In this document: piece after piece, positions 1 to 64,000 of the stretch
Layout of the letters: each line of letters starts with the position of its first letter
Position numbering within the stretch: the first letter of the stretch is position 1
NCBI GenBank assembly: GCA_963422735.1
Contig: OY730476.1
Coordinates: 2,912,001-2,976,000 of the forward strand
Origin: Candidatus Latescibacterota bacterium
GTDB lineage: Bacteria; Latescibacterota; UBA2968; UBA8231
Direction of reading: 5' to 3'
Length of the DNA: 64,000 nt
Notes under the pieces: generated by a model
Seen by the model: only the letters and a program-made list of their open reading frames with translations
What the model was told of the DNA's origin: nothing
Databases searched by the model: none
Made by a program: the position numbers and the translations under genes

Positions 1-272
1 AGTTCGGTGGTGATTTTCTCGTGGGTGCGAATCGAGCGGCCGAGATCGCCGCGCAACAGGCCGGTGAAGAAGCGGTAGAACTGCACGTGAAAAGGCTGGT
101 CGAGGCCCATGGTCGCCCGCAACTCGGCCAAGCTCTCGGCATTGGCGCGCTCCCCGAGCATGACTTGGGCCGGATCTCCTGGCACCAAGTAGAGCATCAA
201 AAAAACCAAAAGCGAAATACCCGCCAGCGTCGGCAAGAGCGCAATGAGCCGCCTGAGGACGAAGCGGTACAT
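1..272 (-). CDS. dppB: Peptide/nickel ABC transporter permease (DppB-like), truncated by window edge
   Basis: Manual translation from ATG at 272: MYRFVLRRLIALLPTLAGISLLVFLMLYLVPGDPAQVMLGERA...GLDQP...GDLGRS, a typical DppB/OppB N-terminus; lies directly downstream of the DppA-like gene. Confidence 0.88.
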   Translation of the reverse strand, partial: MYRFVLRRLIALLPTLAGISLLVFLMLYLVPGDPAQVMLGERANAESLAELRATMGLDQPFHVQFYRFFTGLLRGDLGRSIRTHEKITTE

Positions 273-275
273 GGC

Positions 276-1835
276 TCAAGGGGCCAGCGCGGTGCTGTGG
301 AACCACTTGCTGCCGGTTGGATGCAGCTTGAAGCCAGTGACGCGGCGCTGGAAAGCCACCGTCTGCGTCGCGTGTACTAGGGGGACCCAAGGCGCGTCGC
401 GGTGGACGATTTCCTGCGCTCGGGCGTAGAGCCGCGTACGCTCGCCGCGGTCGGTGGAGCGACGGGCCGCGACGAGGGCGTCGTGCAGCTCGGCACTGCG
501 GTAGAAGGAGATATTCTGGGCGGGCTTGACTGCCGCGGTTGAGTCGAGGAGTACGTAGAGGAAGTTGTCCGGGTCGCCGTTGTCGCCGGTCCAGCCCAAC
601 AAGGCCATCTGGTGCTGGCCGTCGAACACCTTGTCCAAGTACGTCCCCCATTCCCAAGACACAATGCGGGCGCGGATGCCCACCTTTTCAAGGTCGGCCT
701 GAATCGCCTCGGCGATCTTGCCGGGCTGCGGCATATAGGGCCGTGGCACTGGCATGGCCCACAGTTCGGTCTCAAAGCCGTCGGCATAGCCGGCTTCCGC
801 CAGCAAGGCCCGCGCTTGCGCCGGATCATAGCCATAGCCCGCAATGGTGTCGTTGTAGCTCCACAGGGTCGGCGGGATGGGGTTTCTGGCCGGCATGGCC
901 AATCCCTTGTAGAAATTATCCACGAGGGCCTGCTTATCCACAGCGTGGTTTACGGCTCGGCGCACCCGCACATCGTCGAAGGGCTTCTTGTCCGTATGCA
1001 TGGCCAAGTAGCCGATGTTCAGGCCCGCCTGCGTCAAGAGGTGGAGGTTAGGGTCGGCGCGGATCGGCTCAATGTACTCAGGGCTGAGGTTGTCGAAGCC
1101 GTGGATCGTGCCCTGTGAAAGCTCCAAGAAGCGCACCGAGGCTTCCTGAATGGGCTTGAAAATTAGGCGGTTGATCTGGGGCTTTGGCCCCCAGTAATCG
1201 CGGTTGCGCTCCAAGACGATGCGCTCGTCCTTGCGCCATTCGACAAAGCGAAAGGGGCCGGTGCCGACCGGATTTTTGAAGTAATCGCGGCCGTAGCGGG
1301 CCACCGCAGTGGGGCTGATGGCCGCACAGAAGTTCATCGCCAAATTCGCCAAGAAGGGGGCATGAGGCTCTTTGAGACGGATGACAAAGGTCGAGTCGTC
1401 TGGGGCCTCTAGCGCGGCGACGATGTCGTCCATGCCCATGGCCTGCCAGTACTTGTACGCGCCAGCGACTTTGTGGAAGGGATGGTCTTTGTACAACTGC
1501 CGCCCGAGCGAAAACAGCATGGCCTCGGCATTAAAAGGGGTGCCGTCGTGGAAGCGGACCCCGGTACGCAAGTGAAAGGTCCACGTGAGTTGATCGTCCG
1601 CGATGTCCCAAGAATGCGCTAGCTGCGGCACGACGGCCGTGCTCGCGCTGTCGTAGGTCACCAACGTCTCGTAGATGTTGTCGCAGACCTTGAACGATTC
1701 GCCGTCGTTTTCAATCCCCGGATCCAACCCGATTGAATCCGAGCCGCGGCCAAAGACCAGCGTCTGCTGTGTGCGTTCCTCTCGGCCGCAGCAGACGAGC
1801 AGGGCGACGAGCAGGAGGGCGACAAAACGCTGCAA
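276..1835 (-). CDS. dppA: ABC transporter substrate-binding protein, family 5 (DppA-like lipoprotein)
   Basis: NIYETLV, PVGTGPFRFVEW and GWTGDNGDPDNF motifs; likely TTG start at 1835 giving a signal peptide ending LLVCCG; the ORF-track extension to 2090 overlaps the upstream gene. Confidence 0.9.
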   Translation of the reverse strand: MQRFVALLLVALLVCCGREERTQQTLVFGRGSDSIGLDPGIENDGESFKVCDNIYETLVTYDSASTAVVPQLAHSWDIADDQLTWTFHLRTGVRFHDGTPFNAEAMLFSLGRQLYKDHPFHKVAGAYKYWQAMGMDDIVAALEAPDDSTFVIRLKEPHAPFLANLAMNFCAAISPTAVARYGRDYFKNPVGTGPFRFVEWRKDERIVLERNRDYWGPKPQINRLIFKPIQEASVRFLELSQGTIHGFDNLSPEYIEPIRADPNLHLLTQAGLNIGYLAMHTDKKPFDDVRVRRAVNHAVDKQALVDNFYKGLAMPARNPIPPTLWSYNDTIAGYGYDPAQARALLAEAGYADGFETELWAMPVPRPYMPQPGKIAEAIQADLEKVGIRARIVSWEWGTYLDKVFDGQHQMALLGWTGDNGDPDNFLYVLLDSTAAVKPAQNISFYRSAELHDALVAARRSTDRGERTRLYARAQEIVHRDAPWVPLVHATQTVAFQRRVTGFKLHPTGSKWFHSTALAP

Positions 1836-1836
1836 C

Positions 1837-2826
1837 CTAGTCCTCAAACGCCGCGTCAAAGGCAATGTCCGAGGGAGGGAAATCGACCTGCTTGACGAAG
1901 GCGGCCGCTTCGGTCGCGCCATGGACGCGATCCATGCCGCTGTCTTCCCATTCGACCGACAGCGGCCCTTGGTAATTGATGCGGTTGAGGGCGCGAATGA
2001 TTTCCTCGAAGTCGATATTGCCACGGCCCAACGAGCGGAAGTCCCAGTAGCGCCGGCGGTCGCCAAACTCGGTGTGCCCGCCGAAGACACCGGCGTCGGT
2101 CGGCGTCGCAGACCAGCCTACATCCTTCATGTGGACGTGGAAGATGCGGTCGCTGAATCGGTAGATAAACTCGACGTAGTCCACGCCTTGGTAGCCGAGG
2201 TGGCTGGGGTCGTAATTGAAGCCAAAGGCCGGGTGGCCGTCGAGTGCTTGGATGGCGCACTCAGCCGAGGCGATATCAAAGGCGATTTCAGTAGGGTGTA
2301 CCTCTAGTGCGAACTTGACGCCGAGCGCTTGGTATTGGTCGAGTATGGGTTTCCAACGCGCAGCAAAATCCGCGTAGCCCGCCTCGATCATGTCGGGGGA
2401 TACCGGCGGAAATGAATAAAGCAATGACCAGATCGAGGAGCCGGTAAAGCCGTTGACCACGTCAACCCCGAGCCGGGCGGCCGCTTGACCCGTGGCGATC
2501 ATCTTTGCGGCCGCGCGCTGGCGCACGCCTTCTGGGCTGCCGTCGCCGAAGATGCGCGGCGGCAAGATGGCCTGATGACGGCTGTCGATAGCGTCGCACA
2601 CTGCTTGGCCGACGAGGTGATTGGAAATGGAAAACAGCGAGAGATCGTATTTTGCGAGCAGTTCGCGCTTGGCCTGGCAATAGGCATCTGTGGCTTGGTC
2701 AACCTCAAAGTGGTCTCCCCAGCAGGCCAGTTCCAGGCCCTCGTAGCCGAATTCAACGGCCTGTTGGCAGAGGGTCTCGATGGGCAGGTCGGCCCACTGG
2801 CCAGTAAAGAGGGTGACGGGTCGCAT
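1837..2826 (-). CDS. Sugar phosphate isomerase/epimerase (xylose isomerase-like TIM barrel)
   Basis: [27 protein letters not shown] and SVEWED metal-binding motifs. Confidence 0.9.
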
Positions 2827-2903
2827 TGCAGTTGCTCCTTGTTGGTGTTTGTATGCGAGGGAGTATATACGCCGGTCGCTGCCGGGGTGTCAAGGCCAGG
2901 CCG

Positions 2904-3656
2904 CTAACGGCCGAGCGATTTTTCTCGCCGGAGGTCAATGTCAAAAATGCGCAGATAGCGGCCCTGAAACTCGCCGATGACCTCGGGAATCAAATCCTCG
3001 TCGAGATCGAGCAGACCCATGCGCTCGCCAAACGGCTCGGGCGACTGCCACTCCAAGTCGAAGAAGCGGGCGTCGAACACGTAGCCGTCGTTGAGCACGA
3101 TCTCGTCTTCGTCGTCCCCATCTACGTCGCCGATGAGGATCTGATGGGCCGTTAGGTCGGTCTGGTCGCTGCGCCACTGCTCGTACTGGTCGCGACCGTC
3201 GTACACGATTAAGCGGCCATCGGCACAGAACACGAGCTCGGGCTGGGGGTCGTTGTCAATGTCGCAGATGGTCAGGCTGGTAATGCGGGTGTATTCATTG
3301 GGCGAGTTGCTCCACAGGAGCGCATAGTCCTGAGAGTCGAAGTAATACACACGGCCATGGTTGGTATAGGCGACGATCTCGTCGAGTTGGTCATCGTTGA
3401 TGTCGAGGACGAACACGCCGGCCACGGCCCCTTCGAGATAGTCGCTATCCCACACCTCAGTATAGGTGCGGTCGCGCGCTTCATAGACGTGGATCCGGCC
3501 GTCGTTGTCGCCGAGCACGAGGCGGGCTGGGCCTTCACCTGCGGGCAGGTGCTGGATATTGTCGAATTCGTCTAGGTCGCCGCTATAAGCTGGCCATTCC
3601 GCGGCTTGGCTCGACAGCGGAGCCAGCCATAACGCGCATACGATCAACCGCAACAT
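2904..3656 (-). CDS. Secreted protein with FG-GAP-like Ca-binding repeats
   Basis: Signal peptide MLRLIVCALWLAPLSSQA; repeats DINDDQLDEIV, DIDNDPQPELV, DVDGDDEDEIV, DLDEDLIPEVI. Confidence 0.7.
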   Translation of the reverse strand: MLRLIVCALWLAPLSSQAAEWPAYSGDLDEFDNIQHLPAGEGPARLVLGDNDGRIHVYEARDRTYTEVWDSDYLEGAVAGVFVLDINDDQLDEIVAYTNHGRVYYFDSQDYALLWSNSPNEYTRITSLTICDIDNDPQPELVFCADGRLIVYDGRDQYEQWRSDQTDLTAHQILIGDVDGDDEDEIVLNDGYVFDARFFDLEWQSPEPFGERMGLLDLDEDLIPEVIGEFQGRYLRIFDIDLRREKSLGR

Positions 3657-3663
3657 GATGGGA

Positions 3664-4869
3664 TTACTCCTTGGTGGCGGCCGCGCGAGCGGCCTCATAT
3701 ACGGAGAGCAAGGGCACTTGGTGCTCTTGGGCTAGCCGAGCGCAGTCCTCGTATTCAGGGGCGGCGCGGCGGCGTCCGTCTATACAGCTAAACTTGACGC
3801 CAACCTCCCCGTACGACGTGGCAACGGCGCGGGTCTGGCGTTCCAAGATGCGGCGTTCCACTCCGTAGTAGCGAAGGCCAATGGTAGTCGTCTCTCGCAG
3901 GACGATCGCGGCTAGCTCGTCCAAGCGGCCCGCTGGAGCGAGGACGCTGAGGACGTTGCCTGGGCGGCCCTTCTTCATGAGGACCGGCGTGGCGTACACG
4001 TCGCAGGCGCCCTGCTCTAGCAGCTGGTCGAATAGGTAGCCGTACACTTCTGGATTCATGTCGTCGATATTGGCTTCGATCAGCAAGACGCGCTCGCTGG
4101 TCGGCGCACACTCGCCCAAGCGCAGACGCAATAGATTGGGGATAGCGTCTAAGTCGCGGCGGCCCGCGCCATAGCCGACGGCCTGCTGGCAGAAGGGCGG
4201 CTGCGGCCCAAAGGAACGAGCCAAGGAGGTGATAATCGCCGCCCCGGTCGGGGTAACGAGTTCGGCGCGGATATCGGTCTGTTCGGTCGGCACGTCGCGG
4301 CAGAGGGCCAAGACCCCAGGCACCGGCACCGGGTAACGCCCGTGCGCACAGCGCACAAAACCCGTGCCAAAGCGCAGAGGCGAAGCGCAGACCTCGTCCA
4401 CCTCCAAAAGCTGGAGGCCGGCCACAGCCCCTACTACGTCTATCAGGGCGTCGAGGGCACCCACTTCGTGCAGGGCGACTTCGGCGGGCGCGGCGTTGTG
4501 TACCTCGGCTTCGGCTGCACACAGGCGATCAAATACGCGGATGGAGCGTTCCTTGACGACGCCATCTAAGCAGCTATCGGCAATGCGGCTGGTTATATCC
4601 TTGAGGTGGGCGTGGACGTGCGTGTACTCGCCAGACAGGTCGAGATGGTGCTCGGCGTCGGCCAAAGGCGCACCAGCCACGCAGACCTTGGCGCGGGTGG
4701 CGGCAATGGCGTGCCGGGCGGTGGATTCGCGCTCAATAGCGACGTCCTGTACGCCCAGCTTGGCGATTTCTCGGTTGAGGTCCTCTAGCGCGAGACCAGC
4801 GTCGAGCAGGGCACCCAAGATCATGTCGCCGCTGATCCCCGAGAAGCAGTCGAAATAGGCGATTTTCAT
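3664..4869 (-). CDS. larC: Nickel-pincer cofactor biosynthesis protein LarC
   Basis: YFDCFSGISGDMILGALLD, HEVGALDA, ELVTPTGAA, EANIDD, MKKGRPG and PEYEDC motifs; His-rich segment. Confidence 0.93.
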   Translation of the reverse strand: MKIAYFDCFSGISGDMILGALLDAGLALEDLNREIAKLGVQDVAIERESTARHAIAATRAKVCVAGAPLADAEHHLDLSGEYTHVHAHLKDITSRIADSCLDGVVKERSIRVFDRLCAAEAEVHNAAPAEVALHEVGALDALIDVVGAVAGLQLLEVDEVCASPLRFGTGFVRCAHGRYPVPVPGVLALCRDVPTEQTDIRAELVTPTGAAIITSLARSFGPQPPFCQQAVGYGAGRRDLDAIPNLLRLRLGECAPTSERVLLIEANIDDMNPEVYGYLFDQLLEQGACDVYATPVLMKKGRPGNVLSVLAPAGRLDELAAIVLRETTTIGLRYYGVERRILERQTRAVATSYGEVGVKFSCIDGRRRAAPEYEDCARLAQEHQVPLLSVYEAARAAATKE

Positions 4870-4884
4870 CTTCGCGTCCCGCGC

Positions 4885-5286
4885 TCAGGGCAGGTGCTTG
4901 AGGTCGGCCTTGCGCTTCTTCCAGTCGAATTCTTCGGCAAAGTCGTACACATCGACGAAATCTTCAATCCGGTCCTCGTCTGTTTTGCGCAGCAAATTCG
5001 CGCCGACCAAGTTGAAGACAATCTCGCCGAAATCGCGCGTTTGCTCAATGCCCCAGTGGGCAAAGACCGAACAGGTGAGCGGCCCAAATTGATCGGCGCT
5101 GTACTCGCTGATGCCAAAGAGCAGATCCCGGCCGGAAATGTGCCGCTTCTCTTCGGTCAAGGCGTCCTTGCCGAGCTTTTGCACCGTGTATTCTAGCGCA
5201 TCGTACACAAAGAGATACGCATCGCTCTTATAGCGACCGTCGCGCTCGGCCAGATTTTCGATTTCTTGTAGCGATTTTGATCCCAT
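4885..5286 (-). CDS. Minf_1886 family uncharacterised protein
   Basis: DGRY..DAYLFVYDAL, RHISGRDL, FGPL..VF.HWGI..T.DFGEIVFNLV and D.IEDF..VYDF pattern. Confidence 0.75.
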   Translation of the reverse strand: MGSKSLQEIENLAERDGRYKSDAYLFVYDALEYTVQKLGKDALTEEKRHISGRDLLFGISEYSADQFGPLTCSVFAHWGIEQTRDFGEIVFNLVGANLLRKTDEDRIEDFVDVYDFAEEFDWKKRKADLKHLP

Positions 5287-5304
5287 GACAACGGCCAATA
5301 CAAA

Positions 5305-6636
5305 CTAGGGCAGTGCGGATGTCAAGGGGTCGGAGGCGAGACGCCAAGTGCGCGGGTCAAGCGCGAGGATGTGCAAGAGCGCGTCGCGCCTGTGGACGAA
5401 GTCAGGCAACAGGTCGTCGGCTAGGGTTGGGACGACATTGCCTGTGTTGATGTGTTCGGGATTGATGTGTTGATCGTCCTTGATGATTTCGTAGTGCAGG
5501 TGGGGGCCGGTCGCAAGGCCAGTGGTACCCACTTTGCCGATGATCTCTTTTTGCTGTACGAGCTGACCCTTGCGAACCAATATCTTGCTCAGGTGTGCGT
5601 AGCGGGTGCGGTAGCCATTGGAATGAACGATTTCGACTAACTTGCCGTAGCTGCCTTTCCAGCCGGCGTACGCGACCTGCCCTCGGGCCGTAGTCCACAC
5701 TGGGGTGCCGGTCGGCGCACCGTAGTCCGTGCCCAGATGGGGGCGTTGCTTTTTGTGGATGGGATGGAAGCGTTGGCGGTTGAAGCGCGAGGTGATGCGA
5801 TTGACCCTGAGGGGCTTGAGTACGAACATTCGGCCGAGGGAGCGACCACTGGCGTTGTAATAGGCGTCCTCCCTCTCGGCGGAAGCATAGCGGACCGCCA
5901 ACTCGGTCACTCGTTCACCTTCGTACTGCGCCAAAAGGACGTGGCCGTAGCGGACGAAGCGCCCGTCCATGTAGAGCTTTTCAAAGACGGTTCCCAGACG
6001 ATCGCCGCGGCGCGGGTCGCGCTGAAAATCGATGACTGCGCCAAATATGTCATCGACGAGCAAGTCGCTGAGCGCACTGCCCTCCCCGGCTGCGCTGATG
6101 GCGTTGGAGAGATTGTCCTTGATGTACACTTCGAGCCGCTCGACCCGTCGCTCCAGCGGCAACTGCAACTGACGGCCAACGAACTGGCCATCGCGCAGCT
6201 TTACCTCGATCGGACGATCCGGGGTGCGGCGGGGCGTGTAGCGGAAGCGGTGAATGACGCCACTGGTGTCGATTACGACCTCGTAGTAGTCGCCCGGCTT
6301 GGCTTGCGCGGGGTCAAAAACCGCGTACAAGGCTTGGTACAGTAGCTCCAGTTGGTGGTTCGGGACGCGATGGTACTTGAGCGAACGATCAATGGAATCC
6401 CCGCGACTCAGAGCGGCGGCAATTGTCCGCGTGGGATTGTCGGGCCGGGGCGCAAGCCGGGGGCCGACAAAGGGCGACTCCACAACTGCGGCCGACGCGG
6501 CCGGAGCAAGGGCTACTTCCCCGAGTTGGGCGACAGCGGCCGCCGAGTGCTGAGAGGACATCCCCAAGCGCAGCGCCATAAACGCGAGGGTACTCAAAAG
6601 GATGCCCCAGAACCAGATGGCAAATCCGAATCGCAT
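5305..6636 (-). CDS. M23 family peptidoglycan DD-endopeptidase (MepM-like)
   Basis: HLGTDYGAP, YAHL and ATGPHLHYE zinc motifs; N-terminal hydrophobic anchor. Confidence 0.9.
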   Translation of the reverse strand: MRFGFAIWFWGILLSTLAFMALRLGMSSQHSAAAVAQLGEVALAPAASAAVVESPFVGPRLAPRPDNPTRTIAAALSRGDSIDRSLKYHRVPNHQLELLYQALYAVFDPAQAKPGDYYEVVIDTSGVIHRFRYTPRRTPDRPIEVKLRDGQFVGRQLQLPLERRVERLEVYIKDNLSNAISAAGEGSALSDLLVDDIFGAVIDFQRDPRRGDRLGTVFEKLYMDGRFVRYGHVLLAQYEGERVTELAVRYASAEREDAYYNASGRSLGRMFVLKPLRVNRITSRFNRQRFHPIHKKQRPHLGTDYGAPTGTPVWTTARGQVAYAGWKGSYGKLVEIVHSNGYRTRYAHLSKILVRKGQLVQQKEIIGKVGTTGLATGPHLHYEIIKDDQHINPEHINTGNVVPTLADDLLPDFVHRRDALLHILALDPRTWRLASDPLTSALP

Positions 6637-6774
6637 ATTCAATTGATGTATGGAAAGGAAAAGGGAGAAAAAGCAAAGAGCTTGACAACAGTTGGAGGAG
6701 GGGACTGTTGACCAATATCGACAAAACCTTACCATATATAATGTTACGCCATTTAAGTGTCAAGGACTTTTAAG

Positions 6775-7824
6775 ATGGATAGTCGGCTCTACGACCTGAA
6801 AGCCATGCTGCCCGACGAGCTCAATCGGCTCGTTGGCGAACTCGACGAACCAGCGTACCGCACTCGTCAGATCCTCGATTGGCTCTACGTCAAGGGCGTG
6901 CGCGACGTGTGCGAGATGACCAATATCTCCAAAACTTTGCGGGAAAAGCTGGCCGAGCGGACGCACATTACTTGCCTGAGCCTCGTCAGGTGCCAAGAGT
7001 CGGCCACGGGCGAGGTCGCCAAATTCCTCTTTGAGCTGCCCACCGGGCAGCGGATCGAGGCTGTGCTGATCGCGGATGGCACCCGGCGCACGGCCTGCCT
7101 GTCGTCGCAAGTAGGCTGCCCGCTCGACTGCAAATTTTGCGCCACCGGGCGGATGGGACTAGTAGCCAACCTCGAAGCCGGACAGATCGTCGATCAGCTC
7201 TTGCAGGTGAGCCACTTCGCCCGCGGACGAGGCGAGAAGGTGACCAATGTGGTGATGATGGGAATGGGCGAGCCACTGCTCAACTACTCGGCGGTCGTGC
7301 ATGCCCTAAAGCTGATGCGCCTAAAAGAGGGCATTGGGTTGGGGGGACGGAAAATCACCGTGTCCACCGCGGGTTACATCCCGGGCATCCGCCGGCTCAT
7401 GGCCGAAGATCTCAACGTGGGGCTGGCCATTTCGCTCAACGCCACGACCGACGAGATGCGTGAGCAGCTTATGCCGATCAACCGCAAGTACAAGATCGCC
7501 GACCTCTTGGCGGTCGCGCGCGAATTTTTCGCCTGTCGCGGCTATGGCGTCACCTTTGAATACGTGCTCATGGCCGGGTTGACCGATGCGGACGCTGACG
7601 CGCGGCGGTTGGCCGAACTGACCCGCGACATTTCCTGCAAGATCAACCTCATACCCTACAACGAAACGGATGCAGATCCCCGCTTCCGCCGGCCAGCCCG
7701 TCGGTGCCTAGAGCAGTTTTACCAAGTGCTCAGAGGCTGCGGCGTCGAATTTACTGTGCGCCAAAGCCGCGGGCGAGACATTGACGCGGCCTGCGGCCAG
7801 CTTTACCACCGCCAAACAAAATGA
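6775..7824 (+). CDS. rlmN: 23S rRNA (adenine2503-C2)-methyltransferase RlmN
   Basis: CLSSQVGCPLDCKFCATG radical SAM motif, MGMGEPL, C-terminal DIDAACGQL. Confidence 0.96.
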   Translation: MDSRLYDLKAMLPDELNRLVGELDEPAYRTRQILDWLYVKGVRDVCEMTNISKTLREKLAERTHITCLSLVRCQESATGEVAKFLFELPTGQRIEAVLIADGTRRTACLSSQVGCPLDCKFCATGRMGLVANLEAGQIVDQLLQVSHFARGRGEKVTNVVMMGMGEPLLNYSAVVHALKLMRLKEGIGLGGRKITVSTAGYIPGIRRLMAEDLNVGLAISLNATTDEMREQLMPINRKYKIADLLAVAREFFACRGYGVTFEYVLMAGLTDADADARRLAELTRDISCKINLIPYNETDADPRFRRPARRCLEQFYQVLRGCGVEFTVRQSRGRDIDAACGQLYHRQTK

Positions 7825-7834
7825 GCTTGAGATC

Positions 7835-8356
7835 GTGAACTTCAAAGGTCATGTCTTGGGAGGGGTCATCGCGGGCAGCGGCATGGCGGCCGGCGCGGTT
7901 TACTCAGGCCATGTCGCACCCGACGACCTGACGACCCAAGCCGCCGTTGGTGGTACCGCGCTGTTCTTTTCTCTCTTTCCCGACTTAGACACGGCTTCGG
8001 TAGCGCAGCGGTGGTTTTTCCGCGGCGTCTTCTGCGCCTTGCTCTATCTGGGCTGGACCGAACACTACGAGTTGGCGACTATCGTGGGCCTCTTGTGCGT
8101 CCTACCGCTTTTGGATCACCACCGCGGCTGGACGCACTGGAAGATCAGCCCGTTCATCACCGTAGGGGTGCTGGGCACGACCTACGAATACTGGCGGGCG
8201 CGGCAGGCTTTTCTGGGGGAATTTACTTGGGACAACGTACGCGTCCTGCTGGAAGGGCACTGGATTTTCTTTATTGCCGGCATCGTCGGTTGGTACACTC
8301 ATCTATTGCTAGACGGGCGCTTCAAAGTGTTCCCCATCAGCCAAGACCACCACTGA
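7835..8356 (+). CDS. Membrane metal-dependent hydrolase (YdjM/DUF2227-like)
   Basis: FKGH, FPDLD, HHRGWTH and HLLLD motifs between hydrophobic helices; GTG start at 7835. Confidence 0.8.
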   Translation: MNFKGHVLGGVIAGSGMAAGAVYSGHVAPDDLTTQAAVGGTALFFSLFPDLDTASVAQRWFFRGVFCALLYLGWTEHYELATIVGLLCVLPLLDHHRGWTHWKISPFITVGVLGTTYEYWRARQAFLGEFTWDNVRVLLEGHWIFFIAGIVGWYTHLLLDGRFKVFPISQDHH

Positions 8357-8362
8357 GGCGGC

Positions 8363-8737
8363 TCAGTCGCACTCGGCCTTGGCGTCTTTATCTTTACTCT
8401 TGCGGACGAACTTCTTTATTTTGCCGATGGCCTCGGGCACTAGCCCGATGATCTGACTCCAACCGGCCTCCTGATCGCCGATGGACGCCACCTGCACCTT
8501 GCCGTCGGCATCGACGATGAGGAAGGCGATGGGTTCAATGTTCGCGCCGCCGCCCGTCCCGCTCTGCCCCTTGCCCTCCAGCCCTCCGCCGGCACCAAAG
8601 CCAAACGATATTTTCGATACCGGAATAATGGTCAAGTCGCCGGACTGAAACGGCTGCCCGATGACGGTTTCGGTTTGCACGATGCGGTGCAACTCGCCTA
8701 GGACGCGCTCCACTAGGGATTCTACAGACGATGCCAT
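8363..8737 (-). CDS. YtfJ/GerW family protein
   Basis: TVIGQP..GDLTIIPVSKISFGFGAGG...GGGANIEPIAFL signature. Confidence 0.88.
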   Translation of the reverse strand: MASSVESLVERVLGELHRIVQTETVIGQPFQSGDLTIIPVSKISFGFGAGGGLEGKGQSGTGGGANIEPIAFLIVDADGKVQVASIGDQEAGWSQIIGLVPEAIGKIKKFVRKSKDKDAKAECD

Positions 8738-8752
8738 GAAAAGCTCCTCGGC

Positions 8753-9400
8753 TTAAATCGGAGTGCGGAAGCGCGCGGCCAACAAGCGGTATGCCACCTG
8801 AGAGCCAAAGCGCCCCAAGAGCAAAATTAACAAGCCCAAGTGCAAATGAGCGCTCAAGTCCAAGCGGCCAAAGGCCCCCGCGCGCACGAAATCCGGGCTG
8901 ACGTTTATTTGTACCTTTCCCTCGTGCGCTGCAACCGCCTGTAAATAGCCGTAGATTCGCCCGGTTTGGGCCGGGTTGGCAAAGCCTAAGCAGCCCTGGA
9001 TCCGCAGCCTTTTGAGCCGAACGGTGCGCGGCAGGCTCGCCAATAGCCTCAGGCTGGGCCTAATCAGCAGGCGCACGAGCGAGCGCAGGTTTCGCTCGCT
9101 GGCTTTGGGCGCGGCCTCTTGCTTGGCTCGTCGCCGCGCTCTTTGCCTGCGCTTCACTTGGGTCCGCAGCGGCAGCGAGAGGTACGGCAGGAATTGGCCC
9201 AAGAGCACGGGCGCGATACAAAGGCCCTTGGGGCCCCATCGCAGACCAAGCCCTAGTCCTCCCCAAAAAAAGGACAGCCGCACACCCCATTCCCAAGACT
9301 CCGGGAGACCCTCGCGCCGGCAGCGCAAGGCAAGGGCCATAGGGGCACACAGCGCGCCGAGGCCAAGCGCACCGAGCGCGGGGAATAGCCAGTCTAGCAT
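8753..9400 (-). CDS. DUF2953-like membrane protein
   Basis: GFANPAQTGRIYG and INVSPDF motifs; immediately upstream of the ytfJ-like gene, its usual partner. Confidence 0.7.
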   Translation of the reverse strand: MLDWLFPALGALGLGALCAPMALALRCRREGLPESWEWGVRLSFFWGGLGLGLRWGPKGLCIAPVLLGQFLPYLSLPLRTQVKRRQRARRRAKQEAAPKASERNLRSLVRLLIRPSLRLLASLPRTVRLKRLRIQGCLGFANPAQTGRIYGYLQAVAAHEGKVQINVSPDFVRAGAFGRLDLSAHLHLGLLILLLGRFGSQVAYRLLAARFRTPI

Positions 9401-9516
9401 GAAGGGGGGCGCGGCTTTTGCTGCCACGCCGCGTTCCAATCCGTACGTCTGCTAAACTGCACGACGGCGAACAAGGTGACAAAGCACAACAGAATGACCT
9501 GCTAGGGCGGTTGGAT

Positions 9517-9786
9517 TCAGCCGGGCAAGCGAGTCAAAATCAGCGTTTCGAGCGCAAGAAGAGTTGTTAGTTGGATGCCAACAACCCAACGGGTCAACGT
9601 GTCGATGCGTCGGTTGGCGGCGACGAACTCTCGTTGCATGTCTTGGCGTAGCTCGCCAATCGCTCGCTCAACGCTATCTATCCGCTTCTCAATGCCGTCC
9701 AGTCGGCGGTCTAACTGCTCGACGATACCCTCCAAGCGGCCAATGCGCCGGTCGTGCTCTTGGGCTTGCGTGATGGGGTAGGGCAT
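9517..9786 (-). CDS. Small coiled-coil protein with C-terminal transmembrane helix
   Basis: Heptad pattern RIGRLEGIVEQLDRRLDGIEKRIDSVE followed by hydrophobic WVVGIQLTTLL; GGAG RBS upstream. Confidence 0.7.
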   Translation of the reverse strand: MPYPITQAQEHDRRIGRLEGIVEQLDRRLDGIEKRIDSVERAIGELRQDMQREFVAANRRIDTLTRWVVGIQLTTLLALETLILTRLPG

Positions 9787-9898
9787 GTTCTGCGTCTCCT
9801 TGTGTGAGCCAAGGCACAGCGGTCAAGCTAGTTTACAACCTATCGGAGCGCGCTGGTTCAGTCAAGCCTTTCTACGGATGCGAACAGGGGCTTCAGCC

Positions 9899-9927
9899 TT
9901 GACAGCACCCTCGTCGTACGTTAGGCT
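9899..9927 (+). promoter_or_regulatory. Sigma70-type promoter upstream of the 10020 ORF
   Basis: TTGACA-17 bp-TAGGCT, followed by a GTAAGTTA direct repeat (9938-9963). Confidence 0.55.
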
Positions 9928-10019
9928 TGGATTAGACGTAAGTTACAGTTAAAAAGTAAGTTAGGCTTTTTTTCGCCAAGGGGTCAAGCACCCAGTAACA
10001 GCGACGAAGGACGAACCGA

Positions 10020-11810
10020 ATGGCAACCCGAGGGACAGTAGGAAGGCGCGGCCTTCAGGGCGGAGAGGGCGCGGGCAGCTATGGCAGTTATTGGCGTGGG
10101 TTAGGGGTGGTCGTCGCGCTGTGGGCGGCCGTGGTGCCAGCGGGTGCCCGCTCGACGCTCAGTGTACGCCTAGACCAGCCGACGATTGCCGGGCCTGCGT
10201 TGTATCAGCAGTCCATCCTCTACTTGCACTACTTTCCCGGCGATGGCGAAGCCATAGTCAGCGCGGAGCTAAGGTGCCTTGGGAACGCACGGTTGCAGAA
10301 CGTGCGCTCGGCACTAGGCAAGGCGCAGCTAGCGGAGGCGTCCGTCGGCATAGACTATGCGGCGCGGCCGGTGGCCGGGGAACGCATCGACACCCTCTAC
10401 ATTGACCTAGTCGCCGCTGAGGTGAAAAAAATCGGCTGGTTCGCGGCGATCTACTCCTCGCTCGACCCACAGGGCACTCCGGCCCACCAGATCGAATTCG
10501 ACCTAGTAGTGCGCCCGCCGCCCGCCGTTTCTTGGTCAATTGAGCCGCAGCGGGTCTATCAGGGCGAGCGCTTTGACTTGCGAACGATTGTGCGCTTTGA
10601 CGGTGCATCGGGGGCACCCTTAGAAGAGCTGAGCTGGAACTGGCCGCCGGAACTGAGCTGGCCGAAAGGCGACGCCCCGCAGCACTGGGAGGGCAGCTTG
10701 GCCGCCGGACAGTCCGACACGCTCTCTTGGGCGGTGCGCGTGGCACCAACCCACCTCGGCCCCCTGCCGTTGGCGGTCACTGCTCGGGTCTCCGGCCAGA
10801 GCCCAGTGGACTTGGCGACCCAGCACTTGCAGGTAGATCCGCTGCCCGTAATGGCGTTGGAACCTGGATTTATTATGGCGGCGGAGCCTGGATTTATGGA
10901 GGTGGGCAAGCGCGGGCCAATCACCTGTATATGGCGCAACGAGAGCGCCGACCCCATTGGTCTTGCGGCCCTGCGCCTGCAAGTTGCGCCGGCGTTCTCG
11001 GATGTCTCCTTGGTAGAAGGGCCGCTGGGCGCAGCGCTCATGCAGAGCGACGAGGACGCCGCGCCCAGCTTACTGGTGAGCGGCTTGGATAGCTTAGGTG
11101 CGGGTGCGGCGATCCGGGTGACGCTCGAAGCGGTGCCTCAGCGTCCAGGGCCTTTTACTTGGCAGAGTGCCTGTAAGCCCTTGGGGCGGGAGCACTTCAT
11201 CCCCCTGCGCGGAGCGAACACGGTCCGCGTGGTGTGGAAAGCAACGGCCCAAGCCCAAGGCGGCGCAAAGCAAACGCCCACGGACTTGCAGTTGATCAAC
11301 CAAGCCTTTGTCCTAGCCCTAGACCACCAAATGGATGCCCTGCCCCTATCTCCGGGCACGCGGCTTTTCCTACGGGCCGAGGACCACAAGAACGAGGCCA
11401 ATTGGGTCGTCGAGGACGCCCTGATCGAGACATTGCAGAGGCGGGGCTATCAGGTGCTCGTGCGCCAGCCGGGAGACGCGCCAGCCGACGTGTTCTACTA
11501 TCGGCTAGTCAGGGCACGAGTGATGTACTCGCCGACACCCCGGCGGCTACTCTCCTGGGGCAACCAACAGCGGCGCGAGGCGTATGGCGATCTCTTTCTC
11601 AGAGTCGAAACAACTGCCGACCGCATCGTGCGCTGGGACCGCCGCGTCCAAGCCTATAGCTCGGACATGGTGCCCAAGGGGTTGCACGAGGTCTTAGGCG
11701 GGGGCGACATGGTCGAACAAATGGTACTCAAACCAGAAAACAAGGCCATCGTGCGCGGCCTATCGGCCGGCATTCTCGGCGGGCTGTTCTACATCTTCTT
11801 CGTTTTGTGA
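10020..11810 (+). CDS. Hypothetical exported beta-rich protein with C-terminal membrane anchor
   Basis: Long ORF; signal-like VVVALWAAVVPAGA; C-terminal GLSAGILGGLFYIFFVL; family not recognised. Confidence 0.7.
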   Translation: MATRGTVGRRGLQGGEGAGSYGSYWRGLGVVVALWAAVVPAGARSTLSVRLDQPTIAGPALYQQSILYLHYFPGDGEAIVSAELRCLGNARLQNVRSALGKAQLAEASVGIDYAARPVAGERIDTLYIDLVAAEVKKIGWFAAIYSSLDPQGTPAHQIEFDLVVRPPPAVSWSIEPQRVYQGERFDLRTIVRFDGASGAPLEELSWNWPPELSWPKGDAPQHWEGSLAAGQSDTLSWAVRVAPTHLGPLPLAVTARVSGQSPVDLATQHLQVDPLPVMALEPGFIMAAEPGFMEVGKRGPITCIWRNESADPIGLAALRLQVAPAFSDVSLVEGPLGAALMQSDEDAAPSLLVSGLDSLGAGAAIRVTLEAVPQRPGPFTWQSACKPLGREHFIPLRGANTVRVVWKATAQAQGGAKQTPTDLQLINQAFVLALDHQMDALPLSPGTRLFLRAEDHKNEANWVVEDALIETLQRRGYQVLVRQPGDAPADVFYYRLVRARVMYSPTPRRLLSWGNQQRREAYGDLFLRVETTADRIVRWDRRVQAYSSDMVPKGLHEVLGGGDMVEQMVLKPENKAIVRGLSAGILGGLFYIFFVL

Positions 11811-11813
11811 TCT

Positions 11814-14048
11814 TCAAAACCTCTGGATGTGCCCCGGGTCCTGCTCTTGGGCCCGTCCGTGCTGAGGGCATGTGCTCGGCAGGACCTCGCCAGCGATAAA
11901 AATATCCTCTCGCTTTTCGGGACAAAAGCGGGTGGCGATCTTGTAGGTGTCGTTGCAGACCGCGCGGCGCACTACGAGGTCCTCTGGGTACTCAAACCCG
12001 CGGTTTCTCAGGCTGCGATAGGGTTCCACGCTCGCATACGCCTCCTTCATAAACTCCGCCCACAAAGGCAGGGCCGCCGTAGAGCCAGCCTGCTTCGGCC
12101 ACAGACGCAGGCTGGGGTCGTCTATCCCGACCCAGACCCCCGCTACGAGATGGGGTGTAAAGCCGATGAACCACGCATCTGTGTAGTCGTTAGTCGTGCC
12201 GGTTTTGCCGGCAGCTTGGGGCCGGAAGTCGTAGCGTGTGCGGATGCGGCGTCCGGTGCCGCCGACTTCGTCGACGGCCGAGCGCAGCATATCCGCGACT
12301 ATCACGGCCACGGCCGGCCGCAGCACCTCCTGCTTACGACCGCTTTCTCGCGTAAAAAAGACGTTTCCATCCTTGCTCTCCAAGCGGCTGATGGCCATAG
12401 GCTCGACGTAGATACCCTTATTGGGAAATACCGCGTACGCAGCCACCAAGTCGAGGAGTAGCACCTCGCTGGTGCCAACGCCGATGGAGGGGATGGCTTG
12501 GATGGGCGTGGATATGCCCATGTTGCGGGCATAGCTCCGAATCAGGGGTGGGCCGAGTTCGTCGGCCAGCTTGATGGAGATGAGGTTGCGCGACTGTTTC
12601 AGTCCGTCGCGCAGCGTCATCGGCCCCTTGAATTTCTTGTCGTAGTTCTCGGGGCCCCAAAACTTTTCGCGTCTGTGGTCCCAGAGCGTAAAGGCATTGT
12701 CGTCGAGTACGTCCACTGCAAAGCGGTTGTTGTCGATGGCGGCCGTGTACACAAAGGGCTTGAACGCGGACCCAGGCTGCCGCTTAGCTTGGGTGGCGCG
12801 GTTGAATTTGCTGCGGCTGAAGTCGCGGCCCCCAATCATGGCCAAGATGTGGCCGGTGGCTGGATCTATGGCCACGAAGGCGGCTTGGACTACGGCCGAG
12901 TCGCGCACACTCCGGGACGCGCCTGTGTCCGCTAGGTACTGATCCACTTTTTTCTGCACCTTGCTTATTTCAACAGCAAAGTGCTTTTCGGCGATCTGCT
13001 GCAAGCGCGAGTCGAGCGTAGTGTGGACCACAAAGCCCTCGCGATAGATTGCCATGCCAAACTCGCGCTGCATCTGCTGGCGGACGTACTCGACAAAGTA
13101 CGGGGCTATGCCATACGTCTCCTCGCGACTACCCCTGCGGGCGGCTATGGGTTCGTTGCGGAGGGAATCGCGCTTAGCTGGCGTAATCGCGCCGTTGTCG
13201 GCCATGCTGTACAGCACCAGATTGCGTTGCTTGCGGGCGCGTTCGGGGTGGCGCAGAGGGCTATAACTATTCGGTCTCGGGAGCAGCCCGACGAGCAAGG
13301 CATTCTCTTCGAGCGCGAGTTGATCGACTTCGCTGTCAAAGTACAGGCGCGCCGCTGACTTAATCCCGTAGGCACCGTGACCGAAATAGACCGTGTTGAG
13401 GTACATAGTCATGATCTCGGGCTTAGTGTACAGGCGCTCAATTAAGACAGCGGTGATCTGTTCGCGGATCTTGCGCGCGTATGTGGCCGCCACATCCGCA
13501 AAGGAAGCGCTGCTGCGCTGCTTGCCGATCTCAGTGAAGCTATTGCGGGCGAGCTGCTGGGTGAGCGTACTGGCCCCTTGACCGACGAGACGCCGGTCCT
13601 TGAGATTGGCCAGCAGCGATCCGGGGATGCGGTAGATGTCGATGCCCCAATGCGAGGAGAAGCGCCGGTCCTCAGCCGCGAGGAGGGCGGCCTGCATGGA
13701 TGCGGGGATTTCTTCATAGGTGACGATTTCGCGATTTTCTTCGAGGAAGTCCTGCAAGTGGCGACCATCGGCCGAATACACGTTGGTGACCCGTTTGGGC
13801 CGAAAGCTCCAAGCGTCAATGTCGGGCAAGTTGTCGTTGAAAATCAGATAGCCACTCAAGCCGACAACGGCGTACAAGGCGAAGAAGCAAGCAGTATAGA
13901 GCAGCAGCCTCTTGAGCAGTGAAAGACTAACCGCGCGTTTTGCCCCTTCTATTACCCTGCCCAGAAGCTCTTTATTCATATTGAGCAGTAAGAGGCTAAC
14001 CGCACGTTTCGCTCTTTCTACTATCCTGCCCAGAAGCTCTTTATTCAT
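11814..14048 (-). CDS. Class A penicillin-binding protein (PBP1A family)
   Basis: Transglycosylase motifs EDRRFSSHWG, GASTLTQQL, RKIRE and MYLN; transpeptidase motifs SAFK, SRN and KTGT. Confidence 0.95.
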   Translation of the reverse strand: MNKELLGRIVERAKRAVSLLLLNMNKELLGRVIEGAKRAVSLSLLKRLLLYTACFFALYAVVGLSGYLIFNDNLPDIDAWSFRPKRVTNVYSADGRHLQDFLEENREIVTYEEIPASMQAALLAAEDRRFSSHWGIDIYRIPGSLLANLKDRRLVGQGASTLTQQLARNSFTEIGKQRSSASFADVAATYARKIREQITAVLIERLYTKPEIMTMYLNTVYFGHGAYGIKSAARLYFDSEVDQLALEENALLVGLLPRPNSYSPLRHPERARKQRNLVLYSMADNGAITPAKRDSLRNEPIAARRGSREETYGIAPYFVEYVRQQMQREFGMAIYREGFVVHTTLDSRLQQIAEKHFAVEISKVQKKVDQYLADTGASRSVRDSAVVQAAFVAIDPATGHILAMIGGRDFSRSKFNRATQAKRQPGSAFKPFVYTAAIDNNRFAVDVLDDNAFTLWDHRREKFWGPENYDKKFKGPMTLRDGLKQSRNLISIKLADELGPPLIRSYARNMGISTPIQAIPSIGVGTSEVLLLDLVAAYAVFPNKGIYVEPMAISRLESKDGNVFFTRESGRKQEVLRPAVAVIVADMLRSAVDEVGGTGRRIRTRYDFRPQAAGKTGTTNDYTDAWFIGFTPHLVAGVWVGIDDPSLRLWPKQAGSTAALPLWAEFMKEAYASVEPYRSLRNRGFEYPEDLVVRRAVCNDTYKIATRFCPEKREDIFIAGEVLPSTCPQHGRAQEQDPGHIQRF
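13911..14048 (-). repeat. Imperfect ~69 bp tandem duplication at the PBP1A 5' end
   Basis: MNKELLGRIVERAKRAVSLLLLN followed by MNKELLGRVIEGAKRAVSLSLLK; cctgcccagaagctctttattcata occurs twice. Confidence 0.9.
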
Positions 14049-17000
14049 AGTAGCCCTTGACCGCGCGCGTGTTGTATTCCTGCAAATACTCTAGGTGCGC
14101 GCTGGTTTGCGGGTAGTGCTCGCGCACTGGGTACGGGTAGCCGGACATGCCGTGAAAGGGGAGCGGTCCGACCGTTAGCGAGTGCGCCGAGTGCAGGTCC
14201 ATATCTTTGCCAAAGCCATCGGCGTACAGCAGGAACGAGCGCACGAGACCAGCCGCGGGCGGCGGCAAGGCGGCGAATTCTACGGTCAGCTCGTCGCCGT
14301 GGAACATGATGACAAAGCGGTCATCAATGCCCTCGACCAGTTCTTCCACCGGGCCGAAGCGGGTGAAAGCCCCGCTGTGGGTACCCCAAGGCGCTTCTAA
14401 CTCCAATTGGTCGTAGTGGTAGCGAAAGGCAAAGGTGCCCTTGACAGCCGTGTGGGCCGGGTAGCCTCGCCAGTGGAGGTCGCTCCGCGCCGGTTGCCGG
14501 CGGTGGACCGCGAGGGGAATATCCGCAGCGTCGCCCACCAGAAATTGGTCCCAGTAGAGCGCAGTGTTGGTTTCGATCCGCAGCTGGTAATCGTCGGAGG
14601 GAAAAAGGCCCTTGAGATCGAATAGCGCGTGTTTGGGCAGGCCCGCCGGGCAACCCATATCCGCGCTGACTTCGACCCACCCCCCTTTGCCGTCGGCCAC
14701 CGACAGACGCGGCGGATACAGCGACAAGCCGCGCTGTGCGGCGCTCCAATTCGAGGTCGAATGCGCGTAATCGACCCAGCCATAGCCGAGCAAGACCGGA
14801 TGGGCAAATTCGGACAGGTCGCCCAAGCTCAGCTCTAGCGCATGGTCTTCGGCATAGCCGTGAATATCGAGCCGGTCAAACCCGTCGTACCACTCGTCGT
14901 CGATCTCTTGCAGGACGGCCAACACATCCGCGCCCCGGTGGTCGCGGGCGGCCACAGGCGGGCGCAGCCCCCGAAGGGGATATAGCTTGAATTCTGGATA
15001 GGGCGGCGCAGAGAGCAGACGCTCGTTGGGATATACGTCGAACTCGGGCGGATGATCGACGGCGATCAGTTCGAGGGCATCGACGTAAATGACTTCTTCT
15101 AGCTGATTGGCTAGCTGCAAGACATAGCGGCCATCTTTGGGAGCCAGCGGCCCCAAGCGGACGTACTCGTCGGTGTCGGGCTGATAATACTGGCCCGGGG
15201 CGGTCAAATAGCCAATAATGGCCCCCCCGAGAATGTCGGTGACAAAGCGATAGCGCTCGCCGTCCCAAGCGTAGAGGATGGGGCACGAGGTGCCCTTGCG
15301 GTCGAGTTCTGTCAGCTCCAGCCTCTGTCCGGCCCCGGTGGCCAACTCGGTCTGACGCACGCCCCCGGGCCAAAGGATGCGAATGAATTCGACCGAGTCG
15401 CTCTGCGCCAAGCCAAAGTGGAGCACACCCGCGTATCCCTCGCTGCGGATCTCGCGCTTCTGGAGACGGTGGGTGGTTTTCACCTCCACCTTGGCCCCGA
15501 CGCCGTCGCGGTTGCTGTTAAGCCCTTGGGCGGCGATCTCAATATAGTGCCCCCCCTCGCTTTGGTTGTGCAGGACCCGGCCACCTGTCCAAATATCCAC
15601 GCGGCCGTCGCCGTTGAAATCGGCCATGAGCGCAACCCCACCCGGCTCGTCGAGCAAAGGTTGCGGCTGGAACTGGCCGCTGCCGTACGCGAGCGGTTGC
15701 AGGTGCTCGTCCCCACAGGCGAGTAGGTCGAGGTCGCCGTCGTTGTCGAGATCGGCGGGAAGCAGTGCCCGCCCACCGGAGGCAACCGGTGTCTCGGCCC
15801 GGACGAAGGCGCGGCCGGCTCGGTTGACATGCGTCTCTATAGTGCCGCTGGCCGCGATAGCCAAGTCCATATAGCCATCTTGGTTGAAGTCCTCGACGGC
15901 CAAGCCCGCGCCCTGCACTGCGCCCAAACCCAAAGCGGCGGCGATTTCCGAGAACGTGCCGTCGCGATTGTTGGTATGGACTTGCAGGCCCTCGGCCGAT
16001 AGGAGGACCATATCTACGTCGCGGTCGTTGTCGAGGTCGGAAAATGCAGCGAGATCGGCCGCGACCGGACCGGCTGGTTGGCCCGTGGCGGCGAAACGGG
16101 CCTCCCCGTCGTTGGCTAGCAGCGAGACGCTCGGGCCGAGCACTAGCAGATCGAGGTCGCCGTCGTGGTCGGCATCGCCCAGCGCGATACCGGTCGAGGC
16201 CACGGACAGATCCTCTCCGGCGGCCCATTCTCCATTAGCCGCTCGGTAGAGCAGAGTTCCGCCCGCTCCACTGAGGACCAAGTCGGCGGCCCCGTCGTTA
16301 TCGAGGTCGCCGGAGATCGCGCCAATCGCCCCAAAGCCGTCGGGTACCGTCGGAGCAGTGAGCACTTCCGCTGTGCTGCCAGCATACAGGTGCAAGCCCT
16401 CGGCCCCGGCCAAGACATCCGGCCGGCCATCCGCGTCAAAGTCGCCCAAGGCGGCAAAGCGCACCGGGCCGGTCGCCGGGCCATCCGCAGCGAATGCAAA
16501 AGGCCCAGCCACGTCGTCCTGACTCGGATCGCCGCCACCGGCGTCGGCGACGGCCTCGGCGTACTTGCCCTGCCCCTGATAGGACGAAGAAACGCCTTGG
16601 TGGCCGGCTTGGCTGAGCTTGTTGAAGTGCTCCAAGGTGCTTTTCCACTCCTCCTCGCGCCCGAGCCGCCGGTAGAGATTGGCCAGCCCATAGTACGCCG
16701 ACACGTTGTAGGGATCGAGGCGGATGGCCTCCTCAAAGTCGGCGATAGCGGCCTCGCCCTCGTTTAGCTTAGTCCGCGTTTGCCCCATGTAGTAGCGCAC
16801 ATGGGGGTCGTCGCGGTCGGCGGCTGCCACTTTTTGCAAGGCGGCGAGTGCTTTGTCGTGCTCCCGGCCTTGGGCATTGTAGATCAGGCCCAGCGCGTAG
16901 TTGGCGTGGAGAAGATCGGGGTCGATGGCAAGGGCGGTTTGCAGGGCCGTGGCGGCGCTGTCGTACTTGCCGAGGGCATAGTACGCAATGCCTAGATTGG

Positions 17001-17229
17001 CCCGTGCATTAGCGTAATCCGGGGCCAAGGCGAGGGCGAGGGCAAATTCCTCTCGGCCACGCGTGTAGTTGTGTTGATCCATATAAACCACGCCCTGATT
17101 GTTGTGCCAGCGCGCCTTGGGAGGCCGAGCCGGCGATCCCTCGGGCAGCCCCTGCTGACAGGCCATTCCCAAGAGGGTCACGGAGAGAAACAACAGCACT
17201 TGACGCACCTTGACGCTTGTACGGGGCAT
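14041..17229 (-). CDS. Lipoprotein with TPR repeats, FG-GAP propeller, ASPIC/UnbV domain and a large C-terminal domain
   Basis: LLGMAC lipobox; TPR helices; repeated DxDxDGxxD; SNRDGVGAKV...LHFGL...WPGG; SCPILYAWDG domain; start placed at ATG 17229 because the longer ORF runs antisense through the tRNA. Confidence 0.88.
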   Translation of the reverse strand: MPRTSVKVRQVLLFLSVTLLGMACQQGLPEGSPARPPKARWHNNQGVVYMDQHNYTRGREEFALALALAPDYANARANLGIAYYALGKYDSAATALQTALAIDPDLLHANYALGLIYNAQGREHDKALAALQKVAAADRDDPHVRYYMGQTRTKLNEGEAAIADFEEAIRLDPYNVSAYYGLANLYRRLGREEEWKSTLEHFNKLSQAGHQGVSSSYQGQGKYAEAVADAGGGDPSQDDVAGPFAFAADGPATGPVRFAALGDFDADGRPDVLAGAEGLHLYAGSTAEVLTAPTVPDGFGAIGAISGDLDNDGAADLVLSGAGGTLLYRAANGEWAAGEDLSVASTGIALGDADHDGDLDLLVLGPSVSLLANDGEARFAATGQPAGPVAADLAAFSDLDNDRDVDMVLLSAEGLQVHTNNRDGTFSEIAAALGLGAVQGAGLAVEDFNQDGYMDLAIAASGTIETHVNRAGRAFVRAETPVASGGRALLPADLDNDGDLDLLACGDEHLQPLAYGSGQFQPQPLLDEPGGVALMADFNGDGRVDIWTGGRVLHNQSEGGHYIEIAAQGLNSNRDGVGAKVEVKTTHRLQKREIRSEGYAGVLHFGLAQSDSVEFIRILWPGGVRQTELATGAGQRLELTELDRKGTSCPILYAWDGERYRFVTDILGGAIIGYLTAPGQYYQPDTDEYVRLGPLAPKDGRYVLQLANQLEEVIYVDALELIAVDHPPEFDVYPNERLLSAPPYPEFKLYPLRGLRPPVAARDHRGADVLAVLQEIDDEWYDGFDRLDIHGYAEDHALELSLGDLSEFAHPVLLGYGWVDYAHSTSNWSAAQRGLSLYPPRLSVADGKGGWVEVSADMGCPAGLPKHALFDLKGLFPSDDYQLRIETNTALYWDQFLVGDAADIPLAVHRRQPARSDLHWRGYPAHTAVKGTFAFRYHYDQLELEAPWGTHSGAFTRFGPVEELVEGIDDRFVIMFHGDELTVEFAALPPPAAGLVRSFLLYADGFGKDMDLHSAHSLTVGPLPFHGMSGYPYPVREHYPQTSAHLEYLQEYNTRAVKGYYE

Positions 17230-17238
17230 GGTTATATT
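17210..17238 (+). promoter_or_regulatory. Sigma70-type promoter for tRNA-Gly
   Basis: TTGACG-17 bp-TATATT, 30 bp upstream of the tRNA. Confidence 0.65.
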
Positions 17239-17268
17239 TTTTCTCCTTCCATAGCGATCAATTTTTGA

Positions 17269-17344
17269 GCGAGAGTAGCTCAGTTGGTAGAGCTCCACGT
17301 TGCCAACGTGGTTGTCGCGGGTTCGAGTCCCGTCTCTCGCTCCA
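17269..17344 (+). tRNA. tRNA-Gly (GCC)
   Basis: GCGAGAG/CTCTCGC acceptor stem, AGCTCAGTTGGTAGAGC D arm, TTGCCAA anticodon loop, GGTTCGAGTCC T arm, encoded CCA; 76 nt. Confidence 0.98.
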
Positions 17345-17445
17345 TTTTTTTGCCTCAACCTCCATTTCAATAATAATAGCTAAAACCCCCATTGAGAAAA
17401 GGCTGACCCAGTCTTGAGTCGGGTCGAGTTATAGGGAATCCACGC

Positions 17446-18592
17446 TCAATTTCCAGAGGGATATGAGGTGCCACCCGCCGGGCCGGCAAAGCACTGGCCA
17501 AGACGGAACAAATCGCCCGGTGGGTTTTTGCGGTCCTCCAGGGAGTCGGCTATAACCGGTCCAATGGAGCCGCCGAATTTAAATCCGTGGCCGCTGCCAC
17601 AGCCGGCGATGAGAATCCCCCGCGCCATCGGGGCCCAGTCGATGACGAAGTGGTCGTCGGGCGTATTGGTGTACAGGCAGGCGCGGCCCCCCACCAGTCG
17701 GGCCCTTCCAAAACGGGCAGGTGCTGGGCGACAAAGGTGCGGGCTTGGTCGAGGAAGCTGGGGCTGGGTTGGCGCTCGGCCTCGGGCTCGGTGCACTCTA
17801 CTTTGCTGTCCTCGGCGATTTTGACGTACCCTTCGCGCAGCAGCGGGAAGCCGTACCAAGCCTCCTCGGGACTCAGCACTGTCCACACGGGAAACACCTT
17901 CTGGGCGAACGTTTCGGGCTCGGCCGGGGCCAAGAAGGCCATTTGCTGGCGCATTATGCACAGGTGGTCCTTTAGAGTGGGAAAAAGGCCACCACCCAAG
18001 CACCGGCGGCAACCACGACGCGGTCGAATAGAGGGCGCTCTGGCCCTGTGGCTAGGCGGATACCCCGGTCGGTCTCGGCCATGGCCTGCACAGGGGTGTG
18101 GGAGCGGATATCAACTCCTTGGTCCCGGGCCAGATCGGCCACGGCCTGACCGCTGCGCAAATAGCCGGACCAAGGATCGTAAAAGAGCGTGTCGTCGTCC
18201 TGCACGGCAAATTGGGGAAAGCATTGGCGGACCTGAGCCGGGCTCAGCACTTTGACCGCCTTCCTCCGCTGGCCCAGCGTCTATAGGCCGCGGCGATCCG
18301 GGCTGTCAGTGGGCAAATCGCCCCAGATATTGAGCTTGCCGGTCTGGTAATAGATGGCCCGGCTGAGCCGGTCGTGCCACCGGCACCACTAGTGCGCGGC
18401 CCGCTCGACCAGTTCGTGGTAGGTCTCCTCGGGGTAGCTGGTGCGGCGGATGACTTTGGACACATCGGTCGAGGAGGCATCCGGACAGGGGATGGGGCCG
18501 CGTTCAAAGAGGGTGACTTGGTGGCCCCGCCGGTTGAGTTCCAAGGCCGCGGCCAAGCCGAAAATGCCCGCTCCTACAATGCCGATGCGCAT
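17446..18592 (-). pseudogene. FAD-dependent oxidoreductase (sarcosine oxidase/fructosyl amino acid oxidase-like), disrupted
   Basis: GIVGAGIFG, SSTDVSKVIR, VAAGAW, CLYTNTPDDHFVID and GSGHGFKFG are spread over several frames; in-frame TAG at 18389-18391. Confidence 0.85.
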
Positions 18593-18786
18593 GGCTTCGT
18601 CTTCATTGCCTGCAAGGCCACGTGGATGTATCCGAAGGATGGCAAATCAGACTCGTTAATCGGCCTCAGAGACCGCCAGAGGATGAAGGTCAATCGGTCC
18701 TCCTCTACACGTCGGAGATAGCCGCCTAACGTTTTGTTGAACCGAGAATCCCTAGATCAAGACGACCAACGCGCCCAAACAGCTTC

Positions 18787-21174
18787 TCAGGCCGTGCGGC
18801 GCTCGCGGATTTGCAGCAGGGCCGGCAGCAGGGTGACGGACGTGATGAAACAGAACCCTAAGCCCACCAGCGAGAGCACGCCTATCGACGTGAGCGCCGG
18901 ATGGATGGCCGGCACCAACCCCGAGAAGCCGACCATTGTCGTCAGCGACGTAGCCAACAGCGCGACCCCGGTCGTGCGCAACACCAATCGCAACGAGCCG
19001 CGACCGACTTCTTGGTAGCGGTGGAAGATGTGGACGCTATTGTCAACGCCCATGCCGATGATCGTCGGAAAGGCGACCATGTTGTAGAGATTGAGCTTGA
19101 TGTCAAACGCATACATGGAGCCCACGACCCACACCAACGCGTTCAAAAGCGGCGTGAGCACCAGCAGAGTATCGACGAAGCTCCGCAGGTCAATGAGCAG
19201 CATCACCGCGACGACCGCGAGCGTGAGGATCACGGCGAGAGAGCTGTCTTCGAGCATGACCTTGAGCATCTCGGCGACGATGATGTGCGAGCTAGAGGCT
19301 ATGTAGGTCTTGCCCGTCGGCGTTTCAATGTGGCTGATTTCCTCGGCAAAGCGGATGGCGTCTTTTCCATCCTTGAGCTCGACCGCGGCGTTGATCGCCA
19401 CGAAGTTGAGGATGTTGCCTTCCTTGTCCTTGAACTCGTTGGTCAAGTCTGCGGGCAGGTCGTAGAGCGTTAGCTTCTCCACGTCGAGGTACGGGCGCAG
19501 CGAGTCCAGTTTAGCCCGCTCGCTCTCGCTGAACAGGCCCTCTTCCCGGTCGAGCAAGTCGCGGATATCGGCGATAAGCGCCAGCTTGGCGTCTTGGGCT
19601 TGCGGGAGCGCGGAGTACACGCTCTTGACGCTGAGGACTGTAGAGGAGTCGCCGCGGGCGGCCTTGATGCGCTCGACCGTGCGAACCACCTCCATGGCCT
19701 CGTCGTAGCTTTCGGTCAGGACGATGGCCGGCGAGCGACCTTCCTTCAGGCTCTGGGGCAAGCTGCCCTTGTTCATGTTGGGCGGCGGCGCGGGCTTGAG
19801 CTTGCTGAAGTCGTATTCAAATTCCAAATCGCCGAGGTGGTACAGCGAGTACCCGGTGACCATAGCGCCTATCAGCAAGGTAGCCCAAGGCATTGGGTAG
19901 CGACCTGTGCGCCAGAGGACGCTTCTCTTGCGGATCGGGATGACCAACCGCAGGCGCTCGGCGAGGACGATGAAGGCCGGGCATATAGCGACCATGGCCA
20001 CCAGCGAAAAGAGGATGCCGGTGCCCACGATAAAGCCGAACTCCGAGAAGCCCTTAAAATCCGTCAACAGCAGCGAATAGAAGGCAACCGAGGTAGTAAA
20101 CGCCGTCGTCGTAAGGGCCTTGCCCGTGTGCCGGACGGTCACGGTCAGGGCCTGTTCGATGTCCATGCCTCGGCGTCGGGCCTCGCGGTAGCGGGCGAAG
20201 ATGTGAATGCCAAAGTCGATGCCCAGCCCAAAGAGAATGGCGAAAAGCCCTACGGTGATCATGTTGAGACTGCCGATGGCCAAGTAGGTGACGCCAAAAG
20301 TCCAAGTCAGGCTCATCAGCAGCGGCAAGGTGATAAAGAGCGAGCCAATCACTTGGCGGAAGAATAGTGTGATGAGCAGGAGTACGCCGACGGTGCTGTA
20401 CAAGGCCGTTGACTTGAGGTCTTGCACAATGATCGTGAATTGATTGGCGCTGTTGTGGAAACTGCCCTTGTACACGCATTCGATGCTGGGGTGGAAGCGC
20501 TCCGGGGCAATGGCGGCAATGGTCTGGTCGAGATGGTCGATCAAGGCCTGTGAGAAGGCGACATCCGTGGTAAGCCCGGCCGGATAGAGCCGGAGGATGA
20601 CGCCGTTGCCCTCTCGCGTAATGACGTACTGGCGGTATTGCTCTGCGACCACCGCACCGTCCTGCTGGTACTTGGCCTCGATATCCGAAAAGTCAAGAAC
20701 CTGCTCTTCCTCGTCGTCAAAGGCGAAGAAGAGCGGCGACTGCTTGAGCTTCTGTAGCTCTATGTGCTCGTCGAGGCGGCGGTTGATTTCCCGCAAGTCC
20801 CCTAAGTCCATGTAGAGAAGCTGATTTTTATCGAGGAGATCCTTTTTGCTGTCGAGGCGGCTCACCGAGCTAATAAGCGGGCTGTGTTCGAGCGAATCGG
20901 CCAAGACCAGCATGAAGGAAACGGCCGCGTCCAAATCGTCGCTGGTAATGACGACCATCAGCGGGCCGATGCCGCCGATGCGGGACTTGATGCGATTGAG
21001 TTCCCTGACGCTGACGTATTCGTCGGACAGGAGGTCGGCGAAATCGGTCTTGATGTTTTCGGCCAGCTTGGCGGCGAAAAACCCGGCAAATACCGACAGG
21101 ATCGTGGCCAGCGCGATTATGCCGATGTAGTGGTGGTAGATGTAGCGGACCAAGCGCTGGTGGCTTATGGGCAT
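18787..21174 (-). CDS. MMPL/HpnN-type RND transporter
   Basis: Two-fold internal repeat with GLGIDFGIH and GMGVDNSVH TM4/TM10-type motifs; two periplasmic loops; about 12 TM segments. Confidence 0.9.
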   Translation of the reverse strand: MPISHQRLVRYIYHHYIGIIALATILSVFAGFFAAKLAENIKTDFADLLSDEYVSVRELNRIKSRIGGIGPLMVVITSDDLDAAVSFMLVLADSLEHSPLISSVSRLDSKKDLLDKNQLLYMDLGDLREINRRLDEHIELQKLKQSPLFFAFDDEEEQVLDFSDIEAKYQQDGAVVAEQYRQYVITREGNGVILRLYPAGLTTDVAFSQALIDHLDQTIAAIAPERFHPSIECVYKGSFHNSANQFTIIVQDLKSTALYSTVGVLLLITLFFRQVIGSLFITLPLLMSLTWTFGVTYLAIGSLNMITVGLFAILFGLGIDFGIHIFARYREARRRGMDIEQALTVTVRHTGKALTTTAFTTSVAFYSLLLTDFKGFSEFGFIVGTGILFSLVAMVAICPAFIVLAERLRLVIPIRKRSVLWRTGRYPMPWATLLIGAMVTGYSLYHLGDLEFEYDFSKLKPAPPPNMNKGSLPQSLKEGRSPAIVLTESYDEAMEVVRTVERIKAARGDSSTVLSVKSVYSALPQAQDAKLALIADIRDLLDREEGLFSESERAKLDSLRPYLDVEKLTLYDLPADLTNEFKDKEGNILNFVAINAAVELKDGKDAIRFAEEISHIETPTGKTYIASSSHIIVAEMLKVMLEDSSLAVILTLAVVAVMLLIDLRSFVDTLLVLTPLLNALVWVVGSMYAFDIKLNLYNMVAFPTIIGMGVDNSVHIFHRYQEVGRGSLRLVLRTTGVALLATSLTTMVGFSGLVPAIHPALTSIGVLSLVGLGFCFITSVTLLPALLQIRERRTA

Positions 21175-21183
21175 GGCGGAGGG

Positions 21184-21819
21184 TTAATCCCGGGTTGCAC
21201 CGCCTGAAGGCGGCGAGAGAATCGCTTCGCGCAGGCGGGCCAATTGCTTGTCGAGCTGGGCGATGAGCTTCCCGTAGCCATTTTTCTCGATGTAGCGGGC
21301 ATAGCGCCGCCTGTTGCCCTCAGCGGTGCTGACGCCGTCGATGACCAAGTCGTATATCCGCCACAAACCCTCCACCCGATGGAGCTTGTATTCGATCTCT
21401 ATTTGCTCATCCCGCACGGGTGCCAGCGCTTGGACGATGGCTGCGTCTCCTTGCACCTCGGCCGACTCGTAGCGGATCTCGCCCTCGCGATAGTAGCGAG
21501 AGAAGCTGGAGAAATTCTGCTCGCGAATGATGCTGCTGAAGGTCTCGGCGAAGTGATCGCGCTCGGCCGGGGAGCGCTCTTCCCAGTGATCACCCAAGGC
21601 GAGTCGGCTCAATTCCCGGAAGTCGAAGGCCGCGTTGATGTGCTTCTTGATCTCTTCCCGCACGGCCGCAAGCAGCGAGTCGGCTGGCGCTTCGGCGAGG
21701 ATGGCCTGCACCTCGGCGTCGTGGTCCTTGAGGAAGGCGATGGGATCGTCCTCTGCAGCCGCGCTGGCAGCCGTCGCGGCGCAGAGAGCAGCCCACGCGG
21801 CGCACCATACCATTTTCAT
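21184..21819 (-). CDS. MlaC/Ttg2D/HpnM-family periplasmic lipid-binding protein
   Basis: Signal peptide; FDFRELSRLALGDHW...ERDHFAETF; WRIYDLVIDGVS. Confidence 0.88.
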   Translation of the reverse strand: MKMVWCAAWAALCAATAASAAAEDDPIAFLKDHDAEVQAILAEAPADSLLAAVREEIKKHINAAFDFRELSRLALGDHWEERSPAERDHFAETFSSIIREQNFSSFSRYYREGEIRYESAEVQGDAAIVQALAPVRDEQIEIEYKLHRVEGLWRIYDLVIDGVSTAEGNRRRYARYIEKNGYGKLIAQLDKQLARLREAILSPPSGGATRD

Positions 21820-23096
21820 TGTGCCTTCTCCTCTGCGTACGCGCCGTTGGAGACGGGAAGTCCACCGCAGTGGTTGATGACGCGCCCATCGTCAAAGGCT
21901 TGGCGCGTCCAGACTCGTAGGTCTGCGTAGTACGCTTCGGCGTACGAACCGGTCGAGTTGGCGTCTGTGAGCAGCCCCAAGCCGATGGTGCGCTCGGCCG
22001 GCTGACCGCCGAGTTTTTCGCGGTGGTGCTTCTCCAAGTCAACGACCTCAAAGGTCCATTTGCCCAAGTTGGTCGAGCCGCTTTCGACGACGAAGAACCA
22101 AGGCCGGAAGATCTTGTCGCGCCGCCCCACCGTGCCTTCGGGCAAGGTTGTGCTCCACACGTATTTGAGCTGTTTGGGGACCCCCAGCCAATTCTTGGAG
22201 AAGATGACGTACACGCCGGCCGCGCTGTCGTTGGCGTCGTCGAGGAACTCGTTGCCGCCCAGCGGCAAAGCCGCGGCCCGCCAGCACCAAGTCATAATCG
22301 GGTACTGGCGGGGATTCCAGTGGACGAATTTTCCCACGATAACCGAATGGCTCGAATCGCGCGCCGCCATGTAGCGCCGAGGGCGGCCCTCTACGCGGTA
22401 GAGCACGGGTTTGCGGCGGTCTTTTTTTTTCCAAGGTCCCCAGTCCATGGGCTGCGACCCGTCCCAAGTGGCGGCGAAGTCCTCGAGGACGACGAACTCG
22501 CGCTCGGCGAGGTGGGCCTCCATCACCGGCGGCGAATGGCGGCTGTCGATCAGCGACTGGTAGCGACGTCGATAGTAGCTGGAGACGGGCTGGCCGCCGA
22601 TCTTCAACTCGGCGATTTTCCAAGTTCCGGCTGCAAGAATCAAGTCGGCCTCCACGCCGAGCGAGCGAGTGGCAAATAACGCGCGAAGCTGCGCACGGCC
22701 CCGCCGACCATTCACTTCGAGGCTATCCAAGCGCAAGCCGCGCAAGTCCGGGGAAGTAAGCTGGGCGGCCAAGTCGGCACTGAGGCGATGCTGGTAGGCC
22801 CTAGCCAGTCGGCTGCGATAGTGCTCGACGAGGTGTGTAAAACGCGGGATGGATAGCAGGCTCCGGTATGAGTTCAGCGACTTTTCGGGATAGTCGCCAA
22901 AGGTCGTCGCGGCAAATTCCTCCAAGGCCAAGTGCTCGCTCACTAAGCGTTCAGCCGCGCCGGCGCTCTCGCGGTTAGGGGCCTCTAGCAGCGCGTTCAG
23001 CCGCGCCACGGCCCCCGTCGCCCAAGCCGCGTCGGCTCCGCTGTCGCCCGGGCCGACCAAGGCCAGTAGCAGAGCCGCGCTAAGGAAACGTTTCAT
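21816..23096 (-). CDS. Secreted fusion: MlaC-like N-terminal domain plus DUF3047 C-terminal domain
   Basis: WKIAELKIGGQPVSSYYRRRYQSLI parallels the MlaC C-terminus; YPIMTWCWR, DSAAGVYVIF, LKYVWS and GLLTDANST match DUF3047. Confidence 0.75.
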   Translation of the reverse strand: MKRFLSAALLLALVGPGDSGADAAWATGAVARLNALLEAPNRESAGAAERLVSEHLALEEFAATTFGDYPEKSLNSYRSLLSIPRFTHLVEHYRSRLARAYQHRLSADLAAQLTSPDLRGLRLDSLEVNGRRGRAQLRALFATRSLGVEADLILAAGTWKIAELKIGGQPVSSYYRRRYQSLIDSRHSPPVMEAHLAEREFVVLEDFAATWDGSQPMDWGPWKKKDRRKPVLYRVEGRPRRYMAARDSSHSVIVGKFVHWNPRQYPIMTWCWRAAALPLGGNEFLDDANDSAAGVYVIFSKNWLGVPKQLKYVWSTTLPEGTVGRRDKIFRPWFFVVESGSTNLGKWTFEVVDLEKHHREKLGGQPAERTIGLGLLTDANSTGSYAEAYYADLRVWTRQAFDDGRVINHCGGLPVSNGAYAEEKAQ

Positions 23097-24447
23097 CGCG
23101 TGGGATTAGTTCGAGACCGCCCGTGGCTTTTTCGAGGCGGGCGACGCTGATGTTAAAGTCGTAAAGGGTTTCGCCGTAGCCTTGTTCGCGGCGGGCCCAA
23201 GCCTCAAAGGCGGCGATCAATTCGCCGATGGTCTGCGGGTCGAACTCAAAATCGTCTCGGGCTTCCCGCAGCCACTGCCGGGCCAATTGCCGGCTCTTGC
23301 GCGCGTCTTGCAAATCGCGGTCGGCGCGGCGATAGTCCAAATAGGCGCGGTGGACATCTAAGCGGAGCCCCTCCTGCACACCCGGTACGCGCGCTTCGAG
23401 TGCGCGGTATTCAGCGCGGGCCCTATCTACATCCGCTGCCAACAAGTGCCATTCCAAGGATTGCTGCACTCCGATGAAGACGCCGCCGTTAAAAAAATTG
23501 AACTCATCTTTGACAAATGGGTTCCGCTGGTCGGTGCGCCCAGGGGCCACGGCGTAGCGCAAGCCACCGCCGATGAACACTTGGGGCTGGTACGCGGCGC
23601 GGGCAGCTTGCGCGAGGGCCTGTTTGGCGGCGAGGCCCGCTTGCAGCTTGCGCCATTCCGGTCGCCGGCCGACGGCCTGTGCGACTAGCGCGTCTAAGGG
23701 CGGGATCGAGGCCGCCACCGGCGCGAGTCGCTCGGCCCGGAGCAGGAGCGGCCCATCGCTAGGCAGGCCCGTGCGCCAAGCCAGCGCAGCCCGCGCCAAG
23801 GCCAATTGGTCGCCGACCTCGCGCTGCTGCTTGGCCAAGTCGAGCTGGGCCAGCCGCAGCCTGTAGTGGTCGGACGGCGAGAGCGCGGGATCGTCGTCTA
23901 GTTCCTCGGCCCTGCTGGCTAGCTCATCGCTCACGCGCAGCACCAAGGCGTTTAGATCTTGTGCCAACAGCAGTCCGTAGTACAGTTCCTTGACGGCAAA
24001 GGACACGTCCAACTGGGTCTGCAACAGGTCGGACTGCTCCACATTGACCCCCCAAGTGGCGGCTTCGTCTAAATGGCGGCCGAGGCTAAAGGGATAGAGC
24101 GGCTGCACAAATTGCAGCTCGGCGCGCACAAAAGGCCCCAAGGATGGGATGCCCGTGGTATCGGCGGGCGGGCTGAACACACTGCCCATAGCGTCTGGGA
24201 CTATGCCGCTTTCGCTGTCGATGCGCAGGCGGGGAAGGATCTTGGCGGCCGCAGCTTGGCGGCGACGGGCCGCGGCCGACTCGACCTTCCAACGGCCGCT
24301 CGCAACATCGCCATCGCGCTCCAAGGCGCGGTCGATAAGCTCAGGTAGCGTCCAGCGTTTGTCGGGCATTTGGGCGCGGGCCGGGGGGGTGGGCAAGCAG
24401 ATGGCGAGGCCCCAAACCCCTAGCCACAAGGGGGCGCAAATTTGCAT
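23080..24447 (-). CDS. TolC family outer-membrane efflux protein
   Basis: Signal peptide; two OEP repeats (LPRL...QPLY; YQPQV...VQQSL); VKELYYGLL; C-terminal ARLEKATG. Confidence 0.88.
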   Translation of the reverse strand: MQICAPLWLGVWGLAICLPTPPARAQMPDKRWTLPELIDRALERDGDVASGRWKVESAAARRRQAAAAKILPRLRIDSESGIVPDAMGSVFSPPADTTGIPSLGPFVRAELQFVQPLYPFSLGRHLDEAATWGVNVEQSDLLQTQLDVSFAVKELYYGLLLAQDLNALVLRVSDELASRAEELDDDPALSPSDHYRLRLAQLDLAKQQREVGDQLALARAALAWRTGLPSDGPLLLRAERLAPVAASIPPLDALVAQAVGRRPEWRKLQAGLAAKQALAQAARAAYQPQVFIGGGLRYAVAPGRTDQRNPFVKDEFNFFNGGVFIGVQQSLEWHLLAADVDRARAEYRALEARVPGVQEGLRLDVHRAYLDYRRADRDLQDARKSRQLARQWLREARDDFEFDPQTIGELIAAFEAWARREQGYGETLYDFNISVARLEKATGGLELIPRDETFP

Positions 24448-24514
24448 GCCAGTGGGAAATCTCAGTGGCGGAAGAGGCGGAATTCGCGGTGACAGTGCAG
24501 GTCCGTCATTTTTA

Positions 24515-24567
24515 TAACTTGTTAAAAATAGTTAAGTTAATATACAGACTAAGCGATTTATCGTCAA
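24515..24567 (-). promoter_or_regulatory. Promoter and operator-like inverted repeat for the TolC-MlaC-MMPL operon
   Basis: Minus strand TTGACG-17 bp-TATATT (24567-24539); TAACT-N10-AGTTA inverted repeat at 24515-24534 overlapping the predicted +1. Confidence 0.6.
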
Positions 24568-24662
24568 CGCTCTAGCCCGTCTGCTTCTTGGACTGTACAA
24601 CACCCAAACACTGTGTTTTATGCACCCATGTCTTCTTTGAAATGTTCGAATAGGCGGGCGCA

Positions 24663-27422
24663 ATGCAGCCGACTTTAGTCGTCCGGGAAGCCTGCGAACA
24701 TAACCTGCGCGCCGTCTCCTTAGACCTGCCCCACGAATCCCTTGTGGCCGTCAGCGGTCCGTCCGGGTCGGGCAAAACTTCCCTCGTATTAGACACGATT
24801 TACGCCGAGGCGCGCCGGCGCTTTCTCGCGGCGCTGGACCAGGGCGGCGGCTGGCGCACATTGCGCGTACCCAAAGCCAGCCGCATTGACGGCTTGGCCC
24901 CCGCACTCGCACTAGCCGGGGGAGTCGGCCACCAGAGTCCGCGGGCCACGGTGGCGACTCTGTCCGGCTTGTACGATCTGTTACGCCTGCTCTTTGCCCG
25001 CGTCGGTCGGCCCAGTTGCCTTCACTGCGGCGGGCGGGTGCAGACGCATCGCTTTGAAGAGGCAAACGAAGCGGCTGCGAGCATGCCGGCCGGAACCCGC
25101 CTGATGGTTCTCGCACCGCGCCGGCGGCGGGAGGACGAGACGCCCGAGCAGATACTCGCCGCGATTGATCGCGCCGGTTACCGCCATGTGCGCCTCGACG
25201 GACAAGACCTGCTACTGGAGGAAATCGCGCCCGAGCGCGTCGCCCGCGCTCAGCACTTGTCCGTGGTCGTCGATCGCCTCGTCGTCAAAAAGGGCATCAC
25301 GCGCCGCTTGCAAGGGTCGCTGCAAGCGGCCTTGGAGGCGGGCGACGGCCAAGTGGTGCTTTCCACCCCAGACGCAGGCAGCGATCTAGTTTTTGCAGTG
25401 CGACCAGCGTGCGCGGCCTGTGGCGCGCCCTTCCCGGCCCTAGAATCCGCGCTGTTTTCCTTTAATAGCGCGGCCGGAGCCTGCGCGGCGTGCCGGGGCC
25501 TCGGAGTGCAGCGCGGCTTGAGCAGCGAGCAGGTCTTCTCTAGTGGACGGGCTACGCTCGAAGGGGCACTCGGTCCCCTGTGGCACGACTTTGGGCACGG
25601 CGATTTGCGCGACCGCTTGCAAGCCTTCTGTCGGCGGCACCAAGTCTATCCTGAACAACCCGTGGGAGACTGGCCGGGCCAAGCGGCCGAACGGCTGTGG
25701 CGCGGCGAGGGCCGGCGGGGCCGGTTTCTCGGGATGGCGCACTGGCTGGAGCGCGTCGGCGCCAAAGCCGAAGGAGAGGAATTGGCTTGGCTGGAGGAAC
25801 GCCTCGACGACGCGCCATGCCCTAGCTGCAGTGGGGCGCGCTTGCGGCCCGAATCCCTCGCGGTAGAATTGGGCGGGGCGTCGATTGCCGCGGTCGGCGA
25901 GTGCGCGGTCGTCGCGGCGGCCGAGTGGCTCGGGAGTCTCGATTTCCCCGCGGCTATAGCCCCTGTAGGTGAGGCCATCCGCGCCCAGATTAGCCGCAGG
26001 CTGACCCTGTTGCAAGAACTGGGGCTGGAGTACCTGCAACTGAACCGCCGCGCCGACACCCTGTCGAGTGGGGAGTTTCAACGGCTCCGCCTCGGGTCCG
26101 CCCTGTCGTCGGGCACCACGCAGATGCTCTATGTGCTCGACGAACCCAGCACCGGTTTGCACGCGCGCGACGCTGCCCAGCTCTTGGACGCGCTCAGGGG
26201 ACTGCGCGACGCTGGGAACTCCGTGTTCCTAATAGAACACGACGCGGCCCTTTTGCGCGGGGCCGACTGGCTGGTCGATATGGGGCCGGGCGCGGGGATC
26301 GCCGGCGGGCAAATCGCGGCCGAGGGCACGCCGAGCGAGGTGGCAGCGGCCGGGTCTTTGACCGGACGCTATCTGCGCGGGGCACTGCAATTGCCGCGCA
26401 CCCGAGCGCGCCAGCCACAGGGGTGGTTGGTATTATCCGGTGCCCGCGGCCACAACTTGCGCCAACTCGAAGTGAAATGGCCGTTGGGGACCTTGACTTG
26501 CGTGACCGGGGTTTCCGGGTCGGGCAAAAGCTCGCTGGTCAGCCACACCCTGCATCCGCTCTTGGCGGCCAAACTGCACAGCGCCCAGCGGCGACCCCTG
26601 CCCTATAGTTCTTGCGCTGGAATCGAACAGGTGGCGCGCGTCGTCGCGGTTGATCAGCGGCCCATCGGCCGCACCGCGCGCTCAAATGCAGCGACCTACA
26701 CCGGGTTGCTAGCACCGATTCGCCGCCTGTTCGCCGACCTGTCCGAAGCCCGCCTACGGGGCTACCGGCCGGCGCACTTTAGCTTCAACGCTCCAGAGGG
26801 AGCCTGCGACCTGTGCAAGGGCCGGGGGACGCACAGCATGCGCCGGAGCACCTTCGACGATCTCGAAGTCGTCTGCCCCTCTTGCAGCGGCCGGCGCTAC
26901 CGGGCCGAGGTCTTGGACGTGTGTTTCCGCCAGCACCACATCGCCGGAGTGCTGGAGATGAGCGTGGCCGCGGCGAGTGCGCTTTTTGCGGCCGTGCCCC
27001 AAGTCGCGCAGCGGCTAGAGACCCTCGCGGAAGTGGGCTTGGGGTATTTGCACCTCGGCCAGCCGGCGACCAGTTTTTCCGGCGGAGAGGCACAGCGGGT
27101 TAAGCTGGCGGCCGAACTGGGCCGCTCGCGCCAAGATCACGCGCTCTACATACTCGACGAACCGACCGCGGGCCTGCACTTGGAGGATGTGCGCTTGCTG
27201 CTCGCGCTCTTGCAGCGCTTAGTTGACGAAGGCAATACCGTAGTGGTGGTTGAACACCACATCGAATTCATAGCGGCCGCCGACTGGGTTATCGACTTGG
27301 GGCCAGAAGGCGGACAAGCCGGTGGGGCGATCGCGGCTTGCGGCCGCCCCGAGGAAGTGGCCGGCGCGGCCGGCTCCCACACGGGTGCATACTTGCAGCA
27401 GTTGTTTGCCGCGCAGGGTTGA
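24663..27422 (+). CDS. uvrA: Excinuclease ABC subunit A (divergent UvrA)
   Basis: Two ABC ATPase modules (GPSGSGKTS, LSSGE, VLDEP; GVSGSGKSS, FSGGEAQRVKLA, ILDEPT) and six CxxC zinc motifs. Confidence 0.88.
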   Translation: MQPTLVVREACEHNLRAVSLDLPHESLVAVSGPSGSGKTSLVLDTIYAEARRRFLAALDQGGGWRTLRVPKASRIDGLAPALALAGGVGHQSPRATVATLSGLYDLLRLLFARVGRPSCLHCGGRVQTHRFEEANEAAASMPAGTRLMVLAPRRRREDETPEQILAAIDRAGYRHVRLDGQDLLLEEIAPERVARAQHLSVVVDRLVVKKGITRRLQGSLQAALEAGDGQVVLSTPDAGSDLVFAVRPACAACGAPFPALESALFSFNSAAGACAACRGLGVQRGLSSEQVFSSGRATLEGALGPLWHDFGHGDLRDRLQAFCRRHQVYPEQPVGDWPGQAAERLWRGEGRRGRFLGMAHWLERVGAKAEGEELAWLEERLDDAPCPSCSGARLRPESLAVELGGASIAAVGECAVVAAAEWLGSLDFPAAIAPVGEAIRAQISRRLTLLQELGLEYLQLNRRADTLSSGEFQRLRLGSALSSGTTQMLYVLDEPSTGLHARDAAQLLDALRGLRDAGNSVFLIEHDAALLRGADWLVDMGPGAGIAGGQIAAEGTPSEVAAAGSLTGRYLRGALQLPRTRARQPQGWLVLSGARGHNLRQLEVKWPLGTLTCVTGVSGSGKSSLVSHTLHPLLAAKLHSAQRRPLPYSSCAGIEQVARVVAVDQRPIGRTARSNAATYTGLLAPIRRLFADLSEARLRGYRPAHFSFNAPEGACDLCKGRGTHSMRRSTFDDLEVVCPSCSGRRYRAEVLDVCFRQHHIAGVLEMSVAAASALFAAVPQVAQRLETLAEVGLGYLHLGQPATSFSGGEAQRVKLAAELGRSRQDHALYILDEPTAGLHLEDVRLLLALLQRLVDEGNTVVVVEHHIEFIAAADWVIDLGPEGGQAGGAIAACGRPEEVAGAAGSHTGAYLQQLFAAQG

Positions 27423-27441
27423 GCGATTGAGGAGACTTTCA

Positions 27442-28611
27442 TTGGACATACAAAAAATACAAGCCTATATGCAGCAGGAGGGGATCGGCGCTTGGTTGGT
27501 GTGCGATTTTCGCGGCGGCAATCCGGTCTTGTGGCAGCTTTTGGGCCAGCGACGGCAGACGACCCGGCGCGTCTTTCTCGTAGTACCGGCTGCGGGCGCA
27601 CCGCGCCTGCTCGGCTCGGCGGTCGAGCCGAAGGCCCTCGCTGGGCTGGGCGTGGAGATCGCTCATTACGCTAGCTGGGAACAGCTACATGCCCTGTTGA
27701 GCGATGCAGTGGAGGGGCTGCCGCGGGTGGCTATGGAGTACTGGCCCGGGGGCGCACTGCCCACGGTGTCTTGGGTCGATGGCGGCACCTTAGATCTGGT
27801 GCGATCTCTCGGCCCCGAGGTGGTGTCTTCGGCCAATCTGTGCCAAGTCGCCTTGGCCACTTGGAGCGCGGACGCGCTTGCCTCGCACCGCGACGCCTGC
27901 CGCCAAGTAGCCGCAGTCAAGGACGCAGCCTTTGAGTATATACGCCGCCGGCTCCGCACTGGCCTCACCGAATTCGACGTCCAAGCGTTCATCGTCGCCG
28001 AACTGGAGCGGCGTGGCCTCGACATCGGGCATCCGCCGATCGTCGGCGTCAATCGCAACAGCGGCAATCCGCACTACGAGCCGTGCGCGGACACTGCCGC
28101 TTCCGTTGAGCCGGGTGCTTGGATCCTCATTGACCTGTGGGCGCGTCATCCCGGCGATCAGCACGTGTTTGGCGACATAACTTGGGTCGCCTTTGCCGGT
28201 CCACGCGTGCCAGCGGTTCACGCCGAGGTCTTTGCCGCGGTGCGCGAAGCACGCGATCAAGTGCTAGCGCATCTCGACGCCGCGTGGCGCGCTGGCGACA
28301 TGCTACAGGGCTGGCAGCTCGACCGAGTGGCGCGCCAAGCCATGACAAGACGCGGCTTGGGCGAGCAGTTCGTCCACCGCACCGGGCACAGCCTCGGCCC
28401 GGGACCGAGCATCCACGGGCTAGGCGTGAACCTCGACGACCTAGAGACCCACGATGCGCGGTCGATCCTGCCGGGCACGGGCTTTTCCGTGGAGCCGGGC
28501 GCGTATCTGCCGGAGTTCGGCGTACGGCTCGAAGTCAATGTGTACGTGGATCCAGAGACTGGACCGGAAGTTACGACCCCCATCCAAAACGAAGTCATCC
28601 TCTTGCTTTGA
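27442..28611 (+). CDS. M24 family Xaa-Pro aminopeptidase
   Basis: PHYEP, LIDLW, GDITW, HRTGHS, SVEPG and GVRLE motifs; TTG start after a GAGGAGA RBS. Confidence 0.88.
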   Translation: MDIQKIQAYMQQEGIGAWLVCDFRGGNPVLWQLLGQRRQTTRRVFLVVPAAGAPRLLGSAVEPKALAGLGVEIAHYASWEQLHALLSDAVEGLPRVAMEYWPGGALPTVSWVDGGTLDLVRSLGPEVVSSANLCQVALATWSADALASHRDACRQVAAVKDAAFEYIRRRLRTGLTEFDVQAFIVAELERRGLDIGHPPIVGVNRNSGNPHYEPCADTAASVEPGAWILIDLWARHPGDQHVFGDITWVAFAGPRVPAVHAEVFAAVREARDQVLAHLDAAWRAGDMLQGWQLDRVARQAMTRRGLGEQFVHRTGHSLGPGPSIHGLGVNLDDLETHDARSILPGTGFSVEPGAYLPEFGVRLEVNVYVDPETGPEVTTPIQNEVILLL

Positions 28612-29276
28612 GCCTCGGAATCGTCCTCGTCAGCGGTGGGCTCGACTCCTGCGTCACCGCCGCCATTGCCGCCCGCCGCGACCCCCTAGCCTTTCTCCAC
28701 TTGCGCTATCGCCAGCGCACCGAAGGCCGCGAATTCGCGGCCTTCTCCGCTCTCGCGGATCACTTTCAGGTGGAGACCCGCCTCGTGGTAGATGTCGATT
28801 ACATGCGCCAGATCGGCGGCTCCAGCTTGGTTGATGCGACCCAGCCCATACCTGAGGACGAGGCCGCAGCCGGCCTGCCCACCACCTATGTCCCCTTCCG
28901 CAACGCCAACTTGCTCGGCGTGGCCGTGGCTTGGGCCGAGGTCATCGGCGCAGCCGACATCTACATCGGCGCCCACGAAGCAGAGAGCCAATATCCGGAC
29001 TGTCAGCGGGAATTTTTCGCCGCTTATGAGCGCATGGTCGCCGCTGGTACTGGCCCGCAAACCCAAGTGCGTATCCAGACCCCGCTCATAGACTGGGACA
29101 AAGCCGCCATCGTCCGCTGCGGCCTAGCACTAACCGCCCCCCTACATCTGACTTGGTCCTGCTATCAGCGCGAAGACCTCGCCTGCGGCCGCTGCACAAG
29201 CTGCCGCAGGCGCCGGGCCGGCTTTCGCCGGGCCGGTGCCGACGACCCCTTGCCTTATGCTAATTGCCGTGATTAG
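28608..29276 (+). CDS. queC: 7-cyano-7-deazaguanine synthase QueC
   Basis: SGGLDS PP-loop, TYVPFRN, YPDC and TWSCY...CGRCTSC; TTG start overlaps the upstream stop. Confidence 0.93.
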   Translation: MSLGIVLVSGGLDSCVTAAIAARRDPLAFLHLRYRQRTEGREFAAFSALADHFQVETRLVVDVDYMRQIGGSSLVDATQPIPEDEAAAGLPTTYVPFRNANLLGVAVAWAEVIGAADIYIGAHEAESQYPDCQREFFAAYERMVAAGTGPQTQVRIQTPLIDWDKAAIVRCGLALTAPLHLTWSCYQREDLACGRCTSCRRRRAGFRRAGADDPLPYANCRD

Positions 29277-29356
29277 TGGTCAGGGGTCAGGGGTCAGTTC
29301 CCTATCCCAAGGTCCGTCCCGTAGATCCCTCTCACCCCTCACCAAGGAGCTAACTC

Positions 29357-30472
29357 ATGCTAATCGGCTACGTCAGCGACGAACGCTACATCGCCCTGCA
29401 CGGCGTACAGTTCGAACTGGCCAACGAAGACCTACACGTCGAAACCCGCTCGTGGGCCATCGGCGAGGTCTTCGCCGACATTCCTCCCGGCCCCTACGCA
29501 GAGACCTTGCAAAAAGACGGTTTCGGCCCCAAGCGCGGGCAGGTCAATATCCACCCCGACCAGCCGCACCACTTTCGCTTGCTCGCTCATCAGTTGCTCG
29601 GCTACGCCTAGCCCAAGTGGGTCCAAGCGGGCGAGCAATCCGAGTTTCGCGTCCACTCGCTCGAAGCCTACCGACTCGATTTGTGGCACTACGGCTGGGA
29701 AAAAGACTACTTCCACGCCAAAGACGAGTCCGGCGCGTTCTTCTCCTTCCCCTATATCGTCGCTCCAGCCACCCCCAGCACCGACATCGCGGGCCTCGCC
29801 GCTAACATCAACTGGAACGCGTACAACAATTCCGGCCCGGCGAAAGCCCGCCAAACGTTGGCGGGCACTCCAACTACATCCACCCCGACTGCTTTCCGCC
29901 CACGCCGACGATCAATGCCCGCCTAGCACTGAAGCGCTATACCGACCCCGAACACATCACTACGACGCCGAGGACTATGCTCCGCTCTCCTTCGATCGGC
30001 CCGAGCCGATCAACTGCATTCTCGAGGACATCGAGATCACCGACCCCATCGCGGGACGCGCTGCCTGTCACGTGGCCCCAGCCGAGTGGCGATTCCTCGG
30101 CTGGCTAGAGCGCGAAGGCTTCGCCTACGACCTGTACGCCGAAACCCAATTGCACTTTGGCCAGCTCGCCCTCAACCAGTACAGAATCCTCGTCACCGCT
30201 ACCCATCCCGAGTACCGGTCGCGCAAAATGTACTACGAGGTCAAGGCATGGGTGCGCGAGCGCGGCGGCAACTCATGTACTTGGGAGGCAACGGCCTCAA
30301 CTGCGAGGTGGAAATGATCGACGAGCAGACGGGGAAGGTCAAAAACGGCGACGGGCGCGGCCAGCGGGCCGAGAGCTACGAGAGCCGCTTTCACCAGTAC
30401 AACGAGGCCGAGGCCAACCTGAACGAGCGGATACCCGGCGGTGCCTCCGGCCACGAGACCGACAAGACCTGA
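29357..30472 (+). pseudogene. N,N-dimethylformamidase large-subunit-like protein, disrupted
   Basis: NWNAYNN, LSFDRP, EWRFLGWLEREG, HPEY and YLGGNG motifs in different frames; nonsense TAG at 29609-29611. Confidence 0.75.
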
Positions 30473-30559
30473 TTTGTAATGCGGTGGGCCATCCTTTAGC
30501 TGTAGCCCTTCTACCTAGCAACCTGTAAGAGCCTACACAGGCTGAAAGGCTACTTTCAA

Positions 30560-30845
30560 CCATGCACAAACCCACCAAACGGGGGCGTCCAAGAAACCGA
30601 CCCCAGCATCTGGTAGCCTATACATCGTATGAGGTATCTCGCATCAGAGCACGAGAGAACCCAGACCAAAATGTGATAAAATCCTATACGCCAAATGCAA
30701 CATCGTCGAGCATCTCTTTGGCTTTCTCAAACACTACCGACGAATTGGGACTAGGGTTGAGAAAAAGGCGTCTCATTTTCTCGCCATTGTCAAGCGGGCC
30801 TGCATCAGACAACTCTTCAAATCTTACTTTTCAGACACTACCTAG
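30560..30845 (+). mobile_element. IS5-family transposase C-terminal remnant
   Basis: KRGRPRNRP then LYAKCNIVEHLFGFLKHYRRIGTRVEKKASHFLAIV (IS5 C-terminal signature); ends ttttcagacactacctag. Confidence 0.75.
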
Positions 30846-30869
30846 TGCGCCGTCAATATAGCAGAAATG

Positions 30870-31593
30870 CTAAGGGGTCATCAACGGCCTTGGGGAGGTC
30901 ACCTGTGCTTATATCCATCCGGTCAAAGACCGGTTCTGGCTGATTGACTATCGGGTTTATGACCCTGAAGGAGATTGCAAGACCAAGTTGGATCACGTCA
31001 AGGATATGTTATCCCTCTTGGGCTACCATAAACACCTCCCGTTCAATGCCGTGTTGGTGGATACTTGGTATGCCACTAAAACGGTCATGCTACATATTGA
31101 GAAACTACAAAAAATTACTACTGCCCCTTAAAACCAAATCGGCGCGTGGACGATTCTTTAGGCACAACCCCCTACGAGCGTGTGGATAGCTTAGCTTGGA
31201 CGCAAACCGAACGCAAAGCAGGCAAACGCATTAAAATCCAAGGGTTTCCCAAAGATCACGAGGTGAAATTATTTCGAGTGGCATCTTCTAACAGACGCAC
31301 GGAGTATGTCGTAACCAACGACGGGGCTCAAGGCGACACCTCCGTGGCACAACAGGTGTGTCACTGGCGTTGGAAGATTGAGCCATTTCACCGGGAAGCA
31401 AAGCAATTGACTGATCTTGAAAGGTATCAATGTCGATTGGTACACATTGTGTGCAACCACATCAGGTGTGCGCTGCTCGTTTGGATTCGACTTGAGCAAG
31501 TGGTTTATCAGGTCAAGCACGGGTTGTTGTCGGACTATTTAAGACAACAATTGAAATCCCCTGCTGTTCGCATGGAACTTGCGTAAGTCCTAT
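30870..31593 (+). mobile_element. IS701-family transposase remnant, 5'-truncated and frameshifted
   Basis: IDYRVYDPEGDCKTKLDHVKDML, VLVDTWYA, EYVVTND, RWKIEPFHREAKQLT, QCR...NHI; lower GC. Confidence 0.8.
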
Positions 31594-31750
31594 TTATAGA
31601 AATGGTATAAAAATAAAGCCCCGTTATCGATGTTCTGGCGACAGATCGAGTACGGCTCGGTCTAGCTGTGATGCTCCTCATGCGACGCGCATTCGCGGAT
31701 GTCCAGTGTAGCGTGTTCGTGGGAAGCTTTGGGGCTAGCGTGCGGGTCGA

Positions 31751-33094
31751 TTAGAACGTCGAGGGTTTGGGCGTTGCTGGGGGCCAGTAGCCGTCTGGAT
31801 CTTCGTCCCACGCCGTGCCGCACATCCGCGATATAACCGCCCATTCGGCGGCGGTCAGGTGGGCGTGGTTGTGGAAGAGGAAGTGCTGCAGCCCGGCTGC
31901 TTCCGAAGCTTGGAGGATGTGGTAGAGATCGCCGGCGGTCATGGGGTCGCCGCCGTGGGGCATGCGCCCGGTATCGACCCAAGGCAAGATCTTTTGCGGG
32001 TCGCCGACCGCGGCGATGGCGCGGCGCGTCTCTTCCTGTACTACCTCGTCGAAAAACGCCTGCGGAAACCCCAACTCCATATCGGCCAAGCACTCTACCT
32101 CGGGCAGGCGAGTGCCGAGCCAAGCGCGGACGACCGTCCAACACTGCGCTTCGCTCAACGCCGGATTCCACTCCTGAATCTGCTGCACCCAGCGGGCGAT
32201 TGTGCCGTACATCCCGTCAAAGCCTCGGTGCCAGAAGTAGTGCTTGACCAGCAGCAAATCCACGATCTGGCCCCAGGCGTGGAAATCGAGCGCGGTCATG
32301 CCGGAAAACACAGCCGAGCGCGGGCCGTTGCCCAAGAGCAGTTGGCGCGGCAACTCGTCGAGGGCTTGGCGGAAGGCGCGGCCTTGGCGGATGCCGTCTT
32401 CGCGGCGCCAGCGCAACCAGTAGAGCGCGTCCTCATTGATGTCGAAGAGGTTCATCTCCGAGAGTACGCCGTAGGCACCATAGTAGTCCACTTCGGCGGG
32501 CGTGAAGCTCTGGAAGCGCTGGTGCAAATGCTGGCGACCCCGATCCAAGCGTGCGGCGTTGTAGCCCCTAGCCGTTGTTTCTTGGCGCTGGCCTTCACTG
32601 AGCGGGCGGAAGACTGCGTTGCCGTGGTGGTATGATAGCTCGTAGGCCGACTCAGTCCAGCCATCAACAATGCCGCCGTCGGTTTCCGGGAAAGCCGCGA
32701 AGATGTCCTCCCAAGCCGCAGCGTGTAGCTGAGTACCGTAGGGGTCCTCCGCTAGCGGCAGGCCCTCGGCGGCAATGGTGCCGGAGGCGGGCGCGAAGAT
32801 CATCAGGGTCCAACCTCGTTTTTTGGCGTCGGCCAGCATAGCGTGCAGGTGCTTTTCCTTGTCGGGTTGCAGGGGCACGTCGCGCAGTTTGGCTTTGAGG
32901 CCGCGCTTTTGGTAGGGCGCTAGATCGCTCTTGAACGCGGGGATGGTACACTGGCCCTGCTCATCGGCAAACAGCAGGCGGCCGAAGACAAGTCCGCGGA
33001 TGCCGCCTTGTTCCCAGGAGTCGAAGATGCGCTCGTAGTCAGACATGACCGCCTCTAAAGGCTGGCCGATGCGGATCCAAGGGGTCAGAGCCAT
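31751..33094 (-). CDS. Hypothetical protein (possible TIM-barrel enzyme)
   Basis: Long ORF with AGGAG RBS; family not recognised. Confidence 0.7.
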   Translation of the reverse strand: MALTPWIRIGQPLEAVMSDYERIFDSWEQGGIRGLVFGRLLFADEQGQCTIPAFKSDLAPYQKRGLKAKLRDVPLQPDKEKHLHAMLADAKKRGWTLMIFAPASGTIAAEGLPLAEDPYGTQLHAAAWEDIFAAFPETDGGIVDGWTESAYELSYHHGNAVFRPLSEGQRQETTARGYNAARLDRGRQHLHQRFQSFTPAEVDYYGAYGVLSEMNLFDINEDALYWLRWRREDGIRQGRAFRQALDELPRQLLLGNGPRSAVFSGMTALDFHAWGQIVDLLLVKHYFWHRGFDGMYGTIARWVQQIQEWNPALSEAQCWTVVRAWLGTRLPEVECLADMELGFPQAFFDEVVQEETRRAIAAVGDPQKILPWVDTGRMPHGGDPMTAGDLYHILQASEAAGLQHFLFHNHAHLTAAEWAVISRMCGTAWDEDPDGYWPPATPKPSTF

Positions 33095-33205
33095 GGCGTG
33101 TTCTCCTATCAATGGACAGGGCAATATATCGCGTCGGTGGGGCGGCGTCCATGATCGCCATCAGCTATCCTTGCAGCATTGTAGCTTTTCGGCTACACTT
33201 TTCCC

Positions 33206-33293
33206 ATGTCAGAGGCGGTATCACACGAGCTCGAGGTATATCAGACAGAGAAAGGCCGTTTACTGGCGCGACTACAGAAGAAGATCATTATGA
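33206..33293 (+). pseudogene. Internally deleted RelE-like addiction-module toxin (HI1419-like)
   Basis: N-terminus MSEAVSHELEVYQTEKGR joined out of frame to C-terminal YWRDYRRRSL-stop, which overlaps the antitoxin ATG (ATGA). Confidence 0.6.
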
Positions 33294-33595
33294 GCAAAGC
33301 ATCTCGCCCGTACAAAGAAGGGCTACTTGAGGATCTCATAAACCCCAGCGAAGCGGCTGCGTATCTGACTGCTGCCCTTGAGGATGGCTCCCCTGATACG
33401 TTCCTCCTTGCGCTGCGCGATGTAGCCGAAGCCCACGGCATGAAGCGGCTCGCAGAGGGTGCTCAGCTTAACCGGGAGTCGATGTATCGAATGCTGTCCG
33501 GCCAGGGCAATCCTCAACTCTTAAGTCTGACTGCCGTTCTTCGCGAGTTGGGCTTACGCCTTGCAGTTGAAGTCGGCGATCCTGTGGCTGCCTAA
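33290..33595 (+). CDS. Addiction-module antidote protein (HI1420-like HTH antitoxin)
   Basis: EAAAYLTAALEDG...FLLALRDVAEA.GM..LAE.AQLNRESMYRMLS..GNP. Confidence 0.9.
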   Translation: MSKASRPYKEGLLEDLINPSEAAAYLTAALEDGSPDTFLLALRDVAEAHGMKRLAEGAQLNRESMYRMLSGQGNPQLLSLTAVLRELGLRLAVEVGDPVAA

Positions 33596-33624
33596 ACACC
33601 GAACTGGACAAAGGAGGTGTCCAA

Positions 33625-35373
33625 ATGGACCGCGAAACAATGACCAATGAAGAGAATTACTGTTTCGACGTGGCCGGATATTTACATGTGCCGGGGACGT
33701 TGACTCGGCCGGAGGTCGAGCGGCTCAATAGGGAGATCGACGCCATTGGGGCGACAGAGGGGATGCTGGGTTGGCCGGGGCAGGCGCGGGAGCCATTCCG
33801 CGACCTGTTGGTGCATCCGGCATTGGTGTGGTATCTCAACCAGCTTGTCGGCCAGGGGTTTATCCTCGACCGCGCACCGGAAGTCTGGTGTGAGGAGACC
33901 AGCGACACGACCGCGCCACTGGTCGGCGGCAACGAGCCTCGGGACCCGGCCATTGCGTACTACTTCCAGAACGGGCGGCGCTTCAGCGAGGGGGTGCGGG
34001 TACTGTGGGCACTGGAGGATGTCGAGGAGGGAGACGGTGGCTTTGTGCTGGTACCGTGCAGCCACAAGGGCAATGTGGCAACGCCGGAGGAGGTGGCGAC
34101 AGGGACCGACGATATGGGGCTTACCTTGCAGCCGACGCTCAAAGCGGGGGATTTGCTGATCGTGGGGCTGGCGACTGTGCAGGGGATGAGACCGTGGAAG
34201 GGGAAAGGACGTCAGCGGCTGTTGAGTTGCGAATTTGTGGGGCGCGGCGTGATGCGTAGCGCGGGGACTGGGCCGAAGACCGAAGTGGAGCCACGCCCGG
34301 AATGGCACGCCGAATTGAGCGCCGAGCAGCGGGCCTCGCTCTACAAGCCGGGCTATCAAGCCACGTCGCCGCCGCCGATGATTGCGACCGATGGCAAGGC
34401 GACGCGGACGGAGTCCGGGGTCTTTCACCCATCGCTTTTGCAGGTGGATCCCGATAGCGGCATCGACTACCGGGAGTTTTACTTCTGGGACCTCAACGGC
34501 TATCTGGTCTTGCGCGGGATAATGGACGAGGAGTGGTTGGCCGCGGCCAACGAGGCGGTGGACCGCTTTGAGGACCAGATCGAAGTCGGCGAAGAGCTGG
34601 CGCGAGGGTCCAAAAGCTTGACTGGAACTGGGCGGCCCTTATTACACGGACTGCTGGAACTGCCCCATCCGTATTGCGAATCGTTCCGACGCATGGTCGC
34701 GCATCCAGCGGTCGAACACCGGCTGAATTGGATGGGCGGCAGCGGCGGGCGGATGGGCGGGGCGACGGGTTTTGTCTCGGTCAAGGGGACCAGTGGCCAC
34801 GCGCTGCACGATGCCAACGAGCCGCTCAACCCTAGCCGCGGCTATGTGTACCACAACGGCCGCAGCTATTGCGAGGCAATCACCGTGACCTGGCAGCTCA
34901 GGGATGTGCGGGCGGGCGACGGGGGTTTTGCCTGCGTACCGGGCAGTCACAAGGCCTACTACAAAATGCCCCCCGGCGTGCGGACCTCCGACCGCGATAT
35001 GGGGTTGGTCAAACACGTCGAGATGAAGGCCGGCGACGTGCTGTTCTTCGGCGATGGAGGCACGACCCACGGGGCGTTGGCCTGGAAGAGCAAGATTTCG
35101 CGGCGGGGTATCCTGATCAAGTATTCGTCGCGCAACTTCAACCGCAGCGGCGGCGAGATGGTCCACCCGGAAAATCGCTGGGGCGAATTAGTCGAGGGCA
35201 TGAGCGACGTCCAGTTGGCCGTAATGCGCGGCCCGGACCGCGATGTGTTCAACAATAACGTGCCGCGCCTAGACGTGGCCAATGGCGAGGTGACCGTGTC
35301 GTACGAGCGGGGCTCGTCGCTCTACAGTAAGGAAGCACCGACCGGGCCGTTGGCAAAGGACGAGAAAGGCTGA
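33625..35373 (+). CDS. Tandem two-domain PhyH-family Fe(II)/2-oxoglutarate oxygenase
   Basis: Internal duplication: FDVAGYL/WDLNGYL, GGFVLVPCSHK/GGFACVPGSHK, KAGDL/KAGDV. Confidence 0.85.
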   Translation: MDRETMTNEENYCFDVAGYLHVPGTLTRPEVERLNREIDAIGATEGMLGWPGQAREPFRDLLVHPALVWYLNQLVGQGFILDRAPEVWCEETSDTTAPLVGGNEPRDPAIAYYFQNGRRFSEGVRVLWALEDVEEGDGGFVLVPCSHKGNVATPEEVATGTDDMGLTLQPTLKAGDLLIVGLATVQGMRPWKGKGRQRLLSCEFVGRGVMRSAGTGPKTEVEPRPEWHAELSAEQRASLYKPGYQATSPPPMIATDGKATRTESGVFHPSLLQVDPDSGIDYREFYFWDLNGYLVLRGIMDEEWLAAANEAVDRFEDQIEVGEELARGSKSLTGTGRPLLHGLLELPHPYCESFRRMVAHPAVEHRLNWMGGSGGRMGGATGFVSVKGTSGHALHDANEPLNPSRGYVYHNGRSYCEAITVTWQLRDVRAGDGGFACVPGSHKAYYKMPPGVRTSDRDMGLVKHVEMKAGDVLFFGDGGTTHGALAWKSKISRRGILIKYSSRNFNRSGGEMVHPENRWGELVEGMSDVQLAVMRGPDRDVFNNNVPRLDVANGEVTVSYERGSSLYSKEAPTGPLAKDEKG

Positions 35374-35426
35374 TAGGCCACCTGATCTCCATCTCCATCC
35401 ATCGACACTTGGGAGGCACACACACC

Positions 35427-36419
35427 ATGCGCCTACTTATCCTAATCCTCGGTACGGCCCAGCTAGTCGCCGCTGAAGCACCCGACTGGCGGCGCCCTGT
35501 AGCCACTTATTCCATTGTCGCCCACGACTCCCTCAGCGGACAGCTCGGCGTTGCCGTCCAGTCCCACTGGTTTTCCGTTGGCCCTATCGTTCCTTGGGCC
35601 CGTCCCGGTGTCGGCGCGGTGGCCACTCAATCCCTCGTTGACCCGGCCTACGGTCCCCTCGGCCTAGAGCTGATGGCCATGGGCAAGACAGCTCCGGCAG
35701 CACTCACTGCCCTGCTCGCAGGGGATGCCGACGCCGAGGTGCGGCAAGTGGCCATGGTTGATGCCGCTGGGAACGTGGCTGTCCACACGGGCGAGCGCGC
35801 CATAGTCGCCGCTGGCCACCAGACCGGTGCCCAGTACAGCGTCCAAGCGAACCTGATGGATCAAGACAGCGTGTGGCCAGCTATGGCGCACGCCTACGAG
35901 AATGCCGAAGGCGATTTGGCCGAGCGTCTGCTTGTGGCCTTGGAGGCTGCTGAGGCCGAGGGGGGAGACCTGCGCGGCCGACAGTCGGCGGCTATCCTCG
36001 TGGTTTCCGCCGAAGATACGGGCAGGCCGTGGGTAGATCGCTTGTTCGATCTGCGCGTGGAAGACCACCCCGAGCCGGTGGCGGAACTGCGCCGCTTGGT
36101 GCGTCTGGCGCGGGCCTATCACAAGCTGAATGAGGGAGACGAATGGGTTGCCGCAGGCGACATGGAGGCGGCTATGGATGCCTACCGTGCAGCGACGGAG
36201 TTGGTGCCTGATGAGGCAACGGGCGGAGAGGCTCCCTTCTGGGTGGGTGTGACCTTGGCCTCCGAGGGCCGTGAAGAGGAGGCCGTGCCCTACCTACGAC
36301 GGGCACAGGCGCAGCACGACCGCTGGGCCGACCTATTGCGGCGGCTGCCAGCCTCTGGCCTGCTGCCGGCCGACGATGCGCTCTTGGAGCGTCTCACCGC
36401 CTCCATGATCGGCGAATAG
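35427..36419 (+). CDS. DUF1028 (Ntn-hydrolase-like) secreted protein with C-terminal TPR
   Basis: ATYSIVA.D...GVAVQS, GAVATQS, GGDLRGRQSAA and DLRVEDHPEP motifs. Confidence 0.88.
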   Translation: MRLLILILGTAQLVAAEAPDWRRPVATYSIVAHDSLSGQLGVAVQSHWFSVGPIVPWARPGVGAVATQSLVDPAYGPLGLELMAMGKTAPAALTALLAGDADAEVRQVAMVDAAGNVAVHTGERAIVAAGHQTGAQYSVQANLMDQDSVWPAMAHAYENAEGDLAERLLVALEAAEAEGGDLRGRQSAAILVVSAEDTGRPWVDRLFDLRVEDHPEPVAELRRLVRLARAYHKLNEGDEWVAAGDMEAAMDAYRAATELVPDEATGGEAPFWVGVTLASEGREEEAVPYLRRAQAQHDRWADLLRRLPASGLLPADDALLERLTASMIGE

Positions 36420-36423
36420 CTGC

Positions 36424-37536
36424 CTAGTCGACGGCAATCGAATGGATCGTGGCCGCGGCCATGGCCTCCCAGTCCACGGCGAGGCCGAGGCCCGGCCCAG
36501 CGGGAGCATAAGCATAGCCATCGGGTTGGGTGCGGATGACATCCTGCATTCCGTATTCATAGGGTTCGCAGGGAACGGACTGCTCAAAATAAGAGCAGTT
36601 GTCGTGGGCCAGCATCAGGTGCAGGTTGGCTGCCGACACTAGGCTGTATCCCCACGACATGATCTCGCATTTCATGCCGGCCGCTTCGGTGAGGGCGATC
36701 GCTTTGTTGGTCTGCGTGATCCCACCCATCATGGCCACATCGGTTCGGGCGCGTCCCCATGCGTTTGAATGAAGGGCTTCGGCAAAGGTATGGAGGTCTT
36801 GGAACCAGTTGCCGGATGGAAGAATGGGAATGGTTACCCGACTCGTCAGCTCTCGGTAGCCGTCGAGATCCGAGTCATGTAGCGGAGCCTCAAACCACGT
36901 AAAGCCCATCGCTTCGAGCGCTTGGGCGACGCGCAGGGCACCGTCGCGGTCGTAGTTGTTCTCGGCGTCGAGCATGAAGGCGACGTCGTTACCGGGGTAC
37001 TGCTTTCGGACGGCACGGGCGAGTTCGAGGTCTAGTTCGGGAATGCACCAAGTGTGGAACTTGATGGCTTTGAAGCCTTGGGCGATGAACTCCTCGGCAT
37101 TCTTCAGATAGGATTCGACATCCTCAAAGAGCGGGGTGCTGGCATAGGCGGGGATCTTGTCTCGCGCTCCGCCCAATAGCCGGTAGAGCGGCATCCCCGC
37201 CATCTTGCCGGCCAAATCCCACAGGGCAATGTCGATGGCAGCCAACGACTGAGGTGGCAGCGGAAAGACGCGCGGCCTGATCTCGTCCCATATATGCTCC
37301 CGCAAGAGCGGGTCCTTGCCTAGCAGGATGGGGGCTAGGTGGCGTATGGATTCGGCGGTGTAGCGCTCAAAGTCATACGAGGTCGCGTTCCAGACGCCAG
37401 CTACGCCCTCGACGCCTTCGTCTGTATAGATTCTGACGACCGTATTGGTCGAGTACTGATCTGGCAGATCGTCCGACCAAGTGAAGCGGTCAACCGGCGG
37501 GGCTACGGTGCGTATTTCGACTTTGGTGATCTTCAT
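36424..37536 (-). CDS. Mandelate racemase/muconate lactonizing enzyme family protein
   Basis: AIDIALWDLAGK..GMPLYRLLGG, GFKAIKFH, MLDAE and WFEAP motifs. Confidence 0.9.
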   Translation of the reverse strand: MKITKVEIRTVAPPVDRFTWSDDLPDQYSTNTVVRIYTDEGVEGVAGVWNATSYDFERYTAESIRHLAPILLGKDPLLREHIWDEIRPRVFPLPPQSLAAIDIALWDLAGKMAGMPLYRLLGGARDKIPAYASTPLFEDVESYLKNAEEFIAQGFKAIKFHTWCIPELDLELARAVRKQYPGNDVAFMLDAENNYDRDGALRVAQALEAMGFTWFEAPLHDSDLDGYRELTSRVTIPILPSGNWFQDLHTFAEALHSNAWGRARTDVAMMGGITQTNKAIALTEAAGMKCEIMSWGYSLVSAANLHLMLAHDNCSYFEQSVPCEPYEYGMQDVIRTQPDGYAYAPAGPGLGLAVDWEAMAAATIHSIAVD

Positions 37537-37560
37537 GGAACACCTTTCGTGGAAACGAAT

Positions 37561-39243
37561 TTATAAGGCAGGTTCGGATGCGAGATTCTCAGGGTATATT
37601 TCAATATGCTCTGCGTACTTTCCCCGCAGTTGGCTCAGAAAAGCCTCAAAACGCTCCTCAATACGCTGGCCATTCGCCGATCGCACCATTTTTTCCACGG
37701 CCTGCTGAACCTCAAGATGGGCAAAAGGTAGCAGTCGGGAAGGGCGTTGCTCCAACGTGCGAAACACGATGTATCCCGGCCAGATTTTTTCTCGCGGCTG
37801 GAAATGTACTAGGAAAGGTCCGCCGACCTTTCCTACCGGCGTTTTGCGGACGGCCGCCAGCACTTCCGATATGGTGTGCGGGGAGTGGGCGTGTTGTGTG
37901 TCTTCCTCTCGGTGGATGTGATAAATGTTATAGTGGAACCAAGCGTCGTGAAAGCGTGGATAAGCCTGAGCTAAGGTCCACATGTCGGCCCCTTGGCTCA
38001 CTTTTTCGGCGACGTCGAGTGCATCTGATTCGTGGTGGAGCAGTATGGCTTCATAGATGAGCAGATCGGGATCGGTAAACCAAGCTAGATGCTCCTCGTA
38101 ATAAGCCCGCATAGCAGCCTCGTTGACAATCGGCGCTTCTGCCTCTAGGCGGCGCAACTCTTCGATCATTAGCACCACTCGGCGGTTTTCCAGATAGTGC
38201 TTTATCTCGTCGTCGTCGGCCAGCCCGGCCTGCTGAGCGGCTAGCGGCAGAAGCACTGAATCGACTGCTGTGCGTCTAGCATAACGAGCGATACTCGCGG
38301 TATCTACGGTTACGGGACGCCGCTGGGGTGAGGTTGTTACGAGCCACTTCAGGTACTGCTCAAGCCTGACCTGTCCCCCTTCGTAGAGCATTAGCTGCTC
38401 GGCTGATTGCTCATCCCCGCCAAACTCGGGCAGACCGTGAGAGGCCGTTTTCCCTAGCTTTACTAGCTGTAACGAGGTTTCTTCAACTAGCTGTAAATTG
38501 AACTGCTTTCTGATGTTAGTGCGAAACTCCACCGTTCGCACGGCAAGGCGATCTGCGTAGAGCCGGTCTTTGATCCTCTTTTTTACGGACTCATAGGGCA
38601 GCAGACGCTCGTCCTCCACGCGCACGATGTGGAAGTAGCCCTCTCTGCCTTGGAAGGGTGCAGACAGCTCGCCCGGCTGCATGGAGAAGAGCACCTTGCT
38701 GACGGGGCCGACCATCAATGACTCGTCCCAGTAGCCGAGGTCCCCTCCTTTATCAGCAGTCTGTCGGTCCATGGAAAAGCGACGGGCTAGCTCGGCGAAA
38801 TCTCCACCGTCTAGAAGTGCTTGGTAGAGTGTTTGCGCTTCTGCCGCTGTTTTCACCATGATATGCCGCCCCCGCACCTCGCGCTTAGTGCCCAAGTCGC
38901 TGTCCTCGTAATAGTTTCTGATCTCTTCGTCAGAGACTGTTATACTACTTGTAACCTCTTTTTCGATAAGGCGTTCTACGGCTCGTTGTCGGCGCACATG
39001 CTCCAAGCCGGCCAAGACCCGTGCGCTTTTTTCCAGTTCCCTGTCCTTAGCTTCCAAAAACAGCAATTCGCGATTGATAAGCGTCTCTAGGACATCTTGC
39101 TTTGATTTTTTTTGTTCCTGCGGTAGCTTGTCCCAGACCCGCTCTACCTGCTCGGGCGTGACGGCGCGATCGGCGATCCGCGCTGCTACAGAATGATTCT
39201 CCGCGCATCCCAAGAGGATGCCGTACAAAAGGACTATTATCAC
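37561..39243 (-). CDS. Parvulin-type peptidyl-prolyl isomerase lipoprotein (PrsA/SurA-like)
   Basis: LLGC lipobox; RHIMVK...FAELARRFSMD...GGDLG...FHIV. Confidence 0.85.
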   Translation of the reverse strand: MIIVLLYGILLGCAENHSVAARIADRAVTPEQVERVWDKLPQEQKKSKQDVLETLINRELLFLEAKDRELEKSARVLAGLEHVRRQRAVERLIEKEVTSSITVSDEEIRNYYEDSDLGTKREVRGRHIMVKTAAEAQTLYQALLDGGDFAELARRFSMDRQTADKGGDLGYWDESLMVGPVSKVLFSMQPGELSAPFQGREGYFHIVRVEDERLLPYESVKKRIKDRLYADRLAVRTVEFRTNIRKQFNLQLVEETSLQLVKLGKTASHGLPEFGGDEQSAEQLMLYEGGQVRLEQYLKWLVTTSPQRRPVTVDTASIARYARRTAVDSVLLPLAAQQAGLADDDEIKHYLENRRVVLMIEELRRLEAEAPIVNEAAMRAYYEEHLAWFTDPDLLIYEAILLHHESDALDVAEKVSQGADMWTLAQAYPRFHDAWFHYNIYHIHREEDTQHAHSPHTISEVLAAVRKTPVGKVGGPFLVHFQPREKIWPGYIVFRTLEQRPSRLLPFAHLEVQQAVEKMVRSANGQRIEERFEAFLSQLRGKYAEHIEIYPENLASEPAL

Positions 39244-39430
39244 TATAGCTTCTCCATAGTTCAGGAGGGTGAGGACGAGGTAGAAGTTCTTAGAAGCTAT
39301 CTGAAATTCCGGCGGCTGCCCCTTGTGTGCAAAAAAAGGCCTAGGGTCAAGAGCGGCTCGCCCTATGAAAAACGCTCAATACGAAGGCTGCTTGACGAGC
39401 TTGGGGCGGCTCGACAGGGGTTTGTCACGC

Positions 39431-39979
39431 CTAAGGGCGCGGTAAAGCAGACAGCTTTTTAGTAAGGGGACGGACTTCGGCAAGGGCGCGGATGTGCTCG
39501 GTCGTATCAGTGGGGTCGAGATGTACTACGACGCCAAGGCCATTAGGGTTGGGCACGGCTTGGTGGGCGATGCTGTGACCGCGAACGGAGACGCGTTCGA
39601 CATAGGCGATAGCATCGATGTTCAAGTCGGGGAAGGTACAGGTGAGATAGCGGAGACCCCGGGGGTAGGGGTGGCTGAGGTACCAGAAGCCTCTGGCTTG
39701 GCGGTTGATGTGGGGTGGGGAGACGGCTGCCCATTCGGCACTGTAATCGAGAATGGGGAGGAGGGTGATATCGGCGGCGGTGAGTTGGGCGAATTTTGCG
39801 GCGAGGTCGCCGTGGTACAGGGCGTTGCTCAGGTCGGGTGGAGCCTCGGCAGCAGGCTGGATGCGGCTCCAGCCGAGACCTATCTCGCGCATGACGTCGA
39901 GATAGCTGGGCCAAGCGTGGACCGCGCCGGGGAATTCACTGACGAGGGGACGGGTGCGCTGATCTTGGGTAGTGGGCAT
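39431..39979 (-). pseudogene. Fragmentary glycoside-hydrolase-like remnant
   Basis: Discontinuous segments such as MREIGLGWSR and LLPILDYSAEWA in an otherwise implausible ORF. Confidence 0.3.
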
Positions 39980-40949
39980 GAGAAGTTTGCGATCTATTGC
40001 ACAGGTTCGAGTTCGAGGAGAACCAGCAGCCCTAAGTACACGACATTGATCTAAGAGGCAGTGCAGCCGCGAGTTAGGTTTATTCGTAATCGCCCAAACC
40101 CTACATACAGGAACTGCACCATGTTTATACATATGCTACAAAAAGCCCTCACGCACCACCCTATCGATCGGATCAGTCGCTTGGTGTGTGCGTTTTTCCA
40201 AATTCGTTGAGTCCGTATGAAAAACTAGCCTGTAGCCTGTCGGGCGTAGCCCAAATGGATAGGCCGGATCGACGCCTACCGCGTTTTTTCAGCAGCGCGG
40301 TCTCGCCGGCCGTGTTTACCCTGCGAGGGGATCGGGGCCACCACCGCTGTTGGTCCTCGATCGTTGGCATTGGAAGCGGGGCCGAACCGATCTGAATCGG
40401 TTGTGTTTAGGCCGGATCGACCCAGGCGTGGCGATGCCCTTGGAATATTCATCGTTGCCAAAGCGAGACCATTCCAACACCGAGGAACGCTTCACCTCGC
40501 CTTTAGGCGGGACAGACCCCTCCCGATCAAGGCGTTGGCCTCTCTCGATCCCGGCGCATGCGGCTTAGTAGCCAATCAAGCATTCATCGGCCGAGACGGG
40601 GGGGCCTTTCTGCTGGAGCAACCCATGGACTTTGTAACTGGCCTACGAGGCCACACCACCCTTGCCCTCGCCGATGGCCGAGCCTTCACCCCGCGCAGCC
40701 TCGGGTCTGTCCTAGCCCAGCCGAGGGCGAGGCCCTCCTGCTAATCACCAACCCAACCAACCGCAAGCAGGGACTCAATCTGTATGGCCAGCGCAGGTCG
40801 TTGAAACGGCGGTTGGGGTTTTCAAGGCCAAAGGACTCCATCTGACCACCCCCAACGCTTGCACCTGATGCGGCCACCGCGGGTCGGCGAGCACCTCCAT
40901 CACAGCAATCCCTTCCAACGCAAAAAACATCGACGACCAGCCATAAGCC

Positions 40950-41285
40950 TCTGTCGCCGAGGACTGGACCCACTCACGCAGAGCATACACCAAGCACGAC
41001 AGCAACTGAAACACGCCCAGCGATAGAGCCCACGGCGAGGCGGGTATCCAAGCGCGGCAGGCTCCAGGGGCTCCGGCCAAGTTGAGTCCCCAGCAGAAGC
41101 CGCGCTTGGAACAAGCCCTGTGTGCGGGGCCCCAAGCCTACGGATTTCCCACGGACTGGTGGACCGGTCGGCGCGTGACGGCCTTGATACAGACGCTGTT
41201 TGAGGTGGGCTATCATGTCGATCCCATCAGTCGGTTGCTGCATGCGTTAGGGTGGACACCCGTTAGCCAACTTCACCCCCTATGA
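40950..41285 (+). mobile_element. IS630-family transposase N-terminal (winged-HTH) remnant
   Basis: KLSPQQK.RLEQAL.AGPQAYGF.TD.WTGRRV..LI...F.V.YH...ISRLLH.LGW. Confidence 0.75.
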
Positions 41286-41850
41286 TGTGGACGCCTTGAC
41301 CGACACCACACGCCATCACACCCGATCGGTACTGCGTAAACAACGGCTGCTCCAAGCTTTTATGGCCAACACGCCCCTACCAATACGATTAAATAGGACA
41401 TAAACCGGAATAACAACTTATGGGCTTGACATTCCGATCTCGAATGATGGTAAGGCAATCGCCAAAGTACATCTTGTTGCCACTCATGCGAAGCCCCCCC
41501 CGAGGAAGGCGTCGAAAGCGTTGTGATTGCGAACACTGGTGTCAGATAGATATCTAATCCGGATAGCTTCCGGTACTCCTCGTCATCCGGCAGTTGTGGT
41601 TGTTCTTTCGCTTCACCCATGTTCAAAAAGTCCGCTGTGGTCGACGACCAAAACGACAGCACCGGTCGCTTGCACTGGTGCCGACTAGCACCGAACCGAT
41701 CGTCCTGATTGGATCGGGAATTTCTTCAACGACTTATAACTCTTGGGGGTATCAAGGGGAGCGATTGAATTTGAATACACTACCAATAGACCCGGACCAA
41801 ATGAGCGGGGTGCCCTACTTATCGTCCCCGATGCGGCCCCTTCATTGAGG

Positions 41851-44226
41851 CTACTCCCCGACTATGGCGTAGTTGGCCTCGCCTTCGACAATGCGCAAGA
41901 GGCGGTTGGCAGGCACTCCTTCCCAAATTTGGCCTTTGCCGCTAGGCCAGCGAACCTCTAATCGCTCCACTTGGTTAGCCTGACCCAATCCCAAGTGCAG
42001 AGCCAGCGCGTTGCTCGAACCAAAACCGTAGCCGCTGGCCACTTGGCCATGGACTTGTCGAGCACCGCAATAAACTACGGCCCGCGCCCCAATGGCGTCG
42101 CGATTACTAGCTGTACCCACCAATTTCAGCCCCAGATAATTGCCGATAGGTCCGTCGTTGCGGTAGAGACTATTGGGCCAGACGTCGGCATCGTAGTGCC
42201 CGCCCAAGCCTGCGTATAGGTCCAGATCGCCATCGGCGTCAAAATCGGCAAAGGTGGCACCGTGCCCCTTGCCCAAATTGCCGACCCTAGCGGCGGACGT
42301 CACTTCGACAAAACGACCGTCACCCTGATTGAGAAAGAGGGCATTTGGCTCGAGCCGGTACATCTCGGGCCCACCGTTAGCCAAGTAGATGTCCGGAAAA
42401 CCGTTGTTGTCTACGTCGCCTAGGCCAATACCCATCGAGCCGAACGAGCGGCCCAAACCCGCCGGGACCGTGATATCCGTGAACGTCCCGTCGCCGTTAT
42501 TAAGGTATAGAAAGGGTCGGTTAGGCTCGATTGCGCGGCCTTCTACCCAGCTATTGAGCACATCCTCGAAAGCACTCATAGTCGAGACGAAAAGGTCGAG
42601 TTCGCCGTCGTTATTAAAATCAAAAAAAAAGGTTACGTAGCCGCCTTCTATGGGGAAAATTACCCCAGCCGGATCTGCTCTGTCCACAAAAGAGCCATCT
42701 GTCCCATTGTGGTAGAGCCGATTGGGCGTACCAATATTTACGGCATAGAGATCCAAATATCCATCTCCATCGTAATCGCCAAAGGCCGTGCCGATGGTCT
42801 TGCTCGAATCCGCTGTTCCCGATGATTGGCCAATATCTTCAAACGTCCCATCTTGCTGGTTGTACCACAAATTATTACGTCCACCATCTCCAATGACCCC
42901 ATTGGCTACATAGAGGTCCAAATACCCGTCTAGATCTACATCGCCCCAAGCGGCAGTAAAGCTGGCCTGGGCCTCGTCTATGCCCGCTCTTTGAGCCACA
43001 TCTACAAAGCGGTCGTCCTCATTGCGATAGAGGGAATTGATTGCTGCGCCTTCCCAAGCGTCTCGGGTCACAAAAAGATCGGCGTCCCCATCGTTATCAA
43101 AATCGGCGGTCGTCCCCCCCCAACCACCTCGCGAATCGTCCAAACCCCAAAGAGGGGCCACATCCTCAAACCGACCCTGCCCTTCGTTGCGGTAGAGGGC
43201 GTGGATACTCTGGATACCGACACTAAAAAGATCTAGATCGCCATCGCCGTCGAAGTCGAGCCAAGCGCTACCCCGACCCCGGTCGCGTTTATCGACGCCG
43301 GCTTGGAACCCAATATCGACGAAGACCAATGCTGGGTTGGCCGACATCTGAACAAAGGGATTGAAGCGGTAGCGCTCGGGCAAGTCCACCGGATAACCGC
43401 CCTGCCGCTCCCAGGCCACTCTGAGCAGCCACAGACTTTTGAGACGTTCGGGATAGTGGTCCAGATTTTGGTCTACTGCCTGCCGTAGCAACGGGATAAC
43501 GTCCCTATGGTCGTCCCAAAACGCGGCTGTGCCTGCCAGCAATGCAACATAACCGTCATCGGAGTAGACTTTGAGCAGAGAGCCAGCTACTTCGACAGCC
43601 TCATTAAATTCGCCTAGTCGTAGTTGAGATTCGAGCAACATCAAGCCCGCGTCTCGATGAGTAGGCACTTGGAGCAGGATCTGGCGACTCAGATCGCAGG
43701 CCTTGCCCAAATCCATAGTAGAAGCCGCTTTCAAAGCTAATTCAGCCAAGAGCAGACGGGCATCCAGGGACTGAGGGTGCTCGCTCAAAACCTGGGCGGC
43801 CACGGCTCGGGCTTCCAAAGCCCTGCCATCAAAGGCCATGAGCCGAGCTTGGAGGATTCGCGCCTCGGGCCGCCAACGTAAATCGGACGGAAGCTGTAGA
43901 AGGGTCAGACGGATGGGATCGGCTTGGCTCAGATCGCGGCTTTCACTTGGGCTACACAGCTCCCACAGGATGTTCTGAGCCCGATTCTTGCGCCCCTGCT
44001 TGAGGCTGATTTCGCTCAAACGAACTAGCGCCATGGTGCTGTCGGGTGCCAGTTCCAATACTTTCTGGAAACGTTCGCCGGCTCGGTCAAGGCGGTCAGA
44101 GTAGAAGTAGCGCAGCCCTTCCTCGTAGAGCTGGTCGCTCTCTGGCTTGGACACTTTGGACTCGGAACAGCTTAAAAATGAAAAAAAAACGAGGACGCCA
44201 ATGCGATCAATAAGTCGATTTGACAT
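41851..44226 (-). CDS. Lipoprotein with TPR, FG-GAP repeats and ASPIC/UnbV domain (CRTAC1-like)
   Basis: FLSC lipobox; seven DxDxDG.xD blades; SNRDAIGAR...LHLGLG...VRWPSG. Confidence 0.9.
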   Translation of the reverse strand: MSNRLIDRIGVLVFFSFLSCSESKVSKPESDQLYEEGLRYFYSDRLDRAGERFQKVLELAPDSTMALVRLSEISLKQGRKNRAQNILWELCSPSESRDLSQADPIRLTLLQLPSDLRWRPEARILQARLMAFDGRALEARAVAAQVLSEHPQSLDARLLLAELALKAASTMDLGKACDLSRQILLQVPTHRDAGLMLLESQLRLGEFNEAVEVAGSLLKVYSDDGYVALLAGTAAFWDDHRDVIPLLRQAVDQNLDHYPERLKSLWLLRVAWERQGGYPVDLPERYRFNPFVQMSANPALVFVDIGFQAGVDKRDRGRGSAWLDFDGDGDLDLFSVGIQSIHALYRNEGQGRFEDVAPLWGLDDSRGGWGGTTADFDNDGDADLFVTRDAWEGAAINSLYRNEDDRFVDVAQRAGIDEAQASFTAAWGDVDLDGYLDLYVANGVIGDGGRNNLWYNQQDGTFEDIGQSSGTADSSKTIGTAFGDYDGDGYLDLYAVNIGTPNRLYHNGTDGSFVDRADPAGVIFPIEGGYVTFFFDFNNDGELDLFVSTMSAFEDVLNSWVEGRAIEPNRPFLYLNNGDGTFTDITVPAGLGRSFGSMGIGLGDVDNNGFPDIYLANGGPEMYRLEPNALFLNQGDGRFVEVTSAARVGNLGKGHGATFADFDADGDLDLYAGLGGHYDADVWPNSLYRNDGPIGNYLGLKLVGTASNRDAIGARAVVYCGARQVHGQVASGYGFGSSNALALHLGLGQANQVERLEVRWPSGKGQIWEGVPANRLLRIVEGEANYAIVGE

Positions 44227-44257
44227 AGTGTAGCAAGTGATGCGGAGTCTATCTTTG

Positions 44258-45661
44258 TCAGAAAGATGCTTCCAACCAAGCCAGTTTGGTCTCGGCTTGG
44301 GGATAGTCGGGTTCCAGTTCTAGGACCTTCTTGAATAAAGTTTTGGCCTCCCCGTAATTTTTGAGTTGCACTTGGGTTAGGGCCAGAGCATAGTGGGCAT
44401 CAACATAGATGGGAAGATGTGTGTGGGCCCACTCTAGGGTCCGGCGCAGCGCGACATCGGCTTTCTGGTAGTTTTTGCTCAATAACAAGGAGCGGCCTAG
44501 GCCAAAGACGGCATGCACCGAAGTAGAGTCGAGAGCAATAGCCTCTTCAAAAGATTCCTGGGCCGCAGCAAAATCCCTCTCGAGGAGACGGGTTTCCCCC
44601 AATAGCGAATGAGCTTCCACATGTTCGGGCTCTAAGCCGAGGATCCGTTCCAAGAGGAGACGAGCACTTTGCGGGTCATTTACTTGTAAATGAACAATAC
44701 ACAAGCTGAGGTACGCGTCAACAAAAGAAGAATCGATTTCTATAGCTTGGGAGAAAGAGGTAATTGCCTGCTCTAGTTTACCTTTGAGCAGGTCAATTTG
44801 TCCCTGGTCATAGTGGCGCTTGGCCATGCTCAGACGCTGGTAAATTCGTAGCGCTTTGGCCGCTTCGTCGGCTCTTTCCATCCGGTTGAGGACTTGGTGA
44901 TGCAAATAGTGGGCTTGGGCGTGACGCGGCTCCCGAGCGATGGCTTGTTCTAGGGCAGACACGGCTTCTCGATGTCTCCCCGCTTGGGTTTGCAAGGTGG
45001 CCAAGGCGACGAGGGCGGCTACATGCTGAGGTGCCAGCACCAACAGTTTTTTGTATCCAGCCTCGGCTTCGGCGGGTCTATCACTGCGCCCGAGCAATTC
45101 GCTGCGGTGGTAGAGAGCATCTACGAAATCAGGCTCCAAGTCCAGGGCTGCTTCAAAGGCGGCAATGGCCCCGTCGAAATCTGCCGTAGCTCTCAGAGAT
45201 TTACCGAGTTGATAGCGATAGAACGCCTTTTCTGGTTCCAGCTCAATTGCGCGCTTATAATGGAGTATCGCCTCGGGGTAGCGGTGGTCGGCACTAAGAG
45301 CATCCCCCAAGACAAAGCGAAAAGAGCCATTGAGCGAATCGAGTTCCACAGCCCATTGGAGGGGGGGAATAGCCAGCCCGTACTCACCTAGGTGAACGTG
45401 GGCTAGCCCCCAGTTAAAGTGGACTGAGGGGAGTTTGGGGACCCGTTTTACAGCTTGGTGCAGAACGGTCAGAGCTTTGCGCGGCTGGCCCTTTTTTATA
45501 AAGAAAGCCCCTCGGTTCACCAATCGTACACCTTCTGGATCCTGCGCTGGTGGGCGTACCTTTTCGGGAGGAGTATGGGTATCAGTGCTGCAAGCATACA
45601 GGAGTAGGACACTCCAAAAGGTGCAGCAGCGGTGAATAGACATCGCGGATTCAATGTGCAT
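44258..45661 (-). CDS. TPR-repeat lipoprotein
   Basis: LLYAC lipobox; about ten TPR units (e.g. AIELEP, ALDLEP, AIEID). Confidence 0.85.
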   Translation of the reverse strand: MHIESAMSIHRCCTFWSVLLLYACSTDTHTPPEKVRPPAQDPEGVRLVNRGAFFIKKGQPRKALTVLHQAVKRVPKLPSVHFNWGLAHVHLGEYGLAIPPLQWAVELDSLNGSFRFVLGDALSADHRYPEAILHYKRAIELEPEKAFYRYQLGKSLRATADFDGAIAAFEAALDLEPDFVDALYHRSELLGRSDRPAEAEAGYKKLLVLAPQHVAALVALATLQTQAGRHREAVSALEQAIAREPRHAQAHYLHHQVLNRMERADEAAKALRIYQRLSMAKRHYDQGQIDLLKGKLEQAITSFSQAIEIDSSFVDAYLSLCIVHLQVNDPQSARLLLERILGLEPEHVEAHSLLGETRLLERDFAAAQESFEEAIALDSTSVHAVFGLGRSLLLSKNYQKADVALRRTLEWAHTHLPIYVDAHYALALTQVQLKNYGEAKTLFKKVLELEPDYPQAETKLAWLEASF

Positions 45662-45797
45662 ATGGCTCGGAGTTCCCTACCTGATGGCCACCCGTATTCC
45701 CGCTGATAGAAGACCTGTCTGCCGCTACTGCTGTCGAACAGACCAGTTGGGGGCATATCAAGGCCGGTTTCGACCGCTAAGGGTTTCGGTTTAGCCG

Positions 45798-47807
45798 TTG
45801 CAAAGTCTCCTGGGATTGCGTCTATCCTACCTAACTGCCATACGCGACGCCCCCTATTTCCACACTCTTGTCATAGACGCCTTCGAATACGATCACTTGG
45901 CCACCCAAATCCTGCAGGGAAACTGGCTCTTCGACCCGGCAGTGGACACGTACGTACATGGTCCCCTCTACCCCTACCTACTCGCCCTGCTCAAAGGAAT
46001 CGGCTTCGACCATTTGGGCATTCTCCTGTTCCAAGCCGTGATAGGCGCGCTTATCTGCGTCCTGCTCCACCGCGTAGCCAGCTACCTTTTTCCCCATCCC
46101 ATCCCTTTGGTCGCCGGTTTGCTGGCGGCCGGGTACTGGCCCTTCGTCTTTTACAACGGCCAACTCCTGGCCACTACATTGGTCATTCTCGTCGAATTGG
46201 GCTTGGCGGTCCTCCTTCTGCACTATGCGCCCAATCTGACCTACGGCAGCGCAGTCGGTGCCGGAATTCTGCTGGGCCTGCTGGTCATGGGACGCAACAA
46301 CACCCTGCTGCTACTGCCCTTGCTCTTGGGGTGGGTATACCAAAGCGCCAGTGGCCTTCCCAAGCACCGGGGTACCTTGGTCCTAGCTTTTTCCCTGACC
46401 TTCTTCCTCATTCTTTGCCCTTTTTTTTTGCGCAACTATCTGGTCCAAAGCACACCCATACCCTTCCAAGGCGGCTTCAGCTTCTATTTAGGCACCAATC
46501 CCGAAGCCGACGGCACCCCTTACGCACGCCAAGGATCTCATTTTCAACGTCTCGAACTCATGCCTCTCCAACGAGGATTTGACACTCCAGCGGCAAAAGG
46601 AGCCTTTTACACCACTGAAGGCCTGCGATTTATTTACCGCGATCCTCTGGCCTATCTCCATCTGCTCTATCGCAAATTTCGGCTTTTCTGGAATGCTTTT
46701 GAAATCCCAGTAAGTGCGGACCTGCGCTACTACGAGACCCACTTTCCGCTTTATCGGCTTTTTTTGCTCAACTTTGGCCTAGTAGTGCCTTTTGCCTTAG
46801 TAGGCATATTGTGGCATTGGCGATGGACCTCCGCCTATATCCTGCCGCTCCTCTTCGTTCTAGCCTACCTATCCACCGGGCTCTTATTCTCTGTGTGCGC
46901 TCGCTACCGTTTGCCCGCCCTGCCCTTTTTACTAATCTTTGCCGCTGCTGGAATTTGGCACCTGAAAGAACTGCTGAACGCCCGAGCCGCTCCACGCCTT
47001 GGCGCTTTTCTGCTGCTGCTGGTAGCTGCCTTCGCCCTAGTGCATACTGGGGTCGAGTCCCGGCAGGTGGACCATTTGCGCTCTCCTTGGCTGCTGGGCC
47101 ATACTCAATTACACAACAAACAATACGACCAAGCCGTACAGACCTATACGCAGGGCCTAGAGCAATTTCCCAACGACTCCGACCTCTACAACAGCTTGGG
47201 CGTGGCCTACCAGTATCTAGGCAAATTTGACGAAGCCGAAGAGGCCTTCCTGCGAGCAGTAGAGCTAGTCCCAGATCACGCCAAACCCTGGCTTAATTTG
47301 GGCAAACTCTACCTTAGTCAACGACGTTTGGAGCAAGCGCGGTACGCCTTAGAGCAAAGCCTAAAACACGATCCCCGACCAGCCAATGCCCACCCGGCGT
47401 ATCACAATCTGGGTTATGTCTTCTTGTTCCAAAAAGACTTTCAACAATCCCGCCAAGCCTTTGAACGGGCACTGCATAACAGAGAGAGTGCCCAGACCTA
47501 TTACAGTCTCTCCCACGTCTTTTCCAATCTAAATCTGGCAGATGAACAAATCTACGCCCTCAAACAAGCCGTCCGGATCGAGCCCAACTTTGTCCCTGCT
47601 CATCGGAACTTGGGCGTACTCTATATGCAACAGGGATCCTACGAGGCCGCGGAAAGGTCCCTACTCCAGGTCATCAAATACGATTCCCAATCGATCACAG
47701 CCCATCGCAATTTGGGTATCCTCTACGAGAGAATGGGGCGAACGGAACATGCCCGCCTAGCTCGTGCCCGAGCAGATCAACTGCAGCACTCAGGTGCTAC
47801 CTATTAA
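45798..47807 (+). CDS. GT-C membrane glycosyltransferase (ArnT/PMT-like) with C-terminal TPRs; start uncertain
   Basis: DAFEYDHLA, GPLYPYLLA, PFFLRNY, FYLGTNPEADG and RYRLP motifs; many TM helices then TPRs. Confidence 0.82.
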   Translation: MQSLLGLRLSYLTAIRDAPYFHTLVIDAFEYDHLATQILQGNWLFDPAVDTYVHGPLYPYLLALLKGIGFDHLGILLFQAVIGALICVLLHRVASYLFPHPIPLVAGLLAAGYWPFVFYNGQLLATTLVILVELGLAVLLLHYAPNLTYGSAVGAGILLGLLVMGRNNTLLLLPLLLGWVYQSASGLPKHRGTLVLAFSLTFFLILCPFFLRNYLVQSTPIPFQGGFSFYLGTNPEADGTPYARQGSHFQRLELMPLQRGFDTPAAKGAFYTTEGLRFIYRDPLAYLHLLYRKFRLFWNAFEIPVSADLRYYETHFPLYRLFLLNFGLVVPFALVGILWHWRWTSAYILPLLFVLAYLSTGLLFSVCARYRLPALPFLLIFAAAGIWHLKELLNARAAPRLGAFLLLLVAAFALVHTGVESRQVDHLRSPWLLGHTQLHNKQYDQAVQTYTQGLEQFPNDSDLYNSLGVAYQYLGKFDEAEEAFLRAVELVPDHAKPWLNLGKLYLSQRRLEQARYALEQSLKHDPRPANAHPAYHNLGYVFLFQKDFQQSRQAFERALHNRESAQTYYSLSHVFSNLNLADEQIYALKQAVRIEPNFVPAHRNLGVLYMQQGSYEAAERSLLQVIKYDSQSITAHRNLGILYERMGRTEHARLARARADQLQHSGATY

Positions 47808-47890
47808 CTTGGCTTGGTAGGCATCGAGTTGTCGCCGTCGATCTGCGACAGAGGCGCGAGGGGCGAAACACCTACGAAAACTAAGGGGTT

Positions 47891-48640
47891 TCAAAAGCGG
47901 ATGGTAAAACGGGTCGGGTCGTCTGGAGGGCTTTCGAGGGAAAAGGCAAAATCGTGCCGGCTCAAAATCTCCTGGACCAATGTCAGGCCGAGGCCGCGCT
48001 GGTTTTCCTTGGTGCTGAAAACCTGTTCGTCATTATCCAACTCCAGTACAACAATCGGCTCAGCCGACGAATCATCGAACGACAGACGGGCGGGCAAGGG
48101 GTTCATGAATTTCCAGCCCGGCAACCGATTGGATATCGGGCAGTCCTTCCGTCAACTCCGCACCGATCGGAAACCGTATCAGCATAGGCTGGAAGAGATC
48201 CTCTACGGAATCCTCGCGCACGGATTCCATGGTCTCTGTGATACTCTCTGCGCCAGCCAGTCCATAACTGAACGCGGTGGCGACGAGAGCGATTATAGTG
48301 ATTGCAGATTTGATCGATTTCATGGCATCCTCCTCTGGGATGTGTGGGGTGCGTTTGGGTTTGGTTCGGACTTCAGACAGCCACATTCCGACTCATTTGT
48401 GGTGAAGCACCTCGACCGGCCGTATCCGGCAGGCCAGCCGCGCTGCGTTCAAGTCCAGTTCGACGATAGGCTGCCCCTGCTGCAACATGGCTCTTAGCTT
48501 TTGCAGGATGCGTACCAGCCGCGTATTAATGGGGCTAAAGATGATCTGCTCGAACTGGGGTGCCACCGTGCCCGAAGCAGTAATCGTCTCTCCCACCGCT
48601 CCCCCCTGTACCTGCGCGGTGCGAATGCGGACAGTTGGGA
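47891..48640 (-). pseudogene. Mosaic of remnants: histidine-kinase HATPase C-terminus, secreted-protein N-terminus, RND adaptor N-terminus
   Basis: FSTKENQRGLGLTLVQEIL..H.F.F.LE (47891-48020); MKSIKSAITIIALVA (from 48323); IRTAQV..G.V.ETITASGTV.P (48393-48640). Confidence 0.6.
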
Positions 48641-48651
48641 TAAAAAAAGAA

Positions 48652-48677
48652 AGGGCGTCCACAAGGGACGCCCCTAC
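48652..48677 (-). repeat. GTAG-family REP element
   Basis: Minus strand GTAG-GGGCGTCC-CTTGT-GGACGCCC-T: GTAG tag followed by a perfect hairpin. Confidence 0.7.
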
Positions 48678-48722
48678 GGACGCGATAGAAAACGAAATCG
48701 GTGCGGAAATCCCGGGGGTACC

Positions 48723-49526
48723 CTATTCGGCCCGGGCGACCCAATGGCGGAGCAAGGGCTGAACAGGGGCGGGCAACTCGGCGAAAACACCGACCGGTAG
48801 CGGCGGCACGGCGTTTTCCTTAATGCCGGTTTCTTCGGACAGGCGGCGGCGCTCGTCGGAGCCGGGACGCAGGACTTCGACATTGAGCCACCAAGGGGCG
48901 TAGCGCACGACTATACAGGTGCGGGGTTGGGGCGAGCGGTTGGGTGCTGTCGCGTGCCACAGGCGGCTGTCGAGTACCAGCACGCTGCCGGCTGGACTGC
49001 AGGCGTTTACTTCCGTGGGATAAGGGGCCAGCGGATCGACGCCATTGTCGCCGGTGGGATTGTTCGGGGATCGGTGGCTACCGGGGACGAGGAGGGTACC
49101 GCCGTTTTCCTCGGTGAAAGGTGCCAGCATCCACAAGGTGGTCAAGTGGACCGTCACATCGGGATACGGCGCGGGGATGTAGCCGGCGTTGCTCTGGTTA
49201 AAGGGCCAGTCGGCGTGCCAGCCGCCGCGCTCGTTGCCTGGGTGGTTGATCGTGCCGGTAGTGAAGGAGATGCGCGGATGCGGCCCTAGCATCGCGCTGA
49301 CCAAGGCGAGGAGATTTTCATCAGCAAGAAAAGGCGCAAAAGACTGGTCGAAATTGATCATGCCCGGTAGATGGCCGATGCCGGGTGGAGCTACGGGATT
49401 GCGGTGCGCCGCGACCGTGGCCTCGACGCTGCCGCGCACATGCTCAATCTGGTCGGCTGGAATGATGCCTTCGAGCACGCACCAGCCGTTTATTTTTAGG
49501 TGCTGAAGCAGTAGTTCTAATTGCAT
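48723..49526 (-). CDS. Phytanoyl-CoA dioxygenase (PhyH) family protein
   Basis: WHADWP (HxD), GGTLLVPGSH, DSRLWHA and R motif. Confidence 0.9.
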   Translation of the reverse strand: MQLELLLQHLKINGWCVLEGIIPADQIEHVRGSVEATVAAHRNPVAPPGIGHLPGMINFDQSFAPFLADENLLALVSAMLGPHPRISFTTGTINHPGNERGGWHADWPFNQSNAGYIPAPYPDVTVHLTTLWMLAPFTEENGGTLLVPGSHRSPNNPTGDNGVDPLAPYPTEVNACSPAGSVLVLDSRLWHATAPNRSPQPRTCIVVRYAPWWLNVEVLRPGSDERRRLSEETGIKENAVPPLPVGVFAELPAPVQPLLRHWVARAE

Positions 49527-49681
49527 AAGCTCGCTCCTTGTCATCGGTTATAATAATAGAATAGACTTTTGTCGGGGCGGCAATGGACATTCGTAGCAAG
49601 AAGGTCGCTTGACAGTGAAAGGGTGGTCGTGGAATTTGGAGCCGGTGTAGAGCGAATGCTACTTTTTTTGGGGACCGGCGG

Positions 49682-50545
49682 ATGAGTATGGAAGGGACAC
49701 TGCCCCTCTGGTTATTGCTGCCGTTGCTGATGGAATTCGGCTTTGGGCAGTTGTTCAAATGGGCCACGCAACAGCGTTGCTACGCCCCAACCGTGGTATC
49801 AACCAATTATTGGGTCCTAGCTTCCATTCTGCTGCTCTATCTGGGATTCACAGGACAATTGCAAATACCGGCCGCCGCGGTGAAGGTAGGCGCGATCACC
49901 GGCACTGTCTTCATTAGCTCCATGCTGTTGATGACGCGCTTATTGCGGACCTTTCGCGTGGCTTCGGTGTTGACCGCTTTCCGCTTGGCCATCGTCGTGC
50001 CGGTGGGTCTGGGCGTACTGCTGTGGGACGAGCCGCTGGGCGGCCTCCAACTAGTGGGCTTGGCATTGGCATTGGCGGCCGTTTTGTTGATGTCGCGGCA
50101 CACTGGCCACCAGACCGATGTTTCGCGCTGGATCGCCACCGGGCTGTTGATATTGGTTTTCAGTATCCAAGGGATGAGTACCTCTTGTCTGCGCTGGGTG
50201 CATTACGCCGGCTTGGACGATGCGTATTTACAAGTGCTCATGGTCATCGGCTTTACCGCCGGGACCCTTGGTGCCACCGCGTTGTTATGGGAGGCGCGTC
50301 AGCGCATTCGGCGATTCGATTTGGCGGTGGGGGCCGGCATCGGGGTGTACAATCTGCTCGCCTTAATGGCCGTCTTGATCTCTCTCAAGCACGTGCCGGG
50401 CACGGTATTTTTCCCACTGGTGGGCTGCGGCACCGTCATTTTGGACAATGTGACGGCACCGCTGTTGTGGAAAGAGCCCATCAGTCGAGCGGCCGTTTTA
50501 GGCGTGGGCGCGGGTGTGTTAGCTGTATTCTTGGTAGCTCAATGA
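49682..50545 (+). CDS. EamA/DMT-family transporter
   Basis: About ten TM helices in two repeats; LLWDEPL and LLWKEPI motifs. Confidence 0.8.
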   Translation: MSMEGTLPLWLLLPLLMEFGFGQLFKWATQQRCYAPTVVSTNYWVLASILLLYLGFTGQLQIPAAAVKVGAITGTVFISSMLLMTRLLRTFRVASVLTAFRLAIVVPVGLGVLLWDEPLGGLQLVGLALALAAVLLMSRHTGHQTDVSRWIATGLLILVFSIQGMSTSCLRWVHYAGLDDAYLQVLMVIGFTAGTLGATALLWEARQRIRRFDLAVGAGIGVYNLLALMAVLISLKHVPGTVFFPLVGCGTVILDNVTAPLLWKEPISRAAVLGVGAGVLAVFLVAQ

Positions 50546-50570
50546 AACGAAGCGACGAGGAGTGTGAATT

Positions 50571-51710
50571 GTGAGCAAGCACTATAAGGCCGGAGTTATC
50601 GGGCGCACGGGTGCAGGCGACTACGGCCACGGCCTAGAAACCGTTTACCGAGGCTTGGAGCAAGTGGATTTGGTCGCTGTGGCCGACCCCGATCCCGAGG
50701 GCCGGGCCGCGGCTGGCGAACGCACGGGTGCCCAGCGGCTCTATGCCGATTACCGCCAGATGCTCGCCGAGGAAGATTTGGATCTGGTTAGCGTCTGTCC
50801 GCGGATGCCCGACTGCCACGCCGAGATGGTCATCGCCTGCGCCGAGGCCGGGGTACGAGGCGTGTTTATCGAGAAGCCGCTGGCAGCCTCTCTGCGCGAA
50901 GCCGACGCCCTCTTGGCGACCTGTCAGGAGCGCGGCGTCAAGACCGCGGTGGCACACCGGCGCGCCAATCCCTACGAGCAGTACGGCAAAAAGCTGGTTG
51001 ATGAGGGGGCTATCGGCCAGCTACAAGTGCTGCGCAGCCACGGCAAGTCCGACCACCGGGCCGGATCTCAGGATTTGATGGTCTTGGGCACTCACATGAT
51101 GGACAGTATGCGCTACTTCGCCGGGGCCGAGGTGGCTTGGGCCCACGGACACGTTACGCAGGATGGGCGCGAGGTGACTTTAGAAGATGTGCGGGAAGGG
51201 GACGAGCGCATCGGCTTGATCGCCGGCAACGGGGTGGCGGCGTACTACGCTTTTGAGAATGGGGTGACGGCGCATTTTGAATCGCAACCGGGCTATCCAG
51301 CCACAGGGATCAACAGCCGCTGGTTCGGTTTTGAGGCGCACGGCAGTGAAGGCATTATCGCCCTGCGCAATTCGCCCAACGGCGAGATGTACATCTATCG
51401 CCAAGGTTTGTGGATCCCCGGCGAGGAAAACGGCTCTTGGGAACGGGTGCTGTTGGACGAGTGGGAACAGTACTCGGCGGGCGAGCGTACGCACCAGAGC
51501 AATTTGATTATTGTGCGGGAGTTGATCCAAGCCATTGAGGAGGACCGCCCAGTGCGGGCCTGTTCCAGCGGCGATGACGGGCGAGCGGCGCTGGAAATGA
51601 TCATGGCGGTACACGAGTCGCAGCGGTTGGGTACGCGGGTGTCCTTACCTTTGGCGAACCGGGGGAACCCCTATGAGACTTGGCGGCAGCATGGGGGAAA
51701 GGCGACATAG
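50571..51710 (+). CDS. Gfo/Idh/MocA family oxidoreductase
   Basis: VAVADPD, DLVSVC, FIEKPLA and GTHMMD motifs. Confidence 0.9.
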   Translation: MSKHYKAGVIGRTGAGDYGHGLETVYRGLEQVDLVAVADPDPEGRAAAGERTGAQRLYADYRQMLAEEDLDLVSVCPRMPDCHAEMVIACAEAGVRGVFIEKPLAASLREADALLATCQERGVKTAVAHRRANPYEQYGKKLVDEGAIGQLQVLRSHGKSDHRAGSQDLMVLGTHMMDSMRYFAGAEVAWAHGHVTQDGREVTLEDVREGDERIGLIAGNGVAAYYAFENGVTAHFESQPGYPATGINSRWFGFEAHGSEGIIALRNSPNGEMYIYRQGLWIPGEENGSWERVLLDEWEQYSAGERTHQSNLIIVRELIQAIEEDRPVRACSSGDDGRAALEMIMAVHESQRLGTRVSLPLANRGNPYETWRQHGGKAT

Positions 51711-51980
51711 GGCACTGTGACCCTTGCCAGAAAAATGCATACTAGGCGTGTTAGAACTCAGAAGAACCGTTCTATTTCTATCTATTACAATGGGTTATGT
51801 AAAATGATCCAATCTCTAGGTATTGATTGTGACTGTTCACACAGATACGTACCTCCGGGTCAGATAAGGGCGATTGCCCGAACCAATTGTTCGGGTACAA
51901 AAGCTATACGCACACAGTTAAGTTCGTAGGCTCATAAACTATCTGTGAAGGTATTAGGCAGAGCTTTTAGGAGATGTCAA

Positions 51981-52388
51981 ATGAAAGATCAGCTAGATAG
52001 CGTGAGATGTTTTCATGAGGTATTCCAAGGCTATATAGAGCGCATTCCTACGGCAAAGGTGCCGGCGGAGATAAGCGAAGGGCGTATCAAGATTTTTTTG
52101 GAGGAGCTAGCAGAGTATCGAGCGGCCGTAAATAACCAAGACATAGTCGAGATCGCAGACGCCCTTACAGACATGCTTTACGTACTGCTGGGTACGTTCA
52201 TTACTCATGGTCTGCAGGACATTGCTGGAGAACTTTTTAATGAAGTCCACCGAAGCAACATGAGCAAGCTAGACGAGCAGGGTAAGCCGATATTCAGAAA
52301 GGACGGCAAAGTGTTGAAGTCAGATCAGTTTTCAGATCCGGATTTGCGCTCGATCATAGCGAAAATTGGTCAAGTTGAGTCAGGATGA
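51981..52388 (+). CDS. All-alpha NTP pyrophosphohydrolase (MazG/PRA-PH-like)
   Basis: EELAEY, EIADALTDMLYV, EVHRSNMSKL and DGKVLK motifs. Confidence 0.88.
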   Translation: MKDQLDSVRCFHEVFQGYIERIPTAKVPAEISEGRIKIFLEELAEYRAAVNNQDIVEIADALTDMLYVLLGTFITHGLQDIAGELFNEVHRSNMSKLDEQGKPIFRKDGKVLKSDQFSDPDLRSIIAKIGQVESG

Positions 52389-52750
52389 ATGACTTGATCT
52401 CACTCCATTAGTGGCTACCAGCGTATAAAAGCGTGGTTCGGGTACTAGAGGAAATGGATTGTCCCTAACAGTATGATGCTACTCACAATGATTGATGATT
52501 CCTACAGTTCGGAATGGAATTATTGCATGGGAGAATAGGAGCCTTCGTATGCCGATAGATATCGGTTGGCTAGTAAAAAACGCACGAGAGTGGGATGCCC
52601 GCTGATTGGTGATTGACTTCACAGTATGGAGATTCTGTGAAATGAAGATCGCAGAAGATAAAATTCAAAAAAATATAAAATCACTGTTTATGGTGTGCAT
52701 TGTATTTCAGCTCCTTGAAGAATTTTGCCGTGAAAGGAGCGTGTCGTCAG

Positions 52751-52837
52751 CGTGTAACACGACCGTGAGCGGCTCGGCGCATTCGCGCCTCCGCTCAACT
52801 GCCTTCGACAGTTCGCGCACGATGGGAACGTTACACG
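52751..52837. repeat. attC-like imperfect palindrome 1
   Basis: CGTGTAAC...GTTACACG perfect terminal inverted repeat with internal stem TGAGCGG/CCGCTCA. Confidence 0.5.
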
Positions 52838-52899
52838 AAAACCGTGGCCGGGCTATATTTCTTCTGTGATAGACGAATCTGAGCAACTCAATCGTTAGC

Positions 52900-53490
52900 A
52901 TGGCAAGGCAACCTCTACAAGTGATCGTGATACCGTTCAGGGAGAGTGAGAATGTCGGATACCAGTTTGCCGTCTTTCATCGGGCGGATGACTCTATATG
53001 GCAGTTCATTGCAGGTGGTGCTGAAGGCGACGAGACGACAGAGCAAACCGCACGGCGTGAGGCGGAAGAGGAAGCAGGCATTCCAGATGGGACACGTTTC
53101 TTTTGGCTGGATTCTCGTGCATCCGTCCCAAAGACGGCATTCTCACCAACAGAACACTGGCCCAAGGACATCTTGGTCGTACCTGAATACTCATTTGCTG
53201 TTGATGTAAGTGGTCAAGAACTTGATTTGTCCCATGAACATGACAAGGTGAGCTGGTTGTCTTTTAAGGAAGCCGCGAGGCTACTCACATGGGAAAGCAA
53301 CCGAATCGCACTCTGGGAACTTAACGAACGTCTGAATACCGACCAGATTGACGAGCTTCTGGCTATGGATGACGGGTCGTCCACCCGGCCACGGCAGAAA
53401 GTCGCGCTTCGGTCAGCAATCAACGGTCGCCGCAATGAACCAACGGCTCTTCGAGGACCAAGGAAGCAGGAATCCCTTTTCGCTGGTTGA
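52900..53490 (+). CDS. NUDIX hydrolase (NudB/dATP pyrophosphohydrolase-like); C-terminus runs into a GNAT remnant
   Basis: WQFIAGGAEGDETTEQTARREAEEEAG Nudix box; LSHEH and WESNR motifs. Confidence 0.85.
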   Translation: MARQPLQVIVIPFRESENVGYQFAVFHRADDSIWQFIAGGAEGDETTEQTARREAEEEAGIPDGTRFFWLDSRASVPKTAFSPTEHWPKDILVVPEYSFAVDVSGQELDLSHEHDKVSWLSFKEAARLLTWESNRIALWELNERLNTDQIDELLAMDDGSSTRPRQKVALRSAINGRRNEPTALRGPRKQESLFAG

Positions 53491-53822
53491 GTAGCAGCAA
53501 TGGCTTAAGGCTTGGTTGGATAGCGACGAATGGGAGGTAGTCCTGTTCATATATCCCAACGGGGTCATACTTAGGCTACGCGGTCTACAGAGTTCAGGGC
53601 GGTTATTACTATCCAGACCAAGAAGTCGTTTACCTCCGTCAGTTCTTAATTGATTGGACCCATCGTGGACAAGGCGTAGGCAGCGCGGCTTACCAACTCT
53701 TGTCGAACAAGCGATTTCTCGGGAGAGATGTTTCGTTGGACGTGTTAGCTACTAACCCAAGAGGGAAACACTTCTGGCAAAAGTTAGGCTTCGAGGAGTA
53801 TTTCGCGTCGATGAAGAACTGA
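53395..53822 (+). pseudogene. GNAT acetyltransferase remnant
   Basis: MNQRLFEDQGSRNPFSL, LRQFLID..HRGQGVG and LDVLATNPRGKHFWQKLGF in shifting frames with an internal stop. Confidence 0.7.
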
Positions 53823-53834
53823 CGGAGCCAAATC

Positions 53835-53907
53835 CTGTAACAACGCACGTTTGCCGCACGCCGCCCTGTTGGCGGTTTGGCCTCCGGCAATCGGTGGAGC
53901 GTTATAT
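53835..53907. repeat. attC-like imperfect palindrome 2
   Basis: CTGTAAC...GTTATAT ends; CACG-TTTGCCG pairs with CGGCAATCGGTG (one extra base); central CCGCC/GGCGG hairpin; lies between the stop at 53822 and the ATG at 53925. Confidence 0.55.
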
Positions 53908-53924
53908 GCAATGCATGAGAAATT

Positions 53925-54353
53925 ATGACTTCAAATCCATCTGTTCGGCTAGCTGAAAATTCGGATCGCAACTCGGTATTTCGTCTTGCCAAGGACTTCG
54001 CCTCCTCATTCGAGGTGGAGAGACAAGAGTTCGATGTCGTCTTTGATCGGATTCAGCATGAGGATTCGATCTGGCTTGGGGTAGCAGAGTCCGATGCGGA
54101 GATCATTGGGTATCTTCTGGGATTAGACCATTGCACGTTTTTCGTAAATGGTCGAGTTGCTTGGATTGAAGAAGTAGCGGTACATCAAGATTGGCGACGA
54201 CGCGGGGTAGGCCGCGCTTTGACCACCGCTTTCGAAAACTGGACGATCAATCGTGGTGCGAAACTTATAGCACTTGCGACGCGTCGCGCTGCGAAGTTCT
54301 ATCAGTCGCTGGGTTACGAGGAATCAGCTACGTACTTTCGGAAGTTAACATAG
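53925..54353 (+). CDS. GNAT family N-acetyltransferase
   Basis: WIEEVAVHQDWRRRGVGRAL and FYQSLGY motifs. Confidence 0.88.
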   Translation: MTSNPSVRLAENSDRNSVFRLAKDFASSFEVERQEFDVVFDRIQHEDSIWLGVAESDAEIIGYLLGLDHCTFFVNGRVAWIEEVAVHQDWRRRGVGRALTTAFENWTINRGAKLIALATRRAAKFYQSLGYEESATYFRKLT

Positions 54354-54626
54354 TTCAAGAGAGTACTGTAATAGCACGTTCTTGCGCTGCACCGCCTGCG
54401 GCGTTCGTCCGATTACTTCCCCGGCGTGTGGTCCTCGACCTTTGGCATTATCTACTGCTCGCCGATAAGGATGGGAAGGGCACCTGTTGAGTTCATGGTT
54501 CGGTCCTTTTTTGTCGCAATGTGGTCACCGGCGAATTGAGATGGGGCGCGAATCCGGCTGGCAGTGCAAATGGCCGGGCAATCCCAGAACGACGATCACT
54601 TCGGCTGTCCTCATCCCCGCCACCAA

Positions 54627-56115
54627 TCAGCGAAGCATCATGAACGTTGATAATGGCAAACTGACGATCCGCGGATCGTCCACCGTGCCAGAATTATCTT
54701 GCGTCACGAGAATTCCGAACGGCGCATTATTTACGGACTTTTCCAAAAACGAGCGCAAACCCAACGTATCTCGGAATGGATCTATGCGTCTCTGGTATTT
54801 GATTTCTACCGGGATACGCACGCTGCCGACCGTCAACACAAAGTCAACTTCCTGGTCCGTACCTCTTTCGGGGAAGTGAGCAATGTCCAAGCCGTGAATT
54901 GTTGACGCAACCGACCCGAAAATACTCTCCGCCAAATGACCAGCCAACGTCGTGAGTTCGGGGTGCTGCTTTAGGTCGTCTGGTACAAGGGGAATATGTT
55001 CTTGCAGCCAACTGGCTCTGAGCCCGTGGTCCACTAGGCAAAGTTTCGGACTGCCTCGTCTTCGCTTGAGGCGAATTTCCAGCGGTGGAATAAGGCGCAA
55101 TAAGAGCGTATCCCCAAGGAACTTCAGATAGTGAGTAACGCGCTGGGAGCCAATGTTCGCCCCCAGTGAGAATCGTGCTTCTTCCGCCAAATTGGCTATC
55201 CTCGGGGTCTGACCGGCATAGCGGCAAACCAGCCGGAACAATTCTTCCAAGAGATTTTTATCTCGCTTCCGCCCCCGCTCGCCGATTCTCAAATCGTGCT
55301 GAATGACCCTTTTGATGACCGTCTCGTTGAGATGATCGGCCAATTGAGAGAATTCCGCCTCTTTCTCGCGATGGACGATGGGATAGCCACCGCGCTCCGA
55401 AAAATGAACGAATGCCTCTGCGCGAAATTCTCCATGTTCAATCCCGTGTTCGCGCAAGCCATGCCAAAAGTCCTTGTCCAACAGATTCGCCAGACCATTA
55501 TCTCTGAGAAAAGGTGCTGGCGTCGCAAAGCCGCGTAGCGCACCAATTTCAGTGAGCGAAAGGACCCCTGCTTCGATCGTATTGATTCGACCGGCGAGAC
55601 TGTCGCGTCCCAATTCGATGCGCAGTGCCGAGCTGCCGGTGACGACCACTTTGACGGAAGCGTTATCAACCAACGACTTGAGTTGCACATCCCAACCATC
55701 GAGGTTTTGAATCTCGTCAAAAAACAAGTAGGCCGTTGCGCCAGCTTGAGCTAACGCATTGAACCGCTTTGGGGTAATGCGCCGTTCAAACCAATCCGAA
55801 ATGCGCAAGATCGGTTCCTGCAACTTGGTCAAGGTCCTAAGATCGTCGAACTGGACGCGAAGAGTCCGTCTCGGATCCACGCCCTCTTCGAGCAAGTCTT
55901 GAATGATTTGAAACTGCGCCGTGGTCTTGCCGATTTGGCGCGGTCCTCGGACGACAACAATCGGCGCGATATTGGCATCCAAACGTCGGCGCATCTGCGC
56001 CACCAAATGCCGTCTCGCCGGTGGCTTCTTCCCACCACGGATTGAATCGCCGCAAACTATCGCCAAGAGCCGACGGGAGGCCAGAGTCAACGAAAAACGT
56101 GGGTTGCTCAAGCAT
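54627..56115 (-). pseudogene. AAA_14/DUF4143 ATP-binding protein with frameshift or deletion near the N-terminus
   Basis: RRFNPWWE lies in a different frame from GPRQIGKTT, FFDEIQN, VTGSS, SLAGR, EVDFV and PVEIKY; break near 56030. Confidence 0.75.
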
Positions 56116-56270
56116 GATCCCAATCTTCGTTTGGAGCCAGTACAACTTGCGTACAGTGCACATAATCAAACCGGCACCGTTGTCAACGAGCCGCCACATC
56201 GACGGTAGGGTAACACTTGACGTAACATAGGATGTGAAACAGCTTTCGCGACAGATAACGAGGAGACAAA

Positions 56271-57080
56271 ATGAATAAGCCCAATCACCCTACAACCCCG
56301 CGATTCTCTCGGTCGAGAAGATCTGGGACCGCGGCTCCCACAATGCCTTTACCAATCTGGTGCGCTTCGCCGATCTGTGGTGGTGTACCTTCCGCGAGGC
56401 CCAAAATCACGGAGCGAGCATCGGGACGGTGCGAGTCATTTGCTCAGACGATGGCCGCGCTTGGGAGTCGGCGGCAGTGCTAGCGGAACAGGAGGTGGAC
56501 CTGCGCGATCCCAAGCTGTCGGTCGCCAGCGACGGACGCCTGATACTGATGGCCGGCGGCAGCCTGTACGCAGGCACCCAGTACCGCACCCGTGCGTCGC
56601 GCATTGCCTTTTCAAACGGCGGCTATACGGCTATACGCTATACTTGGACTAAGCCGCAGAAAGTGCTGGCCGAAGACCACTCTGTGGCGCGTCACTTGGC
56701 ACGAGGGAACCGCCTACAGCGTATCGGACTGGGCGAGGGCTCCCATCCGCGCCGGGGGTTCCTCTACTCCAGCACCGAGGGTCTCGACTGGCGGTGGATC
56801 ACCGATCGGGACCAGCCAATCTCCGTACACAGACTGGCAGTGGACCCAGATCGGCGAGCAGATAGGAGGACCTAATTTTATCCGCTAGTCGGATAGTGCT
56901 CGCGGGCGGCATCCCGACAGCGGCGCGGCCATGGTCCACGCCGACCCGTTATGAGCCGGTGCTATGGCTACCCAGCGGCGACTGTAGCTACCCCGGCATG
57001 GTCGAACACGAGGGCTTGCTGCTATTCGTCGCACGAGGGAAAAACCAGTATTTATCTGGCGCGAAACGCAGTCTAGACAG
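56271..57080 (+). pseudogene. Sialidase-like (BNR/Asp-box) protein, disrupted
   Basis: HNAFTNLVRF, SDDGRAW, DLRDPKL, WRVTW, IGGPNF and GDCSYPG spread over several frames. Confidence 0.72.
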
Positions 57081-57149
57081 ACGCGCCCGCCGCTGGCTCC
57101 GAGCGGCGTCTATCGCATATTACCCGACCCATTCCAACCGCGAGAAGCC

Positions 57150-58886
57150 ATGCCCGACCTAATTGACCCTATCCAATTCGAGGTTATCCGCAACGCCTTA
57201 CTCGAAGCTACCGAGGAGATGGCCGTTGCCCTCCGGCGCAGTGCCTATTCGACCAACATCAAAACCCGCGCCGATTTCTCCTGCGCCTTTTTCGACCGCC
57301 AGTTGCGACCCGTTGCTCAGGCCTTTACCCAGCCAGTACACCTCGGCTCGCTGACGATCCTCACGCCTCGTGCGGTCGCCGAATACGGGCCTGAGAACTT
57401 GCAGGCCGGAGACGCGATCCTCGTCAATGACCCCTATCGCGGCGGAGTCCATCTCAACGACATCACGCTGATTTCGCCCGTCTATTGCGGCGAGGAACTC
57501 TTTGGCTATGTAGCCAATCTGGCCCACCACGTCGATGTCGGAGGTGGTGCGCCCGCTAGCATTGGCGCCTTTCAGCAGGTGTATCAGGAGGGCATCATCA
57601 TTCCCCCGGTAAAGCTGGTGTGCGCTGGAGAAATCGCGGCCGATGTCTTTGAGTTGGTCATTGCCCAGATCCGCTCCAAGCGCGAGACTCGAGGCGACTT
57701 TCGCGCCCAAGTGGCGGCCAATAATTCGGGGATTCGCCGGCTCAACGCCCTCGTCGAGCAGGTGGGGTTGGCACAGGTGTCTTTCTACATGGATCGGCTC
57801 ATCGACTACACTAGGGAGCGGACGCTATCCGAGCTGGCCAAGTTGCCCAAGGGAGAGTTCACCGCCACAGGCGTCGTCGATAACGACGGCTTTACCGACG
57901 AGCCGGTGCGGCTCGAGGTCCGCATCGTCATTGACGAAACGGGCGTACTCTTCGACCTAACCGGGTGCGATCCGCAGCGCCGGGCACCGGTCAATTCCAC
58001 CTACTCCCAGACCTTTGCGGCCTGCGCCTACGTGCTCAAGTGTCTGATGGATCAAGACGTGCCGGTCAACGCTGGATTTTACAAGCAGGTGCGGCTCGTG
58101 GCTCCCGAGGGAACGGTCGTCAACTGCACGGCACCTTCGCCGGTGGTTGGGGGCTGGGAGACCCAGGTGCGGCTGACCGATGTCCTGCTCAGGGCACTGC
58201 ATCCGGCACTGCCCGACAAGATACCGGCCGCGACCAAGGGGACGATGTGCCAAGTAGGGTTCGGCGGCACCGACCCGCGCACTGGGCAGCTTTATTCCTA
58301 CTACGAGACGATGGCCGGCGGCTATGGGGGGCGCAGTACCAAGGACGGGCCGGACGCTGTGCAGTGCCACGGTCAAAACACCGAGAACGCGCCGATTGAG
58401 GAGATAGAAATAAACTACCCGTTGCGGATTGATCGCTACGAGCTGATAGAGGACTCGGAGGGAGCTGGGCAGTATCGCGGGGGCTTGGGGCTGCGGCGCG
58501 ACTACCGATTTGTCGATCACGAAGTGTCCTTTACCGTTCTGTCGGATCGGGACCGCTGGGGGCCGGAAGGGCTGGCCGGGGGGCAAGCCGGGGGCAAGGC
58601 TCGGTACATCCTCGACCCCGAGGGCCAGCACGTCGAATTGGGCTCTAAGACAACGATCGCGCTGGCGGCCAATACGGTCTTTAGCTATCGCACTTGCGGC
58701 GGCGGCGGCCACGGGCCATCCCATCAGCGCGATCCCCAAGCGGTGGCCGAAGATGTGCGCGAGGGCAAGGTGAGCGCGGAGCGGGCGCGGGCCGCGTATG
58801 GGGTGGTCATCGACAGCACCACCGGGCAGGTCGATCCGGCGGCGACCAAGGCACGGCGGCGGGAGATGATAGACAATGGCCTATAG
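57150..58886 (+). CDS. Hydantoinase B/oxoprolinase family protein
   Basis: DFSCA, PVHLGS, NDPYRGGVHLND, HHVDVGG, GAGQYRGG and GGGGHG motifs. Confidence 0.93.
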   Translation: MPDLIDPIQFEVIRNALLEATEEMAVALRRSAYSTNIKTRADFSCAFFDRQLRPVAQAFTQPVHLGSLTILTPRAVAEYGPENLQAGDAILVNDPYRGGVHLNDITLISPVYCGEELFGYVANLAHHVDVGGGAPASIGAFQQVYQEGIIIPPVKLVCAGEIAADVFELVIAQIRSKRETRGDFRAQVAANNSGIRRLNALVEQVGLAQVSFYMDRLIDYTRERTLSELAKLPKGEFTATGVVDNDGFTDEPVRLEVRIVIDETGVLFDLTGCDPQRRAPVNSTYSQTFAACAYVLKCLMDQDVPVNAGFYKQVRLVAPEGTVVNCTAPSPVVGGWETQVRLTDVLLRALHPALPDKIPAATKGTMCQVGFGGTDPRTGQLYSYYETMAGGYGGRSTKDGPDAVQCHGQNTENAPIEEIEINYPLRIDRYELIEDSEGAGQYRGGLGLRRDYRFVDHEVSFTVLSDRDRWGPEGLAGGQAGGKARYILDPEGQHVELGSKTTIALAANTVFSYRTCGGGGHGPSHQRDPQAVAEDVREGKVSAERARAAYGVVIDSTTGQVDPAATKARRREMIDNGL

Positions 58887-60972
58887 ACTCGGTGTCGATA
58901 TCGGCGGCACCTTTACCGACATTGCGCTCATTGACGAAGCGACCGGGCAAATCTATACCGGCAAGGTCTCCTCGACCCCTCAAGACCCATCCGGCGGATT
59001 TATGGAAGCCGTGCAGCGGCTACTCGCCAAGCAGCAAGTCGCCGCCCAAGATGTGGCCTACATCGTCCACAGCACTACGGTCGCCACTAACGCTATCATC
59101 GAAGGCAAGGTCGCGCCGACGGGCTTTATCACCACCGAGGGTTTCCGCGACATGCTGGAGATCGCCCGCCAGATCCGCCCCGCCCTATACGACTTGCAGT
59201 TTGAAAAGCCTCGTCCGCTGGTGCCGCGCCACCGCTGTTTTGGCGTACCCGAGCGCCTCGATGCTGGCGGCGCAGAGCTTATACCGCTCGACGAAGACGC
59301 CCTGCGCCGAGTAGCCAGCAAACTGCGCGACGAGGGCGTGGAATCCATCGCCGTCTGCTTTCTGCACGCCTACGCCAATCCGGCTCACGAGCGGCGGGCC
59401 GGGGAGATTCTCGCCGAGGTCTTTCCCGAGGCTGTCGTCTCGCTCTCGGCGGAGGTTGCGCCTGAGCTCCGCGAGTACTTGCGGGCCAGCACAACCGTGA
59501 TCAATAGCTGCATCCGCCCGGTGGTCGCGCGCTATTTGCAGCGGATCGAAGATCGGTTGGCACAGGCGGGTATCGCCGCCGAACTGCTCGTAATGCAGAG
59601 CAGCGGCGGGGTGTACACCTTTGCAGCGGCGCGGCAAAAACCGGTGTACATGGTCGAATCGGGGCCGGCCGCCGGGGTGATCGCGGCGGCGCATCTGGGG
59701 CAGGCGCGGGGTTATGAGCAAGTGATTTCCTTCGATATGGGCGGGACGACCGCCAAAGCTGGTCTGATCCAAGGCGGTACGCCCAGCGTGACCAAGGGCT
59801 ACGAGGTCGGGACGACGGCGCAATCGGGCGTCGGAGCGACCCGCGGTACTGGCTATCCGATTCGCACACCGGTGATCGACCTCGTGGAAATCGGCGCGGG
59901 TGGCGGGTCCATCGCTTGGGTGGATCCCGGCTGCATCCTGCGGGTCGGGCCCCAAAGCGCCGGGGCCGATCCCGGGCCGGCCTGCTATGGCCAAGGGGGG
60001 ACCCAACCCACGGTCACCGATGCCAATCTCGTATTGGGACGGCTCAACCCAAGCTATTTCCTCGGCGGCGAAATCGCCCTCGACCCGGCGGCGGCGCAAC
60101 ACTCCATCGAACAGCACTGCGCCCGGTCGCTAGGCATGGACTTGGTCGAGGCTGCCCACGGCATCGTCGAGATCGCCAACACCGCCATGGTCAACGCGCT
60201 GCGACTGGTCTCCGTGCAGCGCGGCTACGACCCCCGTGACTTCGCGCTGGTAGCCTTTGGCGGCGCGGGTCCGGCCCACGCCAACCGCCTCGCCTCCCTG
60301 ACCGAGATTCCCGTGGCAATCATTCCCCAAAGCCCAGGCACGGCCTCGGCACTGGGACTGTTGGTGACGGACTTAAAACACGATTACGCGGCCACGCTCA
60401 TCCAGCGACTGGACCAAGTAGCACCCCAAGCCTTGGAGCAGACCTTCCGCGAATTAGAGGCGCAGGGGCGGGAAATGCTTGGGCGCGAGGGGATGGCGGA
60501 AGCGGCGATGGGCTTCAGACGCCAAGTGGATCTGCGCTACGTTGGGCAGAGCCACGAGCTGACGCTGCCGTTGGCAACCAAAGCCATGGGCTTAGCGCAG
60601 CTAGAGCAGCTATCGAAACAGTTCCACCGTACGCACGATCGCGCCTATGGCTTTAGCGCGCCGGGCGAGGACGTTGAGCTGGTCAGTGTGCGACTCTCGG
60701 CCATCGGCCAGATCGCCAAACCCGCGTTGGCACCGCTGGCGAAGGCCGCCGGAGCAGCGACGGCCAAAGGACACCGTCCAGTGTATTTTGCCGAGAGCAA
60801 AGGATTCGTCGATTGTCCGGTGTACGACCGCTATGCTTTGGGGGCTGGCGCGGTGGTGCAAGGGCCGGCCATCGTCGAGGAGATTGATTCAACCACCGTC
60901 CTCCATCCTCAGTACCAAGTGTGCGTTGACGAGGTTGGGCAGATGACGCTGACGGCGGCTGAAGCGCGTTAA
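58876..60972 (+). CDS. Hydantoinase A/oxoprolinase family protein
   Basis: GVDIGGTFTD, ESGPAAG, DMGGTT, GAGGGS, GPACYG and FGGAG motifs. Confidence 0.93.
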   Translation: MAYRLGVDIGGTFTDIALIDEATGQIYTGKVSSTPQDPSGGFMEAVQRLLAKQQVAAQDVAYIVHSTTVATNAIIEGKVAPTGFITTEGFRDMLEIARQIRPALYDLQFEKPRPLVPRHRCFGVPERLDAGGAELIPLDEDALRRVASKLRDEGVESIAVCFLHAYANPAHERRAGEILAEVFPEAVVSLSAEVAPELREYLRASTTVINSCIRPVVARYLQRIEDRLAQAGIAAELLVMQSSGGVYTFAAARQKPVYMVESGPAAGVIAAAHLGQARGYEQVISFDMGGTTAKAGLIQGGTPSVTKGYEVGTTAQSGVGATRGTGYPIRTPVIDLVEIGAGGGSIAWVDPGCILRVGPQSAGADPGPACYGQGGTQPTVTDANLVLGRLNPSYFLGGEIALDPAAAQHSIEQHCARSLGMDLVEAAHGIVEIANTAMVNALRLVSVQRGYDPRDFALVAFGGAGPAHANRLASLTEIPVAIIPQSPGTASALGLLVTDLKHDYAATLIQRLDQVAPQALEQTFRELEAQGREMLGREGMAEAAMGFRRQVDLRYVGQSHELTLPLATKAMGLAQLEQLSKQFHRTHDRAYGFSAPGEDVELVSVRLSAIGQIAKPALAPLAKAAGAATAKGHRPVYFAESKGFVDCPVYDRYALGAGAVVQGPAIVEEIDSTTVLHPQYQVCVDEVGQMTLTAAEAR

Positions 60973-61038
60973 GGCGAGAGAATTCAATAATGGACGTATT
61001 GAGCGGTTCGACGGCAGTGGGATTAACTGAAGAGAATG

Positions 61039-61320
61039 CTACTGAGGAGATTGCAAACTTAACTGTTCGGGAATATCCGGTAATTCAATGGCTGAAATGC
61101 GGTTTTGTGCGACCGTACGCATCTGTGGATCGTGAGATATTATCACTTCTGCCTTTTGGACAATGGCGATGGCATCAATCTGGGCATCTATTCTTATGTG
61201 ACTACGGGGAGATCTTCCTTCTTCGAGTAATTTAGCTGCACTACGGCCTCGTTCTAATTCTGCTGCTAGAAACGCAGCGGGAGAGTCAAACACAGCAATG
61301 AAAAAGGATCGCTCGATAAT
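61039..61320 (-). pseudogene. PIN-domain-like protein C-terminal fragment
   Basis: FDSPAAFLAAEL...IDAQIDAIA...IISHD; lower GC; 5' part missing. Confidence 0.5.
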
Positions 61321-61324
61321 GGGT

Positions 61325-61665
61325 CGCTGACTCGCACCGAGCTGCAAGACGTGCTGTTGGAGGTCTGGCGGCGAGACCGGATTACCACATTCATGGTGAC
61401 CCACAATGTGGATGAGGCACTCTTCCTCTCCAACCGCATAGTGATGATGACCAGCGGCCCACAGGCCAAGGTCGGTGACATTCTGCCAGTAGAATTTCCG
61501 CGCCCGAGGGATCGGCGCACGGTGTGTGAGCACGAGCACTCCTACGATTTGCGCGGCCACCTATTGCACTTCCTCGACGGCCCAACTTTGGTCGAATCGG
61601 TCGCAGAACCGGATGAAAAACTGGAACCTCTAGGCGAAACCGCCCATAAAAAGCAAGTAGCTTGA
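61325..61665 (+). pseudogene. Nitrate/sulfonate-type ABC ATPase C-terminal fragment
   Basis: LTRTELQDVLL..W...MVTHNVDEALFLSNRIVMMTSGP...FPRPRDR; no Walker A. Confidence 0.75.
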
Positions 61666-61697
61666 TCAGGATTCACGGTTTAACTTAATCCATACCT

Positions 61698-62117
61698 ATG
61701 CCATCTTTACGTTGGAAGAACGCCGTGCGTCTTGCAATCTATTCCGCATTTCTTTTTAGCGTAGTTGCATCCAGCACTAGTTACGCGCAAAAGGAGATCG
61801 TCTGGGGCGGCCAGATTCGGCCGCGCTACCAGTTACGCGATCCGTTCGGGAGCGACTACGACTCCTTCACTTCCATGCGGGTGCCGACTCAGCTAGTGGC
61901 CTCGCTCGATAGCGATGTCGATCTGATGATCCAGCTCCAAGATGTGCGCTTGTGGGGCGAGGAAAAGAATACTCTGACGGATTACAGCGCCGATAAATTT
62001 GACCTTCATCAGGGCTATGCCCACCTGAATAAACTGGGTGACGGCGACCATTCGCTCAAGATTCGTCGTCAGATCGTCGTCCTTGGCGGTCAGCGGCTGA
62101 CCGGCGCGGTTAAGTGA
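61698..62117 (+). pseudogene. Alginate-export-family outer-membrane porin, N-terminal fragment
   Basis: Signal peptide; GQIRPRYQ, IQLQDVRLWG, DLHQGY and RQ...GGQRL; only 139 aa. Confidence 0.65.
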
Positions 62118-62240
62118 ACTCAGCAACTCAGCAAGGCCGGGTTTTCGACGGTTTGCAACTGCTGCTGGCCACCCTCTTGGGGACAGGTGAACCTGACGGC
62201 GATTCAGGTAACTTCTGACTTGGGTGTTTTTTAATTCGAC

Positions 62241-62801
62241 ATGCCGCGTCGCGTCACAAAGCCGATCTCCCCGTCCGGACTGCGGTCTTTCTTTCAGCAC
62301 CTAGTCTTCCCCGGGTTTACTTCGTTGGGCATTGCCGACCGCGAAGTAGTCGAATACGTCGTCAATCTGCTAGTGAGCTTTGCTCGGACCGATCAGCTCT
62401 ACCGCATCCGCAATATGCGCGGCCAATCGCTTGAAACCATCGCCGAAATGCTGGTGGAACTCGGGCGTCAGCGTCAGCCAGAGTGGCGCTGGTCTTTAGA
62501 CCGCGAGATGGATATCCGTCGGCACGTAGGCGACTACGCGCTTTTTACCAGCGGGCTTTTCCGCACGTGGGTTGAGCAGAATGGGCTTGGCAGCTACTAC
62601 TTGGAGCAGGGAAGAAGGGCTTATGGAGCGGCAGCCGAACTGGCGCAGCTCGGCTGCGCGTCGCAAGCGCGGATCTTCAGTGCCCTAGAGGAGCAATTTG
62701 AGCATCTGTCCGGGGGGCTCGACTACGTGCGCAAGGTCTATATGCGGCCTGAGCCACACGACAGCGAGCAAGGAGTGCTGATGCGCCAGCTAGGCATTTA
62801 G
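62241..62801 (+). CDS. Conserved hypothetical helical protein
   Basis: EVVEYVVNLLVSF, RRHVGDYALF.SGLF and YYLEQGRRAY pattern resembles an uncharacterised family I associate with several phyla. Confidence 0.7.
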   Translation: MPRRVTKPISPSGLRSFFQHLVFPGFTSLGIADREVVEYVVNLLVSFARTDQLYRIRNMRGQSLETIAEMLVELGRQRQPEWRWSLDREMDIRRHVGDYALFTSGLFRTWVEQNGLGSYYLEQGRRAYGAAAELAQLGCASQARIFSALEEQFEHLSGGLDYVRKVYMRPEPHDSEQGVLMRQLGI

Positions 62802-64000
62802 TAGCTCAGGCCGATGCTGCGGACCAAGGTGTGAGTGGCGGAGTCGCCAGCGATCTGCAAGCGAAAGAGGTAGAGGCCGGGCCGAGCCATCGCGCCGGAG
62901 TCGCGGCGGCCGTCCCAAGTTAGCTGGTAATGGCCAGCCACGCCTGCGGCGTCTCGCAGCGTACGGACTAGCCGGCCGCGCAGGTCATAGACGCGGGCTT
63001 CAATAGGGCGGGCGTCTATGACCTTGAGCACGTCGAAAGAAATGGTGAGTGCGTCGTTGACGCCGTCGCCGTTGGGAGTAAAAATCCCCGCGCCCATGTC
63101 TAGGCGCGTGAGTAAGCTCCCGTCCACGGGCAGCGAGACCGCATCGCCTGTTCCCTCTAAATCAGGAACTGCATCGCCTCGATCGACCTGCTGACGCAGG
63201 GTGTCAAGCCCGCTTTTGCGCTCTAGAAAGGCGCGGAAGCGGGTATTGTTTTGGAATACAGTGGCAGCGAAACCCAGCTCGACGCGCTCGGCGGCTACGA
63301 TTCGCTCGGGCAAGTGCAAGCGGAGGCCCGCATTCGTCTTTTCCACCTCAGCATTGATTGCCGCACCGTCGATTCGCAGGGCGCGAAACGCGAGGGGCAC
63401 TGAGGCTTCGAGGGCGATGGCCTCAAAGCCCTGACTGTCGCGGGCGAATTCTGGGCGGAGGAAGTACGTGAAGTTGGTTTGCTCGCCCGGCTCAACGCGC
63501 GCTGGGTGGACTTCGCCGACGGCGGTGCGCGCCAAAGGACGGGAGTAGATCAAGGTCAGCGCGTCGAGAGCAATGCCAGCCTGCGGGTTGTCGGTGCGCA
63601 GCTCGGCTTCGAGTTGGACGTAGCGCCGGGGCGAAGGAGAGCGGAAGCGGGTGCCCGTATGGATGTATTCTTCGCTCCACACGCTCCAGCCATCGCCGGG
63701 TTGGAGCGTGGTTTCAATGGGGCCGCGGAACGAGGCGATCAGCTTTTCGTAGCGTCTTTTGGTAATCTCTTTGCCGTTTTTGTCGAAGTAGTGCATTTCC
63801 TCAACTACATGGTCGCCGGTGCGGCTGCGCAAGGCGAACTGGGCCCCGAGCGGCGCGTCAATTTCCCACTCAATCGCCGTGATGTTCCAATTGGTGCCAA
63901 GGTCGATAACGGGCGAGCGCAGGACGGCGTGGGCTGGGTACCCCTCGCCGTAAACTTGGAACTCGCTGACTAGGCCCAGCCCGTCCAAGCGACCGGTGTT
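62798..64000 (-). CDS. Large secreted protein with C-terminal FlgD-Ig-like sorting domain; 5' end outside window
   Basis: FTPNGDGVND...VYDLRGRLVR...WDGR...GLY tail; SPSPRRYVQ domain. Confidence 0.8.
   Translation of the reverse strand, partial: NTGRLDGLGLVSEFQVYGEGYPAHAVLRSPVIDLGTNWNITAIEWEIDAPLGAQFALRSRTGDHVVEEMHYFDKNGKEITKRRYEKLIASFRGPIETTLQPGDGWSVWSEEYIHTGTRFRSPSPRRYVQLEAELRTDNPQAGIALDALTLIYSRPLARTAVGEVHPARVEPGEQTNFTYFLRPEFARDSQGFEAIALEASVPLAFRALRIDGAAINAEVEKTNAGLRLHLPERIVAAERVELGFAATVFQNNTRFRAFLERKSGLDTLRQQVDRGDAVPDLEGTGDAVSLPVDGSLLTRLDMGAGIFTPNGDGVNDALTISFDVLKVIDARPIEARVYDLRGRLVRTLRDAAGVAGHYQLTWDGRRDSGAMARPGLYLFRLQIAGDSATHTLVRSIGLSY

Follow-up and report, generated by a model that had tools for sequence, protein, structure and literature searches.

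The window that we analyzed is a stretch of 64,000 nucleotides from the genome of a Candidatus Latescibacterota bacterium. At positions 18787-24447 of its minus strand, the ORF listing contains four genes, which encode a TolC-like protein (OEP family), a fusion of an MlaC-like domain and DUF3047, an MlaC/HpnM-like protein, and an MMPL/HpnN-like RND transporter (Table 1). An earlier note on this DNA described the genes as co-oriented and tightly packed, and the listing agrees: adjacent ORFs overlap by 17 bp and by 4 bp, and the last pair is separated by 9 bp. Pfam returned the same four families that the note had named (OEP, DUF3047, MlaC, and MMPL). The note also placed the genes behind a TTGACG-17-TATATT promoter. 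The motif is present, in the 215 bp gap between the TolC-like gene and the divergent uvrA, and it agrees with the consensus at 10 of 12 positions. But a promoter scan of the region gave 3 such sites, as compared to 1.3 +/- 1.1 in shuffled sequences, so we regard the motif as a consensus match that does not prove a promoter. Metatranscriptome contigs from relatives, 90-95% alike and drawn from 3 runs of 2 studies, cover parts of all four genes, and two contigs span the TolC/fusion and pump/MlaC junctions. It is possible that the block is transcribed in these relatives. A caveat is that DNA carry-over is also possible, and a two-gene contig does not prove a single transcript.

Table 1. Features of the four-gene block, in window positions.
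Feature	Position	Strand	Basis or remark
Promoter-like TTGACG-17-TATATT	24539..24567	-	5' of TolC-like gene; consensus match only
P0001, TolC-family outer-membrane factor, 455 aa, signal peptide	23080..24447	-	Pfam OEP, E = 2.2e-23
P0002, secreted two-domain protein, MlaC-like + DUF3047, 426 aa	21816..23096	-	Pfam, BLASTP, orthologues, AF2
P0002 N-terminal domain, about residues 23-196, MlaC/Ttg2D-type fold	22509..23030	-	AF2, Foldseek, BLASTP
P0002 C-terminal domain, about residues 200-415, DUF3047	21852..22499	-	PF11249, E = 3.9e-21; fold matches
P0003, secreted MlaC/HpnM-like putative lipid carrier, 211 aa	21184..21819	-	PF05494, E = 2.5e-29
P0004, HAE3/MMPL RND transporter, HpnN-like, 795 aa	18787..21174	-	PF03176, E = 9.8e-35

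P0001 has two OEP repeats (PF02321 matches in two stretches, with 83.5 bits against a threshold of 22). Its alignment to TIGR01844 covers residues 33-446 and scores 41.9 bits, under the cut-off of 225. A sequence search for solved structures gave no relative of P0001. To our knowledge, no lateral gate for lipids has been described in TolC barrels. The earlier note reported that an AcrA-type adaptor is missing, and this was borne out. Neither the ORF listing nor Pfam has an adaptor gene within the block. The nearest match in a genome-wide search for the HlyD_D23 adaptor family lies some 61 kb from the block and is part of a different, complete RND/adaptor/OMF cluster. Similarly, in roughly 120 loci, tblastn maps and spot Pfam checks gave no adaptor between or beside the four genes.

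P0003 belongs to the MlaC family (PF05494, 102.6 bits; gathering score 26), and its relatives among MlaC structures in the PDB reach E = 4e-12. Its best curated match is HpnM rather than MlaC (77.5 vs. 28.4 bits), but this is under the HpnM cut-off (160.1 for TIGR03481). The N-terminal domain of P0002 has zero Pfam matches by itself, while its predicted fold resembles MlaC/Ttg2D. (The AlphaFold2 model of P0002 has a pLDDT of 87.8. The best PDB matches are MlaC/Ttg2D structures: in Foldseek, the N-terminal domain matches 11if with E = 1.4e-7, as well as 5uwb and 6hsy, and it matches 5uwa with E = 1e-5.) This domain is also similar to the neighboring P0003 (E = 1e-5 by BLASTP). PF05494 is found in 22 of 120 orthologues of P0002 among those listed, and in 106 of 120 fusion orthologues of a more distant clade (see below). 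Both carriers are predicted to be secreted, soluble proteins with Sec-type signal peptides; lipoboxes occur in just 1/26 sequences of the MlaC set and 1/42 of the fusion set.

The other domain of P0002 is DUF3047 (PF11249 at residues 219-393, 75.9 bits; gathering score 27), a family that comprises over a thousand sequence clusters. A free DUF3047 paralogue in the same genome scores 110 bits against the same gathering score. The domain is a concanavalin/CBM-like beta-sandwich, and its fold matches include carbohydrate-binding modules, GH16, GH11, and GH12 enzymes, the sandwich domain of a C5-epimerase, and calreticulin. Invariant acidic and polar residues are retained in DUF3047, and for this reason the domain may be enzymatic and not a binding module.

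P0004 is an MMPL protein (PF03176, 120.5 bits vs. 20.5), and its best solved relative is HpnN (6wu0, E = 1.2e-33). Its scores are under the cut-offs for HpnN (299.6 vs. 751.85 bits for TIGR03480 and 199.7 vs. 1100 for NF052374) and for the HAE3 model TIGR00921 (202.4 vs. 351.9). Matches to BstA (165.9 bits vs. 1400 for NF045600), MmpL4/5, and MmpL3 are weak. The paired GxGxD...H motifs in TM4 and TM10 are retained and are invariant in 26 orthologues (residues D320, H324, D711, N712, and H715). The earlier note suggested that the pump and a MlaC-fold protein exchange cargo. In complex predictions, the pump and MlaC scored 0.55, as compared to 0.01 for the best of 3 controls, which counts as weak support. 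Of 157 solved complexes, 116 attained this mark, as did 2 of 215 mismatched pairs, but passing scores at or below 0.60 comprise only 18 of the 157 solved complexes plus both of those mismatches. Contact agreement between runs was at least 95%, and the pLDDT of the partners was at least 76.

We then asked how widely the block is conserved. All four genes are present in 23 of 24 close loci (the remaining locus is cut by the end of the contig) and in 10/10 from other genera of the same GTDB family. The trio of TolC, MlaC, and MMPL is complete in all 23 close loci that could be assessed. It is also complete in 11 of the 16 genomes sampled across the phylum and in 28 of the 39 metagenome loci that could be assessed, so the block that the earlier note proposed to survey is kept. 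In a second clade, at 30-40% identity, the same four genes are reordered, with fusion-TolC-MlaC and the pump upstream or downstream (loci L112-L122). Overall, the block occurs in Latescibacterota and in MAGs labelled as KSB1, Calditrichaeota, and Gemmatimonadota. Given how many loci share it, the arrangement is well beyond what chance would give. The parts of the block are not obligatory, as some relatives lack the pump (L038, L108-110) and others lack TolC and MlaC (L041, L042).

Outside the window's own genus, we found that the block has further neighbors, namely a HpnL-like flippase-type gene and a CDP-alcohol phosphotransferase. The HpnL-like gene is immediately 5' of TolC in 12/12 phylum-genome loci and in 23/32 metagenome loci. 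(Seven of the nine metagenome loci without it are of the type of the window's own genus.) The phosphotransferase lies within 2.5 kb 5' of TolC in 10 of 12 phylum-genome loci and 17 of 26 metagenome loci. It is of the inositol-phosphate type and is accompanied by a cytidylyltransferase and, in some lineages, by a radical-SAM enzyme or a GT4 glycosyltransferase. In the window's own genome, the CDP-alcohol phosphotransferase, HpnL-like, free DUF3047, and GT4 genes form one tight row (C1:1118879-1123116), which stands 1.8 Mb from the four-gene block; the same row is found in 7 metagenome loci. Thus, the four genes of the earlier note do belong together, but they are only half of the conserved unit.

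For these neighbors, all scores against the HpnL and IPCT/DIPPS models are under the curated cut-offs. HpnL (TIGR03476) is the best match for 5/5 flippase-type partner proteins, at 134-155 bits, which is under the cut-off of 195.65; all five pass the flippase-like domain model TIGR00374. For the partner transferases, the best NCBIfam matches are all inositol-phosphate enzymes: IPCT/DIPPS, archaetidylinositol-phosphate synthase, PIP synthase, and BT1523. Scores for the IPCT/DIPPS model (NF041135) are 90.8 bits in the window's own genome, 92.5 in L025, and 236 in L117, as compared to a cut-off of 580. The bifunctional IPCT/DIPPS architecture is found only in L117-type enzymes, and the fused enzyme of L117 aligns to an IPCT/DIPPS (PDB:4mnd) over its full length (E = 1.2e-53). 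In the transferase from the window's own genome, the transferase core aligns (E = 6e-19), and a short N-terminal region with no Pfam match replaces the cytidylyltransferase domain. The separate cytidylyltransferase of the family is closer to the phosphocholine cytidylyltransferase LicC (E = 3e-13) than to IPCT (E = 3e-4).

Myo-inositol-phosphate synthase (MIPS) is encoded in the window's own genome, apart from the block, as it is in 73 of the 75 other genomes from the family. In other families of the phylum, MIPS was found in 0/92 genomes, and some of these genomes have partial blocks with the transferase (L035, L041), so the inositol reading is not general. As for other lipids, the earlier note saw no hopanoid or sterol genes in the window, and we agree; furthermore, PF13243 (squalene-hopene cyclase) has no match in this genome, a single contig of 4.95 Mb that is 95% complete.

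We consider it somewhat probable that Latescibacterota and allied candidate phyla share a conserved lipid module, of which the four genes form the envelope-transport half. This module would be a HpnL/M/N-type export system, dedicated to a phospho-alcohol lipid (possibly with inositol) and ending at the TolC-like protein. The lead on the cargo comes from the relatives, which add the HpnL-like flippase-type protein and the CDP-alcohol phosphotransferase. The phosphotransferase, together with the cytidylyltransferase, would act at the inner membrane to form a polar phospho-alcohol lipid, and the GT4 glycosyltransferase or radical-SAM enzyme would join in its synthesis in some lineages. The product may be an inositol-phosphate lipid, perhaps glycosylated. 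The HpnL-like protein would expose it on the periplasmic face, P0004 would extract it using the proton gradient, and the soluble P0003 would carry it across the periplasm. P0002, with a second MlaC-like pocket and the lectin-like DUF3047 sandwich, would receive or present the lipid at P0001. P0001 would be the outer-membrane terminus, in place of a MlaA-type lipoprotein and with no involvement of an AcrA-type adaptor. In the window's genus, the biosynthetic half would have moved 1.8 Mb away, with its own free DUF3047 paralogue. The gene content, the folds, the linkage, and the genome-wide absences are observations, and from these we infer a lipid as cargo, the direction of its transport, the sequence of hand-over steps, and what TolC and DUF3047 do. 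The core idea of the earlier note, an adaptor-less lipid route through MMPL, MlaC-fold, and TolC proteins, is supported by the linkage down to about 30-40% identity, the rearranged gene order, the secreted carriers, the kept GxGxD...H motifs, and the weak pass in the complex prediction.

We also considered four alternatives. First, a non-lipid or polymeric product could be exported through the TolC channel, although we think this rather unlikely. The product might be a solute similar to di-inositol-phosphate, a polyprenyl-linked chain (teichoic-acid-like or glycan), or a glycolipid surfactant that is secreted; DUF3047 would bind glycans or be a glycan-processing enzyme, and the MlaC-fold proteins would chaperone an amphiphilic intermediate. 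TolC is classically an exit duct, and the closest characterized transferase, IPCT/DIPPS (AF2299), yields a soluble solute (di-myo-inositol phosphate, in hyperthermophiles) and no lipid. DUF3047 shares its fold with carbohydrate-binding modules and GH16-type enzymes, and Wzx-like Polysacc_synt flippases and GT4 genes are near the block in some loci (L025, L041, L108). But the two MlaC-fold carriers and the HpnN/MmpL-type pump are from lipid-handling families, the HpnL-like partner is from a family associated with membrane lipids, and without an adaptor, the duct from pump to TolC would not be sealed.

Second, P0003 might be an ordinary MlaC that serves a MlaFED-type transporter, in either direction, for general phospholipid homeostasis, with the pump and TolC merely co-regulated and no dedicated cargo. 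P0003 is the sole Pfam MlaC match in the genome, MlaE and MlaD are encoded 1 Mb away (C1:3957580-3961736) with no adjoining MlaC, and MlaA was not found in a search of the genome. However, MlaFED systems without MlaC are common. Also, the block's MlaC gene accompanies the pump, TolC, and DUF3047 in almost all loci, along with head-group synthesis genes, and among the loci examined it never adjoins mlaE or mlaD. Given this, and that P0003 is closer to HpnM than to MlaC, we consider this explanation unlikely.

Third, we give little credence to a retrograde or salvage route, in which a lipid enters via the TolC-like protein from the outer membrane or from outside, the MlaC-fold carriers bring it inward, and the MMPL protein receives it. 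Sequence is neutral as to direction, and the Mla system of E. coli is generally regarded as retrograde (as summarized in bioRxiv 10.1101/2025.07.29.667474). Nevertheless, characterized HpnN/MmpL pumps export from the inner membrane, and the coupling to biosynthesis and to a flippase-type gene fits outward traffic. Finally, an ordinary tripartite drug-efflux pump with its adaptor encoded elsewhere is very improbable: the earlier note had raised orphan adaptors, and of ten adaptor-type matches in the genome (HlyD_D23), those at three places (near 0.336, 1.398, and 2.854 Mb) adjoin no RND match, but the nearest match belongs to another complete cluster, the operon itself includes two lipid carriers, tblastn maps and spot Pfam checks gave no adaptor in the roughly 120 loci, and P0004 is the genome's only short MMPL-type RND (HAE3/MMPL type), unlike its AcrB-like RNDs of 1050-1130 aa.

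How specific lipids are delivered to the outer membrane in two-membrane bacteria is still largely an open question, and few routes are known (Lpt, Lol, Mla, AsmA-like bridges, and the proposed HpnN route). With lipid export as the function, this locus would add a new architecture, in which a RND pump is combined with a pair of MlaC-type carriers and the route ends at a TolC-like protein, and would give DUF3047 its first functional context. It would also suggest that HpnL/M/N-like proteins are a general lipid-export cassette, beyond hopanoids, and would point to an uncharacterized lipid with a phospho-alcohol (possibly inositol) in several phyla about which little is known. Because the carriers are small, secreted, expressible, and loadable, the cargo question is directly testable. 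More speculatively, and we lean against so complete a picture, a TolC-family terminus without an adaptor might be fed by MlaC-fold carriers, with DUF3047 reading the head group, as part of a portable "L-M-N" cassette, together with HpnL-like and HpnN-like proteins, that evolution would have paired with more than one cargo. In Pseudomonadota the cargo would be hopanoids, while Latescibacterota, KSB1, Calditrichota, and Gemmatimonadota would use the cassette for an outer-membrane (glyco)lipid of the inositol-phosphate type.

How does the block compare to known systems? Like tripartite RND efflux pumps (AcrAB-TolC type), it has a RND transporter and an OEP-family outer-membrane factor in one operon, but there is no co-encoded membrane-fusion adaptor (HlyD_D23 search). 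The pump is of the MMPL/HAE3 type (795 aa), and periplasmic lipid carriers occupy the place of the adaptor gene. As in E. coli Mla (MlaFEDB - MlaC - MlaA/OmpF), a soluble MlaC-fold carrier would link a transporter in the inner membrane to a protein in the outer membrane. Here, however, the engine would be a proton-driven RND instead of the MlaFEDB ABC complex, a second carrier is present as a fusion to DUF3047, MlaE and MlaD are encoded 1 Mb away, and no MlaA was found. The BstABC sterol transporters and MmpL3-type exporters are of the same broad RND class and hand lipids to periplasmic proteins, but the folds of those partners differ from the carriers of the block, the BstA score is far under its cut-off, and we did not see sterol genes. 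The transferases resemble IPCT/DIPPS (AF2299, PDB:4mnd and 4o6m) over their full length (L117) or in the core (own genome), but the known enzyme makes di-myo-inositol phosphate, and the own-genome enzyme has no recognized cytidylyltransferase domain.

Another similar case, itself unconfirmed, is a gene cluster proposed for an alternative inositol lipid in Bacteroides vulgatus and Prevotella (Heaver et al. 2022, PMC9246714). As far as the cited sections of that paper describe it, this cluster shares with our loci a NTP transferase, a CDP-alcohol phosphatidyltransferase, and a gene annotated as lysyl-PG synthase-like, with MIPS in the genome, and these three kinds of genes flank the block in relatives. 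On the other hand, its HAD hydrolase is not seen here, MIPS is not adjacent here, and those sections do not describe TolC, MlaC, MMPL, or DUF3047 partners.

Another close parallel is the hopanoid-associated HpnN/HpnM(/HpnS, HpnL) system of Pseudomonadota. Each includes an inner-membrane RND of the HAE3 type along with a MlaC-like protein in the periplasm and a membrane protein of the flippase type, and a shuttle from HpnN to HpnM to an outer-membrane receiver was already proposed for hopanoids (HpnN/HpnM/HpnS; bioRxiv 10.1101/2025.07.29.667474). The earlier note called the system a candidate undescribed one, but the general idea of a RND with a MlaC-like shuttle is already published for hopanoids. 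HpnN, HpnM, and HpnL are the best curated matches here, but all three are under the family cut-offs, and the genome lacks squalene-hopene cyclase (PF13243 search). The outer-membrane partner is a TolC-family protein instead of the MlaA-like HpnS, and there is an additional MlaC-DUF3047 fusion. The block is found in Latescibacterota and in MAGs labelled as KSB1, Calditrichaeota, and Gemmatimonadota, and its linkage is with a CDP-alcohol phosphotransferase instead of hopanoid genes.

The four genes of the block encode a TolC/OEP protein (P0001), a fusion of an MlaC-like domain and DUF3047 (P0002), an MlaC/HpnM-like carrier (P0003), and an MMPL/HpnN-like RND pump (P0004). The earlier note had proposed that they form one transport system, and their order did prove to be conserved among close relatives. 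We found all four genes in the same order in 23 of the 24 closest loci, and the 24th is cut by the end of its contig. The same four genes were present in all 10 of the other genera that we sampled from the window's GTDB family, with identity of the fusion falling as low as 39%. Of 168 genomes from the phylum, 135 contain a match to P0002; in full length, the fusion is mainly restricted to the window's family (72 of 75 genomes) and one genus of another family (f3).

We also scanned metagenomes and mapped 80 loci with tblastn seeds. (The query was alignment A1; a second alignment, A2, was too diverse.) Counting only loci flanked by 1.5 kb or more on each side, TolC, MlaC, and MMPL are all present at 23/23 close loci, 11/16 phylum-genome loci, and 28/39 metagenome loci. 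The exceptions are of three kinds: TolC and MlaC without the pump (six metagenome loci, one genome locus), DUF3047 with the pump as its sole companion (two genome loci), and none of the three (five metagenome loci, two genome loci). Most of the metagenome loci of this last kind are the locus of a biosynthetic paralogue. At the lone DUF3047 loci L039, L040, L099, and L111, no partner genes were found. In a second clade (L112-L122; 30-40% identity), whose proteins are attributed by their sources to MAGs of KSB1, Calditrichaeota, and Gemmatimonadota, the order is fusion-TolC-MlaC, and the pump is upstream, downstream, or on the opposite strand. That the linkage outlasts this rearrangement is our strongest evidence that the four proteins work together. 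A large gene with TPR, FG-GAP, and UnbV_ASPIC domains, downstream of the pump gene, may also be a member of the conserved neighborhood: a similar gene follows the pump in locus L093, and TPR-type matches follow it in many further loci.

Coordinates of the block and of other features, in the window, elsewhere on the same contig (C1), or at related loci (L numbers)
Feature	Coordinates	Strand	Description
P0001	window 23080-24447	minus	TolC/OEP, Pfam E 2.2e-23; TIGR01844 aligned over 33-446, below cut-off
P0002	window 21816-23096	minus	DUF3047 at residues 219-393, Pfam E 3.9e-21
P0003	window 21184-21819	minus	MlaC, Pfam E 2.5e-29; top curated match HpnM, 77.5 bits (cut-off 160.1)
P0004	window 18787-21174	minus	MMPL, Pfam E 9.8e-35; top curated match HpnN, 299.6 bits (cut-off 751.85)
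Promoter-like TTGACG-17-TATATT	window 24567-24539	minus	consensus match only; in 215 bp spacer to divergent uvrA
uvrA	window 24663-27422	plus	TIGR00630, 886.8 bits; divergent from operon
TPR gene	window 14041-17370	minus	1109 aa; TPR + FG-GAP + UnbV_ASPIC
Similar gene after pump	L093:10752-14129
Short ORFs	window 17446-18756	minus	different frames; between pump gene and next large gene
ORF among these	window 17446-18012		last ~60 residues of sarcosine/N-methyltryptophan oxidases (NCBIfam E 2.9e-16; Pfam DAO E 7e-4)
Synthesis row	C1:1118879-1123116		CDP-alcohol phosphotransferase, flippase-type protein, free secreted DUF3047, GT4; tight row, 1.8 Mb from block
TolC-type pair	C1:384365-385645; C1:1926694-1927974		same E-value and bit score in the two genes, at each of the two OEP repeats
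Bifunctional transferase gene	L035:6352-7818		NTP-transferase/CDP-alcohol phosphotransferase
pILYOP01 genes	L127:901-3441 and 6818-7525		free DUF3047 gene and annotated mprF
PhyH ORFs	window 33625-35373; 48723-49544		phytanoyl-CoA dioxygenase
PhyH ORFs beside MIPS	L125:244-1248; 6865-7719; 7356-8492		phytanoyl-CoA dioxygenase

Profile scans and, for P0002, a structure prediction agree with all four of the labels that the note had assigned from the sequence, and the ORF calls give the tight packing that it described (overlaps of 17 and 4 bp, then a 9 bp gap). The N-terminal half of P0002 has no Pfam match of its own, so its label rests on other evidence: it aligns to P0003 (E = 1e-5); its orthologues carry PF05494 (22 of the 120 listed in one set, and 106 of 120 in the second clade); and the AlphaFold2 model of P0002 (pLDDT 87.8, pTM 0.88) has MlaC/Ttg2D as its top PDB matches (11if, E = 1.4e-7; 5uwa, E = 1e-5). 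P0004 also scores against other NCBIfam models (HAE3, 202.4; BstA, 165.9), and its nearest solved structure is HpnN (E = 1.2e-33). P0001 has no relative among solved structures by sequence. The promoter that the note saw is present, but as a consensus match only: the region has 3 such sites, versus 1.3 ± 1.1 in shuffled sequences.

P0003 and P0002, like the orthologues of each, carry Sec-type signal peptides, and a lipobox-like match is nearly absent (1 of 26 and 1 of 42 sequences), so both are probably soluble periplasmic proteins. In P0004, the paired motifs of TM4 and TM10 (D320, H324, D711, N712, and H715) are invariant in 26 orthologues, which fits a working proton-driven pump. For the pump-carrier pair, one of the complexes that the note proposed to predict, the outcome was graded "weak support": P0004 with mature P0003 scored 0.55, versus 0.01 for the best control. 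At least 95% of contacts recur between runs, and the partner's pLDDT is at least 76. In calibration, this mark was reached by 116 of the 157 solved complexes tried and by 2 of the 215 mismatched pairs; only 18 of the 157 reached it with a score of 0.60 or less, as did both of the mismatches that passed. These counts apply roughly here, because we used our own alignments.

Metatranscriptome contigs from relatives (90-95% alike) cover parts of all four genes (runs X17 and X18 are from one study and run X19 from another). One contig (22047-24198) crosses the TolC/fusion junction and another (21020-21555) crosses the pump/MlaC junction. These contigs indicate presence in an RNA library only, with DNA carry-over possible, and a single transcript is beyond their reach. 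We gave no weight to the several bins left uncovered in single runs, nor to one run that is RNA by guess only. Beyond the pump gene, the stretch before the next large gene has only short ORFs; the oxidase-like tail in one of them suggests that an FAD-oxidase gene has decayed here.

Judging from gene neighborhoods, the four genes make up half of a larger unit. Relatives have lipid head-group genes beside the block: an NTP-transferase and a CDP-alcohol phosphotransferase (fused or as two genes) and a flippase-type membrane protein (PF03706). Some lineages also have a radical-SAM(/SPASM) protein, a GT4 glycosyltransferase, or a Wzx-like protein there. At loci where TolC precedes the DUF3047 gene and the sequence extends far enough beyond TolC, the gene directly upstream of TolC is the flippase-type gene in 12/12 phylum-genome loci, 23/32 metagenome loci, and 0/22 close loci. 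(Of the nine metagenome exceptions, seven belong to the window's own genus type.) At 10/12 phylum-genome and 17/26 metagenome loci, a CDP-alcohol phosphotransferase gene is found within 2.5 kb. Where other genera have the HpnL-like and transferase genes, the window's genus has uvrA. The window's genome has these genes in a separate row (see the table), which is shared by seven metagenome loci, and most genomes of the genus have two DUF3047 matches. With a free DUF3047 in the synthesis row and a DUF3047 fusion in the block, this domain is the common thread of the two halves. In genome G061 (f3), a bifunctional transferase gene lies within the block, between the fusion and MlaC genes (L035).

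The free DUF3047 paralogue is predicted to be a beta-sandwich (pLDDT 91.7). Its top fold match is the sandwich domain of D-glucuronyl C5-epimerase (Z 14.3, rmsd 3.1 Å, 157 residues aligned), followed by CFAP20, calreticulin, many carbohydrate-binding modules, and GH16-type enzymes (Z about 10). The predicted fold takes the description no further than "lectin or glycanase-like". A comparison of 66 diverse members shows full conservation of one Glu, one Ser, and one Trp, and near-full conservation of several Asp and Trp; an enzymatic role is therefore possible. Conserved positions include Glu283, Asp290, Ser315, and Asp378. The family has 1142 clusters at E ≤ 1e-3, mostly free-standing proteins of 220-280 aa, and a full-text search for the term found no literature that gives it a function. 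Distant homologues (20-27% identity) are found on plasmids and chromids of Cupriavidus, Paraburkholderia, Ilyobacter, and others, where tblastn found no partner genes. On plasmid pILYOP01 of Ilyobacter polytropus, a free DUF3047 gene is 3.4 kb from mprF and adjoins exopolysaccharide genes, which is a further instance of DUF3047 near a flippase-type gene.

What might the head group be? Among curated models, each transferase scores best against an inositol-phosphate enzyme (IPCT/DIPPS, archaetidylinositol-phosphate synthase, PIP synthase, or BT1523), always below cut-off. The fused enzyme of locus L117 matches IPCT/DIPPS (4mnd) over its full length (E = 1.2e-53), the transferase of the window's genome matches AF2299 (E = 6e-19), and the second-best curated match of the GT4 is the inositol-phosphate glycosyltransferase MshA. 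A bona fide myo-inositol-phosphate synthase (MIPS) is present in the window's genome, where UppS and CdsA lie 2-4 kb away and the neighborhood has no transferase or carrier genes, and in 73 of 75 other genomes of its family. Two results weaken a general inositol reading. First, MIPS was found in 0 of 92 genomes of the phylum's other families, some of which have partial blocks; these include f3, the family of L035. Second, the family's separate cytidylyltransferase is nearer to the phosphocholine cytidylyltransferase LicC than to IPCT. Its best homologue in the window's genome was considered as a partner and rejected, as the sulfotransferase and sulfatase genes around it show no apparent link. 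The radical-SAM protein of L117, whose closest solved match is to the SPASM part of BtrN only (E = 4e-5), was not found in the window's genome. PhyH ORFs are unusually frequent, with two in the window and three beside the MIPS gene.

The best-supported model for the block is a cargo-dedicated outward lipid route. A lipid would be made at the inner membrane via the CDP-alcohol pathway and exposed by the HpnL-like protein; the HpnN-like pump would extract it; P0003 would carry it; and the MlaC-DUF3047 fusion would take it over at the TolC-like terminus. Gene content, folds, linkage, and genome-wide absences are direct results of the analysis. We infer that the cargo is a lipid, which way it travels, in what order it is handed over, and what part TolC plays.

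The window's genome is a single contig of 4.95 Mb (95% complete), and the records of its close relatives name them as MAGs of Candidatus Latescibacterota. There are several rivals to the model. The first is export of a non-lipid or polymeric product; the lectin- or glycanase-like DUF3047 would suit it, and carriers of the MlaC fold speak against it. The second is ordinary Mla-type homeostasis with a distant MlaFED: the genome has one MlaE and one MlaD, 1 Mb from the block, P0003 is its sole Pfam MlaC, and a whole-genome search found no MlaA. A retrograde route would reverse the direction of a system that has head-group synthesis genes beside it in relatives. Last is a conventional pump with a remote adaptor: there are seven OEP genes and ten HlyD_D23 adaptor-type places, the nearest of these being ~61 kb off within another complete RND/adaptor/OMF cluster, and P0004 is the sole short MMPL-type RND (the remaining RNDs are AcrB-like, 1050-1130 aa). 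A hopanoid or sterol cargo was rejected, as a whole-genome profile search found no squalene-hopene cyclase and every curated score is under cut-off. Two TolC-type genes elsewhere in the genome give identical matches, which suggests a duplicated segment in the genome or the assembly.

Searches of openly accessible full text found no paper describing this arrangement; neither MlaC, MMPL, and TolC together nor Latescibacteria with phosphatidylinositol led to one. An alternative inositol-lipid cluster of Bacteroides and Prevotella (itself unconfirmed) is alike in having an NTP transferase, a CDP-alcohol phosphatidyltransferase, and an "LPG synthase"-like gene, plus MIPS, as far as the accessible text of PMC9246714 describes it. 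A closer comparison is with the hopanoid system. The accessible text of a preprint (10.1101/2025.07.29.667474) gives transfer from an RND pump (HpnN) to an MlaC-like shuttle (HpnM) as a hypothesis, with the MlaA-like HpnS as the outer-membrane receiver, and states that HpnL's function is unknown. All five of the flippase-type proteins that we tested have HpnL (TIGR03476) as their top match, over the full length (134-155 bits, versus a cut-off of 195.65), and all five pass the flippase-like domain model. Nevertheless, the block and its partners fail all three of the curated thresholds for HpnL, HpnM, and HpnN, and the window's genome lacks hopanoid synthesis. Where the hopanoid model has HpnS, the block has a TolC-family protein, and it adds DUF3047 and a CDP-alcohol pathway.
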